In this document: positions 1 through 36,638 of the stretch, in pieces
How positions within the stretch are numbered: position 1 is the first letter of the stretch
How the letters are laid out: every line of letters begins with the position of its first letter
IMG/VR virus record: IMGVR_UViG_3300045988_109756
Location: 1 to 36,638 of that record
DNA from: a virus
DNA length: 36,638 nt
Reading direction: 5' to 3' (one strand)
Position numbers and translations under genes: made by a program
Notes under the pieces: model-generated
What the model was told of the DNA's origin: nothing
The model's input: only the letters and a program-made list of their open reading frames with translations
Databases searched by the model: none

Positions 1-77
1 GTCCGCTAAAATTTGGGTTGCTTTGGGCGGCCCTAATGTGTGGATTGATACGGCGGAAAGGGCGGTAAAATTGGCAT
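1..77. repeat. 77-bp terminal overlap identical to 36562-36638 (closure of a circular contig)
   Basis: Read directly: gtccgctaaaatttgggttg...ggcggtaaaattggcat occurs at both window ends, and a CDS reads through the junction in frame. Confidence 0.9.
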
Positions 78-163
78 GGTGCACAGACCGTGAGGAATAT
101 ATGCTCGATGGGGATGTTTGCGAAGAAATCGACGACATAATGCAAGAAATTTATGAGGATTGA
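1..163 (+). CDS. 3' part of a junction-spanning hypothetical protein (5' part at 36401-36638; about 107 aa in total)
   Basis: The frame opened by ATG 36401 continues through the 77-bp overlap and ends at TGA 161-163. Position 1 is the third base of a codon. Confidence 0.6.
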   Translation, partial: SAKIWVALGGPNVWIDTAERAVKLAWCTDREEYMLDGDVCEEIDDIMQEIYED

Positions 164-177
164 AAGGAGAATAAACC

Positions 178-726
178 ATGAAAAACCAGTATTCTAAATT
201 CGTTAAATATCTCGAAAAGCAAGATAACATTTTTGTTCAGCGCTCCGGCGAGTCGGTTTATCTGACGGATGGGAAAGTTGTGCTAATGGTTCCTGTTGTC
301 CTCTATGATAACATGATTCGGCCGTTGTCTGGCCTACTGCCGGAACTAAAAGAGGATTGCACCGGGGAAAAACGTCTTTCCGATGTCCTGGTTACTGTTC
401 GCCCGGACGGAATGAATATTAAGAAAGCCGTGGACAATCTCAGCACGGAAAAGCCCATCAGGCAAAGCCGGTTTTTAATCGAGCTGCCGCCGAAAGGCAA
501 AAGCAAGAAGAACATCCCTTGCCGGATTTTTAGGGCTGACGGCGGCGACATTATCGCCGTGAATGAAATCTTTGTGGATATGTTCGCAAATTGCAATATT
601 GCTGATACCTGGACGGGTGCGGGCCGTTGGGATACCCCGCTTGTAAAGAGATCTGATGGTTTTATGATGGTTATGTTCCCCGTGAAGATTAACCCGGAAT
701 ATTTCGAGATTTGGAAAGAGGTGTAA
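178..726 (+). CDS. hypothetical protein, distant paralog of the ORF at 28831-29346
   Basis: 182-aa ORF with RBS aaaggag 7 nt upstream of the ATG. It shares SKFVK.L, VLM.P, C(V)RIF and FP motifs with the 28831 ORF. Confidence 0.65.
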   Translation: MKNQYSKFVKYLEKQDNIFVQRSGESVYLTDGKVVLMVPVVLYDNMIRPLSGLLPELKEDCTGEKRLSDVLVTVRPDGMNIKKAVDNLSTEKPIRQSRFLIELPPKGKSKKNIPCRIFRADGGDIIAVNEIFVDMFANCNIADTWTGAGRWDTPLVKRSDGFMMVMFPVKINPEYFEIWKEV

Positions 727-729
727 ACT

Positions 730-957
730 ATGAAATATTTTTGGATTGCTGCTATTGTGCAGGAAAACGGGCGGCATTATGCTTTTGCTTTCAGAGTATC
801 CGAAAACGACAATTTGAAATGCCGGTTAGACGGTGTACAAAATCTATCTTCTGCAAACATCATGCCCACAAAGAAAGCCGCCCGTGATCTTGTCACTTTT
901 TGGAATGATGGTTTCAAGGCAAACGGAACATATTTATTTGACAAGCCGGGTTTTTAA
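730..957 (+). CDS. hypothetical protein
   Basis: 75-aa ORF tightly packed after the previous stop, with an agaggtg RBS. Confidence 0.55.
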   Translation: MKYFWIAAIVQENGRHYAFAFRVSENDNLKCRLDGVQNLSSANIMPTKKAARDLVTFWNDGFKANGTYLFDKPGF

Positions 958-969
958 GGGGGTTGCAAT

Positions 970-1236
970 ATGAATATTGATAGCATTATGAAAGAGCTTG
1001 CGGAGTATATCCGCATGGGTGAACAGATCGCCGCCACGGTGGACGGCCTGAAAGACCAGTTAAAACAGATCATGCGAGAGCAGAACACGGACACCCTAAC
1101 AGGAACGCAGCACAAAGCCTGTTATAAGGCCGTTACAAGCTCCAGGATCGACACGAAAGCGTTAAAACAGGAATTGCCCGATGTAGCCGCCAAATACAGC
1201 AAGACGACGGAAACAAAGCGCTTTACATTCTCTTGA
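970..1236 (+). CDS. hypothetical coiled-coil protein resembling the C-terminal domain of the 27784-28827 exonuclease ORF
   Basis: 88-aa ORF with RBS aaggggg. The tail LTGTQHKACYKAVTSSRIDTKALKQELPDVAAKYSKTTETKRF aligns with IAGSAYNWEVSRTSTTKIDKDAMKADGILAKYTTTEDSYRI. Confidence 0.6.
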   Translation: MNIDSIMKELAEYIRMGEQIAATVDGLKDQLKQIMREQNTDTLTGTQHKACYKAVTSSRIDTKALKQELPDVAAKYSKTTETKRFTFS

Positions 1237-1266
1237 ATATTTGATATTTTAGTAGGGGGTGATAAT

Positions 1267-1344
1267 ATGATTCTGTTTTATATTCTAGCTATTCTGTTTT
1301 TCCCGGTTGCATGCATCCTAGAGGCGTCGAAAAATTTTAAATAA
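1267..1344 (+). CDS. 25-aa hydrophobic peptide (MILFYILAILFFPVACILEASKNFK)
   Basis: Strong RBS gggggtga 5 nt before the ATG. It has a single TM-like segment with a charged tail and is followed directly by a terminator. It is too short for the ORF track. Confidence 0.4.
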   Translation: MILFYILAILFFPVACILEASKNFK

Positions 1345-1359
1345 TCGTGTCCGGCAGCT

Positions 1360-1388
1360 GCCCCCGATCCCGGGGGCGGCTTTTTTTT
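1360..1388 (+). terminator. rho-independent terminator ending island cassette B
   Basis: GCCCCCG/CGGGGGC stem with a 4-nt loop, then a T8 run at 1381-1388. Confidence 0.8.
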
Positions 1389-1543
1389 GCGCTTTCGGCC
1401 TGATCGGGGCGGCGGGAATGGGTGCCGGGGGTGGGGGATATAGGCGCAGCGATCGACGCCGGGTAAGGGGCTAATGGCGATTTGCGTACAAAAAGGCATT
1501 TTTTGGCAGGCACTTCTGAAAAATCCGCAAAAATTAAAAAGGC

Positions 1544-1659
1544 AATTAACACATAAGTGTAATGAACCTCTATAAACTCTCTATAGGTTACATTTACTAC
1601 ATATAAGTAAACTACTACTAGAAAAAAGATAGACACCTCATTACAGTTATGTGTTAATT
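1544..1659. repeat. pair of 22-bp inverted repeats (21/22 complementary) flanking a 72-bp AT-rich core
   Basis: AATTAACACATAAGTGTAATGA at 1544-1565 versus TCATTACAGTTATGTGTTAATT at 1638-1659. Each arm is itself a partial dyad (ATTAACAC-ATAA-GTGTAAT). Confidence 0.85.
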
Positions 1660-1713
1660 TCAGACAGGGGTGGAGTAAAGTTAAATGAGTATCCCTCTTA
1701 TTTTATTCAGTCA

Positions 1714-1767
1714 ACTGAAAATATTTTGTACTTCTCTATTGACAACTGAATTATTTCAGTGTATCAT
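1714..1767 (+). promoter_or_regulatory. promoter A with operators (-35 TTGACA 1739-1744, -10 TATCAT 1762-1767)
   Basis: 17-nt spacer. The perfect palindrome ACTGAA-TTAT-TTCAGT (1745-1760) fills the spacer. An upstream 16-nt box ACTGAAAATATTTTGT lies at 1714-1729. The same 54-bp block recurs at 36092-36145. Confidence 0.75.
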
Positions 1768-1787
1768 ATCATCAAGAGGTGATTGGA

Positions 1788-2123
1788 ATGTATATCAACC
1801 AAGCCATTAGAAGCCTGATGAAAAGCAAAAACATTTCTCTTCTTTCGATGGCGAAATCTTTAGGTAAACAGCGTGGAAATGAAATCAGTTCCAGACTGAG
1901 AAGCGAAAATATGTCATTTAACAGCGCAGTAGAAATGTTAAATGTCCTTGGATATGAAATCGTTATTCAGGAAAGAAAAGCAGGGGTTCGTAGAGCCGAT
2001 CAAATTGTTATAGATCAGGCGGATGAAAGAAAATACGATCTTGCCGCTTTATTAGAAACAAATGAAGGTCAAAATACAAAAATTACTTCGATTGGTAAGA
2101 GCGGTAAAATACAGTTGAGGTAA
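1788..2123 (+). CDS. XRE-like helix-turn-helix regulator
   Basis: RBS aagaggtga precedes the ATG. The segment NISLLSMAKSLGKQRGNEISSRLRSENMSFNSAVEMLNVLGYEIVI matches an HTH_XRE pattern. It is the first gene after the operator-bearing promoter A. Confidence 0.6.
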   Translation: MYINQAIRSLMKSKNISLLSMAKSLGKQRGNEISSRLRSENMSFNSAVEMLNVLGYEIVIQERKAGVRRADQIVIDQADERKYDLAALLETNEGQNTKITSIGKSGKIQLR

Positions 2124-2127
2124 TTCC

Positions 2128-2469
2128 ATGAACGAGAAAGGAGAGATGAAGTTGAGTTGTGTAAATCGGGTTGTTCCGCACGATGAAGTCATCAAGAAAG
2201 ACGGTACTGTCGTTATTCCATCCATCTTCATGTTCAAGGGCGGAGCGGGAGAGTGCTATCCCTTCCTGAAAATGTGCGGGGACAATAACTGCATTGTTCA
2301 CTTCAAAAATGAAAATCTGACCATTTATCCTGATCGGCAAGATGACAGTGTATCCCTGAAACTTCTCATTTATCTTGCGATTGCAGGAAGTCATGAGTTT
2401 GGCGATGACTTCATTCGATACCTTGGTAACATGGAGAAAATGTCGTGGGAAGCGGTGAATGTTCAATGA
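2128..2469 (+). CDS. hypothetical protein, translationally coupled to the recombinase
   Basis: 113-aa ORF. Its stop overlaps the recombinase start in an ATGA arrangement at 2466-2469. Confidence 0.55.
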   Translation: MNEKGEMKLSCVNRVVPHDEVIKKDGTVVIPSIFMFKGGAGECYPFLKMCGDNNCIVHFKNENLTIYPDRQDDSVSLKLLIYLAIAGSHEFGDDFIRYLGNMEKMSWEAVNVQ

Positions 2470-3086
2470 AATACTTCCTTGGTCGTGTGTCCAGCAAGGA
2501 ACAGAACCTTGCTCGGCAGCTCAAGGTCGCTCGTGAGAAGTTCGATATTCCTGACGAGAATGTGTACTGCGACAAGATCACGGGAAGCAGCTTCGACCGT
2601 CCTCAGTACAATGCTCTGAAAGCCATTGTGCGGGAAGGTGATGAAGTCATCGTCAAGGAGTTCGACCGCTTTGGGCGCAATAAGGACGAAATGAAGCGAG
2701 AACTGGAATGGTTCAAGCGGAAAGGCGTGATCGTCCGTATCCTCGACATTCCGACCACGCTGATTGACTTCAAAGACCAGACATGGGTGCTGGAAATGGT
2801 CAACAACATTCTGATCGAAGTCCTTGGCGCTGTTGCCGAGCAGGAGCGCAAGAAGACCAAGCAGCGGCAGGCTGAGGGCATCGCCGCCATGCCGGTTGTC
2901 GATGGCAAGCGGGTGTCGGTGAAGACCGGCAGAGGGTTCGGCAGACCCGCTTCCGAGATTGATGACGAGCAATTTGAAAAACTCGCTCAAAAACAAAAAG
3001 ACGGTCTTATTACCGTGGCGGACTGCTGCCGGGAGCTTGGTATCAGCCGCTCTACATGGTATGACCGGGTAAGAAAGGTTGGTTAA
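2466..3086 (+). CDS. small serine recombinase (resolvase/invertase family) with C-terminal HTH
   Basis: The N-terminus YFLGRVSSKEQ carries the catalytic Ser. DRFGRN and the E-helix VAEQERKKTKQRQAEGI are present. The C-terminal HTH is CCRELGISRSTWYDRV. Confidence 0.85.
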   Translation: MKYFLGRVSSKEQNLARQLKVAREKFDIPDENVYCDKITGSSFDRPQYNALKAIVREGDEVIVKEFDRFGRNKDEMKRELEWFKRKGVIVRILDIPTTLIDFKDQTWVLEMVNNILIEVLGAVAEQERKKTKQRQAEGIAAMPVVDGKRVSVKTGRGFGRPASEIDDEQFEKLAQKQKDGLITVADCCRELGISRSTWYDRVRKVG

Positions 3087-3087
3087 A

Positions 3088-3729
3088 ATGCAAATAATTT
3101 CTAACATCTGTTCCTCTGTGGCCGCTCTCGAATTGATAGCTGCCCCTGTTCTCTTGGTGATTTGGATTATCCGAAAGATTAGAAAGAAGCCGAAATGGAA
3201 ATGGTTCAAGTGGTTTTGGATTTCCTTTGCGGCGGTTGTTGCAGTCGGTGTAATTACTTCTTCGAATACGTGGAATAAGCAGGACAAACCAGCAACAATT
3301 AACAGCTCAAACGAGGTTGTTGAAAATACAGAACCCGATAGTAGGCAAGATGGCAGCGGGGAGTCCGAAACTACCTCTGAGCAGGAAACCGAGAATGAAG
3401 AAGATACAGTAGGAACCGCTACTTTCGAGGAAATCTACAAAGCATACAAGGAAAACGAACTGGTTGCTGATGACTTGTATCAATACAATCGTTACCAAGT
3501 AACAGCTGAAATAAACAGTATGACCAATGACGGGTTATTCAATCTAACAGGTGGTGCTACTCTGACATTGGAGAAAAGAGTTGACAACACAATCGTATTC
3601 TTCTACGCCGAGTTTGAGAAAGAACAAGAGGAAAATCTCAAAGCCGTCAAGGTCGGTGACACAATCACCTTTATTGGCGAATGTATGAGTGCTGGGAGTT
3701 GGGTTGACTGTGAATTGATTGTGGAGTGA
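3088..3729 (+). CDS. two-TM membrane protein with acidic linker and C-terminal OB-fold (tRNA_anti-like) domain
   Basis: Two hydrophobic segments sit near the N-terminus. The C-terminal pattern YKENELVADDLYQYNRYQVTAEI...VKVGDTITFIGEC is typical of tRNA_anti-like OB folds. Confidence 0.6.
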   Translation: MQIISNICSSVAALELIAAPVLLVIWIIRKIRKKPKWKWFKWFWISFAAVVAVGVITSSNTWNKQDKPATINSSNEVVENTEPDSRQDGSGESETTSEQETENEEDTVGTATFEEIYKAYKENELVADDLYQYNRYQVTAEINSMTNDGLFNLTGGATLTLEKRVDNTIVFFYAEFEKEQEENLKAVKVGDTITFIGECMSAGSWVDCELIVE

Positions 3730-3746
3730 TATGTATAAGGCTAGCC

Positions 3747-3781
3747 GAGGGACTACCTCTTTCGAGATAGCCCCTCTTTTT
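3747..3781 (+). terminator. rho-independent terminator ending island cassette A, just upstream of terL
   Basis: A 13-nt stem with 11/13 paired (GAGGGACTACCTC / GAGATAGCCCCTC), loop tttc, then a T5 run. Confidence 0.65.
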
Positions 3782-3800
3782 ATCTGGAAAGGAAATGCAC

Positions 3801-5435
3801 ATGAATTATGAAAAACTCTCTGGATCTATCCGAGCCGTGATCGACCGCCGACCGAGAGATAATAGAGCGTACAGTGACCTCTTTTCTCTGTGCCGGGAGT
3901 GGGAAACCGAGGATTTCTCGGCGGCACATAAAGTGAACAAGGAGCTGCTGGCTCTTTCCGCAGATCAGGTAGTCCGTGGAGACGGGGCGAAGTTCTATGA
4001 ACAGTGGCGTCGGTGTCTGCTGTTTGAGGCTCCGTATGATTTTGATTCTTTTCTCTTATACATTGAGCTGAATCGAGAGGCAAACAAACGGTTTTACCCT
4101 CCACGCCGTAGAGTGTTGAAGCAGGTAGTGGACAAGCTGCAGATGCTGGCGGATGATAAATTGGATTTGTTGGCAGTAAGTCTTCCACCAGGTACGGGAA
4201 AGACGACGCTTGCCATCTTCTATCTGACGTGGCTGGCGGGGAGATTTCCAAATGAACCGATGCTAACCGGCAGTCATTCTACGTCTTTTGTTCGCGGTGT
4301 ATACGACGAATGTCTACGTATCTTTGATGCGAATGGTGATTATCTGTGGAATGACGTATTCCCGGGTGTTCGGGTTTCTAATACAAATGCAAAGGATTGC
4401 CGGATAGATTTAGACAAGCGGCAGCGTTTTGAGACGTTGGAGTTTACTTCAATCGGGACCGGCAATGCCGGACTTTACCGTGCGGCGCGATTGTTATACT
4501 GTGATGACCTTGTATCCGGTATTGAGGTCGCGCTTTCGAAGGAACGTCTTGATAAGCTGTGGGAAACATACACAACGGACCTGCGGCAGCGTAAGATTGG
4601 CGATCATTGTAAAGAGCTTCATATCGCTACAAGGTGGTCAATCCACGATGTAATAGGACGATTAGAGCGAGAATATGACGGGAGCGATAGGGCCTGTTTT
4701 ATTGCCATTCCTGCGACGAACGAAGACGGCGAGTCGAATTTTGACTATGCCTACGGTGTTGGGTTTTCCACACAGTTTTATAAAGAGCAGAGAAACATCA
4801 TGGATGATGTTTCGTGGAAGGCGTTGTACATGAATAAACCGATAGAGCGGGAGGGTCAGCTTTACAACGAAGACGAGTTGCGGCGATACTTCGAGTTGCC
4901 GGAAACCGCTCCTGACGCTATCATTTCTGTATGTGACACGAAGGACCGAGGCGCTGACTACTGCGTAATGCCGATCGCATATCAGTACGGGAATGATTAT
5001 TATATCGAAAAGATCATCTGTGACAATTCGAACCCCGAGGTGGTGGAGTCAAGGCTGGTTCAGGCGTTGGTAGATCATCATGTCTACGGTTCGAGATTTG
5101 AATCAAATTCTGCCGGAGGACGTGTTGCCGAGAACGTACAAAATGGTGTGAAGGCACAAGGCGGTAGAACTAGAATTACGACCAAATACACGACAGCTAA
5201 CAAAGAAACACGTATCATTCTAGCTGCCGGGTTCGTTAAAGAGCGATTCTTATTTAAGGACGATATTGTAATAAAACAGGATCGAGAATATAGGAAAGCT
5301 CTTGATTTTTTGTGCGGATATACGATGGCAGGCAAGAATAAGCATGATGACGTACCCGATGCGTTTTCAATGCTGGTCGATTACATTGACAGTTTGAGTG
5401 AGAATACGATCAAGGTAGTAAAAAGACCGTTCTGA
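3801..5435 (+). CDS. terL: terminase large subunit
   Basis: Walker A PPGTGKTT, Walker B LLYCDD and a C-terminal nuclease-like half. RBS ggaaaggaa precedes the start. An alternative ATG lies at 3795. Confidence 0.9.
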   Translation: MNYEKLSGSIRAVIDRRPRDNRAYSDLFSLCREWETEDFSAAHKVNKELLALSADQVVRGDGAKFYEQWRRCLLFEAPYDFDSFLLYIELNREANKRFYPPRRRVLKQVVDKLQMLADDKLDLLAVSLPPGTGKTTLAIFYLTWLAGRFPNEPMLTGSHSTSFVRGVYDECLRIFDANGDYLWNDVFPGVRVSNTNAKDCRIDLDKRQRFETLEFTSIGTGNAGLYRAARLLYCDDLVSGIEVALSKERLDKLWETYTTDLRQRKIGDHCKELHIATRWSIHDVIGRLEREYDGSDRACFIAIPATNEDGESNFDYAYGVGFSTQFYKEQRNIMDDVSWKALYMNKPIEREGQLYNEDELRRYFELPETAPDAIISVCDTKDRGADYCVMPIAYQYGNDYYIEKIICDNSNPEVVESRLVQALVDHHVYGSRFESNSAGGRVAENVQNGVKAQGGRTRITTKYTTANKETRIILAAGFVKERFLFKDDIVIKQDREYRKALDFLCGYTMAGKNKHDDVPDAFSMLVDYIDSLSENTIKVVKRPF

Positions 5436-5460
5436 TTTCTATATATTGCGGTTTTGAGTA

Positions 5461-5489
5461 TTGACATATACTACATGTTGTGGTATAGT
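5461..5489 (+). promoter_or_regulatory. strong sigma70-type promoter with extended -10
   Basis: TTGACA at 5461-5466, a 17-nt spacer, then TGgTATAGT at 5481-5489. Confidence 0.7.
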
Positions 5490-5510
5490 TAGCTTGAAGA
5501 AATAGAATGA

Positions 5511-5723
5511 TTTGGTGGTGGTACTACGAAGATTGATATTCTATGTCCTGCCTGTGCAGGCGTCAATATTAAGAGGAAGCTCATGGAATCGGATAGTGCT
5601 ACTACCGGGATTATTTATCCTTATTGCAAAGGGTGTAAACGGAACATTCCTATCATGCTTTGCGGGAACGGAACTTACATTTGTTACGATAAACCGTATA
5701 ATGTGAATGCCAAGTGCCTCTGA
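5511..5723 (+). CDS. Com-like / Cys-rich-KTR-like zinc-ribbon protein, start codon unresolved
   Basis: The open frame reads ..KIDILCPACAGVNIKRKL..YPYCKGCKRNIPIML..*. No ATG, GTG or TTG lies upstream of the first CxxC. The candidate start is ATT at 5532, 10 nt after ggtggtgg. This is not the frame listed in the ORF track. Confidence 0.4.
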   Translation, partial: FGGGTTKIDILCPACAGVNIKRKLMESDSATTGIIYPYCKGCKRNIPIMLCGNGTYICYDKPYNVNAKCL

Positions 5724-5745
5724 TGATTCAGAATAATAGTGCCAA

Positions 5746-5781
5746 GTGCGATTGACCTTTAGTGGTCAATCGCACTTTTTT
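5746..5781 (+). terminator. rho-independent terminator
   Basis: Perfect 12-bp stem GTGCGATTGACC/GGTCAATCGCAC, 6-nt loop, then a T6 run. Confidence 0.85.
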
Positions 5782-5795
5782 GTTTGGAGGTTAAT

Positions 5796-7283
5796 ATGGC
5801 GGACGGGGCAATGGAGATTAAACAGAAAGCAGAATATATCGGTCGCAGAAAGATTTACTGCCCGGTCGATTTCGTCACGAAGGAGAATGTTATTTCCGTA
5901 GTGAATCAAATTCTCTCCCTTCACACTGAAAATATGCTGAGTGAAGAGTACCTGTATTGGTATCGGCGGGGTGTGCAGCCTATTCTGGAACGAGTGAAGC
6001 AGGTTAGACCTGAAATTAACAATAAGGTCGTAGAAAATCACGCTGCCGAGATTGTAGCGTTTAAAAACGGGTATTTTCTGACACAACCTGCGTTCTACAT
6101 TGCGAGAAGAGACGTTGATGAGGTCAACACCAAGGTACAAATTCTCAATGAGATGCTGTATCTATCTGGGAAACAGAATGCCGACAATCAGCTGACAGAC
6201 TGGTTTCACACGGTAGGTGTTGGGACGTTATACGTTGAACCGTACGATGATTCGGAATGTCCGATTAGAGCTTACGCATTGGACCCTCGCTCTGCGTTTG
6301 TGGCGTATAGCCGCAGACCTGGTAATGATCCGCTTTTGGGTGTAAATCTCGTCATATCTGGAAAAAAAGAGTCTAACGTGGAGCTTACACTTGATGTATT
6401 TACCCGAAGGAAGTACTTCAAGCTGCGTGGTGGAATGACCGGGATGGTAATCACCGGGGCACCGGTCGTCGCGACGGCTTATGAGGTAGTTGAAGAGCGG
6501 GAGAACGTTCTAGGCGAGATTCCTATCATTGAGTATCAATACGAGAATAATCGGTTGAGTGCGTTTGAATCTGTCATTCCGTTGCTTGATGCAATTAACA
6601 CGGTCGAAAGTAACCGGATGGATGGTATTGAGCAGTTTATTCAATCGCTGATGATTTTTTATAACTGTCAGCTTGGCGAAGATGAGAAAGGCAATCAAAT
6701 CACACCAAAGCATATCCGAGAGGCTGGTGCTATTTTTCTAAAGTCTGTTGGACAAGACAAGGCGGACTTGAAAATCTTATCAGAGCAGCTAGACCAGACT
6801 CAGACGCAGGTCATGATTGACTACATGTATCAGCAGGTGCTTTCCATCTGCGGTATGCCGTCTACGACAAAGGGCGGCACGTCCACGAGTGATACCGGGG
6901 CGGCTGTGCTTTACCGTGACGGATGGTACCAGGCAGATACGTATGCGAGAAACACAGAGGACCTCTTCAAAGTATCGAATCGGTATTTCGATCGAATCTT
7001 TACAAAAATTCTGAGATTGAAGGGTGTTGTGGATATCTCCCTAGCAGATTTTGAGATTCAGTTTACCCGGAATGAGACAGCTAACCTTCTGGTTAAGACG
7101 CAGGCCGCATTGAATTTGAAAAACCTGGGGTTCTCACCCGAGCTTGCGTTTGGGAAATCCGGCGTATCGAGTGATCCGGTCGCAGATGTGGCGTTGTGCA
7201 GAAAATACATTGATAATCTGTGGGGAACTAGTCAGCCATCCGTTGAGCAAATTGACGAGGTCAGGACGAATGTAGATGCTTAG
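5796..7283 (+). CDS. portal protein
   Basis: About 495 aa, immediately after the terL region and before the scaffold and capsid genes. RBS ggagg precedes the ATG. Confidence 0.8.
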   Translation: MADGAMEIKQKAEYIGRRKIYCPVDFVTKENVISVVNQILSLHTENMLSEEYLYWYRRGVQPILERVKQVRPEINNKVVENHAAEIVAFKNGYFLTQPAFYIARRDVDEVNTKVQILNEMLYLSGKQNADNQLTDWFHTVGVGTLYVEPYDDSECPIRAYALDPRSAFVAYSRRPGNDPLLGVNLVISGKKESNVELTLDVFTRRKYFKLRGGMTGMVITGAPVVATAYEVVEERENVLGEIPIIEYQYENNRLSAFESVIPLLDAINTVESNRMDGIEQFIQSLMIFYNCQLGEDEKGNQITPKHIREAGAIFLKSVGQDKADLKILSEQLDQTQTQVMIDYMYQQVLSICGMPSTTKGGTSTSDTGAAVLYRDGWYQADTYARNTEDLFKVSNRYFDRIFTKILRLKGVVDISLADFEIQFTRNETANLLVKTQAALNLKNLGFSPELAFGKSGVSSDPVADVALCRKYIDNLWGTSQPSVEQIDEVRTNVDA

Positions 7284-7381
7284 TGTATTTAGCGGCTATG
7301 GTCGTTGAAATAAGACAGGGAAGTCTTAAAAACGCAAATGGTGAAGGAACACCACAAAAAATGCAAATGGAGGGTTTTAAC

Positions 7382-7933
7382 ATGAAAATCGATACGTCGA
7401 AAATCGAAGGCTACCAGGAAATGACTGCAGAAGACAAGATTGTAGCGCTTGAAGGTTATGAAATGGAAGCACCTGAGCCGGAAGCTAAGGAGGTTCAACG
7501 CTTGCGAGACGCTTTGAGCAAGTCCAATCGTGAAGCTGCAGAGTACAAGCGTCAGCTTCGGGCGAAAATGACAGACGACGAGGCGAAGGCTGCGGAAGAC
7601 GCATTGGCCAGAGAAGCACTTGAGAATGAATTGGCAAGCCTGCGAAAGGACAAGGCCGTTAGCGGCTATCAGGCTAAGTTTTTGAGTCTCGGTTACGATG
7701 CGGATAGTGCGGCAACGGCAGCTGCAGCACTTCAAGCTGGTGAATTCGACAAGGTGTTTGAAACCCAAGCCTCTTTTATTGAGGCCGCAAAAAAGGCGGC
7801 TGTTGCGGGCGCGTTGGATAACCAGCCGGATTTGTCCCTTGGGGATCGGTTCGGGAAAGACGCGAAGGAAAAATCCGAATTGGAGCAATTGAGGAAATAC
7901 ATGGGGTTACCTCCCACTGAAAAGAAAGGATGA
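7382..7933 (+). CDS. scaffolding protein
   Basis: Acidic, Ala/Glu/Lys-rich predicted coiled coil lying between portal and capsid. RBS ggaggg precedes ATG 7382. Confidence 0.7.
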   Translation: MKIDTSKIEGYQEMTAEDKIVALEGYEMEAPEPEAKEVQRLRDALSKSNREAAEYKRQLRAKMTDDEAKAAEDALAREALENELASLRKDKAVSGYQAKFLSLGYDADSAATAAAALQAGEFDKVFETQASFIEAAKKAAVAGALDNQPDLSLGDRFGKDAKEKSELEQLRKYMGLPPTEKKG

Positions 7934-7939
7934 ATGTGA

Positions 7940-8845
7940 ATGGCAATCAATAACAGTATCGCTCTCGCGAAGGCATATTTGCCCCTGATCGATGAAGTTT
8001 ACAAGCGTGAATCGCTTACGTCCCGATTCGATTACACCAGCGAACGTGTACGCTTTATCGGTGCGGACACTGTGCAGGTGTATAAGGCTACGATGGATGG
8101 CCTCGCAAACTACGGTCGCAATACCGGCTTCGTGCAGGGTTCTGTGAACGGTGCATGGGAGACCATGAAGCTGAACGAGGATCGCGGTGTTTCTCTGTCC
8201 GTCGATGTTATGGACAACGATGAGACCCTGGGTATGGCGTTTGGTACGCTGCTCAGTCAGTTCCTGCGCACACAGGTTGTCCCGGAGCTGGACGCTTACC
8301 GTTTTGCGCAGATGGCGAGTTTTGCGGGCATTGGCAAGGCGGACGAAACCGATATCACGGTTGGCACGACCGATGTTGCTGAAATGCTCGACGTAGCAGA
8401 TCAGACGATGGGGGACGCTGAGGTTCCTATTGACGGTCGTATTTGTTTCATGTCCGAGAAGTGTTACGCAGGCCTCAAGGAAAATATCTCTCGTTATCTC
8501 GGCAATGAGGGCCGGGTCAGCAGAGATGTGACCACCTACAACGGTATGCCGATCGTCCGGGTCCCGAAGAATCGGTTTAATACCGCTATCACGCTGAATG
8601 ACGGCACGTCCGAGTTTGGCTACAAAATTCCGGCAACGACGAGTAAGCCTATCAACTTCCTGATCGTGCACCCGTCCTCCATTGTGCAGATCGTGAAGCA
8701 CGTTGTTCCTCGCATTTTCAGTCCGGAAGTCAACCAGACTATGGATGCGTGGAAGCTGGACTATCGTGTATACCACGATATCTTCCAGTACGAGAATAAG
8801 CAGTCCGGTATTTACCTGTCTGCTGCGAAAACCGCAAACACTTAA
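7940..8845 (+). CDS. major capsid protein
   Basis: 301-aa ORF following the scaffold gene. Position and size fit a siphovirus head module. Confidence 0.75.
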   Translation: MAINNSIALAKAYLPLIDEVYKRESLTSRFDYTSERVRFIGADTVQVYKATMDGLANYGRNTGFVQGSVNGAWETMKLNEDRGVSLSVDVMDNDETLGMAFGTLLSQFLRTQVVPELDAYRFAQMASFAGIGKADETDITVGTTDVAEMLDVADQTMGDAEVPIDGRICFMSEKCYAGLKENISRYLGNEGRVSRDVTTYNGMPIVRVPKNRFNTAITLNDGTSEFGYKIPATTSKPINFLIVHPSSIVQIVKHVVPRIFSPEVNQTMDAWKLDYRVYHDIFQYENKQSGIYLSAAKTANT

Positions 8846-8856
8846 CGGTGGGTCAT

Positions 8857-9003
8857 ATGGGAAGAATCAAAGTTCCAGGTGGACACATGGTAGGGATTGT
8901 CCCTGAGACCAAACCGGATCAACGTCTCGAAAACCCGAAGTCTTACACGGGTAAGGCCGCGACAAAGCGAGATAACGGCCAAAAAGCTGAAAACAAGAAA
9001 TAA
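8857..9003 (+). CDS. 48-aa basic hypothetical protein
   Basis: An ATG after a ggtggg RBS fills the gap between the capsid and connector genes. It is below the ORF-track cutoff. Confidence 0.3.
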   Translation: MGRIKVPGGHMVGIVPETKPDQRLENPKSYTGKAATKRDNGQKAENKK

Positions 9004-9022
9004 GGAAGGACGGGTGGAGAGA

Positions 9023-9331
9023 ATGACAGATGCCGAAAAGATGACGCTTCTTAAAGCGATGACCGGAGAAACGGACGATTCTGTACTCTCCACCTACCTT
9101 TCCATTGCCGGGGACAAGGTGTGTCGCAGAGCTTACCCGTTTGACAAGGAAGTGACAATTGTTCCAGACCAGTACGCATATGTGCAGGTGGAAATTGCCG
9201 TGTACCTTCTCAATAAACGAGGCTCCGAGGGTAAGACGGCCACATCGGAGAATGGCATTTCCAGCACGTACGAGAATGGGGATGTTCCGGTATCTCTTCT
9301 GCAGGAAATTGTGCCATTTGTTGGGTTGTAG
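9023..9331 (+). CDS. head-tail connector (gp6-like DNA-packaging) protein
   Basis: MTDAEKMTLLKAMTGETDDSVLSTYLSIAGDKV.. resembles gp6-like connector proteins. Gene order also fits. Confidence 0.6.
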   Translation: MTDAEKMTLLKAMTGETDDSVLSTYLSIAGDKVCRRAYPFDKEVTIVPDQYAYVQVEIAVYLLNKRGSEGKTATSENGISSTYENGDVPVSLLQEIVPFVGL

Positions 9332-9340
9332 GTGATTGTT

Positions 9341-9712
9341 ATGAAGCTTTTGGAAAAGAATAAATCCACATTTTGGTATCTTCTCTACGATCATAAAGAA
9401 CCGATAACAGACGAGTGGGGGAACGAGCTGGGAGAAGACCGGATTTTTTACAAGGCTGCTGTCTCCGCGAGAGCTAATATTTCAGCTGCTACCGGTTCTG
9501 CCCAGATCGAGCAGTTTGGTAATTTTGCAGGATATGACAAGGTCATTGTCACAGACGACACCCGATGTCCAATTGATGAAAATACCGTGCTATTCGTCGA
9601 TAAGGAGCCGGAGTATAAAGACGGGAAACCGTTGTATGACTACATTGTGAAGCGAGTTGCCAAATCCCCCAATTATATTTCCTATGCCGTCAGCCGGGTA
9701 GTCGTATCATGA
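9341..9712 (+). CDS. head-tail joining protein (putative head closure)
   Basis: Gene order, and RBS aggtga before ATG 9341. Confidence 0.45.
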   Translation: MKLLEKNKSTFWYLLYDHKEPITDEWGNELGEDRIFYKAAVSARANISAATGSAQIEQFGNFAGYDKVIVTDDTRCPIDENTVLFVDKEPEYKDGKPLYDYIVKRVAKSPNYISYAVSRVVVS

Positions 9713-10197
9713 AGAAAGTTACGGTTGATCTCTCGACGAGTGGCATAGAACGCCTGCAGAAGGCTGTGAGGGAATACAAACAGTGGCAAAAGAAAAAGAC
9801 AGATGAGCTGACAAGACGTCTTGCGATGCTTGGTGCGACGACCGCTTCTCTGCGATTCTCAAAAGCAATCTATACCGGGCCGAAAGATGCCGTTATTACG
9901 GTGGAAGAAATCGATAACGGTTACGTGGTAAAGGCAGAAGGCGAATGTGTGTTGTTCGTTGAATTCGGAAGCGGCATTAAGTATGGTAGCGGACACCCCG
10001 AGAATGCGGAATACGGAATGGGTCCGGGTACTTACCCGAACGGAAAGGGTCACTGGGACGACCCACACGGTTGGTATTTGCCGAAGGACAAAGGTGGAGG
10101 CCACACCTACGGTAACCCGCCGACAATGGCAATGTATGACGCGAGAAAGACGATTGAGCAGGATTTAGTAAGAATTGTGAGGGAGGTCTTTGTGTGA
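9709..10197 (+). CDS. neck protein, HK97 gp10-like
   Basis: Gene order and overlapping start/stop codons. The segment FVEFGSG is typical of the gp10-like family. Confidence 0.5.
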   Translation: MKKVTVDLSTSGIERLQKAVREYKQWQKKKTDELTRRLAMLGATTASLRFSKAIYTGPKDAVITVEEIDNGYVVKAEGECVLFVEFGSGIKYGSGHPENAEYGMGPGTYPNGKGHWDDPHGWYLPKDKGGGHTYGNPPTMAMYDARKTIEQDLVRIVREVFV

Positions 10198-10595
10198 TTG
10201 ATATCGAAAGCCGGGTCTATACCCCTATCGCGCAAGCCCTCCGAACCGAGTTTCCGGGTATTTCCGTTACCGGTGAATATGTCCCTGCTCCGTCTAAATT
10301 TCCGTACGTGAGTCTTGTGGAACAGGATAATTATGTGTCTGCAAATCACATAGATACGTCTGACGCTGAACGGTTTTCGACCGTCATGTACGAGGTTAGC
10401 GTCTATTCCGATAAGAACCCCGGTAAGAAGTCCGTGTGCCGTAGTATTATGACGTTTATCGATGACCTGATGTATCAGAAAAATTTCCGCAGGATATCAC
10501 TCTCACCCGTCCCCAATTTAGAGAATGCAACGATATATCGTCTTGTGGCCCGGTATAGGGCCGAAACAGATGGAACCACAATTTACAGGAGGTAA
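10194..10595 (+). CDS. tail completion / tail terminator-like protein
   Basis: Gene order. A GTG start follows a gggagg RBS and overlaps the previous stop. Confidence 0.45.
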   Translation: MIDIESRVYTPIAQALRTEFPGISVTGEYVPAPSKFPYVSLVEQDNYVSANHIDTSDAERFSTVMYEVSVYSDKNPGKKSVCRSIMTFIDDLMYQKNFRRISLSPVPNLENATIYRLVARYRAETDGTTIYRR

Positions 10596-10600
10596 TTGAA

Positions 10601-11032
10601 ATGGCAATTAGTACTTATCGTGTGTACCTGATGCACAAAACGGCCGGTGGCGACCAGTGGGATAAGCTGGTGGACATTAAGTCTTTTCCCGATCTCGGCG
10701 GCCCTCCGGAAATGCTAGAGACAACCACTTTGAGTGATTATATGCAAACGTACATCAACGGCATTCAGTCCGCTGAGGGCTTGGAGTTTGAATGCAATTA
10801 CGATATGGCGGTCTACCAGACCCTCAAAGCGCTTGAAGGCAAGAAGGAGTCCTATGCTGTCTGGTTCGGTGCTACAGGTGCGGCCGGGGCCGCTACGCCG
10901 GATGGCTCCAACGGCAAGTTCAGTTTTGACGGGGAGTTGTCTGTGCATCCCACGGGCGGCGGCGTGAATGAAGTCGTAAATATGAATGTTACGATTGCAC
11001 CGTCTACCCCGATTCAGTTTTCTGCAACCTGA
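10601..11032 (+). CDS. major tail (tube) protein
   Basis: 143 aa, directly upstream of the G/G-T chaperone pair, with RBS aggagg. Confidence 0.7.
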   Translation: MAISTYRVYLMHKTAGGDQWDKLVDIKSFPDLGGPPEMLETTTLSDYMQTYINGIQSAEGLEFECNYDMAVYQTLKALEGKKESYAVWFGATGAAGAATPDGSNGKFSFDGELSVHPTGGGVNEVVNMNVTIAPSTPIQFSAT

Positions 11033-11065
11033 GATATACACGGCCGGTAAGAAGGAGGAATAACC

Positions 11066-11410
11066 ATGGCGAAGCAGCTTACGATCAATGACCCTGTTAC
11101 GGGTGTAACCTACACGTTGGAGTATACCCGTAAAAGCGTAGAGACAATGGAAAAACAGGGCTTTTCCATTGCCGACGTAGAGAGCAAACCGATGACAACG
11201 CTTCCTGCACTGTTCGCAGGTGCATTTCTCGCGCATCATCGGTTCCTGAAACGAGAAGTTATTGATGATTTGTTTTCTCGTATGAATCACAAAGATCAGC
11301 TGATCGCGGCGCTCGGTGAAATGTATAATGCTCCATTGCTGAGTTTGCTGGACGAACCCGAACAGACCGAGGGTGACGAGGGAAACGTAAGCTGGAAGAC
11401 CAGTCTGTAG
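11066..11410 (+). CDS. tail assembly chaperone (gpG-like)
   Basis: 114 aa between the tube and tape measure genes. It contains the slip site near its 3' end. Confidence 0.75.
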   Translation: MAKQLTINDPVTGVTYTLEYTRKSVETMEKQGFSIADVESKPMTTLPALFAGAFLAHHRFLKREVIDDLFSRMNHKDQLIAALGEMYNAPLLSLLDEPEQTEGDEGNVSWKTSL

Positions 11411-11868
11411 GCTACTGTTCTTCCGGAGATAAGAGGGGCGGAGGCGACACACGCCCCGCCGCTCTTTTTGCTTACACTGAGACGTTTTATGCGGAATTTC
11501 CGTATTACCTGGCTATCGGTATGACCTATGAGCAGTTTTGGGAACAGGACTGCGAACTGGTGAAATATTACCGTGAAGCGGCAAAAATAAGCCGGAATCT
11601 TAGGAACCAAGAAGCTTGGTTACAAGGTAGTTATTTTTACGAGGCATTACTAGACGCCTCTCCTGTATTCAGATCACTTGCTAAGAAGGGCACAAAGCCT
11701 GTTCCGTACAGAGACGCCCCTTATGACATGTGTGACAATCATGACAAGGAAAGCAGAAAACGAAAACAGGATAAGGAGGACGAGAAAGCTAAGGCTTATA
11801 TGCAAGCATTGGCGGTATCAATCAATAGGAGATTCCAGAAAAAGGAAGGTGACGTAAGTGAGCGATAA
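11066..11868 (+). CDS. tail assembly chaperone G-T fusion product (via -1 frameshift at 11386)
   Basis: The -1 frame continues ..GKRKLEDQSVG..LFAYTETFYAEFPYYLAIGMTYEQFWEQD.. up to just before the tape measure gene. This is the classic G/G-T arrangement. Confidence 0.65.
11380..11386 (+). promoter_or_regulatory. -1 programmed ribosomal frameshift heptamer G GGA AAC
   Basis: An X XXY YYZ motif lies in the zero frame of the gpG-like ORF. The -1 frame is open from 11377 to 11868. A GC hairpin GGGGCG..CGCCCC follows at about 11435-11460. Confidence 0.75.
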
Positions 11869-14590
11869 TGTAGAGATGCAGGGCCTTGAATTTAAAATTA
11901 TAAACGACAGCAAAGCGGCAAACGAAAGCCTGGACGATCTCACTAAGACGCTTCGTCGCTTGGGTGATGCAACGAAAAATGGAGAATCCGGGTTAGAAAA
12001 AACGTCAAGGGGGCTTCAAAACGTTGCGCGTAGCAGTTCGAGGCTCCTGAGTGCATTTAGTTTTGCAAAGTTTTTTGCAATTTACCATACCGGAAAGAAA
12101 TCCATCGGTAAACTTATTTCCGCATCCGCCGAGTATACAGAAAACATGAACCTGTTTACTGTGGCTATGGGCGAATACGCAGATAAGGCAAAGGCTTTTG
12201 CGGATAAGGCTTCTAGCGTTCTAGGCCTGGACCCGTCAGATTGGGTACGTAACCAGGGCATTTTCCAGACGTTGCTTACAGGTTTTGGTGATTCAGCGGA
12301 CCGTGCGGCAATTATGAGTCAGAATCTGACACAACTCGGTTACGACCTCAGCTCTTTCTTTAATATCCCTGTTTCAGACGCTATGCAGAAGTTACAGTCT
12401 GGTATATCCGGTGAGTTGGAGCCGTTACGTAGGCTTGGTTATGACCTATCCCAAACCAGACTCGAACAGGAAGCTGTCACTCTCGGAATTCAGAAAAACG
12501 TTTCCGCGATGAATCAGGCAGAAAAAGCAGAGCTGCGCTACCATGCAATTCTAACTCAGGTTACAACCGCACAAGGCGACCTGGCCAGAACGCTAGATGA
12601 CCCGGCAAACCAGATGCGAGTGATGCAAGCTGAAATCGCACAAACCACTCGGGCGTTGGGTGATTTATTCATCCCAATTCTTAATAACGTATTGCCGTAC
12701 CTCATTGCATTTGCTAGAGCACTGCGTGAAATTCTAACGTATCTCGGAGCCTTCGGTAGGGCAGGCGGCACGAAGGAAACAAGCTTTGTCACAAAAAGCA
12801 TCAGCCAGAATACAAAAGCCATCGCTGGATATGTCGATGATGCAGCTAACGGTTTCAAGGCCGCGACGAAGGCCGCAAAAAGTCTCTTAAATTACACAAT
12901 GGCGATTGATGAGCTAAACGTCATCAGTCCACCTGCAAGCGGTGGCTCCGGTGGCGGCGGTTCCGGTGGCGGCGGTGGCTCTGATATCGGCGGGGGCGGC
13001 GGTTTTGATTTTGACCTGCCGACGTATGATTTCTTTGAGGGACTAGTCGACACACAGGTTGATGAGATTATGAAGAAGCTCAGACCGATGATCGATTGGA
13101 TTAAAAAGAATCTGAAAACGATTAAAAAGCTGGTCATTGCAATCGGAGCCGGTCTACTGATGTGGAAGCTAACAAAAACGTTTACCGGAGATTTGCTAAC
13201 AATGTCTCAATTGTTAGGGACCTTCACTTTTACGGCAGGCGTTACGCTCCTGCTAGAAAACTTCGACGCGATAGCAAGCGGAGAATATACGATAACCAGT
13301 TTGCAAGGTATTATTACGACAGCACTAGGCGGCGCGTTGACCTCTGCTGGCTTTGGTCTAGTTGTCGGTGCCTCCGCTGGGACGTTGGCAATTATGATTC
13401 CCGTTGGCGCGGTTTTGTCGCTACTTATCACAGACGTGGTTGTAAATTTCGACGACTACAGGAGTATTGCTGCTGATCTGGGCGGTATAGTGTCCGGTAT
13501 AGTAAACGGTGACGATGCTGGTACAAATTCTAGTTTTAATTCACTTATCGCTACGTATCTAACCTCAGACTCTCTCGGAACGTCCCTATTCCAATCGTTA
13601 ATGTCTAGGATGTATACCGATACAGAACAGGGCCAGATTTTGGCGATGGCAAATACCGGGAATCTGGATTTTAGTAAATTATTGGAGCAGATAAAAGAAG
13701 ACGTTTCGGGTTTCTTCTCTAGTTTCTTCACGGGGGCGGTAGACGATATTAGTTCTTTCTTCGGACCCGTCGTCGAGGCGATAAGCTCACCGTTTGTAAG
13801 TGCTTGGGAAAGTATTAAGGGGGCGTGGGCCACTGTCAGCACCTGGTTCGATACAAATGTAACCCAGCCCGTTGGCGGATTTTTTAAGAAACTTGGAGGA
13901 CAGATTTCAAGGTTTGTCAACGATCCAATCGGTTCTATCCGCAAAATGTGGGCCACTGTCAGCACCTGGTTTGATAAAAATATAACTCAGCCCATTGGCG
14001 GATTTTTTAAGAAACTTGGGGGACAGATTACAAAGTTTTTCAACGACCCAATCGGTTCTATCCGCAAAATGTGGAAAACAGTCAGCACCTGGTTCGATAA
14101 AAATATAATTCAGCCTGTTGGTGGATTCTTCAAGAAACTTGGTGAAGATATCGGTAAGTTTTTCACAAAGCCTATCGAAACGATCAAGCGGACGTGGTTA
14201 AGTATCGTTAGTTGGTTCAACACTAATATTGTCGACCCGATCCGCAATGCGTTTCAATCGATAATACCTTCATCGCACGGTCAAAAGCTAAAAGTTGTTG
14301 ACGCTCGTGAGTATGGTACGACGTCCACGATGCAAGATTACAGTCACGCTTTCGGTTATGCGGTTGCTTCGATAAATAGTAAAAACACGACCCTGAATAA
14401 GTCGATGACAGATGCCGATGAAGACATTGTAAAGGCCATTTACGACACGTCTTCGCAAATCGTCACTGCGATTGAACGCAATCGTCCTTTCGTATCTATC
14501 GGTGATGACACCATCGGGCGTGCTAACAAGAGGTTCGAACAGAAAACCGGAAACAATCATGTGAAGGGAGCGTTTGCTTATGTCCGCTAA
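11858..14590 (+). CDS. tape measure protein
   Basis: 910 aa, with a Gly-run, a TM-rich middle region and tandem 41-aa repeats. It sits after the chaperone pair. Confidence 0.9.
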   Translation: MSDNVEMQGLEFKIINDSKAANESLDDLTKTLRRLGDATKNGESGLEKTSRGLQNVARSSSRLLSAFSFAKFFAIYHTGKKSIGKLISASAEYTENMNLFTVAMGEYADKAKAFADKASSVLGLDPSDWVRNQGIFQTLLTGFGDSADRAAIMSQNLTQLGYDLSSFFNIPVSDAMQKLQSGISGELEPLRRLGYDLSQTRLEQEAVTLGIQKNVSAMNQAEKAELRYHAILTQVTTAQGDLARTLDDPANQMRVMQAEIAQTTRALGDLFIPILNNVLPYLIAFARALREILTYLGAFGRAGGTKETSFVTKSISQNTKAIAGYVDDAANGFKAATKAAKSLLNYTMAIDELNVISPPASGGSGGGGSGGGGGSDIGGGGGFDFDLPTYDFFEGLVDTQVDEIMKKLRPMIDWIKKNLKTIKKLVIAIGAGLLMWKLTKTFTGDLLTMSQLLGTFTFTAGVTLLLENFDAIASGEYTITSLQGIITTALGGALTSAGFGLVVGASAGTLAIMIPVGAVLSLLITDVVVNFDDYRSIAADLGGIVSGIVNGDDAGTNSSFNSLIATYLTSDSLGTSLFQSLMSRMYTDTEQGQILAMANTGNLDFSKLLEQIKEDVSGFFSSFFTGAVDDISSFFGPVVEAISSPFVSAWESIKGAWATVSTWFDTNVTQPVGGFFKKLGGQISRFVNDPIGSIRKMWATVSTWFDKNITQPIGGFFKKLGGQITKFFNDPIGSIRKMWKTVSTWFDKNIIQPVGGFFKKLGEDIGKFFTKPIETIKRTWLSIVSWFNTNIVDPIRNAFQSIIPSSHGQKLKVVDAREYGTTSTMQDYSHAFGYAVASINSKNTTLNKSMTDADEDIVKAIYDTSSQIVTAIERNRPFVSIGDDTIGRANKRFEQKTGNNHVKGAFAYVR
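13825..14250 (+). repeat. 123-bp (41-aa) tandem repeat, about 3.4 copies, inside the tape measure gene
   Basis: Units start at 13825, 13948, 14071 and 14194. The peptide unit is W.TVSTWFD.N(I/V)(T/I)QP(V/I)GGFFKKLG..I..F...PI..I(R/K).. Confidence 0.9.
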
Positions 14591-15002
14591 TATTCCGATC
14601 GATGCACGTTTCATTTATCTGGGGACCAGTAAGGGGGTGAAGAGTCTTGCTATCCCGTTTCCCTCTTCCGGTCCGTTTGAAACGTCTCGGAATGTGGATT
14701 CCGCTAGAAACATTCGCGGTGAGGTTGTCGCACAGAAAGTCGGTCGTTCTATCGACAAGCAAAGTATGACATTTAATGTCCTGCCATGTGACAAGTGGTG
14801 GGAGATTAACAACTGGATTGAGCAAAACGGTATGTTCTTCTGGTGTCATTATTTTGCACATAACTACGGTGTTTGGCGTGATCGTAAATTCTATTGTGGG
14901 AATCTCACATGTGAGCCGTACATGGTCGATGCAGAAACGGGTATACCTAAGTTTTATCGTAACTGTACAGTCAACGTTATTGATATGGGGGTGACCGGTT
15001 AA
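14580..15002 (+). CDS. small tail component (distal-tail position)
   Basis: Gene order. RBS aagggag precedes the start, which overlaps the tape measure stop. Confidence 0.45.
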   Translation: MSANIPIDARFIYLGTSKGVKSLAIPFPSSGPFETSRNVDSARNIRGEVVAQKVGRSIDKQSMTFNVLPCDKWWEINNWIEQNGMFFWCHYFAHNYGVWRDRKFYCGNLTCEPYMVDAETGIPKFYRNCTVNVIDMGVTG

Positions 15003-16454
15003 ATGAATTCATATCCTGCTGAATTTTCAAGGTTAATGAGTTTAGGGGTCCGGCCAGCCGGTATCGCTTCGGTATGGTTGCGGTTTGCTCCGCAGGCTAG
15101 TACGAATGTCAATATCGAAATGAAGCCGGAGCAAATTCTAAGCATTACATGTGTTGACGAAGTCGACCCATTGTCACGTACACTTCCTACAGAATCGGTT
15201 ACTGTCGAAATCATTGATTTCGATGGAACACTGGACCCGGATAACCCGAGAGCTTCAAAACTGTATTACGGACGTTACTACATGATTGATATTCGACTCG
15301 GGCTTGAAAGTGACACTTCTCCTGATACCACAATCATGGGTCCGGAGTTACACTACTTCTCCACACGTGTCCCCACGTACTCGAACGGGATATTAAAGTT
15401 TACGGGCACAAGGCTTTTCGGGGTCATGCTTGACTCGTATACAAACATGCCTGTTCAGGTCAGCGACATGCTAGAGCTAACTAAAAGTGTGTTTTCACAA
15501 GTAGGGATTGCGTCATCTGAGTACTCAATCCCCAGTGGATTGACTTCTCGCGGTGTAGATTTGGGGGCGATGCTTCCTATTGCATCTTGTACGAATACGC
15601 TCCTCACAATCGCAAATCAGTGTGGCTATCAGTTGCGGACAAACAGTTCCGGCCAGGTTCAAATGAGCTATGAGCTGTATAGCAACCTCACGCCAACGCT
15701 TATTACGTCAAGGGACATATTGGAGACACCTTCGGTTGAAACCATCCCGCTTGTGCGTGATATCATTATCGATATCAGTAATGTAAAGAATAAAACCCTG
15801 GTGTCAAGCGAGATGGAAGAGATTGGAAGCTTGGTAGGGTTGTACGCCACAGGCGTTACACATCATGAGTTTGTTGAATTTACGTCTTGCCCGTATCTCC
15901 CGAATGGAGCTTGGCCGCCGGATATCTCTTACGGTATCGTTAACGGCACTATTACGCATGCGGAAATTTACCGCTTGGGCGCTTACGTTGATTTCACAGT
16001 AACATCTTCCGAAAAAGAGGTTGAGATCACATTTAAGTCGAGAACCGTAAGTCAATACAATATGTGCCGAGTGTTCCATGTGAATAATGACGGAGAGGAC
16101 GAACAAATATCAAACCCGTTAGAAAATGGAAGTTGGCATATATCGAGTCTAGCACAGATGCACGGTGAATATCTGAACGATAACCGACGAACCTATACGA
16201 TATCCTATCGCGGGGATCCGCAAATTGAGGTTATGGACATTATTCGTGTTCAGCTTCCGTATTACGGTGTTATTGAGTGTTTGGTTTTGAGAACAGAATT
16301 GACTTTGAGCACTTCTTATACCGGTATACTGCTTGTAAAACCGATTGAAAAGCTAAAAGGGAAAATTGCAAGTGCGATTGCCGGACAAGCTGTTGCGGGG
16401 CAAGCAATAGCAGGTGTTAGACTCTATAAGGGTGAATTGGGAGGTACTACCTGA
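15003..16454 (+). CDS. tail tip / baseplate-hub-like protein
   Basis: 483 aa, the second gene after the tape measure gene. Confidence 0.5.
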   Translation: MNSYPAEFSRLMSLGVRPAGIASVWLRFAPQASTNVNIEMKPEQILSITCVDEVDPLSRTLPTESVTVEIIDFDGTLDPDNPRASKLYYGRYYMIDIRLGLESDTSPDTTIMGPELHYFSTRVPTYSNGILKFTGTRLFGVMLDSYTNMPVQVSDMLELTKSVFSQVGIASSEYSIPSGLTSRGVDLGAMLPIASCTNTLLTIANQCGYQLRTNSSGQVQMSYELYSNLTPTLITSRDILETPSVETIPLVRDIIIDISNVKNKTLVSSEMEEIGSLVGLYATGVTHHEFVEFTSCPYLPNGAWPPDISYGIVNGTITHAEIYRLGAYVDFTVTSSEKEVEITFKSRTVSQYNMCRVFHVNNDGEDEQISNPLENGSWHISSLAQMHGEYLNDNRRTYTISYRGDPQIEVMDIIRVQLPYYGVIECLVLRTELTLSTSYTGILLVKPIEKLKGKIASAIAGQAVAGQAIAGVRLYKGELGGTT

Positions 16455-17758
16455 TGGAAAAGAAAACATTTATCGATAATGAAACGGTCATTGATGCCGC
16501 TTTTCTGAATGGTCTGCAGGATGACGTCGCAAGTAAGATTGATTCTACGAAGCAGGCTTCTAAGACGCCCACCATGACACAGCCGGTCGGCGTCGACACC
16601 AACGGCGCACTGTGGGTTCCTGGTGACAAGCAGTATTGTATCACGGTCAATAGCGATGCGTCCGGTCATCTTACCGCAGATAAGACGTTCAGTGAAATCG
16701 ACGCAGCTTCTAACGCCGGCTACGAACTTTACTGCGCTTTCTACCCTGAGGGTAGCACTTACCCAATGCGTCTTCCGCTGGTTTCCGAAGAGCACGGGTA
16801 TTGTTTTAGTGCTGTTACTGCAACCCCCGAGGGAGCCAGTACCACCCTGACCGCTGTGACAATTGTAAGCGATTCAGATATTCGCTTACAGGATATACCG
16901 CTTCAACCTTACATTCTCGGGGGTCCCGTCACATATGCAGCACAGACCGTCAGCGAAGAGAAGAAAGCCCAGGCTCGAAGCAATATTAACGCTAAAAATG
17001 CCACTTCGTTACGTTTGCAATTCTTAATTAAGAATGGTGCTATCGCTGTTTTTCGTGTCGGTGTTGGTGATATAACCGGAACCGCAGCGGCGTTAATTCT
17101 TGATGCTTACAATTCCAATCAGGATATCAGATTTGAATTTGTGCATAATTCTGCTCTTGGTGAGGGTAGCTTGAATCTAAAGGGTGCACCCAATGAAAAC
17201 CTGGTTAGGGTATATGGGTCTACAAGCAAAGGCTGGATTGAAATCACTTGGAAAAACGACGCATGGTCCTATGTGTTTACCCCTGCGACGTCAACTGAGG
17301 AATGGTCTGTTGTAGCAGATTTGAATCTGCCTGACACGGTAGATAGATACCATATTCAGCTGAGGTACGACTTGAAAAAACTTAGATTTACGTTAATGAC
17401 CAATATTGGGAACCCTTCGCAAATCTTTGTTTATCCGAACGTGTCCGACCTGCCTAACGATTTCAAAGAAGCAGCACTGTTTTATGCCCCGGAAGCAGAC
17501 TACTCCACCGGCGTATTCATGTGCGGCGAGGTTGATATGACAAAGAGAACACCTCTTGATGCGAATATGGTCATGGTTCCAGCTGAAACATGCGTTCGTT
17601 TGCAAGAAGCAAACGCTCCTGGGACAGACCCGGTAATGAAACGTTGGGTGTATGTTGCTAGTGAGGCGGTGCCTGCTATCGAAAGCCTTTTCCTATATAG
17701 CGATCAAGACAAACTTCCCGAGGGTTCTCGTATTATCGTCGAGGGGGTGACGTTGTGA
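16454..17758 (+). CDS. putative receptor-binding / tail fibre protein
   Basis: 434 aa, the last structural gene before the lysis cassette, with RBS gggagg. Confidence 0.45.
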   Translation: MEKKTFIDNETVIDAAFLNGLQDDVASKIDSTKQASKTPTMTQPVGVDTNGALWVPGDKQYCITVNSDASGHLTADKTFSEIDAASNAGYELYCAFYPEGSTYPMRLPLVSEEHGYCFSAVTATPEGASTTLTAVTIVSDSDIRLQDIPLQPYILGGPVTYAAQTVSEEKKAQARSNINAKNATSLRLQFLIKNGAIAVFRVGVGDITGTAAALILDAYNSNQDIRFEFVHNSALGEGSLNLKGAPNENLVRVYGSTSKGWIEITWKNDAWSYVFTPATSTEEWSVVADLNLPDTVDRYHIQLRYDLKKLRFTLMTNIGNPSQIFVYPNVSDLPNDFKEAALFYAPEADYSTGVFMCGEVDMTKRTPLDANMVMVPAETCVRLQEANAPGTDPVMKRWVYVASEAVPAIESLFLYSDQDKLPEGSRIIVEGVTL

Positions 17759-18039
17759 CGTGGTATGAGATGTTAATTGCAGCCGGGGGTGTGGTTGGTG
17801 CAATTGGTATGATTGCCGGAAAAGTCGGAAAACCGCTTCTTCAACTCCTAGCCGACGTGCGAAAACTAACAGAACATGACCGGGAGCAATACTTGGCAAT
17901 TCTGCGGCTTACTACTATGTCCCGGGATATGCCAATTTCGGAGCGGATTATTGCCGGACAGAGGTATATTGAACTCGGCGGCAACGGAGGCGTGAAAAAA
18001 TACTATGAACAGCTGCTCAAAGAGCACACGGTACAGTGA
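17755..18039 (+). CDS. small N-terminal-TM protein in the lysis-cassette position
   Basis: A GTG start overlaps the previous stop. One hydrophobic segment (LIAAGGVVGAIGMIAG) is present. Confidence 0.4.
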   Translation: MTWYEMLIAAGGVVGAIGMIAGKVGKPLLQLLADVRKLTEHDREQYLAILRLTTMSRDMPISERIIAGQRYIELGGNGGVKKYYEQLLKEHTVQ

Positions 18040-18052
18040 AAGGAAGGTATTT

Positions 18053-18328
18053 ATGGAATTTCTGAATGATTATCTGGTCGCGGTCGTGGTTGGTATTTGC
18101 TTGTGTATCGGCTACGTTCTGAAACACGCAATCCCGTCGGACAAAATTAACCGCTTTATCCCGCTGCTGATGTTGGTGCTGGGCGCAATCGTCAACGTGT
18201 GGCTGCATGATTTTACCCTGTCGCCGGAAATTTTGCTTGGTGGCATGGCGTCCGGTCTGGCGTCGACGGGGATGCACCAGGCGTATAAACAGATGATTGA
18301 AGGTGGCGCAAATGCAGATCATAGCTAA
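18053..18328 (+). CDS. holin
   Basis: 91 aa with 2-3 TM segments (MEFLNDYLVAVVVGICLCIGYVLK.., IPLLMLVLGAIVNVWL), immediately upstream of the endolysin and overlapping it. Confidence 0.65.
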   Translation: MEFLNDYLVAVVVGICLCIGYVLKHAIPSDKINRFIPLLMLVLGAIVNVWLHDFTLSPEILLGGMASGLASTGMHQAYKQMIEGGANADHS

Positions 18329-19115
18329 ATACCTGACGCAGAATCCGTATTTCCGGGACGGGCGGTGGATCACAGGCCCAGCCTTCCGGGGGTTCTTCCT
18401 TCACTCCGTTGGCGTCGGTCAGCCGGACCCGCTGGTTTTCATCCGGCAGTGGGACAAGCCCAGCTTCACCTACGCTGGAATCAACGGATTCATTGGAGCC
18501 GATGCGGTCTATCTGACGGCCCCATGTTTGGAGACGCCGGGCAAGGTGAAGCGTATGCCCCACGCAGGGAAGCCTGCCGGGAACAATGGGTATATCGGTT
18601 TTGAGATGTGCGAACCGGCACAGATTCATTATACGGTCGGCGCAAGCTTTACCGTGCGGGACAAGGCTGCGGCCCAGGCGTATTGCCGCAAGACGTACCA
18701 GAACGCTGTGCAGCTCTTTGCACGGCTGTGCAGCTTCCACGGCAAGAACCCGCTGCAGAACGGTGTGATTCTGAGCCACAACGAAGGTGGAAAACGTGGT
18801 ATTGCAAGCGGACACGTCGACCCGGAGCATCTGTGGCGCGGCCTGGGTCTGCCGTATACGATGGCAGGATTCCGGCAAGATGTGGCAAGTGCAATGAAAC
18901 CAAAGGAGGAAATCGACATGACGAAAGCAGAAGTGGTGGCGCTGATCGACGAGCGCATCCAAGTGGCCCTAGAGGGAAAGAACACGACGGCAAGCGATTG
19001 GGCAAAGGAGGAGCTGGCCCAGGCGGTCGCGGCGGGGATCACCGACGGCACACGGCCGGGCGGCTACGCCAAACGCGAAGAAGTCGCAGCGATGGTGCTG
19101 CGGAGCCGCAAATAA
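18312..19115 (+). CDS. endolysin, N-acetylmuramoyl-L-alanine amidase (Amidase_2/PGRP-like)
   Basis: FFLHSVGV, NGYIGFEMCEP and SHNEGGKRGIASGHVDPEHLW motifs. It follows the holin. Confidence 0.75.
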   Translation: MQIIAKYLTQNPYFRDGRWITGPAFRGFFLHSVGVGQPDPLVFIRQWDKPSFTYAGINGFIGADAVYLTAPCLETPGKVKRMPHAGKPAGNNGYIGFEMCEPAQIHYTVGASFTVRDKAAAQAYCRKTYQNAVQLFARLCSFHGKNPLQNGVILSHNEGGKRGIASGHVDPEHLWRGLGLPYTMAGFRQDVASAMKPKEEIDMTKAEVVALIDERIQVALEGKNTTASDWAKEELAQAVAAGITDGTRPGGYAKREEVAAMVLRSRK

Positions 19116-19121
19116 GTCAAA

Positions 19122-19232
19122 TTAGGTGAGTTAGGTGAGTAATCGGGTTAAAATCCCTATAACTTCCTCTTAGTACGCGCGTATTAGAAAGAGTTTATAG
19201 GAAAAACACCCGATTACTCACCTTTATCACCT
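19122..19232. repeat. 111-bp extended imperfect palindrome, copy 1 (copy 2 at 35139-35249)
   Basis: The outer 26 nt and 24 nt are identical between copies. The arms GGTGAGTAATCGGG / CCCGATTACTCACC and CCTATAAC / GTTTATAGG surround the centre TACGCGCGTA. GGTGAG boxes with 9-bp spacing lie on each arm. Confidence 0.9.
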
Positions 19233-19238
19233 AAACGC

Positions 19239-19279
19239 AAAAAAAGACACTCTCTACCAATTAAGGTAAAGAGTGTCTT
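19239..19279 (-). terminator. rho-independent terminator of the integrase gene
   Basis: On the - strand, the stem AAGACACTCT/AGAGTGTCTT (overlapping the last int codons) is followed by a T7 run, seen as the A7 run at 19239-19245 on the + strand. Confidence 0.75.
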
Positions 19280-20922
19280 TTGGTTTGAACAAGAATCGAC
19301 CCGTATGCTATGTATGGTTCGACTCGAAATTCAATGGTACACGAGCATTGGCGATTCTCGAACCCCTTTGTTTTATCGGTAGGGTTCTTTTCAATCGTAA
19401 ACGTCCTAGTCGCCTTCGACGTGATGTTATATGCTGTGGTGATCTTATACCCGTCCGGTTCATCCCATACCGTAACTGAGTTAATCAGCAGGTCGACAAG
19501 TCGTCTACGGAACGTCTCATCCTCAATATCTCCCTGTTTAAACTGACTCAACCAAAATATAATCATATCACGGTCGATTTTGTAAATTCGCCCTTCTTCT
19601 AATTCAATCTCCTCGGCCAGCTCTTTTTTCTGCTGCTCAAGCTTGACTAGTCGGTTCATCAAAGAGTCAGATGCGATTCCCTTTTCTATAGCAGTCGTGA
19701 TATTTTCAATAGACTTCTCAACCTCTGTCATATGCGCTGTTAGCTGAGGAATGCGCGTTTTCTCAAACATATCCAGCTCACTCTGCCGGATTGCCATATC
19801 AGCAATCTCATCTATCAACTGATCGGTCAGGAGATTCAAAGCGTCTTGAACCACGATATCTTCAATATATTCTTTTCGTAACGGTCGTTTGTCGCAGCCG
19901 TTTCCATTTTTACGGTTGCTGCAGGAGTAGTAATGATACACAGTCCCGCGCCTGCCGGTTCCACATTCACCATTCATGTAAGCCCCACAGTGGCCGCAGA
20001 ACAGCTTTCCAGAAAGAATGTAATCTACCTTTCCAGTACCACGTGCGGGCGCTACAGCGGCTCTATCCATCCTCAGCTGCACTCTATCAAACAATTCTTT
20101 GTCGATGATTGCAGGAATGCCGTTTTCAATGTGAATATCCTTGTACTTGTAGGTGCCAATGTACCGAATATTTCTAAATATTGACCGGAAGCTATTGCAG
20201 TTGAACTCACCGTTTTTAGCGGTTCTATAACCTGCCGAATTAAATTTCCTGCAGATGTCGGCAATTCTCATGCCGTTGGCATAAAGCGTGAATGCTTCCT
20301 GGACGATATGTGCTGTATCAGGATTGACTACGAGTTTGTGATTCTCCACCTTGTAGCCGAGCGGAATATGTCCACCGATGCTTTGACATTTCATAGCAGA
20401 TTCGCGCATACCTCGCGACACCTTTTGGGAAAGCTCAGCGGAGAAAAATTCAGCCATACCTTCCAGCACAGATTCCAGGATGATACTTTCCGGGCTGTCC
20501 GTGAGGTGTTCTGTGGCGGAGAGGACTTTTACACCGTTCTTTCGCAGACGCATCTTCATAATCGCGCTGTCGTTACGGTTACGAGCGAACCGGTCAAGCT
20601 TCCAAACAACAACGTATTCCCAACGTCGCTTTGCGCTGTCGGAGATCAATTTTAGAAGGTGGACACGCTTTTCTATGCTTCTGGCGGTGGTTGCCCGATC
20701 AATATAAACCGCGACAATCCTGTAATTATTCGCTTTGCAAAAAGCACGGCAATCACGAAGCTGCCCTTCAATGGATTGGTCACTCTGGCCTGTGGAGCTG
20801 TATCGTAGATACAAAGCTACATTATGTTCACCGTTATATAGGGTGAAGGGATCCTCTTCAAATTGGGCCAATTCTTCTTCTGTTAACCACGAAAGATCAA
20901 TTGGAAATTTTGTAATTGACAT
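19261..20922 (-). CDS. int: large serine recombinase (integrase)
   Basis: Resolvase catalytic domain (LYLRYSSTGQS, LDRFARNRND), a recombinase domain, a zinc ribbon (CGHCGAYM..YYSCSNRKNGNGC) and a coiled coil. ATG 20922 is preceded by an aaggaaa RBS. Confidence 0.9.
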   Translation of the reverse strand: MSITKFPIDLSWLTEEELAQFEEDPFTLYNGEHNVALYLRYSSTGQSDQSIEGQLRDCRAFCKANNYRIVAVYIDRATTARSIEKRVHLLKLISDSAKRRWEYVVVWKLDRFARNRNDSAIMKMRLRKNGVKVLSATEHLTDSPESIILESVLEGMAEFFSAELSQKVSRGMRESAMKCQSIGGHIPLGYKVENHKLVVNPDTAHIVQEAFTLYANGMRIADICRKFNSAGYRTAKNGEFNCNSFRSIFRNIRYIGTYKYKDIHIENGIPAIIDKELFDRVQLRMDRAAVAPARGTGKVDYILSGKLFCGHCGAYMNGECGTGRRGTVYHYYSCSNRKNGNGCDKRPLRKEYIEDIVVQDALNLLTDQLIDEIADMAIRQSELDMFEKTRIPQLTAHMTEVEKSIENITTAIEKGIASDSLMNRLVKLEQQKKELAEEIELEEGRIYKIDRDMIIFWLSQFKQGDIEDETFRRRLVDLLINSVTVWDEPDGYKITTAYNITSKATRTFTIEKNPTDKTKGFENRQCSCTIEFRVEPYIAYGSILVQTKRHSLP

Positions 20923-21119
20923 ATATCTATTTCCTTTACACAATTTAACATGGCAAATTGAATAAAAAGTGCTATAATACTCTTGACACTAATACGTAGG
21001 AAGTATTTCTTTAGGACAGGATAGGAGTAGAGTATGTCATACCACTAATGAAAGCACAGTTTCCGAAGAGGAAGCTGTTGCAATGTTTGAAGCACTCAGC
21101 GCGGATCAACAGAAACATA

Positions 21120-21443
21120 TTATTTCTCTTTTACGAACTCTCGCATCGCCCCAAGCACAATCGATTTCTGTTCAGGTGTCAATTGACGGTACAAGGATTT
21201 AAATTCCGGAGAAAGCCCATCATCGGTTTCGGTGGTGAGCTTTTCTTTTTTATCGGTTTTTCCAATAAGATAATCAACAGATACGTCGAAATAAGATGCA
21301 ATTCTTGAAAGAATTTCCGGTTTGGGCAAGGCTCCGTTTTTCCAGCCAGTAATTGTACCCGACGAAACGCCTAATTCTTTCCCGACAGGGTTAGGTTTTT
21401 TACCCATTAACGTACATTCTTCAAGAAACCTTTCCCAAAACAT
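21120..21443 (-). CDS. XRE/CI-like repressor
   Basis: HTH segment PNPVGKELGVSSGTITGWKNGALPKPEILSRIASYFDVSVDYLIG. It is divergent from the early rightward promoter. Confidence 0.8.
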   Translation of the reverse strand: MFWERFLEECTLMGKKPNPVGKELGVSSGTITGWKNGALPKPEILSRIASYFDVSVDYLIGKTDKKEKLTTETDDGLSPEFKSLYRQLTPEQKSIVLGAMREFVKEK

Positions 21444-21478
21444 AATCTCACCACACTAAGAAAATTTTAGAATATCTC

Positions 21479-21507
21479 TTGACAATCTTAGTTGGCTGAG
21501 ATATACT
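21479..21507 (+). promoter_or_regulatory. early rightward promoter (PR-like)
   Basis: TTGACA at 21479-21484, a 17-nt spacer, then TATACT at 21502-21507. It is flanked by AAGAAAATTT boxes at about 21457-21470 and 21523-21536. Confidence 0.7.
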
Positions 21508-21676
21508 TATATCGTAAACAAGAAAATTTGGCAGCAAAAACCCGGCCACCGAAATCCTCTTTTTTCGGCGGCTACTCTAGCCAATGGTTTAATTGTCTCG
21601 CACACTAATTGTACCATTCTGCTTTTTCGGTGTCAAGTTTTTTCGTTTGCAAGAAAAACATGAAAGGAGTTTTCTT

Positions 21677-21895
21677 ATGAATGATCGAGAGACGATCCGA
21701 TACCGATTGAGCGTCAACCACCTGTCTTCTGTGTGGCTGATCGGTATGCTTCGAAAACGGGGCATCGAAACAAGCGCTTCGGTCGTAAGCGCAATCCTAG
21801 CCGGGACCCGTAACGGGCCTACAGTAAATAAGATCATCGCCGAGTCCACATCTATCTTGGACTGGTATGAGAAGCAGGTCGGTGAAATGACATGA
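21677..21895 (+). CDS. Cro-like small DNA-binding protein (putative)
   Basis: 72 aa, the first gene after the rightward promoter. RBS gaaaggag lies 7 nt upstream. Confidence 0.5.
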   Translation: MNDRETIRYRLSVNHLSSVWLIGMLRKRGIETSASVVSAILAGTRNGPTVNKIIAESTSILDWYEKQVGEMT

Positions 21896-22053
21896 GTTGC
21901 TCGTTTGTACCGGAAGAACAAGGAAATGCGAAAGCGTTTTGCTTGCTTCTCATTCAGAAAGTCGCGGATTATTTCCGCAGCAGTGAGAATCAAGAAAAAT
22001 TCAATCAGTGGTACGAACAAAAACACGGAGGCCCGTACCGGTGTGACAAATGA
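21892..22053 (+). CDS. 53-aa hypothetical protein
   Basis: ATGA overlap with the previous stop. The sequence MSCSFVPEEQGNAKAFCLLLIQKVADYFRSSENQEKFNQWYEQKHG.. looks more protein-like than the K/R-rich N-terminal extension of track ORF 21905. Confidence 0.4.
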   Translation: MSCSFVPEEQGNAKAFCLLLIQKVADYFRSSENQEKFNQWYEQKHGGPYRCDK

Positions 22054-22072
22054 GTTTGGAGGAGATCAAGAA

Positions 22073-22276
22073 ATGAAAAAGGTATATGTTGCGCTTGCGT
22101 TTCTTTCGTTTCTCTATGCATTTGGCGTTATCGGTGCGGTAGAAAGAGAAACAATATCTGCCAGTGCCGGAGTGCTTCGCGTGAGCATTGGGCTTGGGTA
22201 TTTCTGGCTTCTGAGCGAAATACTCAACATGCTTTGCCCGGTCCGGTCGGCAAGAGGAAAGGCCAGAAGGAGGTAA
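22073..22276 (+). CDS. small two-TM membrane protein
   Basis: RBS ggaggag before ATG 22073. Two hydrophobic segments are present. Confidence 0.5.
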   Translation: MKKVYVALAFLSFLYAFGVIGAVERETISASAGVLRVSIGLGYFWLLSEILNMLCPVRSARGKARRR

Positions 22277-22278
22277 AA

Positions 22279-22458
22279 ATGTTACCAAATCCGTGTGACG
22301 GCTGTAGTAGGAATTTGCCGAGCGCTGGGTGTGTATGCCCTGCCTGGAAATACTATTTCCGTGTAAATTGGGCGGAAGTCTGTAGGCCGTTTCGGCAGTT
22401 GCTAAAGCGGAAGAACGCAGGATATAACATGCAAAACAAAAAGGAGAGGGGTGTATGA
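22279..22458 (+). CDS. Cys-rich small protein
   Basis: RBS gaaggaggt precedes the start. The sequence begins MLPNPCDGCSRNLPSAGCVCPAWKYYF.. Confidence 0.5.
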   Translation: MLPNPCDGCSRNLPSAGCVCPAWKYYFRVNWAEVCRPFRQLLKRKNAGYNMQNKKERGV

Positions 22459-22862
22459 TGAGCAGCAACCGTAAGACTGGTAACAGTTTCGAGAAGGACT
22501 TGTGCCAAAGCTTGGCAGCGTATGGGTTCTGGGTACACAATCTTGCACAGAATAGCCAGGGCCAGCCATTTGATGTGCTTGCCGCGAGAAATGGTGTTAG
22601 CTATCCCATTGATTGTAAAGTCTGTTCTCGAAACATATTTAAGACAGAGCGCATCGAAGAAAACCAATTTTCCGCTATGTCGCTTTGGCACGAGACAGGA
22701 AATGGCCATGGTTGGTTTGCGCTTAGATTGACAAATGGATCCGTTTACATGATTCCCTTCCTAGATATGGCTGCGCGTATGCTCGTTAAAGCCACATTGA
22801 ATGCGAACGAGATTAGAACCCTCGGATGGACGCTTCGAGAGTGGGTGTCCCAATGCAAGTAA
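22455..22862 (+). CDS. Holliday junction resolvase, Hjc-like PD-(D/E)xK nuclease
   Basis: GNSFEKDLCQSLAAYGFWVH..QPFDVLAARNGVSYPIDCK matches the E..D..D/ExK layout of archaeal-type resolvases. Confidence 0.6.
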   Translation: MMSSNRKTGNSFEKDLCQSLAAYGFWVHNLAQNSQGQPFDVLAARNGVSYPIDCKVCSRNIFKTERIEENQFSAMSLWHETGNGHGWFALRLTNGSVYMIPFLDMAARMLVKATLNANEIRTLGWTLREWVSQCK

Positions 22863-24241
22863 CTGTTGGCAATCAGCTCCGAATTGAAAACCCGTCTGAG
22901 CAGTTGCTTAAATGGTGCAAGAAGCAGCTTATCCTTCCTAATCCTGAGTACGCCAAGAAAGTCCGTATGCACTTTTGGGTCGGCAACACCCCTGAGAAGT
23001 TGCACCTGTTCCAATGGGACGGTGACACACTGGTTCTTCCATACGGGTGCTTGAACGATGTGCTGGCGATGGACGATTGCCACATGAAGGCCAATCTTCC
23101 CACACCGACTGAGGTGGACTTTGGTTGCACCATTCCGCTCTATGACTACCAAGTGAAAGCAAAGGAAGCCCTGATAACTGCCTACTACGGTATTCTTCAA
23201 GCCCCTGCGGGGTGCGGTAAGACACAGATCGGAATTGCTGTTGCGGCGGATACCGGTCGAAGGACACTCTGGCTGACCCATACACGGGATTTGCTCGTAC
23301 AGAGCAAAAGCCGAGCGGAGCAGTACATGAGTCCTTCTCTGACTGGCACGATCACCGAAGGTAGGGTTCAAATCGGTAAGGCAATCACCTTCGCAACGGT
23401 ACAGACCATGTGCAACCTCGATCTGAGTCAATACCGTGATGTTTGGGATTGTATCATCGTGGACGAGTGCCACCGTGTAGCCGGAACCCCAACCGCTATG
23501 ACGCAGTTCTCAAAGGTGCTGAACGCTCTGGCAGCTCGGCATAAGTACGGCCTGTCCGCTACGGTTCATCGAGCAGACGGTATGATTGCCGCCACCTACG
23601 CCCTGCTGGGCGGGATTGCCTATCAGGTGCCGGACGAAGCGGTGAAAGGCAAGATCATGACCGTCAGCGTTTTGCCACGTGCTACCCACATCGGTTTAGA
23701 CCGTGAATTTCTTGATACGGACGGCACAATCATTTATGCAAAACTGGTGAATTATCTTGCCGAAGATTTTCGCCGTAACTGTCAGATTGTCGGCGATCTT
23801 ATGCTGAACGATCAGCATTTCAACCTAATTCTATCAGACAGGCTTGGTCATTTGGAGTATTTGATGAACCATCTTCCGCCCGAGCTGAGAAAACAGGCGG
23901 TCATGATTGATGGGAGGATGACCACGAAGAAAGCCAAGGCTCTCCGAGAACAGGCCATTGAGGAAATGCGACAGGGGCGCAAGCGGTATCTATTCGCCAC
24001 TTACTCTCTGGCGAAAGAGGGGCTGGATATTCCTCGACTCGACCGTCTGTACCTGACTACACCGCAGAAAGACTATGCTGTGATAACTCAAAGCATTGGT
24101 CGTATCGCTCGTACCTTCGAGGGAAAGGGAGAACCCATCGCTTACGATTATGTGGACGATGGTATCCAGTACCTCGTGAGAAGTTACAAGAAGCGGTGTA
24201 CCACCTACCGGAAAGCGGGGTGCAAGTTCCTTGAACCTTGA
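22853..24241 (+). CDS. superfamily-2 DEAD/DEAH-box helicase
   Basis: Walker A APAGCGKT, DECH box IVDECH, and C-terminal helicase motifs (LAKEGLDIPRLD, QSIGRIAR). Confidence 0.85.
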   Translation: MQVTVGNQLRIENPSEQLLKWCKKQLILPNPEYAKKVRMHFWVGNTPEKLHLFQWDGDTLVLPYGCLNDVLAMDDCHMKANLPTPTEVDFGCTIPLYDYQVKAKEALITAYYGILQAPAGCGKTQIGIAVAADTGRRTLWLTHTRDLLVQSKSRAEQYMSPSLTGTITEGRVQIGKAITFATVQTMCNLDLSQYRDVWDCIIVDECHRVAGTPTAMTQFSKVLNALAARHKYGLSATVHRADGMIAATYALLGGIAYQVPDEAVKGKIMTVSVLPRATHIGLDREFLDTDGTIIYAKLVNYLAEDFRRNCQIVGDLMLNDQHFNLILSDRLGHLEYLMNHLPPELRKQAVMIDGRMTTKKAKALREQAIEEMRQGRKRYLFATYSLAKEGLDIPRLDRLYLTTPQKDYAVITQSIGRIARTFEGKGEPIAYDYVDDGIQYLVRSYKKRCTTYRKAGCKFLEP

Positions 24242-25070
24242 ACCTTTCATTTTTGACTGCGAGGTGTTTGCCTACGATTGGCTTTTTGTCTTCAAGAACA
24301 AGGTCACGGGGGAATACACCGTCATCTGGAATGACAATGAAGCGGTCGAACAATTCATGACCCAAGAACCCCTGTTGGCAGGGTTCAACAATAAGCACTA
24401 TGACCAATTTATTCTGAAAGCGGTTCTCTCAGGTTTCACGCCGGAGGAAATCAAGGCGGTCAACGATTTCATCATCGTTGGTGGTCACGAGGGCTGGGAG
24501 TACGCCCCTCTCCGTGACTGCGGGATTTTCTTCGATCAATATGACCTGATGGACGATTGCCAGATGGGGTTGTCCTTGAAAGCAATCGAAGCCCACCTCG
24601 GAATGGACATTCGTGAAACCACCGTTCCGTTCAACATTGACCGCCCTCTGACTGAGGACGAGAAGCGAGAGGTCGAGTTCTACTGCCGCCACGATGTTGA
24701 CGCAACCGACAGGCTGGACGATCTTCGTCAAGGCTACCTGTCCAGCAAGCTCACGCTGGGTCGTGAAAAGGGGCTGTATCCCGCAAAAGCCCTCTACATG
24801 ACCAACGCCAAGCTGACCGCTGCTTACCTTGACGCAGAGCAGAAACCGCACTATGACGAGCGGGAATACCAGTATCCGCCGAAGCTGCTTCGTCAGTACA
24901 TTCCGCAGGAAGTGTTCGACTTCTTCGAACGGTTGAAGGATAAGAGTATTCCTGACGAAGTGGTGTTCAAGGAAAAACTCGATCTGATGGTAGGCGGCTG
25001 TCCTTGCACCATCGCCTACGGCGGTATTCACGGAGCTATCCCATGTTACCGAGAGGAAGGTGAAATATGA
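24231..25070 (+). CDS. family-B-like DNA polymerase, N-terminal piece (3'-5' exonuclease domain)
   Basis: Exo I FDCEVF, Exo II NNKHYDQF, Exo III YCRHDVDAT. The ORF ends (..YGGIHGAIPCYREEGEI*) before any palm motif. It starts with TTG and overlaps the helicase stop. Confidence 0.75.
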   Translation: MNLEPFIFDCEVFAYDWLFVFKNKVTGEYTVIWNDNEAVEQFMTQEPLLAGFNNKHYDQFILKAVLSGFTPEEIKAVNDFIIVGGHEGWEYAPLRDCGIFFDQYDLMDDCQMGLSLKAIEAHLGMDIRETTVPFNIDRPLTEDEKREVEFYCRHDVDATDRLDDLRQGYLSSKLTLGREKGLYPAKALYMTNAKLTAAYLDAEQKPHYDEREYQYPPKLLRQYIPQEVFDFFERLKDKSIPDEVVFKEKLDLMVGGCPCTIAYGGIHGAIPCYREEGEI

Positions 25071-25483
25071 GAGACAGGTTGGACATTATTCATTTCAACA
25101 TGATTCAGCGTTGCACTAACCCGAATTCAACCTACTTCCCCCGTTACGGCGGACGAGGTATTACCGTTTGCCACGAATGGCGAACACGGAACAACTTCAA
25201 GGAATGGGCTTTGTCACACGGCTACCGTAATGACTTGACCATTGACCGCATTGACAATGACAAGGGGTATTTCCCTGATAATTGCCGATGGGTCACGCCG
25301 AGTCAGAATTGTTGTAACCGTTCTACGACACATTTTGTTACTGCGTTCGGGAAACGGCAATCTCTGATGGAGTGGAGTAGAGAACTCAACATCTCATACA
25401 ACACTCTGAAAAAGAGAGTGACTGACCATCATGAGGACGGTGAGTATCTTCTTCGTCCGTCCAGAAGAAAGGCGGTGATTTGA
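25067..25483 (+). CDS. HNH-like homing endonuclease, free-standing, inserted in the polymerase gene
   Basis: YGGRGITVCHEW..LTIDRIDNDKGYFPDNCRWVTPSQN pattern. ATGA overlap with the polymerase N piece. Visibly lower GC than the flanking sequence. Confidence 0.7.
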   Translation: MRDRLDIIHFNMIQRCTNPNSTYFPRYGGRGITVCHEWRTRNNFKEWALSHGYRNDLTIDRIDNDKGYFPDNCRWVTPSQNCCNRSTTHFVTAFGKRQSLMEWSRELNISYNTLKKRVTDHHEDGEYLLRPSRRKAVI

Positions 25484-25531
25484 GTGGGAAAGCGAATGAT
25501 TAGAAACTATGATGTTGCTTCCTACTACTGA
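25484..25531 (+). other. 15-codon mini-frame carrying polymerase motif A (VGKRMIRNYDVASYY*)
   Basis: It starts with GTG immediately after the HNH stop and ends at TGA 25529-25531. The rest of the polymerase continues in the -1 frame (..LNPHLMTLMGYTSRN..). Confidence 0.6.
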
Positions 25532-25539
25532 ACCCGCAC

Positions 25540-26502
25540 TTGATGACACTAATGGGATATACTTCTCGAAATATCCCTTCTCCCGATGTCTACGCCGCCA
25601 CCATTGAGCGGCGAGTAAAGGCAAAAAGAGCGGGTGACAAAGCTACGGCGAACGCTTTAAAGCTGGTGCTGAACACCACCTACGGCGCTATGTTGAACCG
25701 CTATAACCCGCTGTATGACCCTCTCATGGGAAGATCAGTATGTATTTCAGGCCAGCTATTTTTGTTGGAGTTGGCAAATCATTTGGTAACAGACTGTAAG
25801 ACCTTAAAGGTTATTCAGTTAAATACCGATGGTATCATGGTCAGCTTTGATGAAGACGAATACCAGAAAGTCTTAGAAATCACGGGCGAATGGCAAGAGC
25901 GCACGGGGTTCGAGCTTGAAGAAGATACCGTGAAATCCATCTGCCAGAAAGATGTGAACAATTATGTCGAGGTTCCCTTCGAGGGCGACCCCAAAATCAA
26001 GGGCGGCGTTCTCGTTCGTGGAATTGCCCCGGCAGGAGCGTTCAACATCAACAACAACGCCTGCGTGGTTGCCAAGGCCGTCAAGGATTATCTGGCCTAC
26101 GGCGTCCCGGTCGAAGATACCATCATGAGCTGCGACCGCCTGCTGGACTTCCAGTTGGTCGCCAAGGCCGGGAGTAAGTATGGTGACGCTCTCCATGAGG
26201 TAGACGGTCAGATGGAGGTCGTGCAGAAGGTCAACCGGGTATATGCCACGGAAGACCATCGCTACGGAACCCTCTACAAAATCCACCTCGGCACTGGCAA
26301 TCCCGTCAAGATTGCCGGACTCCCCGCAAAATGTGTCGTGGACAACGACAATCACTTGACGATTGATGTGGTTGATCGTGACTGGTATATCCGGTTGGCA
26401 CGGCGCTATGTCCGAGATTTTCTCGGTAAGAAGCCGCCCAAGCGGAACACCCGCAGAGTCAATTCCATCAAGAAAAAATTATTAGAAATGTTGGAGGTAT
26501 AA
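25540..26502 (+). CDS. family-B-like DNA polymerase, C-terminal piece (palm/thumb)
   Basis: Motif B KLVLNTTYG and motif C-like QLNTDGIMV. The track start is TTG 25540 or ATG 25543. The frame is open from about 25522. Confidence 0.7.
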   Translation: MMTLMGYTSRNIPSPDVYAATIERRVKAKRAGDKATANALKLVLNTTYGAMLNRYNPLYDPLMGRSVCISGQLFLLELANHLVTDCKTLKVIQLNTDGIMVSFDEDEYQKVLEITGEWQERTGFELEEDTVKSICQKDVNNYVEVPFEGDPKIKGGVLVRGIAPAGAFNINNNACVVAKAVKDYLAYGVPVEDTIMSCDRLLDFQLVAKAGSKYGDALHEVDGQMEVVQKVNRVYATEDHRYGTLYKIHLGTGNPVKIAGLPAKCVVDNDNHLTIDVVDRDWYIRLARRYVRDFLGKKPPKRNTRRVNSIKKKLLEMLEV

Positions 26503-26504
26503 AT

Positions 26505-27251
26505 ATGGCTACTACCAAGAAAGCCGCTGAGACTGCGGCGGTGGATTATTCCACCATGAATGTGTTTCAGAAGTTGCAGCTTGCCCGTGTGCGTTTCCTC
26601 GAAGCTGGCGTTGACAAGAGCGGCAAGCACATGAAGCTCGAATATAAGTATTTCGAGTTGGCGGACATTGTTCCCAAGGCCGAACAAATTTTCCTTGAAA
26701 TCGGTCTGATGATGGTTCCGTCCATGTACGGCGACAAGGCGACCGCTCGTGTCTACAATGTCAATGACCGTGAGGACTTCATTGACTTTGTAGCACCGTA
26801 CACCCCCATCGCCCCTATCGTGTCCAATGCTGGTAATCAGGTCACAAACGAAATGCAGGCGACCGGCAGCTCCATCACCTACATTCGCCGCTACCTGTGG
26901 CAGCTCGTTCTTGACATTGTGGAGCATGACAGTATCGACAGCGGCGAATTTGATACGACACCCGCACCCACGCCCACCGTCGCGAAGAAGCCCCCTGTGA
27001 CCACTGCACAGCGTCAGGAGATCAAGAAGGAACTGACCGGCGCTCCCGCTGGCGCTGCCACTGAGGAACAGGTCGGTACGCTGAAAGGTCTGCTGAAAAA
27101 GCTCATGGGTATTGACGCAGAGCAGGAACAGTTCGTGCAGACCATCGCCATGAAGACCGAGGGGTTCTCCAAGATCGAAGCTGATAAGTGTGACCAGCTC
27201 ATTTCCGGTGTGAAGGAAATGCTGGCGGCCTATGACACGCAGGAGTCCTAA
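26505..27251 (+). CDS. ERF-family single-strand annealing protein
   Basis: KLEYKYFELADIVPKAEQIF and GSSITYIRRYLWQLVLDI patterns, and a Pro/Thr/Ala-rich C-terminal tail. Confidence 0.7.
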   Translation: MATTKKAAETAAVDYSTMNVFQKLQLARVRFLEAGVDKSGKHMKLEYKYFELADIVPKAEQIFLEIGLMMVPSMYGDKATARVYNVNDREDFIDFVAPYTPIAPIVSNAGNQVTNEMQATGSSITYIRRYLWQLVLDIVEHDSIDSGEFDTTPAPTPTVAKKPPVTTAQRQEIKKELTGAPAGAATEEQVGTLKGLLKKLMGIDAEQEQFVQTIAMKTEGFSKIEADKCDQLISGVKEMLAAYDTQES

Positions 27252-27797
27252 ATGGATAAGCCTGTTTTAGATGTTTGCTGTGGAGGGCGAATGTTTTATT
27301 TCGATAAAACAGACAGACGGGTTCTTTTCTGTGACAATCGGACGGTTGATACCGAATTGTGTGACGGAAGAAGATTTGTCGTAAACCCCGATGCTCAATG
27401 TGATTTCACCAATCTTCCTTTTGCTGATGGTTCATTCCGATTAGTCGTTTTCGACCCTCCACATTTGTTGCGAAATACAGGAAAGAGCAAAATGGCCGAT
27501 ATGTACGGCTCTTTGAACGAACGGTCAACTCCGACAGGTTATCAGCAAATCAAATATGGGGCTTTGTATTCTGACTGGCGTGATATGCTCAAACGCGGGT
27601 TTTCCGAATGTTTCAGGGTATTAGAGCCTAACGGTATTCTCATTTTCAAATGGAACGAGACTGATATTCCGGTGAAAGAAATTCTCAAACTCGTTGATAT
27701 TCCGCCCCTTTTCGGAAACCGCAGCGGTAAAAGAAGCAACACTCACTGGATATGTTTTATCAAATCAAGAAAGGAAGATGAAAATGGAATGGCTTGA
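27252..27797 (+). CDS. SAM-dependent DNA methyltransferase (N6A/N4C type)
   Basis: Motif I LDVCCGG and motif IV FDPPH. Confidence 0.6.
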   Translation: MDKPVLDVCCGGRMFYFDKTDRRVLFCDNRTVDTELCDGRRFVVNPDAQCDFTNLPFADGSFRLVVFDPPHLLRNTGKSKMADMYGSLNERSTPTGYQQIKYGALYSDWRDMLKRGFSECFRVLEPNGILIFKWNETDIPVKEILKLVDIPPLFGNRSGKRSNTHWICFIKSRKEDENGMA

Positions 27798-28827
27798 CAA
27801 CAACCGTATTCAGATTATCCCTCCCAAGCGTCCTAAGAAGCTGACCGGCACTCGCTTTGCTACCATCCTTGGCCTGAACCCGTGGTCTACGCCGTTCGAG
27901 ATTTGGTGTGAAGTGACCCGTACCTATCAGAAGCCGTTCGAGGACACGATCTACACCATCGCTGGTAAGACCATCGAGCCTAAGCAGGCCGAGTACATGA
28001 AGCAGACCTACTTTATGAGCAATCTGATCACGCCGACCGACATTTGGGGCAAAGACTACTTCCGTCAGACCTACGGTGACTTCTTTAGGGAAAGCCCCGT
28101 TCTCGGCGGTATGTGGGACTACTTGCTCTATGGTAAAGATGGTAAGCCCACCACCGTCCTCGAAATGAAGACTTCCAAGCGTGTCGAGGACTGGAAGGAC
28201 GATATTCCTGAGTATTACGCTTTGCAGGCGGCGTTGTACGCTTACCTTCTCGGCGTGGACGAGGTTATCATGGTCGCTTCCTTCCTCGAACCCAAGGACT
28301 ACGATAACCCTGAGAAGTTCGTGTGTAGCGGTGAGAATACCATCACTCGCCCCTTCAAGGTGTCTGAGCGGTATCCTGACTTCGAGAAGAAGTATGTGAA
28401 GCCCGCCCTGAAATGGTGGAAGGACTTCGTTGAGAGCGGCATTTCCCCCGCCTTTGACGAGCGCAAGGACGCTGAAATCCTGAAAGCTCTCCGCACCAAC
28501 AACCTGTCTCCTGAAACGGATATGGCGGCGCTGGTCAAGGAAGCCGAAGACCTGAAAACCAAGTTGGACGCTCACGCCGCTGAGGTGGCCGAGGACGAGA
28601 AGCGGTACAAGGTCTTGACCGACATGATTAAGAAAGCCGCAATCGCTCAGTTCCGTGACGGTGACAAGAAGGTGTCTATCGCTGGCTCTGCCTATAATTG
28701 GGAAGTCAGCCGCACTTCCACCACGAAGATCGACAAGGACGCTATGAAAGCGGACGGTATTCTGGCGAAGTACACGACCACCGAGGACAGCTACCGTATT
28801 TCCCCGAAAATCATTAAGGAGGATTGA
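27784..28827 (+). CDS. YqaJ-like recombination exonuclease with an extra C-terminal coiled-coil domain
   Basis: KKLTGTRFATILGLNPWSTPFEIW plus an EMK PD-(D/E)xK-like motif. It is adjacent to the ERF gene. Confidence 0.7.
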   Translation: MEWLDNNRIQIIPPKRPKKLTGTRFATILGLNPWSTPFEIWCEVTRTYQKPFEDTIYTIAGKTIEPKQAEYMKQTYFMSNLITPTDIWGKDYFRQTYGDFFRESPVLGGMWDYLLYGKDGKPTTVLEMKTSKRVEDWKDDIPEYYALQAALYAYLLGVDEVIMVASFLEPKDYDNPEKFVCSGENTITRPFKVSERYPDFEKKYVKPALKWWKDFVESGISPAFDERKDAEILKALRTNNLSPETDMAALVKEAEDLKTKLDAHAAEVAEDEKRYKVLTDMIKKAAIAQFRDGDKKVSIAGSAYNWEVSRTSTTKIDKDAMKADGILAKYTTTEDSYRISPKIIKED

Positions 28828-28830
28828 CCT

Positions 28831-29346
28831 ATGAAGTTTTCAAAGTTCGTGAAGTCCCTCGCCCCTGATGGCGGCGCTATCTATGAGTACATGGGTGAAC
28901 GCTGGCTTGCTTCCCCGTCCGTACTTATGCTCATTCCCGATGGTATCCGCAGCGTGACCGGGTACAGCAACGAGAAAATGCCTGACGGCATTGGTCGCCT
29001 GATTTCTCAGGTCGGTTGCACCGAGTACGCCACGCTGGTCAAGGCAATCATGCCTGAACCGGACGGCGCAATCAAGGATTGTGTCCGTATTTTCGCCACG
29101 CAGGACAGCACCATGACCCTTCCCATCACCAATGATGACTGGTCGCTGATCGAGAAGTCTGACTTCTGCGAAATTCTGTACGCTTACGATCTGGAAAGCG
29201 ATAAGAGCGTACCGAAAGCCCTGCTGGTCAAGCAGTACGCCAAGTACCCCGATGACGAAGACCAGTTGGTTGGTATCATCTTCCCCTGCGAGTACACAGA
29301 ACAGCTCAATTTCTACACCATGAAGGAGGACAAAAACAATGGCTAA
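28831..29346 (+). CDS. hypothetical protein (paralog of 178-726)
   Basis: 171-aa ORF sharing motifs with the 178-726 ORF. Confidence 0.6.
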   Translation: MKFSKFVKSLAPDGGAIYEYMGERWLASPSVLMLIPDGIRSVTGYSNEKMPDGIGRLISQVGCTEYATLVKAIMPEPDGAIKDCVRIFATQDSTMTLPITNDDWSLIEKSDFCEILYAYDLESDKSVPKALLVKQYAKYPDDEDQLVGIIFPCEYTEQLNFYTMKEDKNNG

Positions 29347-29821
29347 AATCGGACTCACCGAGGGTTTCACCCTCATTCCCGAAGGTACTCATGTCTTTCA
29401 GATTACCGATGTGAAGTACAAGGAGGACTTCGGCAAGCTGGAAGTTCATATGCAGACGCAGACCGGCAGTAAGCACGTCGAGCGCTTCTCTCTGCTGAAA
29501 TCTGATGGCTCTCCCAACGAGGGTGCATACAACGCTTTCAGCTACTTCGCCAAGACCGCCCTCAACAATTTCGACCTGACCGAGATCGACCACACCGACC
29601 TGATTGACCACTTCATCGAGTGCGATGTGGAGCATGATGTTCAGGAGAACAAGAAGAAGCCCGGACAGAGCATTACCTTCATCCGTCTGGCCGATAAGCG
29701 CCCCTCTGAGGGCTGGGGCGGCTCTGGCAATACGGTTGCTACCCCCGCCGCTAAAACCGCTCCTGCGGCTTCTCAGGCCGCTCCTAAGACTCCGATGGAT
29801 TTGACAGCTCTCCTTGGCTGA
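29339..29821 (+). CDS. DUF669-like putative ssDNA-binding protein
   Basis: The N-terminus MAKIGLTEGFTLIPEGTHVFQITDV and a Pro/Ala-rich tail ending in an acidic/hydrophobic tip. It lies in the recombination module. Confidence 0.45.
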   Translation: MAKIGLTEGFTLIPEGTHVFQITDVKYKEDFGKLEVHMQTQTGSKHVERFSLLKSDGSPNEGAYNAFSYFAKTALNNFDLTEIDHTDLIDHFIECDVEHDVQENKKKPGQSITFIRLADKRPSEGWGGSGNTVATPAAKTAPAASQAAPKTPMDLTALLG

Positions 29822-29908
29822 TAGCGAGTGCGAGGGAGGGCTAATTTGAAAGGCTCTCCCTCGCCAATGGTATGTTGAAAACTATGTTGAAAGTGAGGAT
29901 AAGCTACA

Positions 29909-30217
29909 ATGGCAGAAGCCTATTATTGTTCGCTCTCTAAGGTTCAGCGTCATGCTGAAATCTGCAAAGAGATCAACGATCTCTATGAGCGCAAGAACCA
30001 TGACTACGGTGACAGCTTTCACCAGACCTTCGTTGAAGAAGGAATGGCGATGGCTCGTATCCGGTTGGGAGATAAGTTCAGCCGCTTTAAGACCCTCTCC
30101 CGTGGCGGTGAGCAGAAGGTCAATGACGAGTCTATCCGAGATACCCTGATTGACCTCGCCAATTACGCCATTATGACTGTGCTGGAAATGGAGGTTGTGG
30201 AAGATGCTGCAGATTAA
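29909..30217 (+). CDS. DUF1599-like protein (nucleotide-modification-associated family)
   Basis: KNHDYGDSF..IRLGDKFSR..ESIRDTLIDLANYA pattern, recalled from memory. Confidence 0.5.
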   Translation: MAEAYYCSLSKVQRHAEICKEINDLYERKNHDYGDSFHQTFVEEGMAMARIRLGDKFSRFKTLSRGGEQKVNDESIRDTLIDLANYAIMTVLEMEVVEDAAD

Positions 30218-30404
30218 AACCATTCGGAACCGTCTGAACAATCCCACCCTCTTTGACGATGAAGTAAATGCGGCTCTGCGTGATGGGTGGACTCTGAAAA
30301 AGAGAACCGTTCTGCGGCCTATCAGCCAGCATGAGTCTACCTACATTTACATGATGTTGTATGCAGAGTTGGAAAAGGAGGTCGCTGACGATGACGCTGA
30401 ATGA
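30204..30404 (+). CDS. DUF1737-like small protein
   Basis: FDDEVNAALRDGWTL pattern. RBS ggagg lies 9 nt upstream of ATG 30204. Confidence 0.4.
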   Translation: MLQIKTIRNRLNNPTLFDDEVNAALRDGWTLKKRTVLRPISQHESTYIYMMLYAELEKEVADDDAE

Positions 30405-30705
30405 ATATCAGGTACTCGCCTATCGAACGACCAACCATGAGCTGACCAATCAGGGACTTATCGAAAACGGAGTCATGGGTCTGTGCGGTGAAGCGGGTGA
30501 GTGTATCGACCTCGTGAAAAAATCCTTGTTTCAGGGTCACGACCTTGACCGTGAAAAGCTCATTGACGAGCTGGGCGATGTTCTCTGGTACGCCGCACAG
30601 TTGGCAACCGGATTAGATGTGGGCTTAGATGTTGTGGCACAGTACAACATCAATAAGCTCAAAGAGCGTTGGTATGAAAGGGAGTCTGAAAGTGAAAATC
30701 ATTGA
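30391..30705 (+). CDS. MazG-like nucleoside triphosphate pyrophosphohydrolase
   Basis: LNEYQ..GLCGEAGE..EELGDVLWY pattern. Confidence 0.8.
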   Translation: MTLNEYQVLAYRTTNHELTNQGLIENGVMGLCGEAGECIDLVKKSLFQGHDLDREKLIDELGDVLWYAAQLATGLDVGLDVVAQYNINKLKERWYERESESENH

Positions 30706-31351
30706 ACCTTCTGTGGAGCTTATCAACGCTCCCGATTATAAGACCCTTCTGACCACCATCGAAGCCGCAGGGCGCACTTGCTACAAGTCCGAGGATAAAA
30801 TCACGGACGGAAGTGCAGAGAAGTTCGTCCGGGGCATTATCAAGCGGGGTCATGAAGCTGTCATTGAGCATGGCTCTCTCACTGTCCGCTTCGTCTGCGA
30901 CCGGGGTGTGTCCCATGAGATTGTCCGTCACCGCATGGCTTCCTACTGTCAGGAGTCTACTAGATTCTGTTCCTACGACAAAGATCAGTTTGGCACGGAA
31001 ATCACGCTTATCAGACCTTGCACTTTCGATAGAGATTCGTCCCCGTATCGAATTTGGGAAAGAGCCTGCCAGACAGCAGAGATCGCCTACTTCGACCTCT
31101 TGAATGAGGGCTGTACCCCGCAAGAAGCCCGGTCTGTCCTTCCGAACAGCTTAAAGACTGAGGTTGTTATGACTGCCAATCTCAGGGAATGGCGTCACTT
31201 CTGCAAACTTCGTTGCGCTCCTGCCGCTCACCCCGATATGCGGGTAGTTGCCAACATGCTTCTGGAAAAGCTGAGAGAAGCCTATCCCGTGTTCTTCGAG
31301 GATAAAGACGAAGAACAGAAACCCACAAAACCAAAAGGCAAGAGTGAATAA
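30692..31351 (+). CDS. thyX: FAD-dependent thymidylate synthase ThyX
   Basis: The ThyX motif RHRMASYCQESTR is present, along with HEAVIEHGS and ANLREWRHF. A GTG start follows an aaagggag RBS. An alternative ATG lies at 30674. Confidence 0.85.
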   Translation: MKIIEPSVELINAPDYKTLLTTIEAAGRTCYKSEDKITDGSAEKFVRGIIKRGHEAVIEHGSLTVRFVCDRGVSHEIVRHRMASYCQESTRFCSYDKDQFGTEITLIRPCTFDRDSSPYRIWERACQTAEIAYFDLLNEGCTPQEARSVLPNSLKTEVVMTANLREWRHFCKLRCAPAAHPDMRVVANMLLEKLREAYPVFFEDKDEEQKPTKPKGKSE

Positions 31352-31386
31352 ATATTCGTTCTTGGTGTCCACCGGAGGTAGACCGT

Positions 31387-32169
31387 ATGTATGAAACAAT
31401 CCCTCAAGAATTAAAAGAAAAACGCTGCTGGGTTAATGTGTGGAACACCTCTAAGGTTCCTATGCAAAGCACCGTAAGAAAGGCAGCGTCGGCTTCTAAC
31501 CCGGATACGTGGTCTACCTTCGAGGACGCTGTTTCTGCGGTAGAACGGGGCGTATATGACGGCATTGGCTATGTGTTTTGCGATGACGGTATTGTCGGTA
31601 TCGACATTGACAATGGCTTTACCGATGGGTTTCTGAACCCGCTGGCGGCTGACATTATCGGTCGTTGTCACTCCTACACGGAAAAGTCCAGAAGCGGGAG
31701 AGGGGTTCACATTCTCGTTCGTGGAGAGCTGCCCTTCAAAGGCAAGAACAACCGTGCCGCTGTGGAAATTTACAAGAGCAATCGGTACTTCATCATGACC
31801 GGCGAGGTTTTGATCTTCTCAGAAATCATTGAAAACCAGTCAGCGATTGACTATGTGATCGAGAAGTATTTTCCCGATACACCGAAGGAAAGTAGTTCAG
31901 GTACGGTTGCCCCTCAGCGTATCTATTCTCCCATCTATCGCCGTCCTGAAAACGGCAAGCTGCATTTGAAGCCTGAATACCCGCCTATCACACCGGGAAG
32001 CCGAAACCTCAGCCTGACTTCTCTGGCGGGTCAGCTCCATAACCAAGGATACACCAAAGCAGAGATTTACAAAGAACTGTTGTACGCCAACTCCCAAGCC
32101 TGCAAGCCCCCTCTCCCGCAGTCAGAAGTTGAGTTGATTGTCAACAGCGTGACCAGATACAGGAGGTAA
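31387..32169 (+). CDS. AEP-type primase/polymerase domain protein
   Basis: GIGYVF..IVGIDIDN and EKSRSGRGVHILVRG motifs, which resemble the N-terminal domain of bifunctional prim-pol proteins. Confidence 0.7.
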   Translation: MYETIPQELKEKRCWVNVWNTSKVPMQSTVRKAASASNPDTWSTFEDAVSAVERGVYDGIGYVFCDDGIVGIDIDNGFTDGFLNPLAADIIGRCHSYTEKSRSGRGVHILVRGELPFKGKNNRAAVEIYKSNRYFIMTGEVLIFSEIIENQSAIDYVIEKYFPDTPKESSSGTVAPQRIYSPIYRRPENGKLHLKPEYPPITPGSRNLSLTSLAGQLHNQGYTKAEIYKELLYANSQACKPPLPQSEVELIVNSVTRYRR

Positions 32170-32177
32170 TACTGAAA

Positions 32178-33686
32178 ATGGCTGATGAAATCACAACCGT
32201 CCCCGAAGAACAGGCTCTTTTCCAGCTCTCCAACGGTCGCTACATCATGGACGAAGCTCAGTCCAGAGTGATGTTTCAGATTAAGGAAGCACAGCCTGAG
32301 CATAGCCACCCGATCAGCGGCACGGGGTATTCGTGGGACGAGTCCGGCATGGCAGAGCTGTTCTCCGAGTGCTACAAGAATGATACCCGCTACTGCCCCG
32401 AAGCGAAAAGCTGGTTCACCTACTCCGAGGGTGCATGGAGAAAGGATACCGGCTCTCTGCTGGTAGCTGAGAAGATCAAAGAGTTCTGCCGCCTGATGGC
32501 TCTCTACTGCGGCGAGATTGCCAATGAAGAACGCCGTACCGAGTACATGAAGTTCATCGTGAAGATGGGCGATCGGCGTTTCCGTGACCGGCTGATGAAG
32601 GACGCTGCCAGTGTGCTTCCTATCGCTTCGGTGGAGTTTGACGCAAATCCCTACCTTATCAACTGCAAGAACGGCACTTTCGACCTCGAAAAGATGGAGT
32701 TCTGGGAGCATGACTGGCGTGACTTCCTGACCATGCAGACCAACTTCAACTACACCTTGCAGGACGCACGGTGCCGCCGCTGGGAGAAGTTCGTTGCAGA
32801 GGTTACTTGTAATGACGAAGACAAGGCTGACTATCTGCAAAAGGCGCTGGGGTACTCTATGTTGGGTATGGCAAACGAGGAATGTATGTTCATTCTCCAC
32901 GGCAAAACCACCCGCAACGGCAAGTCCACTATGCTCTCGGCAATTCACCACCTTCTCGGTGACTATGCTTCCGTGTCCCCCGTGTCGATCATCTGCAAGG
33001 CGGAGCGGTCGAAGAATGCCGAAGCCGCTAACCCCATGCTGGCTTCCCTGAAAGGCAAGCGGTTTGTCACCATGGCTGAGAGTAACCAGTATGGCAAACT
33101 GGACGAGGAAACGATCAAGCAGCTCACAGGCGGCGAAGAAATCAAGGCTCGGAACCTCTATGAGACTGCCACGACCTTCCTGCCGCAGTTCACCCTTTGG
33201 CTCTCTTGTAACGACCTTCCGACCGTCAGCGACAAGTCCCTGTTTGCTTCCGACCGTGTGCGAGTGATCGAGTTCAACCGTCACTTTACCGAAGCGGAGC
33301 AGGACAAGAACCTGAAAAACGAGTTCCAGACACAAGAAGCCATGCAGGGCATTTTCGCTTGGCTGGTCACTGGGTACTTCAAGTACAAGCGGTTTGGCCT
33401 GAAAATGTCCCCCGCCATGCGGAAGGTGGTCAACCAGTACGAGCGTGACAACGATCTTTGCTTGCAGTTCCTCGAAGAACGCTGTGAGCAGGCTGAGGGA
33501 GTCAACACCCGTTCGAAGTCTCTGTTTGACGCTTACAAGATTTGGTGCAAGTCCAACGGGTACTTTGCCTGTTCTGCCAAGCGGTTCAACGCTGACATGG
33601 AAACCCACCCTGAGTGGCACGGCGGCAAGGTTGTGTATCAGGGCTACCCCGTCTACAAAAACCTCAGACTGAAAGGAGCGTCTTAA
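32178..33686 (+). CDS. D5/P4-family primase-associated SF3 helicase
   Basis: Walker A HGKTTRNGKST, a Walker B-like FVTMAESN, and a D5_N-like N-terminal half. Confidence 0.8.
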   Translation: MADEITTVPEEQALFQLSNGRYIMDEAQSRVMFQIKEAQPEHSHPISGTGYSWDESGMAELFSECYKNDTRYCPEAKSWFTYSEGAWRKDTGSLLVAEKIKEFCRLMALYCGEIANEERRTEYMKFIVKMGDRRFRDRLMKDAASVLPIASVEFDANPYLINCKNGTFDLEKMEFWEHDWRDFLTMQTNFNYTLQDARCRRWEKFVAEVTCNDEDKADYLQKALGYSMLGMANEECMFILHGKTTRNGKSTMLSAIHHLLGDYASVSPVSIICKAERSKNAEAANPMLASLKGKRFVTMAESNQYGKLDEETIKQLTGGEEIKARNLYETATTFLPQFTLWLSCNDLPTVSDKSLFASDRVRVIEFNRHFTEAEQDKNLKNEFQTQEAMQGIFAWLVTGYFKYKRFGLKMSPAMRKVVNQYERDNDLCLQFLEERCEQAEGVNTRSKSLFDAYKIWCKSNGYFACSAKRFNADMETHPEWHGGKVVYQGYPVYKNLRLKGAS

Positions 33687-33862
33687 TAAACCGTTCATAC
33701 AATTCTATCCTCTGCCGTTTCGGTATCCACACAGCAGACCCGTATGTTCACATTCAGGTTAGGTGTCGGAATGGTTCTCACCGCTGGCAGAGCAATTATG
33801 AAGTCTGTAAACGGTGTGGTAAGCGCCTGAGAAAAATCCGCATTGTAAAGGAGCGTCCGTAA
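33686..33862 (+). CDS. possible small Cys/His-rich protein with no canonical start
   Basis: RBS gaaaggag (33671-33678) is followed 7 nt later by ATA. The only ATG in this frame (33614) lies 73 nt inside the helicase gene. Confidence 0.25.
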   Translation: MNRSYNSILCRFGIHTADPYVHIQVRCRNGSHRWQSNYEVCKRCGKRLRKIRIVKERP

Positions 33863-34056
33863 TGAAGCCTGAATACTGCCCCGATTATGTGGGCGTTGCC
33901 TGCGTTGATGGCACTTGCCCTGTTGCCAACTGTGAAGAATACGCTGAGCGGTGTATGCCTGTCATTTCATGTTGCCGGGACTGCTTCTATTATAAGGGCT
34001 GTGAAGACTGTGCAATCTCTGACGATTGCGACCGAATGGAGGATAAACATGAGTAA
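33862..34056 (+). CDS. Cys-rich small protein (12 Cys in 64 aa)
   Basis: RBS aaaggag precedes the start, which overlaps the upstream stop (TAATG). Confidence 0.55.
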   Translation: MKPEYCPDYVGVACVDGTCPVANCEEYAERCMPVISCCRDCFYYKGCEDCAISDDCDRMEDKHE

Positions 34057-34279
34057 AAAGTGTGCATGCGGTAACGAAATGTTCACCGTCTTCATGTGTC
34101 GTAAGTGCGAACACCTTCTGTATGTCGAGGAAGACGAGAACTTTCCTCAGAAACTCGGAAAAATCGCCGCCAAATCCTGCCCCTGTTGCGGTGAACAGGA
34201 CGAGGGACTGTGGAGACTTCTCGGTCGAGCGGAAGGGTTCGAGGGAACGATTTTCGTGGAGGAACAGGACGATGAATAA
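34049..34279 (+). CDS. zinc-ribbon small protein
   Basis: MSKKCACGNEMFTVFMCRKCEH...CPCCGEQ, with a ggagg RBS. Confidence 0.55.
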   Translation: MSKKCACGNEMFTVFMCRKCEHLLYVEEDENFPQKLGKIAAKSCPCCGEQDEGLWRLLGRAEGFEGTIFVEEQDDE

Positions 34280-34451
34280 TGATGCTGTGAGAGAGTTGCT
34301 GAACGCCGTTGGTGCTTTGGCTGAAATGTCTCTGAATTTTTACAGGGCTGTACTCAATGCGGGTGCAACCAAAGAGGAAGCCTTTGTTCTCTTGCAGTCT
34401 TTCATCTCTGCTACCATTCACGGCAACAAGGAGAAAAGCGATGAAGACTGA
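34272..34451 (+). CDS. hypothetical helical protein (59 aa)
   Basis: ATG 34272 overlaps the previous ORF end. Gene packing is tight. Confidence 0.45.
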   Translation: MNNDAVRELLNAVGALAEMSLNFYRAVLNAGATKEEAFVLLQSFISATIHGNKEKSDED

Positions 34452-34632
34452 GAAAAAGAACCTCAGCCGTATTTCCATCGTAGTCACGGCACAGACCAAG
34501 GGCAACCTTGAACGGCTGGCGGCGGTCTGCGGCTACTCGGAGATCGGTCGAGTGGTTGACAAGTTCGTTCGGGAGAAAATGATCTCCCTCCACGACTACA
34601 GGAAAGGAGAACGGGAATGTTTGCGATACTGA
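34441..34632 (+). CDS. ribbon-helix-helix (CopG-like) protein
   Basis: RISIVVTAQTKGNLERLAAVCGYSEIGRVVDKFVRE fits a beta-alpha-alpha RHH pattern. Confidence 0.55.
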   Translation: MKTEKKNLSRISIVVTAQTKGNLERLAAVCGYSEIGRVVDKFVREKMISLHDYRKGERECLRY

Positions 34633-34799
34633 CAAATACGAAGAGTGAGGAAATCCTTGTAAATCTCAATCTGGTGCAGACTGTCAACTCGTTTAACGAT
34701 AAAACAGCGCTCCATTTCGGAAAAGATGAAGATTACATCCTTGTACTTGAGTCACTTGAATATATCTACGACTTAGGGAGGAGGTATCGGCTTGACTGA
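34617..34799 (+). CDS. hypothetical protein (60 aa)
   Basis: Its ATG overlaps the RHH gene 3' end by 16 nt. Confidence 0.45.
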   Translation: MFAILTNTKSEEILVNLNLVQTVNSFNDKTALHFGKDEDYILVLESLEYIYDLGRRYRLD

Positions 34800-35040
34800 C
34801 AAAGAACGCCTGATCGAAATTATCAACACCAAAATCCACCGCAAGAATGGTGTTCCATTGGAGGTCGTGATTGCCGACTATCTATTGGACAACGATGTAT
34901 TGCCGGTGATTCGCTGCAAAGATTGTAAGTATTTTCTCCCTCCGACTAAAAACGATTTTACTGCTTGCCGTTATGACAAGTGTGGAGGAATGCTTGCACC
35001 GGCCCCAAACGACTTTTGCAGTTACGGCGTACCGAAGTAA
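34792..35040 (+). CDS. Cys-containing hypothetical protein (82 aa)
   Basis: A TTG start lies 7 nt after a gggaggagg RBS. CKDCKYF..C..C pattern. Confidence 0.5.
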   Translation: MTDKERLIEIINTKIHRKNGVPLEVVIADYLLDNDVLPVIRCKDCKYFLPPTKNDFTACRYDKCGGMLAPAPNDFCSYGVPK

Positions 35041-35138
35041 CTGTCGAAAGTGAGTTAGGTGATAAAGGTGATAAAGGTGAGTGTTTTTGCAAAGACTTTT
35101 TTCAAATTGGCGTGTTTTGAAAAATTGTTTTTCGTATT

Positions 35139-35249
35139 TTAGGTGAGTTAGGTGAGTAATCGGGCATAAATGCCTATAACTCTCTCTTATACGCGCGTAT
35201 ATAGAAATAGTTATAGGGAAATGCACCCGATTACTCACCTTTATCACCT
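35139..35249. repeat. 111-bp extended imperfect palindrome, copy 2, directly upstream of terS
   Basis: Its outer arms are identical to copy 1 (19122-19232) and its interior has diverged. Extra GGTGAT/GGTGAG 9-bp-phased boxes lie at 35058-35081. Confidence 0.9.
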
Positions 35250-35275
35250 TGGCGATTTTGAAAGGAGAAACGACT

Positions 35276-35824
35276 ATGTCAGATGAAATTGTGAAAAAGC
35301 GCACTCGGCCCGATCGTAAGGAAGCCATGAGCGTCCATACAGAGCCGGGTGACAATAGAAAATATCTGGAACATTCGATGGTCATGCTGGACTGGCCTGA
35401 TGTGAATGTGAGAGAACCTGAACAGGTCAAAGAGCGTATGGGTATGTACTTTGCTCTGTGCGCTCAGGACGATATGAAGCCCTCTGTTGCTGGTATGGCA
35501 TTGGCTTTTGGAGTTGATAGAACGACTCTATGGAAATGGGCAAATGGAGTGGATAGTAAGACTTTGCCCTCGGAAAGCCGCAACCTTGTAAAAAAGGCGT
35601 ACCAACTTTTGAACGCACAGATGGAAAATTATATGCAGAACGGGAAGATCAATCCGGTCGCTGGTATCTTCCTGATGAAGAACAACATGGGCTATGCGGA
35701 CAAGCAGGAGGTCGTGTTGACACCCAACCAGCAGCTCGGAGATCAGGTTTCCGCCGAGGACTTGGAGAAGAAGTATCTCGAAGATGTGGTGGGTGCGTCC
35801 AGTGACAATGACTCGGAGGACTGA
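35276..35824 (+). CDS. terS: terminase small subunit
   Basis: HTH segment PSVAGMALAFGVDRTTLWKWANG and the C-terminal NPVAGIFLMKNNMGYADKQEV pattern typical of Firmicutes phage TerS. RBS aaaggag precedes the start. Confidence 0.7.
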   Translation: MSDEIVKKRTRPDRKEAMSVHTEPGDNRKYLEHSMVMLDWPDVNVREPEQVKERMGMYFALCAQDDMKPSVAGMALAFGVDRTTLWKWANGVDSKTLPSESRNLVKKAYQLLNAQMENYMQNGKINPVAGIFLMKNNMGYADKQEVVLTPNQQLGDQVSAEDLEKKYLEDVVGASSDNDSED

Positions 35825-35826
35825 GT

Positions 35827-35903
35827 GACTTTCACGACTTTTGCGACTTTCCCACGACTTTGGTTTACGACTTTGCGACTTTGGTTTACGACTTTGCGAC
35901 TTT
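35827..35903 (+). repeat. array of eight GACTTT boxes including a 21-bp tandem duplication
   Basis: Boxes start at 35827, 35836, 35845, 35856, 35869, 35877, 35890 and 35898. The unit ggtttacgactttgcgacttt occurs twice. Confidence 0.9.
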
Positions 35904-35912
35904 GACAGAGCT

Positions 35913-35947
35913 GCCGATCTCCCCACGGGGTCGGCGGCTTTTCTTTT
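35913..35947 (+). terminator. rho-independent terminator after terS
   Basis: GCCGA..CCCC-ac-GGGG..TCGGC hairpin followed by ggcttttctttt. Confidence 0.6.
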
Positions 35948-35988
35948 CCCCGGCTGATCGGCGGCGAGTTCTACCGGGGCGGCGTGGG

Positions 35989-36026
35989 CGCTGCCGGGGT
36001 TCCGGCCTGATCGGGGCGGCGTTTTT
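35989..36026 (+). terminator. second putative terminator / GC-rich hairpin
   Basis: CGCTGCC..GGCGGCG stem followed by a T5 run. It contains the 19-nt CGGCCTGATCGGGGCGGCG that is also found at 1396-1414. Confidence 0.4.
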
Positions 36027-36091
36027 GCCCTTTATAATGTATAGTGCGGAAAAGTGTAGTTTTTCAGACGGTGTAAAACCTCAAGAAAAAC

Positions 36092-36167
36092 ACTGAAAAT
36101 ATTTTGTGTTTTGGGGTTGACAACTGAATAAATTCAGTGTATATTAAAAGCACAAAATAAATTCAGT
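36092..36167 (+). promoter_or_regulatory. promoter B with three operators (-35 TTGACA 36117-36122, -10 TATATT 36140-36145)
   Basis: It carries the same 54-bp block as promoter A. The palindrome ACTGAA-TAAA-TTCAGT lies at 36123-36138 and the upstream box at 36092-36107. An extra inverted box ACAAAATAAATTCAGT lies at 36152-36167. Confidence 0.75.
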
Positions 36168-36192
36168 GCAAATCTTGAAAGGGGTTTTTACA

Positions 36193-36384
36193 ATGACAGT
36201 TAAACAGCTTTTGGAGAAAACATGTGCTACCGTTTCCATCGTGGACGGGCCGCATAAATACCCGGTTTCCGTGTGGGGCTTGCTTTACGACGCTTTCGGA
36301 GATTGTGTTGTTAACGACATTCAGCCTAGCGCAGACGGTGACGGGCTGGAAATCACGCTGAAAACACAGCTTGTGCGAGAATAA
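36193..36384 (+). CDS. hypothetical protein (63 aa)
   Basis: RBS gaaagggg precedes ATG 36193. It is the first gene after promoter B. Confidence 0.55.
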   Translation: MTVKQLLEKTCATVSIVDGPHKYPVSVWGLLYDAFGDCVVNDIQPSADGDGLEITLKTQLVRE

Positions 36385-36400
36385 GAAAGGAGTTTTTACA

Positions 36401-36638
36401 ATGTTAGAAAATCGTGAGTATTGCAGGAGAATTGCAGAAGAAATCGAAGAATACGCCGCCGGGAAAATGGTAGACGATGACGGAAACGAGCTCAGCTTGT
36501 ATGATTATTTGACTGATGTGCTCGATTATGAGTTTATTGTTAATAGCCGGAAAAAGTATGAGTCCGCTAAAATTTGGGTTGCTTTGGGCGGCCCTAATGT
36601 GTGGATTGATACGGCGGAAAGGGCGGTAAAATTGGCAT
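36401..36638 (+). CDS. 5' part of the junction-spanning hypothetical protein (continues at 78-163)
   Basis: RBS aaaggag precedes ATG 36401. The frame is open to the window end and continues through the overlap. Confidence 0.6.
   Translation, partial: MLENREYCRRIAEEIEEYAAGKMVDDDGNELSLYDYLTDVLDYEFIVNSRKKYESAKIWVALGGPNVWIDTAERAVKLA
36562..36638. repeat. 77-bp terminal overlap (second copy of 1-77)
   Basis: Identical to 1-77. Confidence 0.9.

Follow-up and report, generated by a model that had tools for sequence, protein, structure and literature searches.

A conserved, variable gene slot between the terminase genes of temperate phages of gut Clostridia, probably refilled with self-regulated cassettes

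The two terminase genes, small and large, of the phage genome analysed here are separated by an interval that we read, with a probability of about 70%, as a moron hotspot, a conserved slot for accessory genes, hypervariable in content, that is refilled with self-regulated cassettes. Temperate siphoviruses that infect gut Clostridia (Oscillospirales and relatives) share the slot across a large clade. The window, that is the whole stretch of 36,638 nucleotides that was analysed, is a circular temperate phage genome: comparison of its ends revealed an identical 77 nt at both, giving a circle of 36,561 bp. On this circle the gap between terS and terL is 4,537 bp (35825-36561 plus 1-3800), in agreement with the ∼4.5 kb across the contig junction given in the original prediction. 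It contains 10 ORFs and, in addition, a hydrophobic ORF of 25 aa; like terS and terL, every one is encoded on the + strand (Table 1). A portal gene follows terL. The island had also been judged by eye to be more AT-rich than the replication module, and its G+C content of 44.2% is indeed below that of the genome (48.2%) and of the early region (50.7%), within the lowest 0.8% among equal-sized windows and with an internal spread of 31-68%.

Table 1. Features of the terS–terL interval and associated elements (positions in the window)
Feature	Position	Strand	Evidence or remark
Palindromic element, copy B	19122..19232		85-88% identical to copy A; between endolysin gene and 3' end of large serine integrase gene
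Palindromic element, copy A	35139..35249		2+2 AGGTGAGTw iterons flanking quasi-palindromic core centred on TACGCGCGTA; ends 27 nt 5' of terS ATG
terS, P22 gp3-like small terminase, left slot border	35276..35824	+	Pfam GP3_package 8.4e-13, 48.8 bits (cut-off 29.4 bits); phrog_606 and phrog_309 terS
Array of 7 CGACTTT heptamers	35835..35903	+	8-13 nt spacing; right behind terS stop codon
Terminator T1, strong	35907..35941	+	dG -25
Terminator T2, weaker	35999..36017	+	within G+C-rich spacer
P1 control region (98-bp near-palindrome)	36081..36178	+	promoter 36117-36145; central operator 36123-36138; related flanking sites 36092 and 36152
g1, 63 aa, acidic	36193..36384	+	pI 4.6; absent in L114
g2, 107 aa	36401..36561 then 1..163	+	crosses circle junction; present in L114
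g3, 182 aa, DNA-clamp-like fold (predicted)	178..726	+	AF2 pLDDT 90.4
g4, 75 aa	730..957	+	different 66-aa ORF takes its place in L114
g5, 88 aa	970..1236	+	phrog_6244 1.6e-12; phrog_434 positions 276-360 of 372, 7.8e-10
g6, putative 25-aa hydrophobic ORF	1267..1344	+	conserved in L114
Terminator T3, strong	1356..1381	+	dG -24, T8 behind; then G+C-rich spacer repeating 36000-36021
22-nt inverted repeat, 95% complementary	1544..1659		flanks 72-nt A+T-rich segment upstream of P2
P2 control region	1696..1767	+	promoter 1739-1767; operator 1745-1760; related sites 1696 and 1714
g7, Xre/HipB-like HTH	1788..2123	+	phrog_8522 5e-4; first gene behind P2
g8, 113 aa, rare	2128..2469	+	10 homologues; stop overlaps g9 start (ATGA)
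g9, small serine recombinase, resolvase/invertase type	2466..3086	+	Pfam Resolvase 9.7e-22; phrog_125 5e-37
g10, two TM helices, acidic linker, C-terminal OB-like domain	3088..3729	+	phrog_8545 5.4e-13
Hairpin and T-run T4, weaker	3739..3772	+	dG -14 to -16, tail CTCTTTTT; ends 29 nt 5' of terL ATG
terL, large terminase, right slot border	3801..5435	+	phrog_38 2.4e-60

In 62 of the 62 related loci showing both genes, terS lies upstream of terL by 2.6-7.6 kb (median 4.4 kb). The wide gap persists at TerL identities of 38-44% (L104, L106 and L109) and is 2.65 kb in the cultured Clostridium phage Maintenon; where TerL is more distantly related (25-27%), for instance in Tuc2009 and S. thermophilus phages, terS and terL are adjacent. 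Recorded hosts of the related loci are Flavonifractor, Dysosmobacter, Oscillospiraceae and Acutalibacteraceae. By sequence comparison, the terS–terL split is ancestral for this large clade. Since all of the gaps, including that of Maintenon, are this wide, the island did not split a normally adjacent pair; the earlier proposal that it was dropped into the packaging operon is upheld by its variable content and differing composition and contradicted by the presence of the gap throughout the clade. Alignment with related phages recovers the slot in all but not the same block of genes. Cargo in the related gaps includes Ant/Bro antirepressors, HNH, FtsK-like, Mrr type IV nuclease, ArdA and nSTAND proteins, although most is unknown, and the last ORF 5' of terL has a TM segment in 23 of 52 loci versus 76 of 354 among all + strand gap ORFs. 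Pseudomonas phage JBD26, in which Tab/anti-Tab sits between the terminase genes, provides a precedent for a moron slot at this site.

The content of the slot is mosaic. In close relatives (L114, L104, L081, L207 and L212), three of which (L081, L104 and L114) have terS copies 94-96% identical to that of the window, island genes are missing or others stand in their place. In the closest relative, L114, the late region is 98.5% identical and three sub-modules are swapped, with breakpoints at 36044/36385, 738/954 and 1441/3009; its recombinase gene has been replaced, leaving a 3' relic at L114 positions 12242-12316. L104 has terS (96% at the amino acid level) and the opening ∼300 nt of terL in common with the window, and nothing between. 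Across 113 loci, g5 occurs in 16-22, the HTH gene in 13 and g10 in four, and no homologues of g1-g3 were found. At the left joint, in the T1/T2 area, similarity stops at 36044 (L104, L114 and L232), 36012 (L081) or 36090-36099 (L207/L212); the inter-cassette joint at 1373-1452 is conserved in L114, L207, L232, L167 and L175; and at the right joint, in the T4 area, similarity resumes at 3768 (L104), 3777 (L212) or 3737 (L135). These breakpoints coincide with gene ends, ribosome-binding sites and terminators that are conserved, a pattern expected under homologous-recombination mosaicism, and g1 is bounded by a duplicated 19-nt ribosome-binding segment (36177-36195 / 36385-36403). In L212 the recombinase gene has been swapped on its own, and its flanks are not conserved. 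We propose that homologous recombination drives the turnover and uses joints that are short and conserved, namely the terminator/G+C spacers, shared ribosome-binding segments, the recombinase gene's 3' end and the 5' end of terL.

Two promoters, P1 (TTGACA-17-TATATT) and P2 (TTGACA-17-TATCAT), each score 11/12 and are embedded in a 51-nt direct repeat of 82% identity; P1 is also enclosed by 32-nt inverted arms (36081-36112 / 36147-36178). The spacer of both contains the palindrome ACTGAATwAwTTCAGT, with half-palindromes on its flanks. Allowing up to three mismatches, this operator has nine matches against 1.25 expected, every one at P1 or P2, and it was not found in the CI/Cro region of the window. 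The original prediction of two near-identical sigma70-type promoters sharing one palindromic operator is therefore confirmed, as is its division of the island into tandem cassettes, delimited here as promoter/operator, genes and terminator. All four of the terminators that it listed are supported, two as strong (T1 and T3) and two as weaker sites (T2 and T4). T4 was not called by the terminator consensus scan; a strong hairpin and T-run shortly 5' of terL is present in 41 of 62 loci, ending 4-43 nt (155 nt in one locus) before the ATG.

At other loci, an HTH gene likewise follows a consensus promoter that bears a site in its spacer, and this site changes with the type of HTH: TTCGGwTATTTCCGAA in L035, L010 and L004, ACTAAACTTGTTTAGT in L056, and CTTCACTCnAAAGTG in L047 and L089. 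In L035, L010 and L004 the site of the HTH promoter is repeated just 3' of terS, and in L002, L004 and L008 operator-type promoters and an HTH gene are present where a recombinase match is absent. The HTH protein is the likely operator binder. In the window this is g7, whose assignment as an HTH regulator was borne out: the Pfam HTH_3 domain is matched by 5 of 14 members of its family (best 3.8e-7), and the family profile has HipB as its best match in the PDB (6e-4). Thus g7 is likely an autoregulator binding the operators and probably controls both cassettes. The L114 slot encodes no HTH, and its two promoters carry two different operators, so that control of both cassettes by a single HTH is not general.

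We propose that cassette 1 comprises P1, g1-g6 and T3, and cassette 2 P2, g7-g8-g9-g10 and the T4 hairpin, each being autonomous and opening with a near-consensus sigma70 promoter that has the same operator in its spacer. By binding these operators, g7 would repress its own operon and cassette 1, resulting in low expression by host RNA polymerase that would be independent of the phage late programme. Terminators at either side would insulate the cassettes, and terL and the late genes would consequently need terminator-resistant (antiterminated) transcription or an activator-dependent start. A promoter scan between the island and terL found none, and neither a late promoter nor an antiterminator was identified.

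Pfam and PHROG searches gave no family for g1, g2, g4 and g8, of which g2 is very acidic (pI 4.1, 27% Asp+Glu). The modelled fold of g3 is DNA-clamp-like: Foldseek matched it to beta-clamps in the PDB (E 2e-4, TM 0.39-0.44) and to uncharacterised gut-phage proteins in BFVD (TM 0.55-0.65). Its 107 homologues are all unnamed, and some occur as single genes in unrelated gene neighbourhoods (L115). The earlier statement that none of the small proteins has a family does not hold for g5 and g10, which match PHROG families. Judged by its matches, g5 is a free-standing copy of what forms the C-terminal part in RecE/YqaJ-type exonuclease families. The description of g10 as a two-TM OB-fold protein stands for the two hydrophobic helices; the C-terminal OB-like domain matches PF12869 narrowly under the cut-off (2.9e-4), and many of the 706 homologues carry PF12869. 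Only the order of secondary structure was used from its low-confidence AF2 model (pLDDT 49). Its family, phrog_8545, is annotated 'Sie-like', and as a two-TM envelope protein g10 would most likely act in superinfection exclusion of incoming related phages at the membrane. This role, one of those suggested for the island from the sequence, draws on the PHROG annotation and topology only; no characterised Sie protein was matched. PADLOC detected no known defence proteins among the island genes of the window, and searches including Pfam, PHROG and PADLOC matched no island protein to known anti-defence families.

The gene g9, correctly predicted to encode a small serine recombinase, has Sin/Bin3 and gamma-delta resolvase as its nearest solved relatives. 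A serine recombinase is present in 54 of 62 gaps, always on the terL strand; at the same position, 39 loci have the small HTH type and 15 a ∼250-aa Resolvase+Recombinase type. It is missing from 8 of 62 gaps, and from Maintenon as annotated. Residues R8, S10, R45, R68, R71, E118 and R125 are invariant, and the recombinases of the slot are predicted to be catalytically intact. Near-universal presence is unlike the prediction for a pure cargo slot and hints at a core function; on the basis of this conservation, g9, a predicted active enzyme, would be the selected core of the slot. A palindromic element of ∼110 bp is also widespread, with two copies per genome in at least six contigs and in the window. 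One copy lies 5' of terS and the other adjoins some class of serine recombinase gene, either the large integrase (as in the window), the ∼250-aa type (L119, L146 and L084) or the small type (L011, L012, L017, L018, L024, L027 and L028). Copy A, near which extra AGGTGA iterons occur at 35050-35083, is possibly linked to the slot. In L146 the two copies carry their asymmetric cores in mutually inverted orientation. The iteron type follows the HTH at the C terminus of the small recombinases and, equally well, the terS type. A comparison of near-identical loci showed no isoforms that differ by inversion or deletion.

An alternative that we consider rather unlikely is that the serine recombinase, alone or together with the HTH protein, forms the conserved core of the slot in packaging-tied genome processing and the remaining genes are passengers. 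It would act on the 110-bp elements, circularising terminally redundant headful DNA after injection or inverting or excising the segment between the copies. Its single orientation and intact active site in most gaps, the two structurally different classes at one position, the placement of the element pair, the inverted cores in L146 and the iterons that track the C-terminal HTH are all in accord with this, and a strong sigma70 promoter would permit expression right after injection. Among the closest named relatives of TerL are those of Tuc2009, ul36 and of S. thermophilus phages, and terS is P22 gp3-like; the P335 group uses headful packaging, and in phage P1 Cre/lox circularises terminally redundant headful DNA after injection. 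However, the likeness to phage P1 is one of analogy only, g9 adjoins neither element copy in the window, copy B adjoining the large integrase, and the equal tracking of terS type makes linkage and recognition inseparable. The element could instead be a pac or cos site in which iterons for terS surround the core that is cleaved, and neither the lack of isoforms nor the recombinase-less gaps are favourable. This alternative overlaps with the accessory-slot reading, and the two are not mutually exclusive. We consider it highly unlikely that, as had been envisaged, the island hitchhikes as a mobile cassette under the action of its own recombinase. Although a recombinase is encoded, the island is more A+T-rich than its neighbourhood, and the P1 and P2 repeats, with three palindromic sub-sites each, flank cassette 1 in a res-like manner, this repeat is the sole internal direct repeat and none bounds the whole island. 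Moreover, the repeated sites vary in step with the HTH and occur in recombinase-less loci, the slot and the position and orientation of the recombinase are conserved clade-wide, breakpoints vary among relatives, the recombinase gene is itself exchanged alone or replaced, and g3 homologues travel as single genes.

The same anatomy also fits, as a tentative possibility, immediate-early host-takeover or anti-defence genes, chiefly in cassette 1, that would be read by host RNA polymerase on entry rather than defence genes expressed from the prophage. Near-consensus sigma70 promoters require no phage factor, the products are small proteins, most of them orphans, the acidity of g2 is like that of DNA-mimic anti-restriction proteins, and the predicted clamp-like g3, the detached exonuclease piece g5, and the ArdA and antirepressors in the slots of relatives would suit such a role. 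If packaging begins close to terS and proceeds in the direction of terL, the region would lie at an end of the first packaged molecule. However, an autoregulated HTH with a shared operator and a membrane Sie-like gene better fit steady low expression in the lysogen, known anti-defence families are unmatched, and the argument presumes a particular order of DNA entry. It is very unlikely that the region simply belongs to the late operon and is reached only by transcription from upstream of terS, with promoter- and terminator-like sites arising by chance. The shared strand of all genes and the promoter-free interval before terL are compatible with read-through, and consensus scans do yield chance matches, but two 11/12 promoters within one repeat and a significantly over-represented operator argue otherwise, as do the equivalent promoter/operator units before the HTH gene in relatives with unrelated sequence and the strong hairpins and T-runs at conserved positions.

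The CGACTTT array behind terS holds seven of the eight forward copies of this heptamer in the genome, and L114 has a longer array at the equivalent site. It is a candidate protein-binding array, and a candidate for pac.

The first 77 nt of the window are repeated as its last 77 nt, which gives a circular genome of 36,561 bp, and the + strand is the coding strand of nearly every gene. Both terminase genes have family matches above threshold, and the order terS ... terL-portal is confirmed. Kindred prophages occur in Flavonifractor, Dysosmobacter, Oscillospiraceae and Acutalibacteraceae assemblies, and the window is therefore taken to be a temperate siphovirus of gut Clostridia. A megablast search of GenBank phages with window positions 1-5500 gave zero matches, and the phage MT837742 matched on the terS side only. 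The window gave no hits in a tRNA scan or in Rfam searches with gathering thresholds. A 910-aa ORF (11858-14590), presumably the tape measure gene, contains three tandem 123-nt repeats (13825-14193), two of them 92% and 69% identical to the first.

The original prediction held that terS and terL are separated by an AT-richer island and that an insertion had split an adjacent gene pair. The separation itself was verified: 4,537 bp lie between the two genes across the window junction, with every gap gene on the + strand. The insertion was not. A TerL search gave 80 IMG/VR and 32 genome loci as the sample; in 62/62 of those showing both genes, terS precedes terL by 2.6-7.6 kb (median 4.4 kb), and the gap persists where TerL is just 38-44% identical (L104, L106 and L109). 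It is also present in the cultured Clostridium phage Maintenon (terS 26723-27472, terL 30124-31761), where it holds hypothetical genes and two tRNAs. Adjacent terminase genes were found only in far TerL relatives of 25-27% identity (Tuc2009, ul36 and S. thermophilus phages). Separated terminase genes therefore characterise the clade and do not record an insertion. That terS adjoins terL is taken for granted by annotation pipelines and by readers, which is wrong for this abundant group of human-gut Clostridia phages; terS can consequently be overlooked in them, or the gap taken for an insertion.

Features of the window, and element copies in two related loci
Feature	Position	Strand	Remarks
terL	3801-5435	+	phrog_38, 2.4e-60
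portal	5784-7283		3' of terL; structural genes then follow
endolysin	18297-19115		closes packaging/structural/lysis block
large serine integrase	19261-20943	-	Resolvase, Recombinase and Zn_ribbon_recom domains
CI-like HTH_3 protein	21120-21443	-	lysogeny gene
early/replication genes		+	helicase, YqaJ exonuclease, PriCT/D5 primase
terS	35276-35824	+	Pfam GP3_package 8.4e-13 (P22 gp3-like); PHROG families too
g1	36193-36384	+	no family match
g2	36401-163, across junction	+	pI 4.1
g3	178-726	+	DNA-clamp-like predicted fold
g4	730-957	+	no family match
g5	970-1236	+	phrog_6244; C-terminal part of phrog_434
g6	1267-1344	+	25 aa, hydrophobic
g7	1788-2123	+	HTH
g8	2128-2469	+	rare, no family match
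g9	2466-3086	+	small serine recombinase
g10	3088-3729	+	two TM helices and OB-like domain
element copy A	35139-35249		directly 5' of terS
element copy B	19122-19232		between endolysin and integrase genes
element copies in L028	2745-2870, 7140-7270
element copies in L146	1445-1580, 5100-5225

Three features of the gap, hereafter the slot, recur across the clade. A serine recombinase gene was detected by tblastn in 54/62 gaps, invariably on the terL strand, the better-matching class per locus being the small HTH type in 39 and a ~250-aa type in 15. In 41/62 loci a strong hairpin with a T-run ends 4-43 nt (155 nt in L078) before the terL ATG, a short way ahead of the terL ribosome-binding site; these hairpins (dG -10 to -27; window copy 3739-3772) fall into several sequence families of 36-42 nt. 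Because they end so close to the ATG there is no room for a promoter. Transcription must therefore run through terminators to reach the late genes, or else the hairpin acts otherwise. It may be a terminator that requires antitermination or some other RNA element. Finally, membrane proteins are enriched in the last slot position (23/52 versus a background of 76/354).

The lower G+C content claimed for the island was confirmed at 44.2%, against 48.2% for the genome and within the lowest 0.8% of equal-sized windows. The four terminators were recovered too, T1 (35907-35941), which is located ahead of the island, and T3 (1356-1381) being strong, and T2 and T4 weaker. Two near-identical promoters with a common palindromic operator were likewise recovered: the putative promoters P1 (36117-36145) and P2 (1739-1767) each agree with 11/12 sigma70 consensus positions, and each lies in one copy of a 51-nt direct repeat whose copies share 82% identity. 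The palindrome ACTGAATwAwTTCAGT occupies the spacer of both, with related sites on its flanks, and genome-wide there are 9 operator matches versus 1.25 expected, all at the P1 and P2 regions. Downstream of P2, the genes g7-g8-g9-g10 are tightly packed in one operon, with an ATGA overlap of the g8 stop and g9 start and one base between the g9 stop and the g10 ATG. Between T3 and P2, a 22-nt inverted repeat (1544-1565 / 1638-1659, 95% complementary) encloses a 72-nt A+T-rich segment; it is part of the P2-HTH module that is swapped out in the closest relative, L114. A 22-nt G+C-rich segment, TTyCGGCCTGATCGGGGCGGCG, follows both T3 (1393-1414) and the terS terminators (36000-36021) and is conserved in close relatives only. 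This spacer motif and the motif AAAAATCCGC were considered as recombination sites and dropped, neither being broadly conserved.

The HTH protein g7 has only a PHROG match of its own (5e-4), and 5/14 members of its family match HTH_3 (best 3.8e-7), with HipB as the top PDB match of the family profile (6e-4); the family is Xre/Cro-C1-like. At other loci the HTH gene likewise stands behind a consensus promoter bearing a spacer site, and this site varies with HTH type (5 sequence types), the window operator lying within the P2 spacer. In L035, L010 and L004 the HTH-type site is repeated directly after terS, and L002, L004 and L008 have promoter/operator units and an HTH gene despite having no recombinase. 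Since the repeated sites follow HTH type, and do so in recombinase-free loci too, the P1 and P2 operators are assigned, as probable binding sites, to g7 and not to the recombinase g9. We infer that the two window cassettes (P1 with g1-g6, P2 with g7-g10) probably form one g7-controlled regulon. Such control is not universal, because L114 has two promoters with two different operators and no HTH gene. The exact operator ACTGAANNNNTTCAGT had 0 occurrences in the 80 IMG/VR loci. CI was rejected as regulator of the island, since the window's CI/Cro region lacks the operator, and a toxin-antitoxin pair of HipB-like g7 with g8 was also rejected, as g8 has no family and the HTH gene mostly precedes the recombinase directly.

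The recombinase g9 (~200 aa) matches Pfam Resolvase (9.7e-22) and has as nearest solved relatives Sin/Bin3 (PDB, 5.8e-16) and gamma-delta resolvase. Residues R8, S10, R45, R68, R71, E118 and R125 are invariant across 36 aligned sequences, with gamma-delta as reference; g9 has the N-terminal catalytic domain with its nucleophilic Ser and conserved Arg residues. The C-terminal HTH-like tail matches HTH_7 weakly (0.0066, 17 bits versus a cut-off of 23.8 bits), and its GISRSTWYDR motif is kept in 29 relatives. The last protein, g10, belongs to a very large family (706 proteins) in which a membrane anchor at the N terminus is joined through a variable linker to a conserved OB-like domain, PF12869; envelope anchoring is predicted from two hydrophobic helices, at roughly residues 2-32 and 37-57. 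It matches phrog_8545 ('Sie-like', 5.4e-13) and, weakly, phrog_4980 (0.006), and a family member is named in one source 'putative nucleic acid-binding lipoprotein'. No PDB or NCBIfam match was found for g10, its AF2 model is unreliable (pLDDT 49), and single-sequence queries with TerL, g7 and g10 gave no PDB relatives.

In the first cassette, g3 is predicted with high confidence by AF2 (pLDDT 90) to fold like a DNA sliding clamp, with roughly one and a half clamp domains, and it groups in one family with uncharacterised human-gut phage proteins of that fold; g3 had no match among GenBank phages. The g5 product is a free-standing counterpart of the C-terminal region (phrog_434 positions 276-360) that RecE/YqaJ-type exonuclease families contain, and it weakly matches the full YqaJ exonuclease of the window itself (27694-28827). 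An ERF annealase gene is present in L306, which bears the same integrase as the window. In the second cassette, g8 has 10 homologues only, all unnamed. PADLOC and NCBIfam searches with the island proteins gave nothing meaningful and matched no defence or anti-defence model, PADLOC returning weak HTH-level matches only (PDC-M64B, 2e-4).

Alignment with relatives bore out a constant slot position with replaceable content: in L114, L104, L081, L207 and L212 the flanks are common with the window and the interiors differ. No homologues of g1-g3 were found in 113 loci, among which g5-like genes occur in 16-22, HTH genes in 13 and g10 in 4. L114, whose late region is 98.5% identical to that of the window, has the same slot with three pieces exchanged: a different promoter/operator replaces P1 and g1, a different small ORF takes the position of g4, and a different promoter with a 257-aa Resolvase+Recombinase protein stands where the window has P2-g7-g8 and the greater part of g9. 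Downstream of the 257-aa gene, 75 nt from the 3' end of a g9-type recombinase gene persist as a relic (L114 12242-12316), and therefore one recombinase class replaced the other in situ. In L104 (Dysosmobacter segnis), TerS is 96% identical in amino acids, similarity ends at 36044 and resumes at 3768, and nucleotide identity in terL reaches 84% over its first ~300 nt (window 3768-4105, L104 7968-8305), whereas the whole of TerL is 44% identical. Because similarity is confined to terS and the 5' end of terL, the two travel jointly across a swapped interior; the N-terminal region of TerL appears to be co-inherited with TerS, as expected of a TerS-contact region.

Recurrent breakpoints among relatives lie at 36012-36099, at 1373-1482 (T3 and the G+C-rich spacer), at 3737-3777, at 2955-3009 (3' end of the recombinase gene) and at a duplicated 19-nt RBS segment at g1, positions that would be expected from homologous recombination at short conserved joints. 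The 19-nt segment, GAAAGGrGTTTTTACAATG, comprises the RBS and start and precedes both g1 (36177-36195) and g2 (36385-36403). As L114 has its promoter fused straight to g2, g1 looks to have been inserted or deleted by recombination at this repeat. Across the clade the slot cargo includes Ant/Bro antirepressors, HNH nucleases, FtsK-like proteins, a Mrr-type nuclease, ArdA and nSTAND, and the majority of its gene families (about 115 distinct families in 62 loci) have no annotation. The slot offers a defined place for mining unknown exclusion, defence and counter-defence genes of gut phages.

The favoured reading of the interval is that of a conserved moron slot, equipped with a regulator of its own and, almost always, a recombinase. 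A moron, in the sense used by Juhala and Hendrix for lambdoid phages, is an extra gene with its own promoter and terminator inside an operon. The slot shares with morons a promoter-genes-terminator layout, with promoters and terminators of its own predicted from sequence, a deviant composition, a fixed map position between two genes that adjoin each other elsewhere among phages, and content that is present or absent among close relatives. Unlike a moron, it is multi-cassette and held open clade-wide, not a single inserted gene, and it has its own operator/HTH circuit as well as the recombinase gene. It is read neither as a recent nor as a self-mobile insertion, the slot and the orientation of the recombinase gene being constant clade-wide. 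The g9 protein resembles Sin/Bin3 (Tn552), the gamma-delta/Tn3 resolvase and the Hin/Gin invertases in size and in its catalytic Ser/Arg domain; it differs in lying in a four-gene operon between packaging genes, and no cognate res- or hix-like site in two copies adjoining g9 was found in the window. Variable defence hotspots were reportedly described in P2-like phages and P4-like satellites by Rousset et al. in 2022. The slot resembles these in its conserved core flanks, fast-exchanged cargo and, in some members, nuclease-type defence genes, and differs in position, recombinase and regulation and in having few known defence domains among 115 representative gap ORFs, with none in the window. 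Sie2009 and Ltp are superinfection exclusion membrane proteins or lipoproteins of Gram-positive prophages, and the characterised sie and ltp genes sit in the lysogeny module. Like them, g10 is small, predicted to be envelope-anchored, PHROG 'Sie-like' and part of a cassette possibly expressed from the prophage; unlike them, it has a C-terminal OB-like PF12869 domain and is encoded in the terS-terL slot. The closest positional precedent is Tab/anti-Tab of Pseudomonas phage JBD26, which lies between the terminase genes (PMC10884400) as accessory cargo with its own promoter. JBD26 is of an unrelated phage lineage and host, and its locus consists of two small genes, one on the opposite strand, with no recombinase or HTH circuit. 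Morons generally and this terminase-gene location are thus already known; the clade-wide permanence of the slot, its recombinase hallmark and a possible tie to a palindromic element go beyond the known kind. Literature searches found no published description of the slot or the element.

The palindromic element (~110 bp) is present in two copies, A and B, which are 85-88% identical. A quasi-palindromic core, TATAACTT...TACGCGCGTA...AAGTTATA, is conserved among phages; on its two sides, in a 2+2 inverted arrangement, lie short tandem iterons that vary among them (for example AGGTGAGTw, GAAGTAGTT, TAGTAGGGT, GGGTAGAC and GAGGTATAA), and such tandem repeats favour a site in DNA that a protein binds over an RNA hairpin. 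The element is widespread among IMG/VR gut phages, two exact-core scans giving 72 and at least 120 stretches, and its two copies per genome lie one 5' of terS and one next to a serine recombinase gene. Three contexts were seen: directly 5' of terS, next to the 3' end of a large serine integrase gene, or close to terL on the immediate 5' or 3' side of a serine recombinase gene of the small or ~250-aa class. At least 6 contigs have two copies with an identical iteron type. In L028, L024, L119 and L146 the copies are 3.4-4.4 kb apart and enclose terS and the slot. Additional direct iterons, AGGTGA(T/G)(A/T)A, are seen at 35050-35083, ~55 nt upstream of copy A; copy B has no such additional set.

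The element is a candidate pac or cos site, with terS iterons around a cleavage core, or a candidate serine-recombinase site. Iteron type tracks both TerS type and the C-terminal HTH of the small recombinase, and this linkage confounds the assignment of recognition to either protein; A and B are candidate recombination sites but are located away from g9. A long direct terminal repeat bounded by element copies would fit the 3.4-4.4 kb spacing in L028, L119 and L146, and was not adopted as the window spacing of 16/20.5 kb misfits. The N15 telRL and PY54 pal sites (PMC3540006) have an identical 10-nt centre, TACGCGCGTA, likewise inside a larger palindrome. A protelomerase acting on this core was nevertheless rejected, as the window has no protelomerase-sized gene; unlike those sites, the element is present in two copies per genome, flanked by variable iterons and tied to terS and serine recombinase genes, and the likeness may be a chance one in DNA structure.

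The near-universal recombinase and the two-copy element together hint that packaging is linked to site-specific recombination in a way not described before. That the two constitute a recombination system coupled to packaging is, in our estimate, improbable. Such a system could possibly circularise headful-packaged DNA in the manner of Cre/lox, invert or excise the segment that contains terS, or let co-resident phages exchange genome arms through the recombinase. The region would then be structurally privileged, with the accessory cassettes as passengers, and the link, if true, would bear on circularisation, module exchange and perhaps host-DNA transduction. There were 0 inverted segments in 127 pairs of near-identical loci, and a search for an integrated form, directed at copy B as a possible attP, found the exact window integrase only on phage-sized contigs (36.6 kb or less) with copy B intact.

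Directly past the terS stop, the motif CGACTTT occurs seven times in forward orientation (window 35835-35903) at a spacing of 8-13 nt, with one further forward copy elsewhere in the genome. At the corresponding position L114 carries a longer array. The repeats are a candidate protein-binding array and possibly pac.

What the first reader, a model, noticed from the sequence alone, without database searches (positions are those of the whole stretch)
19122..19232. A 111-bp extended palindrome occurs twice and brackets the whole packaging-structural-lysis block
Copy 1 (19122-19232) lies between the endolysin stop and the integrase terminator. Copy 2 (35139-35249) ends 26 nt before the terS start. 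The outer 26 nt and 24 nt are identical in the two copies, while the interior differs by substitutions and a 1-nt indel. Each copy is a nested dyad: GGTGAG-tta-GGTGAG-taatcggg ... CCTATAAC ... TACGCGCGTA ... GTT(T)ATAGG ... cccgatta-CTCACC-ttt-ATCACC. The two copies therefore sit exactly at the two junctions between the late module and the lysogeny/early module. Several options are open. Copy 1 may contain attP, since large serine integrase attP sites are 40-50 bp imperfect palindromes next to int. Against that, the centre CGCG is itself palindromic and a second copy is unexpected. Other options are module-boundary recombination sequences, a MITE/ERIC-like palindromic element, binding sites for a late regulator or TerS, or bidirectional structured terminators.
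Basis: seen in the sequence. Interest (0 to 1): 0.66.

Follow-up and report, generated by a model that had tools for sequence, protein, structure and literature searches.

The report
Duplicated iteron-type phage replication origin
The twice-occurring 111-bp palindrome is real, is not the phage attachment site or a jumping element, and is most likely the replication origin (plus a second origin-like copy) recognised by the phage's own P4/SaPI-type helicase-initiator.

Summary
Two ~111-bp imperfect palindromes (19122-19232 and 35139-35249) have identical outer arms and fold far better than shuffles.

The attP idea is refuted. In integrated relatives the element stays intact, and the crossover lies ~100 nt further on, in the 3' end of int, at tRNA/tmRNA 3' ends.

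It is not a host repeat or MITE. There are only 8 hits in 185,579 species genomes, against hundreds in related Oscillospiraceae phages.

Each arm carries two 5-bp repeats, (G/A)GTGA, 9 bp apart. The two arms point in opposite directions around an AT-rich core. Copy 2 has four more direct repeats and a 75%-AT spacer upstream. This is the defining layout of SaPI-type origins and resembles the P4 ori/crr repeats.

The window encodes the matching primase (31387-32169) and a P4-family helicase-initiator (32178-33686; best PDB hit is SaPI5 PriRep5) upstream of copy 2. In distant relatives the element abuts the rep stop codon. There the repeats change sequence together at all sites, and the Rep C-terminal helix/wing also changes. 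TerS HTH types are shuffled relative to repeat types.

Best reading is a pri-rep-ori origin, duplicated like P4 ori+crr (confidence ~0.55). The function is untested, and the role of the second copy is unknown.

The parts
35139..35249 (.). Element copy 2 (class A), proposed core of the replication origin. It has two inverted pairs of 5-bp iterons around an AT-rich palindromic centre.
   Evidence: The same position, ~29 nt upstream of terS, is used in all relatives sampled.
35142..35155 (+). Left-arm iterons GGTGA (35142-35146 and 35151-35155), 9-bp spacing.
35235..35248 (-). Right-arm iterons TCACC (35235-35239 and 35244-35248), in the opposite direction to the left pair.
35049..35080 (+). Four upstream direct iterons with a 9-bp period: AGTGA 35049, then GGTGA 35058, 35067, 35076. 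Relatives have 2-4.
   Evidence: They change sequence together with the arms in other lineages.
35085..35141 (.). 57-bp T-tract-rich spacer (75% AT), a candidate DNA-unwinding region. The distance from the first GGTGA of the upstream iteron cluster to the element is conserved at 83-85 bp.
19122..19232 (.). Element copy 1 (second site), with the same iteron arms (19125-19138 and 19218-19231) but no upstream direct repeats. Proposed second origin or crr-like cis site.
32178..33686 (+). Rep: P4-family SF3 helicase-initiator (D5_N + DUF5906 + Pox_D5 C-terminal domain), the proposed iteron binder.
   Evidence: Pfam. TIGR01613 scores 227 bits against a cut-off of 108.7. BLASTP to P4 alpha gives E = 5e-8. 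Best PDB hit is SaPI5 PriRep5, 7OLA, E = 1.3e-12. The C-terminal helix and wing vary with iteron type.
31387..32169 (+). Pri: primase-associated protein (PriCT_1 domain) immediately upstream of rep.
   Evidence: Present upstream of the element in 22 of 22 relatives with enough flank.
19242..19281 (-). Intrinsic terminator after int. In integrated relatives it follows the restored tRNA/tmRNA 3' end. It is separate from the element.
19325..19350 (.). Inferred attP crossover region inside the int 3' end (approximate). It lies outside the element.
   Evidence: Phage forms and integrated forms diverge after CCAATGGTGGA. Integrated int homologues lose homology after residue ~536, which corresponds to window ~19336.
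19261..20943 (-). Large serine integrase.
35276..35824 (+). TerS (GP3_package), the gene immediately downstream of copy 2.

Best explanation
The element is an iteron-type origin of replication of a pri-rep-ori replicon, the kind used by staphylococcal pathogenicity islands and, in a two-site form, by satellite phage P4. The proposed mechanism has the following steps. The C-terminal winged-helix domain of the phage helicase-initiator (32178-33686) binds the 5-bp repeats (G/A)GTGA. These sit as two pairs pointing in opposite directions on either side of an AT-rich, self-complementary ~80-bp centre. At copy 2 there are four further direct repeats 84 bp upstream, across a 75%-AT spacer. The bound protomers assemble into hexamers and melt the AT-rich DNA, with the palindrome able to fold into stem-loops. 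The adjacent primase then primes synthesis. The second copy (19122-19232) carries the same four arm repeats. It would act either as a second origin or as a cis-acting helper site like P4 crr. What is shown: the anatomy, its conservation, the co-change of all repeats within a genome, linkage to pri-rep, and homology of Rep to P4 alpha and SaPI Rep. What is inferred: binding by Rep, melting, and any role of the second copy.
For: 1) Architecture. There are two pentanucleotide repeats on each side in opposite directions around an AT-rich centre (61-67% AT against 52% for the genome), and 8 repeats in all at copy 2. [quoted passage not shown] They are recognised by the WHD in the Rep C-terminal domain, with pri upstream of rep and ori downstream.
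2) Cognate genes. A PriCT_1 protein is followed by a P4-family helicase. The best solved homologue is SaPI5 PriRep5. The protein is homologous to P4 alpha over D5_N-DUF5906-Pox_D5.
3) P4 precedent. The P4 record shows two cis replication regions, ori and crr. Both carry GGTGAACA repeats in direct and inverted orientation at 9-11 bp spacing. crr lies between the alpha gene and attP/int. That gives the same GGTGA core, the same two-site logic, and a second site next to attP, as here.
4) Linkage. All 22 relatives with at least 5 kb of upstream flank have pri and rep 1.5-3.4 kb upstream of the element. In L295 the element starts ~10 nt after the rep stop. In L294 the repeats start ~95 nt after it.
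5) Co-variation. Repeats change as a set (upstream direct repeats, both arms, and the second copy) from GGTGA to AGTGA, GGGTGCC or AGTAGG in different lineages. The core and geometry stay the same. The Rep C-terminal helix and wing are the most variable part of its otherwise well-conserved C-terminal region, and they differ between repeat types.
6) Structure. 9 of 19 arm pairs show compensatory changes. A ~75-nt side-hairpin insertion in one arm and free orientation at the second site are both tolerated. This matches the ~100-nt stem-loop origin of pRN1 and phage BIP-1, which works when displaced (PMC4234260).
7) GC skew. Skew rises from ~0 to +0.15 at 33.5-35 kb with no change of transcription direction, and falls at 19.2 kb.
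Against: There is no experimental or read-coverage evidence for initiation here. In this window and its close relatives the element is 1.5-3.4 kb from rep, and in L296 5 kb. It always abuts terS, so linkage to terS is at least as tight as linkage to rep. At deep divergence the TerS HTH also differs, so co-variation does not single out Rep. The AGTGA and L204 lineages share repeat cores but have different Rep wings. SaPI origins are described as single; a second copy needs the P4 analogy, and what crr does beyond being required in cis rests on the record annotation alone. GC skew is confounded by module history and expression. Rep's primase partner matches only PriCT_1, with no catalytic primase domain detected by Pfam or NCBIfam.
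Confidence: 0.55

Rival explanations
1. Packaging recognition site. TerS binds the repeated 5-mers (as in lambda cosB R sites or the P1 pac hexamers), copy 2 with its upstream repeats is pac, and the second copy is a partial or secondary TerS site.
For: The element lies 26-29 nt upstream of terS in every relative, including L296, where rep is 5 kb away. The repeat clusters flank bendable AT-rich DNA. The TerS HTH differs in lineages with very different repeats.
Against: TerS HTH types are shuffled relative to repeat types. RTTLWKW occurs with both GGTGA and AGTGA. RKTIWAW occurs with both GGTGA and the L204 type. L087 has a replaced TerS N-terminal domain, and an HNH gene inserted between element and terS, yet keeps the same element. 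Second copies are never next to terS and occur in either orientation.
Confidence: 0.13
2. Late-gene control element. Either a phage regulator (for example the RHH protein at 34441-34632) binds the repeats, or the transcribed palindrome acts as an RNA hairpin (processing site, stabiliser or attenuator) in front of terS and holin and behind the endolysin.
For: The element sits in intercistronic positions followed within 20-30 nt by an RBS and start codon: terS, and holin-like genes in class B, L209 and L233. It forms a very stable hairpin on either strand. The upstream repeats are 18/18 complementary to the right arm, so alternative pairing is possible (I17). An RHH gene is conserved upstream.
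Against: No sigma-70-like promoter or T-run terminator is found at either copy. Copy 1 faces a terminator 10 nt away. Orientation relative to transcription is not conserved at second sites, and a one-sided 75-nt insertion occurs on either arm relative to the gene downstream. G.U versus A.C mismatches favour no single strand. The RHH beta-strand is identical in the GGTGA and AGTGA lineages. No Rfam family matches; only generic miRNA-precursor hairpin hits appear, far below gathering scores. No ArpU/RinA-type regulator was found.
Confidence: 0.12
3. Recombination hot spot only. The repeat is kept because it provides homology for module exchange by the phage Erf/YqaJ/Hjc system, with no dedicated function.
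For: Mosaic breakpoints coincide with the element. Variable genes lie upstream of copy 2. Four or more unrelated lysis cassettes lie before or after the second copy. L067 and L275 are hybrids between element types. The phage encodes ERF, a YqaJ exonuclease and an Hjc-like resolvase.
Against: This does not explain the conserved iteron geometry, the co-change of the non-palindromic upstream repeats, the 83-85 bp spacing kept across diverged spacers, or retention of the architecture when the repeat sequence is completely replaced. Breakpoints at conserved cis sites are expected whatever the function.
Confidence: 0.08
4. Copy 1 contains attP of the large serine integrase.
For: It is adjacent to int and is an imperfect palindrome.
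Against: L121 and L122 (tmRNA) and L127 (tRNA-Ala) carry the intact element, the terminator and a ~55-nt block next to the RNA gene's 3' end. Phage forms diverge from them only after CCAATGGTGGA, ~100-110 nt beyond the element. About 50 integrated int homologues lose homology within residues ~505-554, mostly ~536 = window ~19336, and continue into host DNA. In class B relatives the element is 1.6-1.8 kb from int.
Confidence: 0.01
5. MITE/ERIC/Correia-like mobile palindromic element.
For: Its size is ~107-111 bp with 23-26-bp terminal inverted repeats. Some copies are flanked by TA.
Against: The half-site pattern gives 8 hits in 185,579 species genomes. Six are paired arms of complete elements, next to phage genes or att-type tRNA/tmRNA junctions where the flanks were examined; one has a diverged partner arm; one looks like chance. 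There are at most two copies per genome at fixed kinds of position. No empty sites, no consistent target duplication and no autonomous element with the same ends were seen in the loci examined.
Confidence: 0.03

Closest known systems
SaPI replication origins (pri-rep-ori replicons of Staphylococcus aureus pathogenicity islands; Rep1, Rep2, PriRep5)
   Same: The gene order is primase gene, then SF3 helicase-initiator gene, then origin. Short 5-6-bp iterons are recognised by the C-terminal winged-helix domain. There are at least two iterons on each side of an AT-rich centre pointing in opposite directions, and 6-12 iterons in all. Specificity differs between elements (PMC9371898). The window's Rep is the closest sequence match to solved PriRep5.
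   Different: Here the whole site is an extended ~107-bp palindrome with compensatory arm changes. In this lineage it lies 1.5-3.4 kb from rep rather than immediately after it. It is present twice per genome. The host is a temperate siphovirus-like phage of gut Oscillospiraceae, not a satellite.
Satellite phage P4 ori and crr with alpha protein
   Same: There are two separate cis replication regions sharing one iteron (GGTGAACA) in direct and inverted orientation at 9-11-bp spacing. One of them lies next to attP/int. The initiator has D5_N-DUF5906-Pox_D5 domains homologous to the window's Rep. The iteron core GGTGA is shared.
   Different: P4 alpha carries a Toprim primase in the same polypeptide. 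P4 crr is a tandem 120-bp duplication, not a palindrome. P4 integrase is a tyrosine recombinase. Rep/alpha identity is only 22%.
pRN1 / Bordetella phage BIP-1 stem-loop origins
   Same: A ~100-nt stem-loop downstream of a primase/SF3-helicase/winged-helix replication gene. The integrity of the stem is required, the sequence is poorly conserved but the structure is kept, and it functions when moved (PMC4234260).
   Different: pRN1 is reported to lack iterons. Its Rep is one fused polypeptide with a prim-pol domain. Direct proof of initiation at the stem-loop was not obtained there either.
Terminase recognition sites (lambda cosB R1-R3, P1 pac hexamer clusters, SPP1 pacL/pacR)
   Same: Clusters of short repeats flank bendable DNA next to terS (own knowledge of these systems).
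   Different: TerS DNA-binding types do not track the repeat types here. There is a second copy far from terS. A cognate iteron-binding helicase is present.
Correia/RUP/ERIC-type miniature palindromic repeats
   Same: Length ~100-130 bp, terminal inverted repeats, intergenic location (own knowledge).
   Different: Those occur in tens to hundreds of copies in host chromosomes. This one is confined to one phage lineage with at most two copies.

Membership tests
SaPI/P4-type iteron origin (pri-rep-ori replicon) | Initiator is a self-loading SF3 helicase of the P4 primase C-terminal family with a C-terminal winged-helix/Pox_D5 domain. | tested here: met
   TIGR01613 scores 227 bits (cut-off 108.7). 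D5_N + DUF5906 + Pox_D5. PriRep5 (7OLA) E = 1.3e-12. P4 alpha E = 5e-8.
SaPI/P4-type iteron origin (pri-rep-ori replicon) | Primase gene directly upstream of rep. | tested here: inconclusive
   31387-32169 ends 9 nt before rep and has a PriCT_1 domain. No catalytic primase domain was detected by Pfam or NCBIfam.
SaPI/P4-type iteron origin (pri-rep-ori replicon) | Penta- or hexanucleotide iterons, at least two on each side of an AT-rich centre, pointing in opposite directions; 6-12 per origin. | tested here: met
   GGTGA x2 on the left and TCACC x2 on the right in both copies, plus 4 direct repeats upstream of copy 2. The centre is 61-67% AT against 52% for the genome. The definition is quoted from PMC9371898.
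SaPI/P4-type iteron origin (pri-rep-ori replicon) | Origin located downstream of rep. | tested here: met
   Downstream in 22 of 22 relatives, at 1.5-3.4 kb. It lies ~10 nt after the rep stop in L295, with repeats starting ~95 nt after it in L294. It is 5 kb away in L296, so 'immediately' is not always met.
SaPI/P4-type iteron origin (pri-rep-ori replicon) | Rep binds the iterons specifically and replication starts there. | not testable with these tools
   Indirect evidence only: repeats co-change with the Rep C-terminal helix/wing, and a GC-skew shift.
Large serine integrase attP | The crossover lies within the site, so the site is split into attL and attR in the integrated form. | tested here: not met
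   The element is intact beside tmRNA/tRNA genes in L121, L122 and L127. The divergence point is ~100-110 nt away. Int homology ends at ~residue 536 in integrated forms.
MITE / ERIC / Correia-like repeat | Many dispersed copies in host genomes, with insertion polymorphism and target duplication. | tested here: not met
   8 stretches in 185,579 species genomes. No consistent target duplication or empty site was seen.
Terminase small subunit recognition site (pac/cos) | Site specificity tracks the DNA-binding domain of the adjacent TerS. | tested here: not met
   The same element occurs with RTTLWKW, with RKTIWAW, and with a replaced TerS N-domain. The same HTH occurs with GGTGA and AGTGA repeats. 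At deep divergence both change, so the test is not absolute.
Intrinsic (bidirectional) terminator | G+C-rich hairpin directly followed by a T-run. | tested here: not met
   The scan finds no terminator at either copy. A separate terminator lies at 19242-19281.
Known structured RNA families (Rfam 15) | Match at or above a family's gathering score. | tested here: not met
   0 matches at gathering score. Only generic miRNA-precursor hairpin hits appear, far below threshold.
Small serine recombinase res/hix-type site (invertase 2445-3086) | The recombinase is co-inherited with its sites. | tested here: not met
   The invertase homologue is present in only a minority of loci that carry the element and span terS to terL.

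The most novel reading that the evidence does not exclude
The phage runs a two-site replication system. An extended cruciform-capable iteron palindrome at the early/late boundary is the origin. A second copy, free in position and orientation and often placed beside attP so that it ends up at the extreme prophage end next to a tRNA/tmRNA gene, has a distinct role. That role could be a P4-crr-like enhancer that loops to the origin. It could be a second initiation site that allows in-situ replication across the attachment junction. It could be a Rep-titrating decoy giving lysogens origin-based exclusion of related phages.
Probability: 0.15. Interest if true: 0.6.

Novelty: new variant of a known kind. 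Interest (0 to 1): 0.45.

Why it matters
Replication origins are hardly ever annotated in uncultured gut phages. This finding gives a concrete, testable origin signature for a large family of Oscillospiraceae (Dysosmobacter/Oscillibacter) temperate phages. The signature is paired inverted 5-bp iterons around an AT-rich palindrome, downstream of a P4-family helicase. It shows that iteron sequence and the initiator C-terminus diversify together while the geometry is kept. It extends the SaPI/P4 pri-rep-ori design to full-size temperate phages. It also shows that this conserved cis site doubles as the breakpoint where lysis, packaging and early modules are swapped. Finally, it removes a tempting but wrong attP assignment and locates the real attachment region in the int 3' end, targeting tRNA/tmRNA 3' ends.

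Tried and rejected
- **attP in copy 1:** rejected by comparing phage and integrated forms.
- **Host dispersed repeat or MITE:** rejected by a scan of 185,579 species genomes and by flank analysis.
- **Known RNA family:** Rfam at gathering and permissive thresholds gave nothing meaningful.
- **tRNA in the window:** none found.
- **Site for the small serine invertase (2445-3086):** rejected because that gene is absent from most relatives carrying the element.
- **Strand-specific RNA element:** I first thought the internal loops were always A-rich on the sense strand. That rule fails at second sites (class D, L042, L096, L211, L233) and in the AGTGA lineage.
- **Conserved 3x3 internal loop:** not universal. 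The arms are perfectly paired in L211, L272 and L275.
- **Shine-Dalgarno/anti-SD mimicry of AGGTGAT/ATCACCT:** dropped, because other lineages use GGGTGCC or AGTAGG repeats.
- **RHH protein as binder:** no co-variation of its beta-strand.
- **ArpU/RinA-type late regulator:** none detected among the small ORFs upstream.
- **Literature searches:** searches for the P4 iteron string and for Sfi21-type origins were unproductive. The P4 repeats were instead verified directly from the annotated record.
- **INPHARED:** it holds only two unannotated fragments with the element.

Full report
**Observation.**
- The repeat finder pairs 19122-19172 with 35139-35189 and 19185-19232 with 35202-35249. It also reports each copy as an inverted repeat.
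- The outer 26 nt on each side are identical between copies. The interior is 85-88% identical, with two offsetting 1-nt indels.
- Either strand of either copy folds at -54 to -57 kcal/mol, z about -9.4 to -11.5.
- GGTGA-N4-GGTGA occurs 7 times against 0.04 expected, six of them in or beside the copies.
- The window is a circular assembly (77-nt terminal overlap).

**Context in the window.**
- An Amidase_2 endolysin (18297-19115) is followed by copy 1, then a terminator (19242-19281), then a large serine integrase on the minus strand (19261-20943).
- Copy 2 ends 26 nt before terS (35276).
- Upstream of copy 2 there are four more direct repeats with a 9-bp period (35049-35080) and a 57-bp, 75%-AT spacer.

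**Distribution.** The half-site pattern hits only 8 stretches in 185,579 species genomes. Of those 8:
- six are paired arms of complete elements, in Dysosmobacter, Oscillibacter, Brotocaccenecus and unnamed Clostridiales genomes, plus one contig binned as Bacteroidaceae;
- one has a diverged partner arm;
- one looks like chance.

It is therefore a feature of one phage lineage, not a host repeat or MITE.

**Not attP.**
- In L121 and L122 the intact element, the terminator and a ~55-nt block lie next to the 3' end of a tmRNA gene. In L127 they lie next to tRNA-Ala.
- Aligned with phage forms (window, L005, L042, L044, L109), all sequences agree through the element and up to CCAATGGTGGA. They then split into the int 3' end or the RNA gene.
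- In an unbiased sample of int homologues, about 50 integrated copies lose homology within residues ~505-554, mostly at ~536 (window ~19336), and continue into host terminators. Phage forms extend to residue 559-560.
- The crossover is therefore ~100-110 nt beyond the element, inside the int 3' end, and the targets are tRNA/tmRNA 3' ends.

**Positions in relatives.**
- One copy is always ~26-29 nt upstream of terS. It is preceded by 2-4 direct repeats that begin right after the stop codon of a variable upstream gene.
- The second copy varies in position. It can lie directly before the terminator/attP/int block after at least four unrelated endolysins. It can lie 1.6-1.8 kb from int, just upstream of a holin-lysin cassette. 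In L295 it lies in the terS-terL island.
- The orientation of the second copy relative to flanking genes is not fixed. Outer arms and inner core occur in different relative orientations. Hybrids between types exist (L067, L275).
- Bracketing of the late block is thus particular to this genome. The element is a frequent mosaic breakpoint.

**Evolution of the element.** Relatives sampled through TerS, Int and Rep homology, not through the element itself, show the same architecture with other sequences.
- The 5-mer GGTGA becomes AGTGA in one lineage. The change occurs in both arms, in the non-palindromic upstream repeats, and in second-site copies.
- In L294 the repeats are GGGTGCC: three direct upstream, one on each arm, and two more inverted downstream. 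In L295 they are AGTAGG in both of its copies, around a core almost identical to the window's.
- The distance from the first GGTGA of the upstream repeat cluster to the element stays 83-85 bp across diverged spacers.
- Arm stems keep complementarity with different sequence: 9 of 19 pairs have compensatory changes.
- The centre TACGCGCGTA is not conserved.
- A ~75-nt side hairpin can be inserted in one arm.
- Mismatch types favour neither strand.

Together these point to a DNA-level, functionally symmetric site. It combines short sequence-specific repeats with a foldable AT-rich centre.

**What it matches.**
- Gene 32178-33686 is a P4-family helicase-initiator: D5_N, DUF5906 and Pox_D5 domains, and TIGR01613 well above its cut-off. 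It is preceded by a PriCT_1 protein.
- Its best solved homologue is SaPI5 PriRep5. It aligns with P4 alpha over the same three domains.
- PMC9371898 describes SaPI replicons as pri, rep and an origin downstream of rep. That origin is made of 6-12 penta- or hexanucleotide iterons read by the Rep C-terminal winged helix. It has an AT-rich centre and at least two iterons on each side pointing in opposite directions. This is the anatomy of the element.
- The P4 record shows two cis regions, ori and crr. They share GGTGAACA repeats in both orientations at 9-11-bp spacing, and crr lies next to attP/int.
- PMC4234260 shows that related primase/SF3-helicase/winged-helix proteins (pRN1, phage BIP-1) use a ~100-nt stem-loop downstream of rep. 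It tolerates relocation and needs stem integrity.
- All 22 close relatives with enough flank carry pri-rep 1.5-3.4 kb upstream of the element. In L295 the element follows the rep stop almost directly, and in L294 the repeats start ~95 nt after it.
- GC skew steps up at 33.5-35 kb without a change in transcription direction, and drops at 19.2 kb.

**Which protein reads the repeats.**
- Rep's C-terminal helix and wing are constant in more than 30 GGTGA-type loci. They differ in the AGTGA, L204, L294, L295 and L296 lineages, and they are the most variable part of its otherwise well-conserved C-terminal region.
- The TerS HTH is identical in the GGTGA and AGTGA lineages and occurs in two versions within the GGTGA type. 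TerS has a replaced N-domain in L087 with an unchanged element.
- The RHH protein upstream has the same beta-strand in the GGTGA and AGTGA lineages.
- This favours Rep. At deep divergence TerS also changes, and the element never leaves terS, so the TerS and late-control rivals are not excluded.

**Verdict.**
- The best-supported explanation is an iteron-type origin of a pri-rep-ori replicon, present in two copies as in P4 (confidence about 0.55).
- Binding, melting and the job of the second copy are inferred, not shown.
- It is a new variant of a known kind. It differs in being an extended palindrome, in being duplicated with a free second position, and in doubling as the main mosaic junction in a widespread family of gut Oscillospiraceae phages.

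Noticed in passing
window 35860-36638 and 1-3729 (across the circular junction): A ~3.4-kb accessory island separates terS from terL. It holds an HTH protein (1779-2123), a small serine recombinase/invertase (2445-3086), a Sie-like exclusion protein (3079-3729) and a minus-strand ORF (1337-1636). Its content varies widely among relatives; some carry FtsK-like/nSTAND genes or a larger serine recombinase (Resolvase + Recombinase domains, L294) instead.
   Followed up: partly
window 1714-1764 and 36092-36142; also 1544-1565/1638-1659: A 51-nt direct repeat (82% identical) contains TTGACA followed by the palindrome ACTGAAT(T/A)ATTTCAGT. A nearby 22-nt inverted repeat is 95% complementary. Together they look like duplicated promoter/operator sites of the accessory island.
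   Followed up: no
window 19283-19350 and int 3' end: attP overlaps the last ~25 codons of the large serine integrase, so integration replaces the Int C-terminus. The phage supplies a ~55-nt block and a terminator downstream of the restored tRNA/tmRNA gene. Different relatives target tmRNA, tRNA-Ala and other sites with the same conserved block.
   Followed up: partly
window 13825-14193: Three tandem 123-bp repeats (100/92/69% identity) lie inside the 910-aa ORF at 11858-14590, probably the tape measure or a tail protein. A glycine-rich GGC/GGT repeat run lies at 12939-13002.
   Followed up: no
L087 ~7400-8060; L065/L190 and L203 between the element and terS: In some relatives an extra gene is inserted between the element and terS, and the insert re-uses the same RBS and first codons (ATGGCAGATGA...). 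In L087 the product starts MADELWLPIPGYEGLYAVSNK and looks like an HNH/NUMOD-type homing endonuclease. In L065/L190 and L203 it is a small coiled-coil-like ORF. L087 also has a TerS with a replaced N-terminal domain.
   Followed up: partly
L067 1794-1900; L275 6899-7005: These elements are chimeric. L067 has the left half of the holin-site type joined near the centre to the inverted right half of the terS-site type. L275 combines halves of two lineages. This is evidence that copies recombine with each other in either alignment.
   Followed up: partly
L128-L192 (about 20 loci), left arm of the terS-site copy: A common polymorphism changes CGGG to CAGG in the left arm only. Three loci add CCCGATT to CCCAATT in the right arm. 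All are G-to-A on the plus strand, giving A.C mismatches on the plus strand and G.T wobbles on the minus strand.
   Followed up: partly
window 22455-29821: The early region encodes a full recombination set: an Hjc-like resolvase, an SF2 helicase, an ERF annealing protein and a YqaJ exonuclease. It also encodes ThyX, MazG and DUF1599 nucleotide-metabolism genes.
   Followed up: no
window 22500-33500 versus 35000-19200: The early arc has near-zero GC skew although it is transcribed on the plus strand. The late arc has a skew of +0.1 to +0.2.
   Followed up: partly
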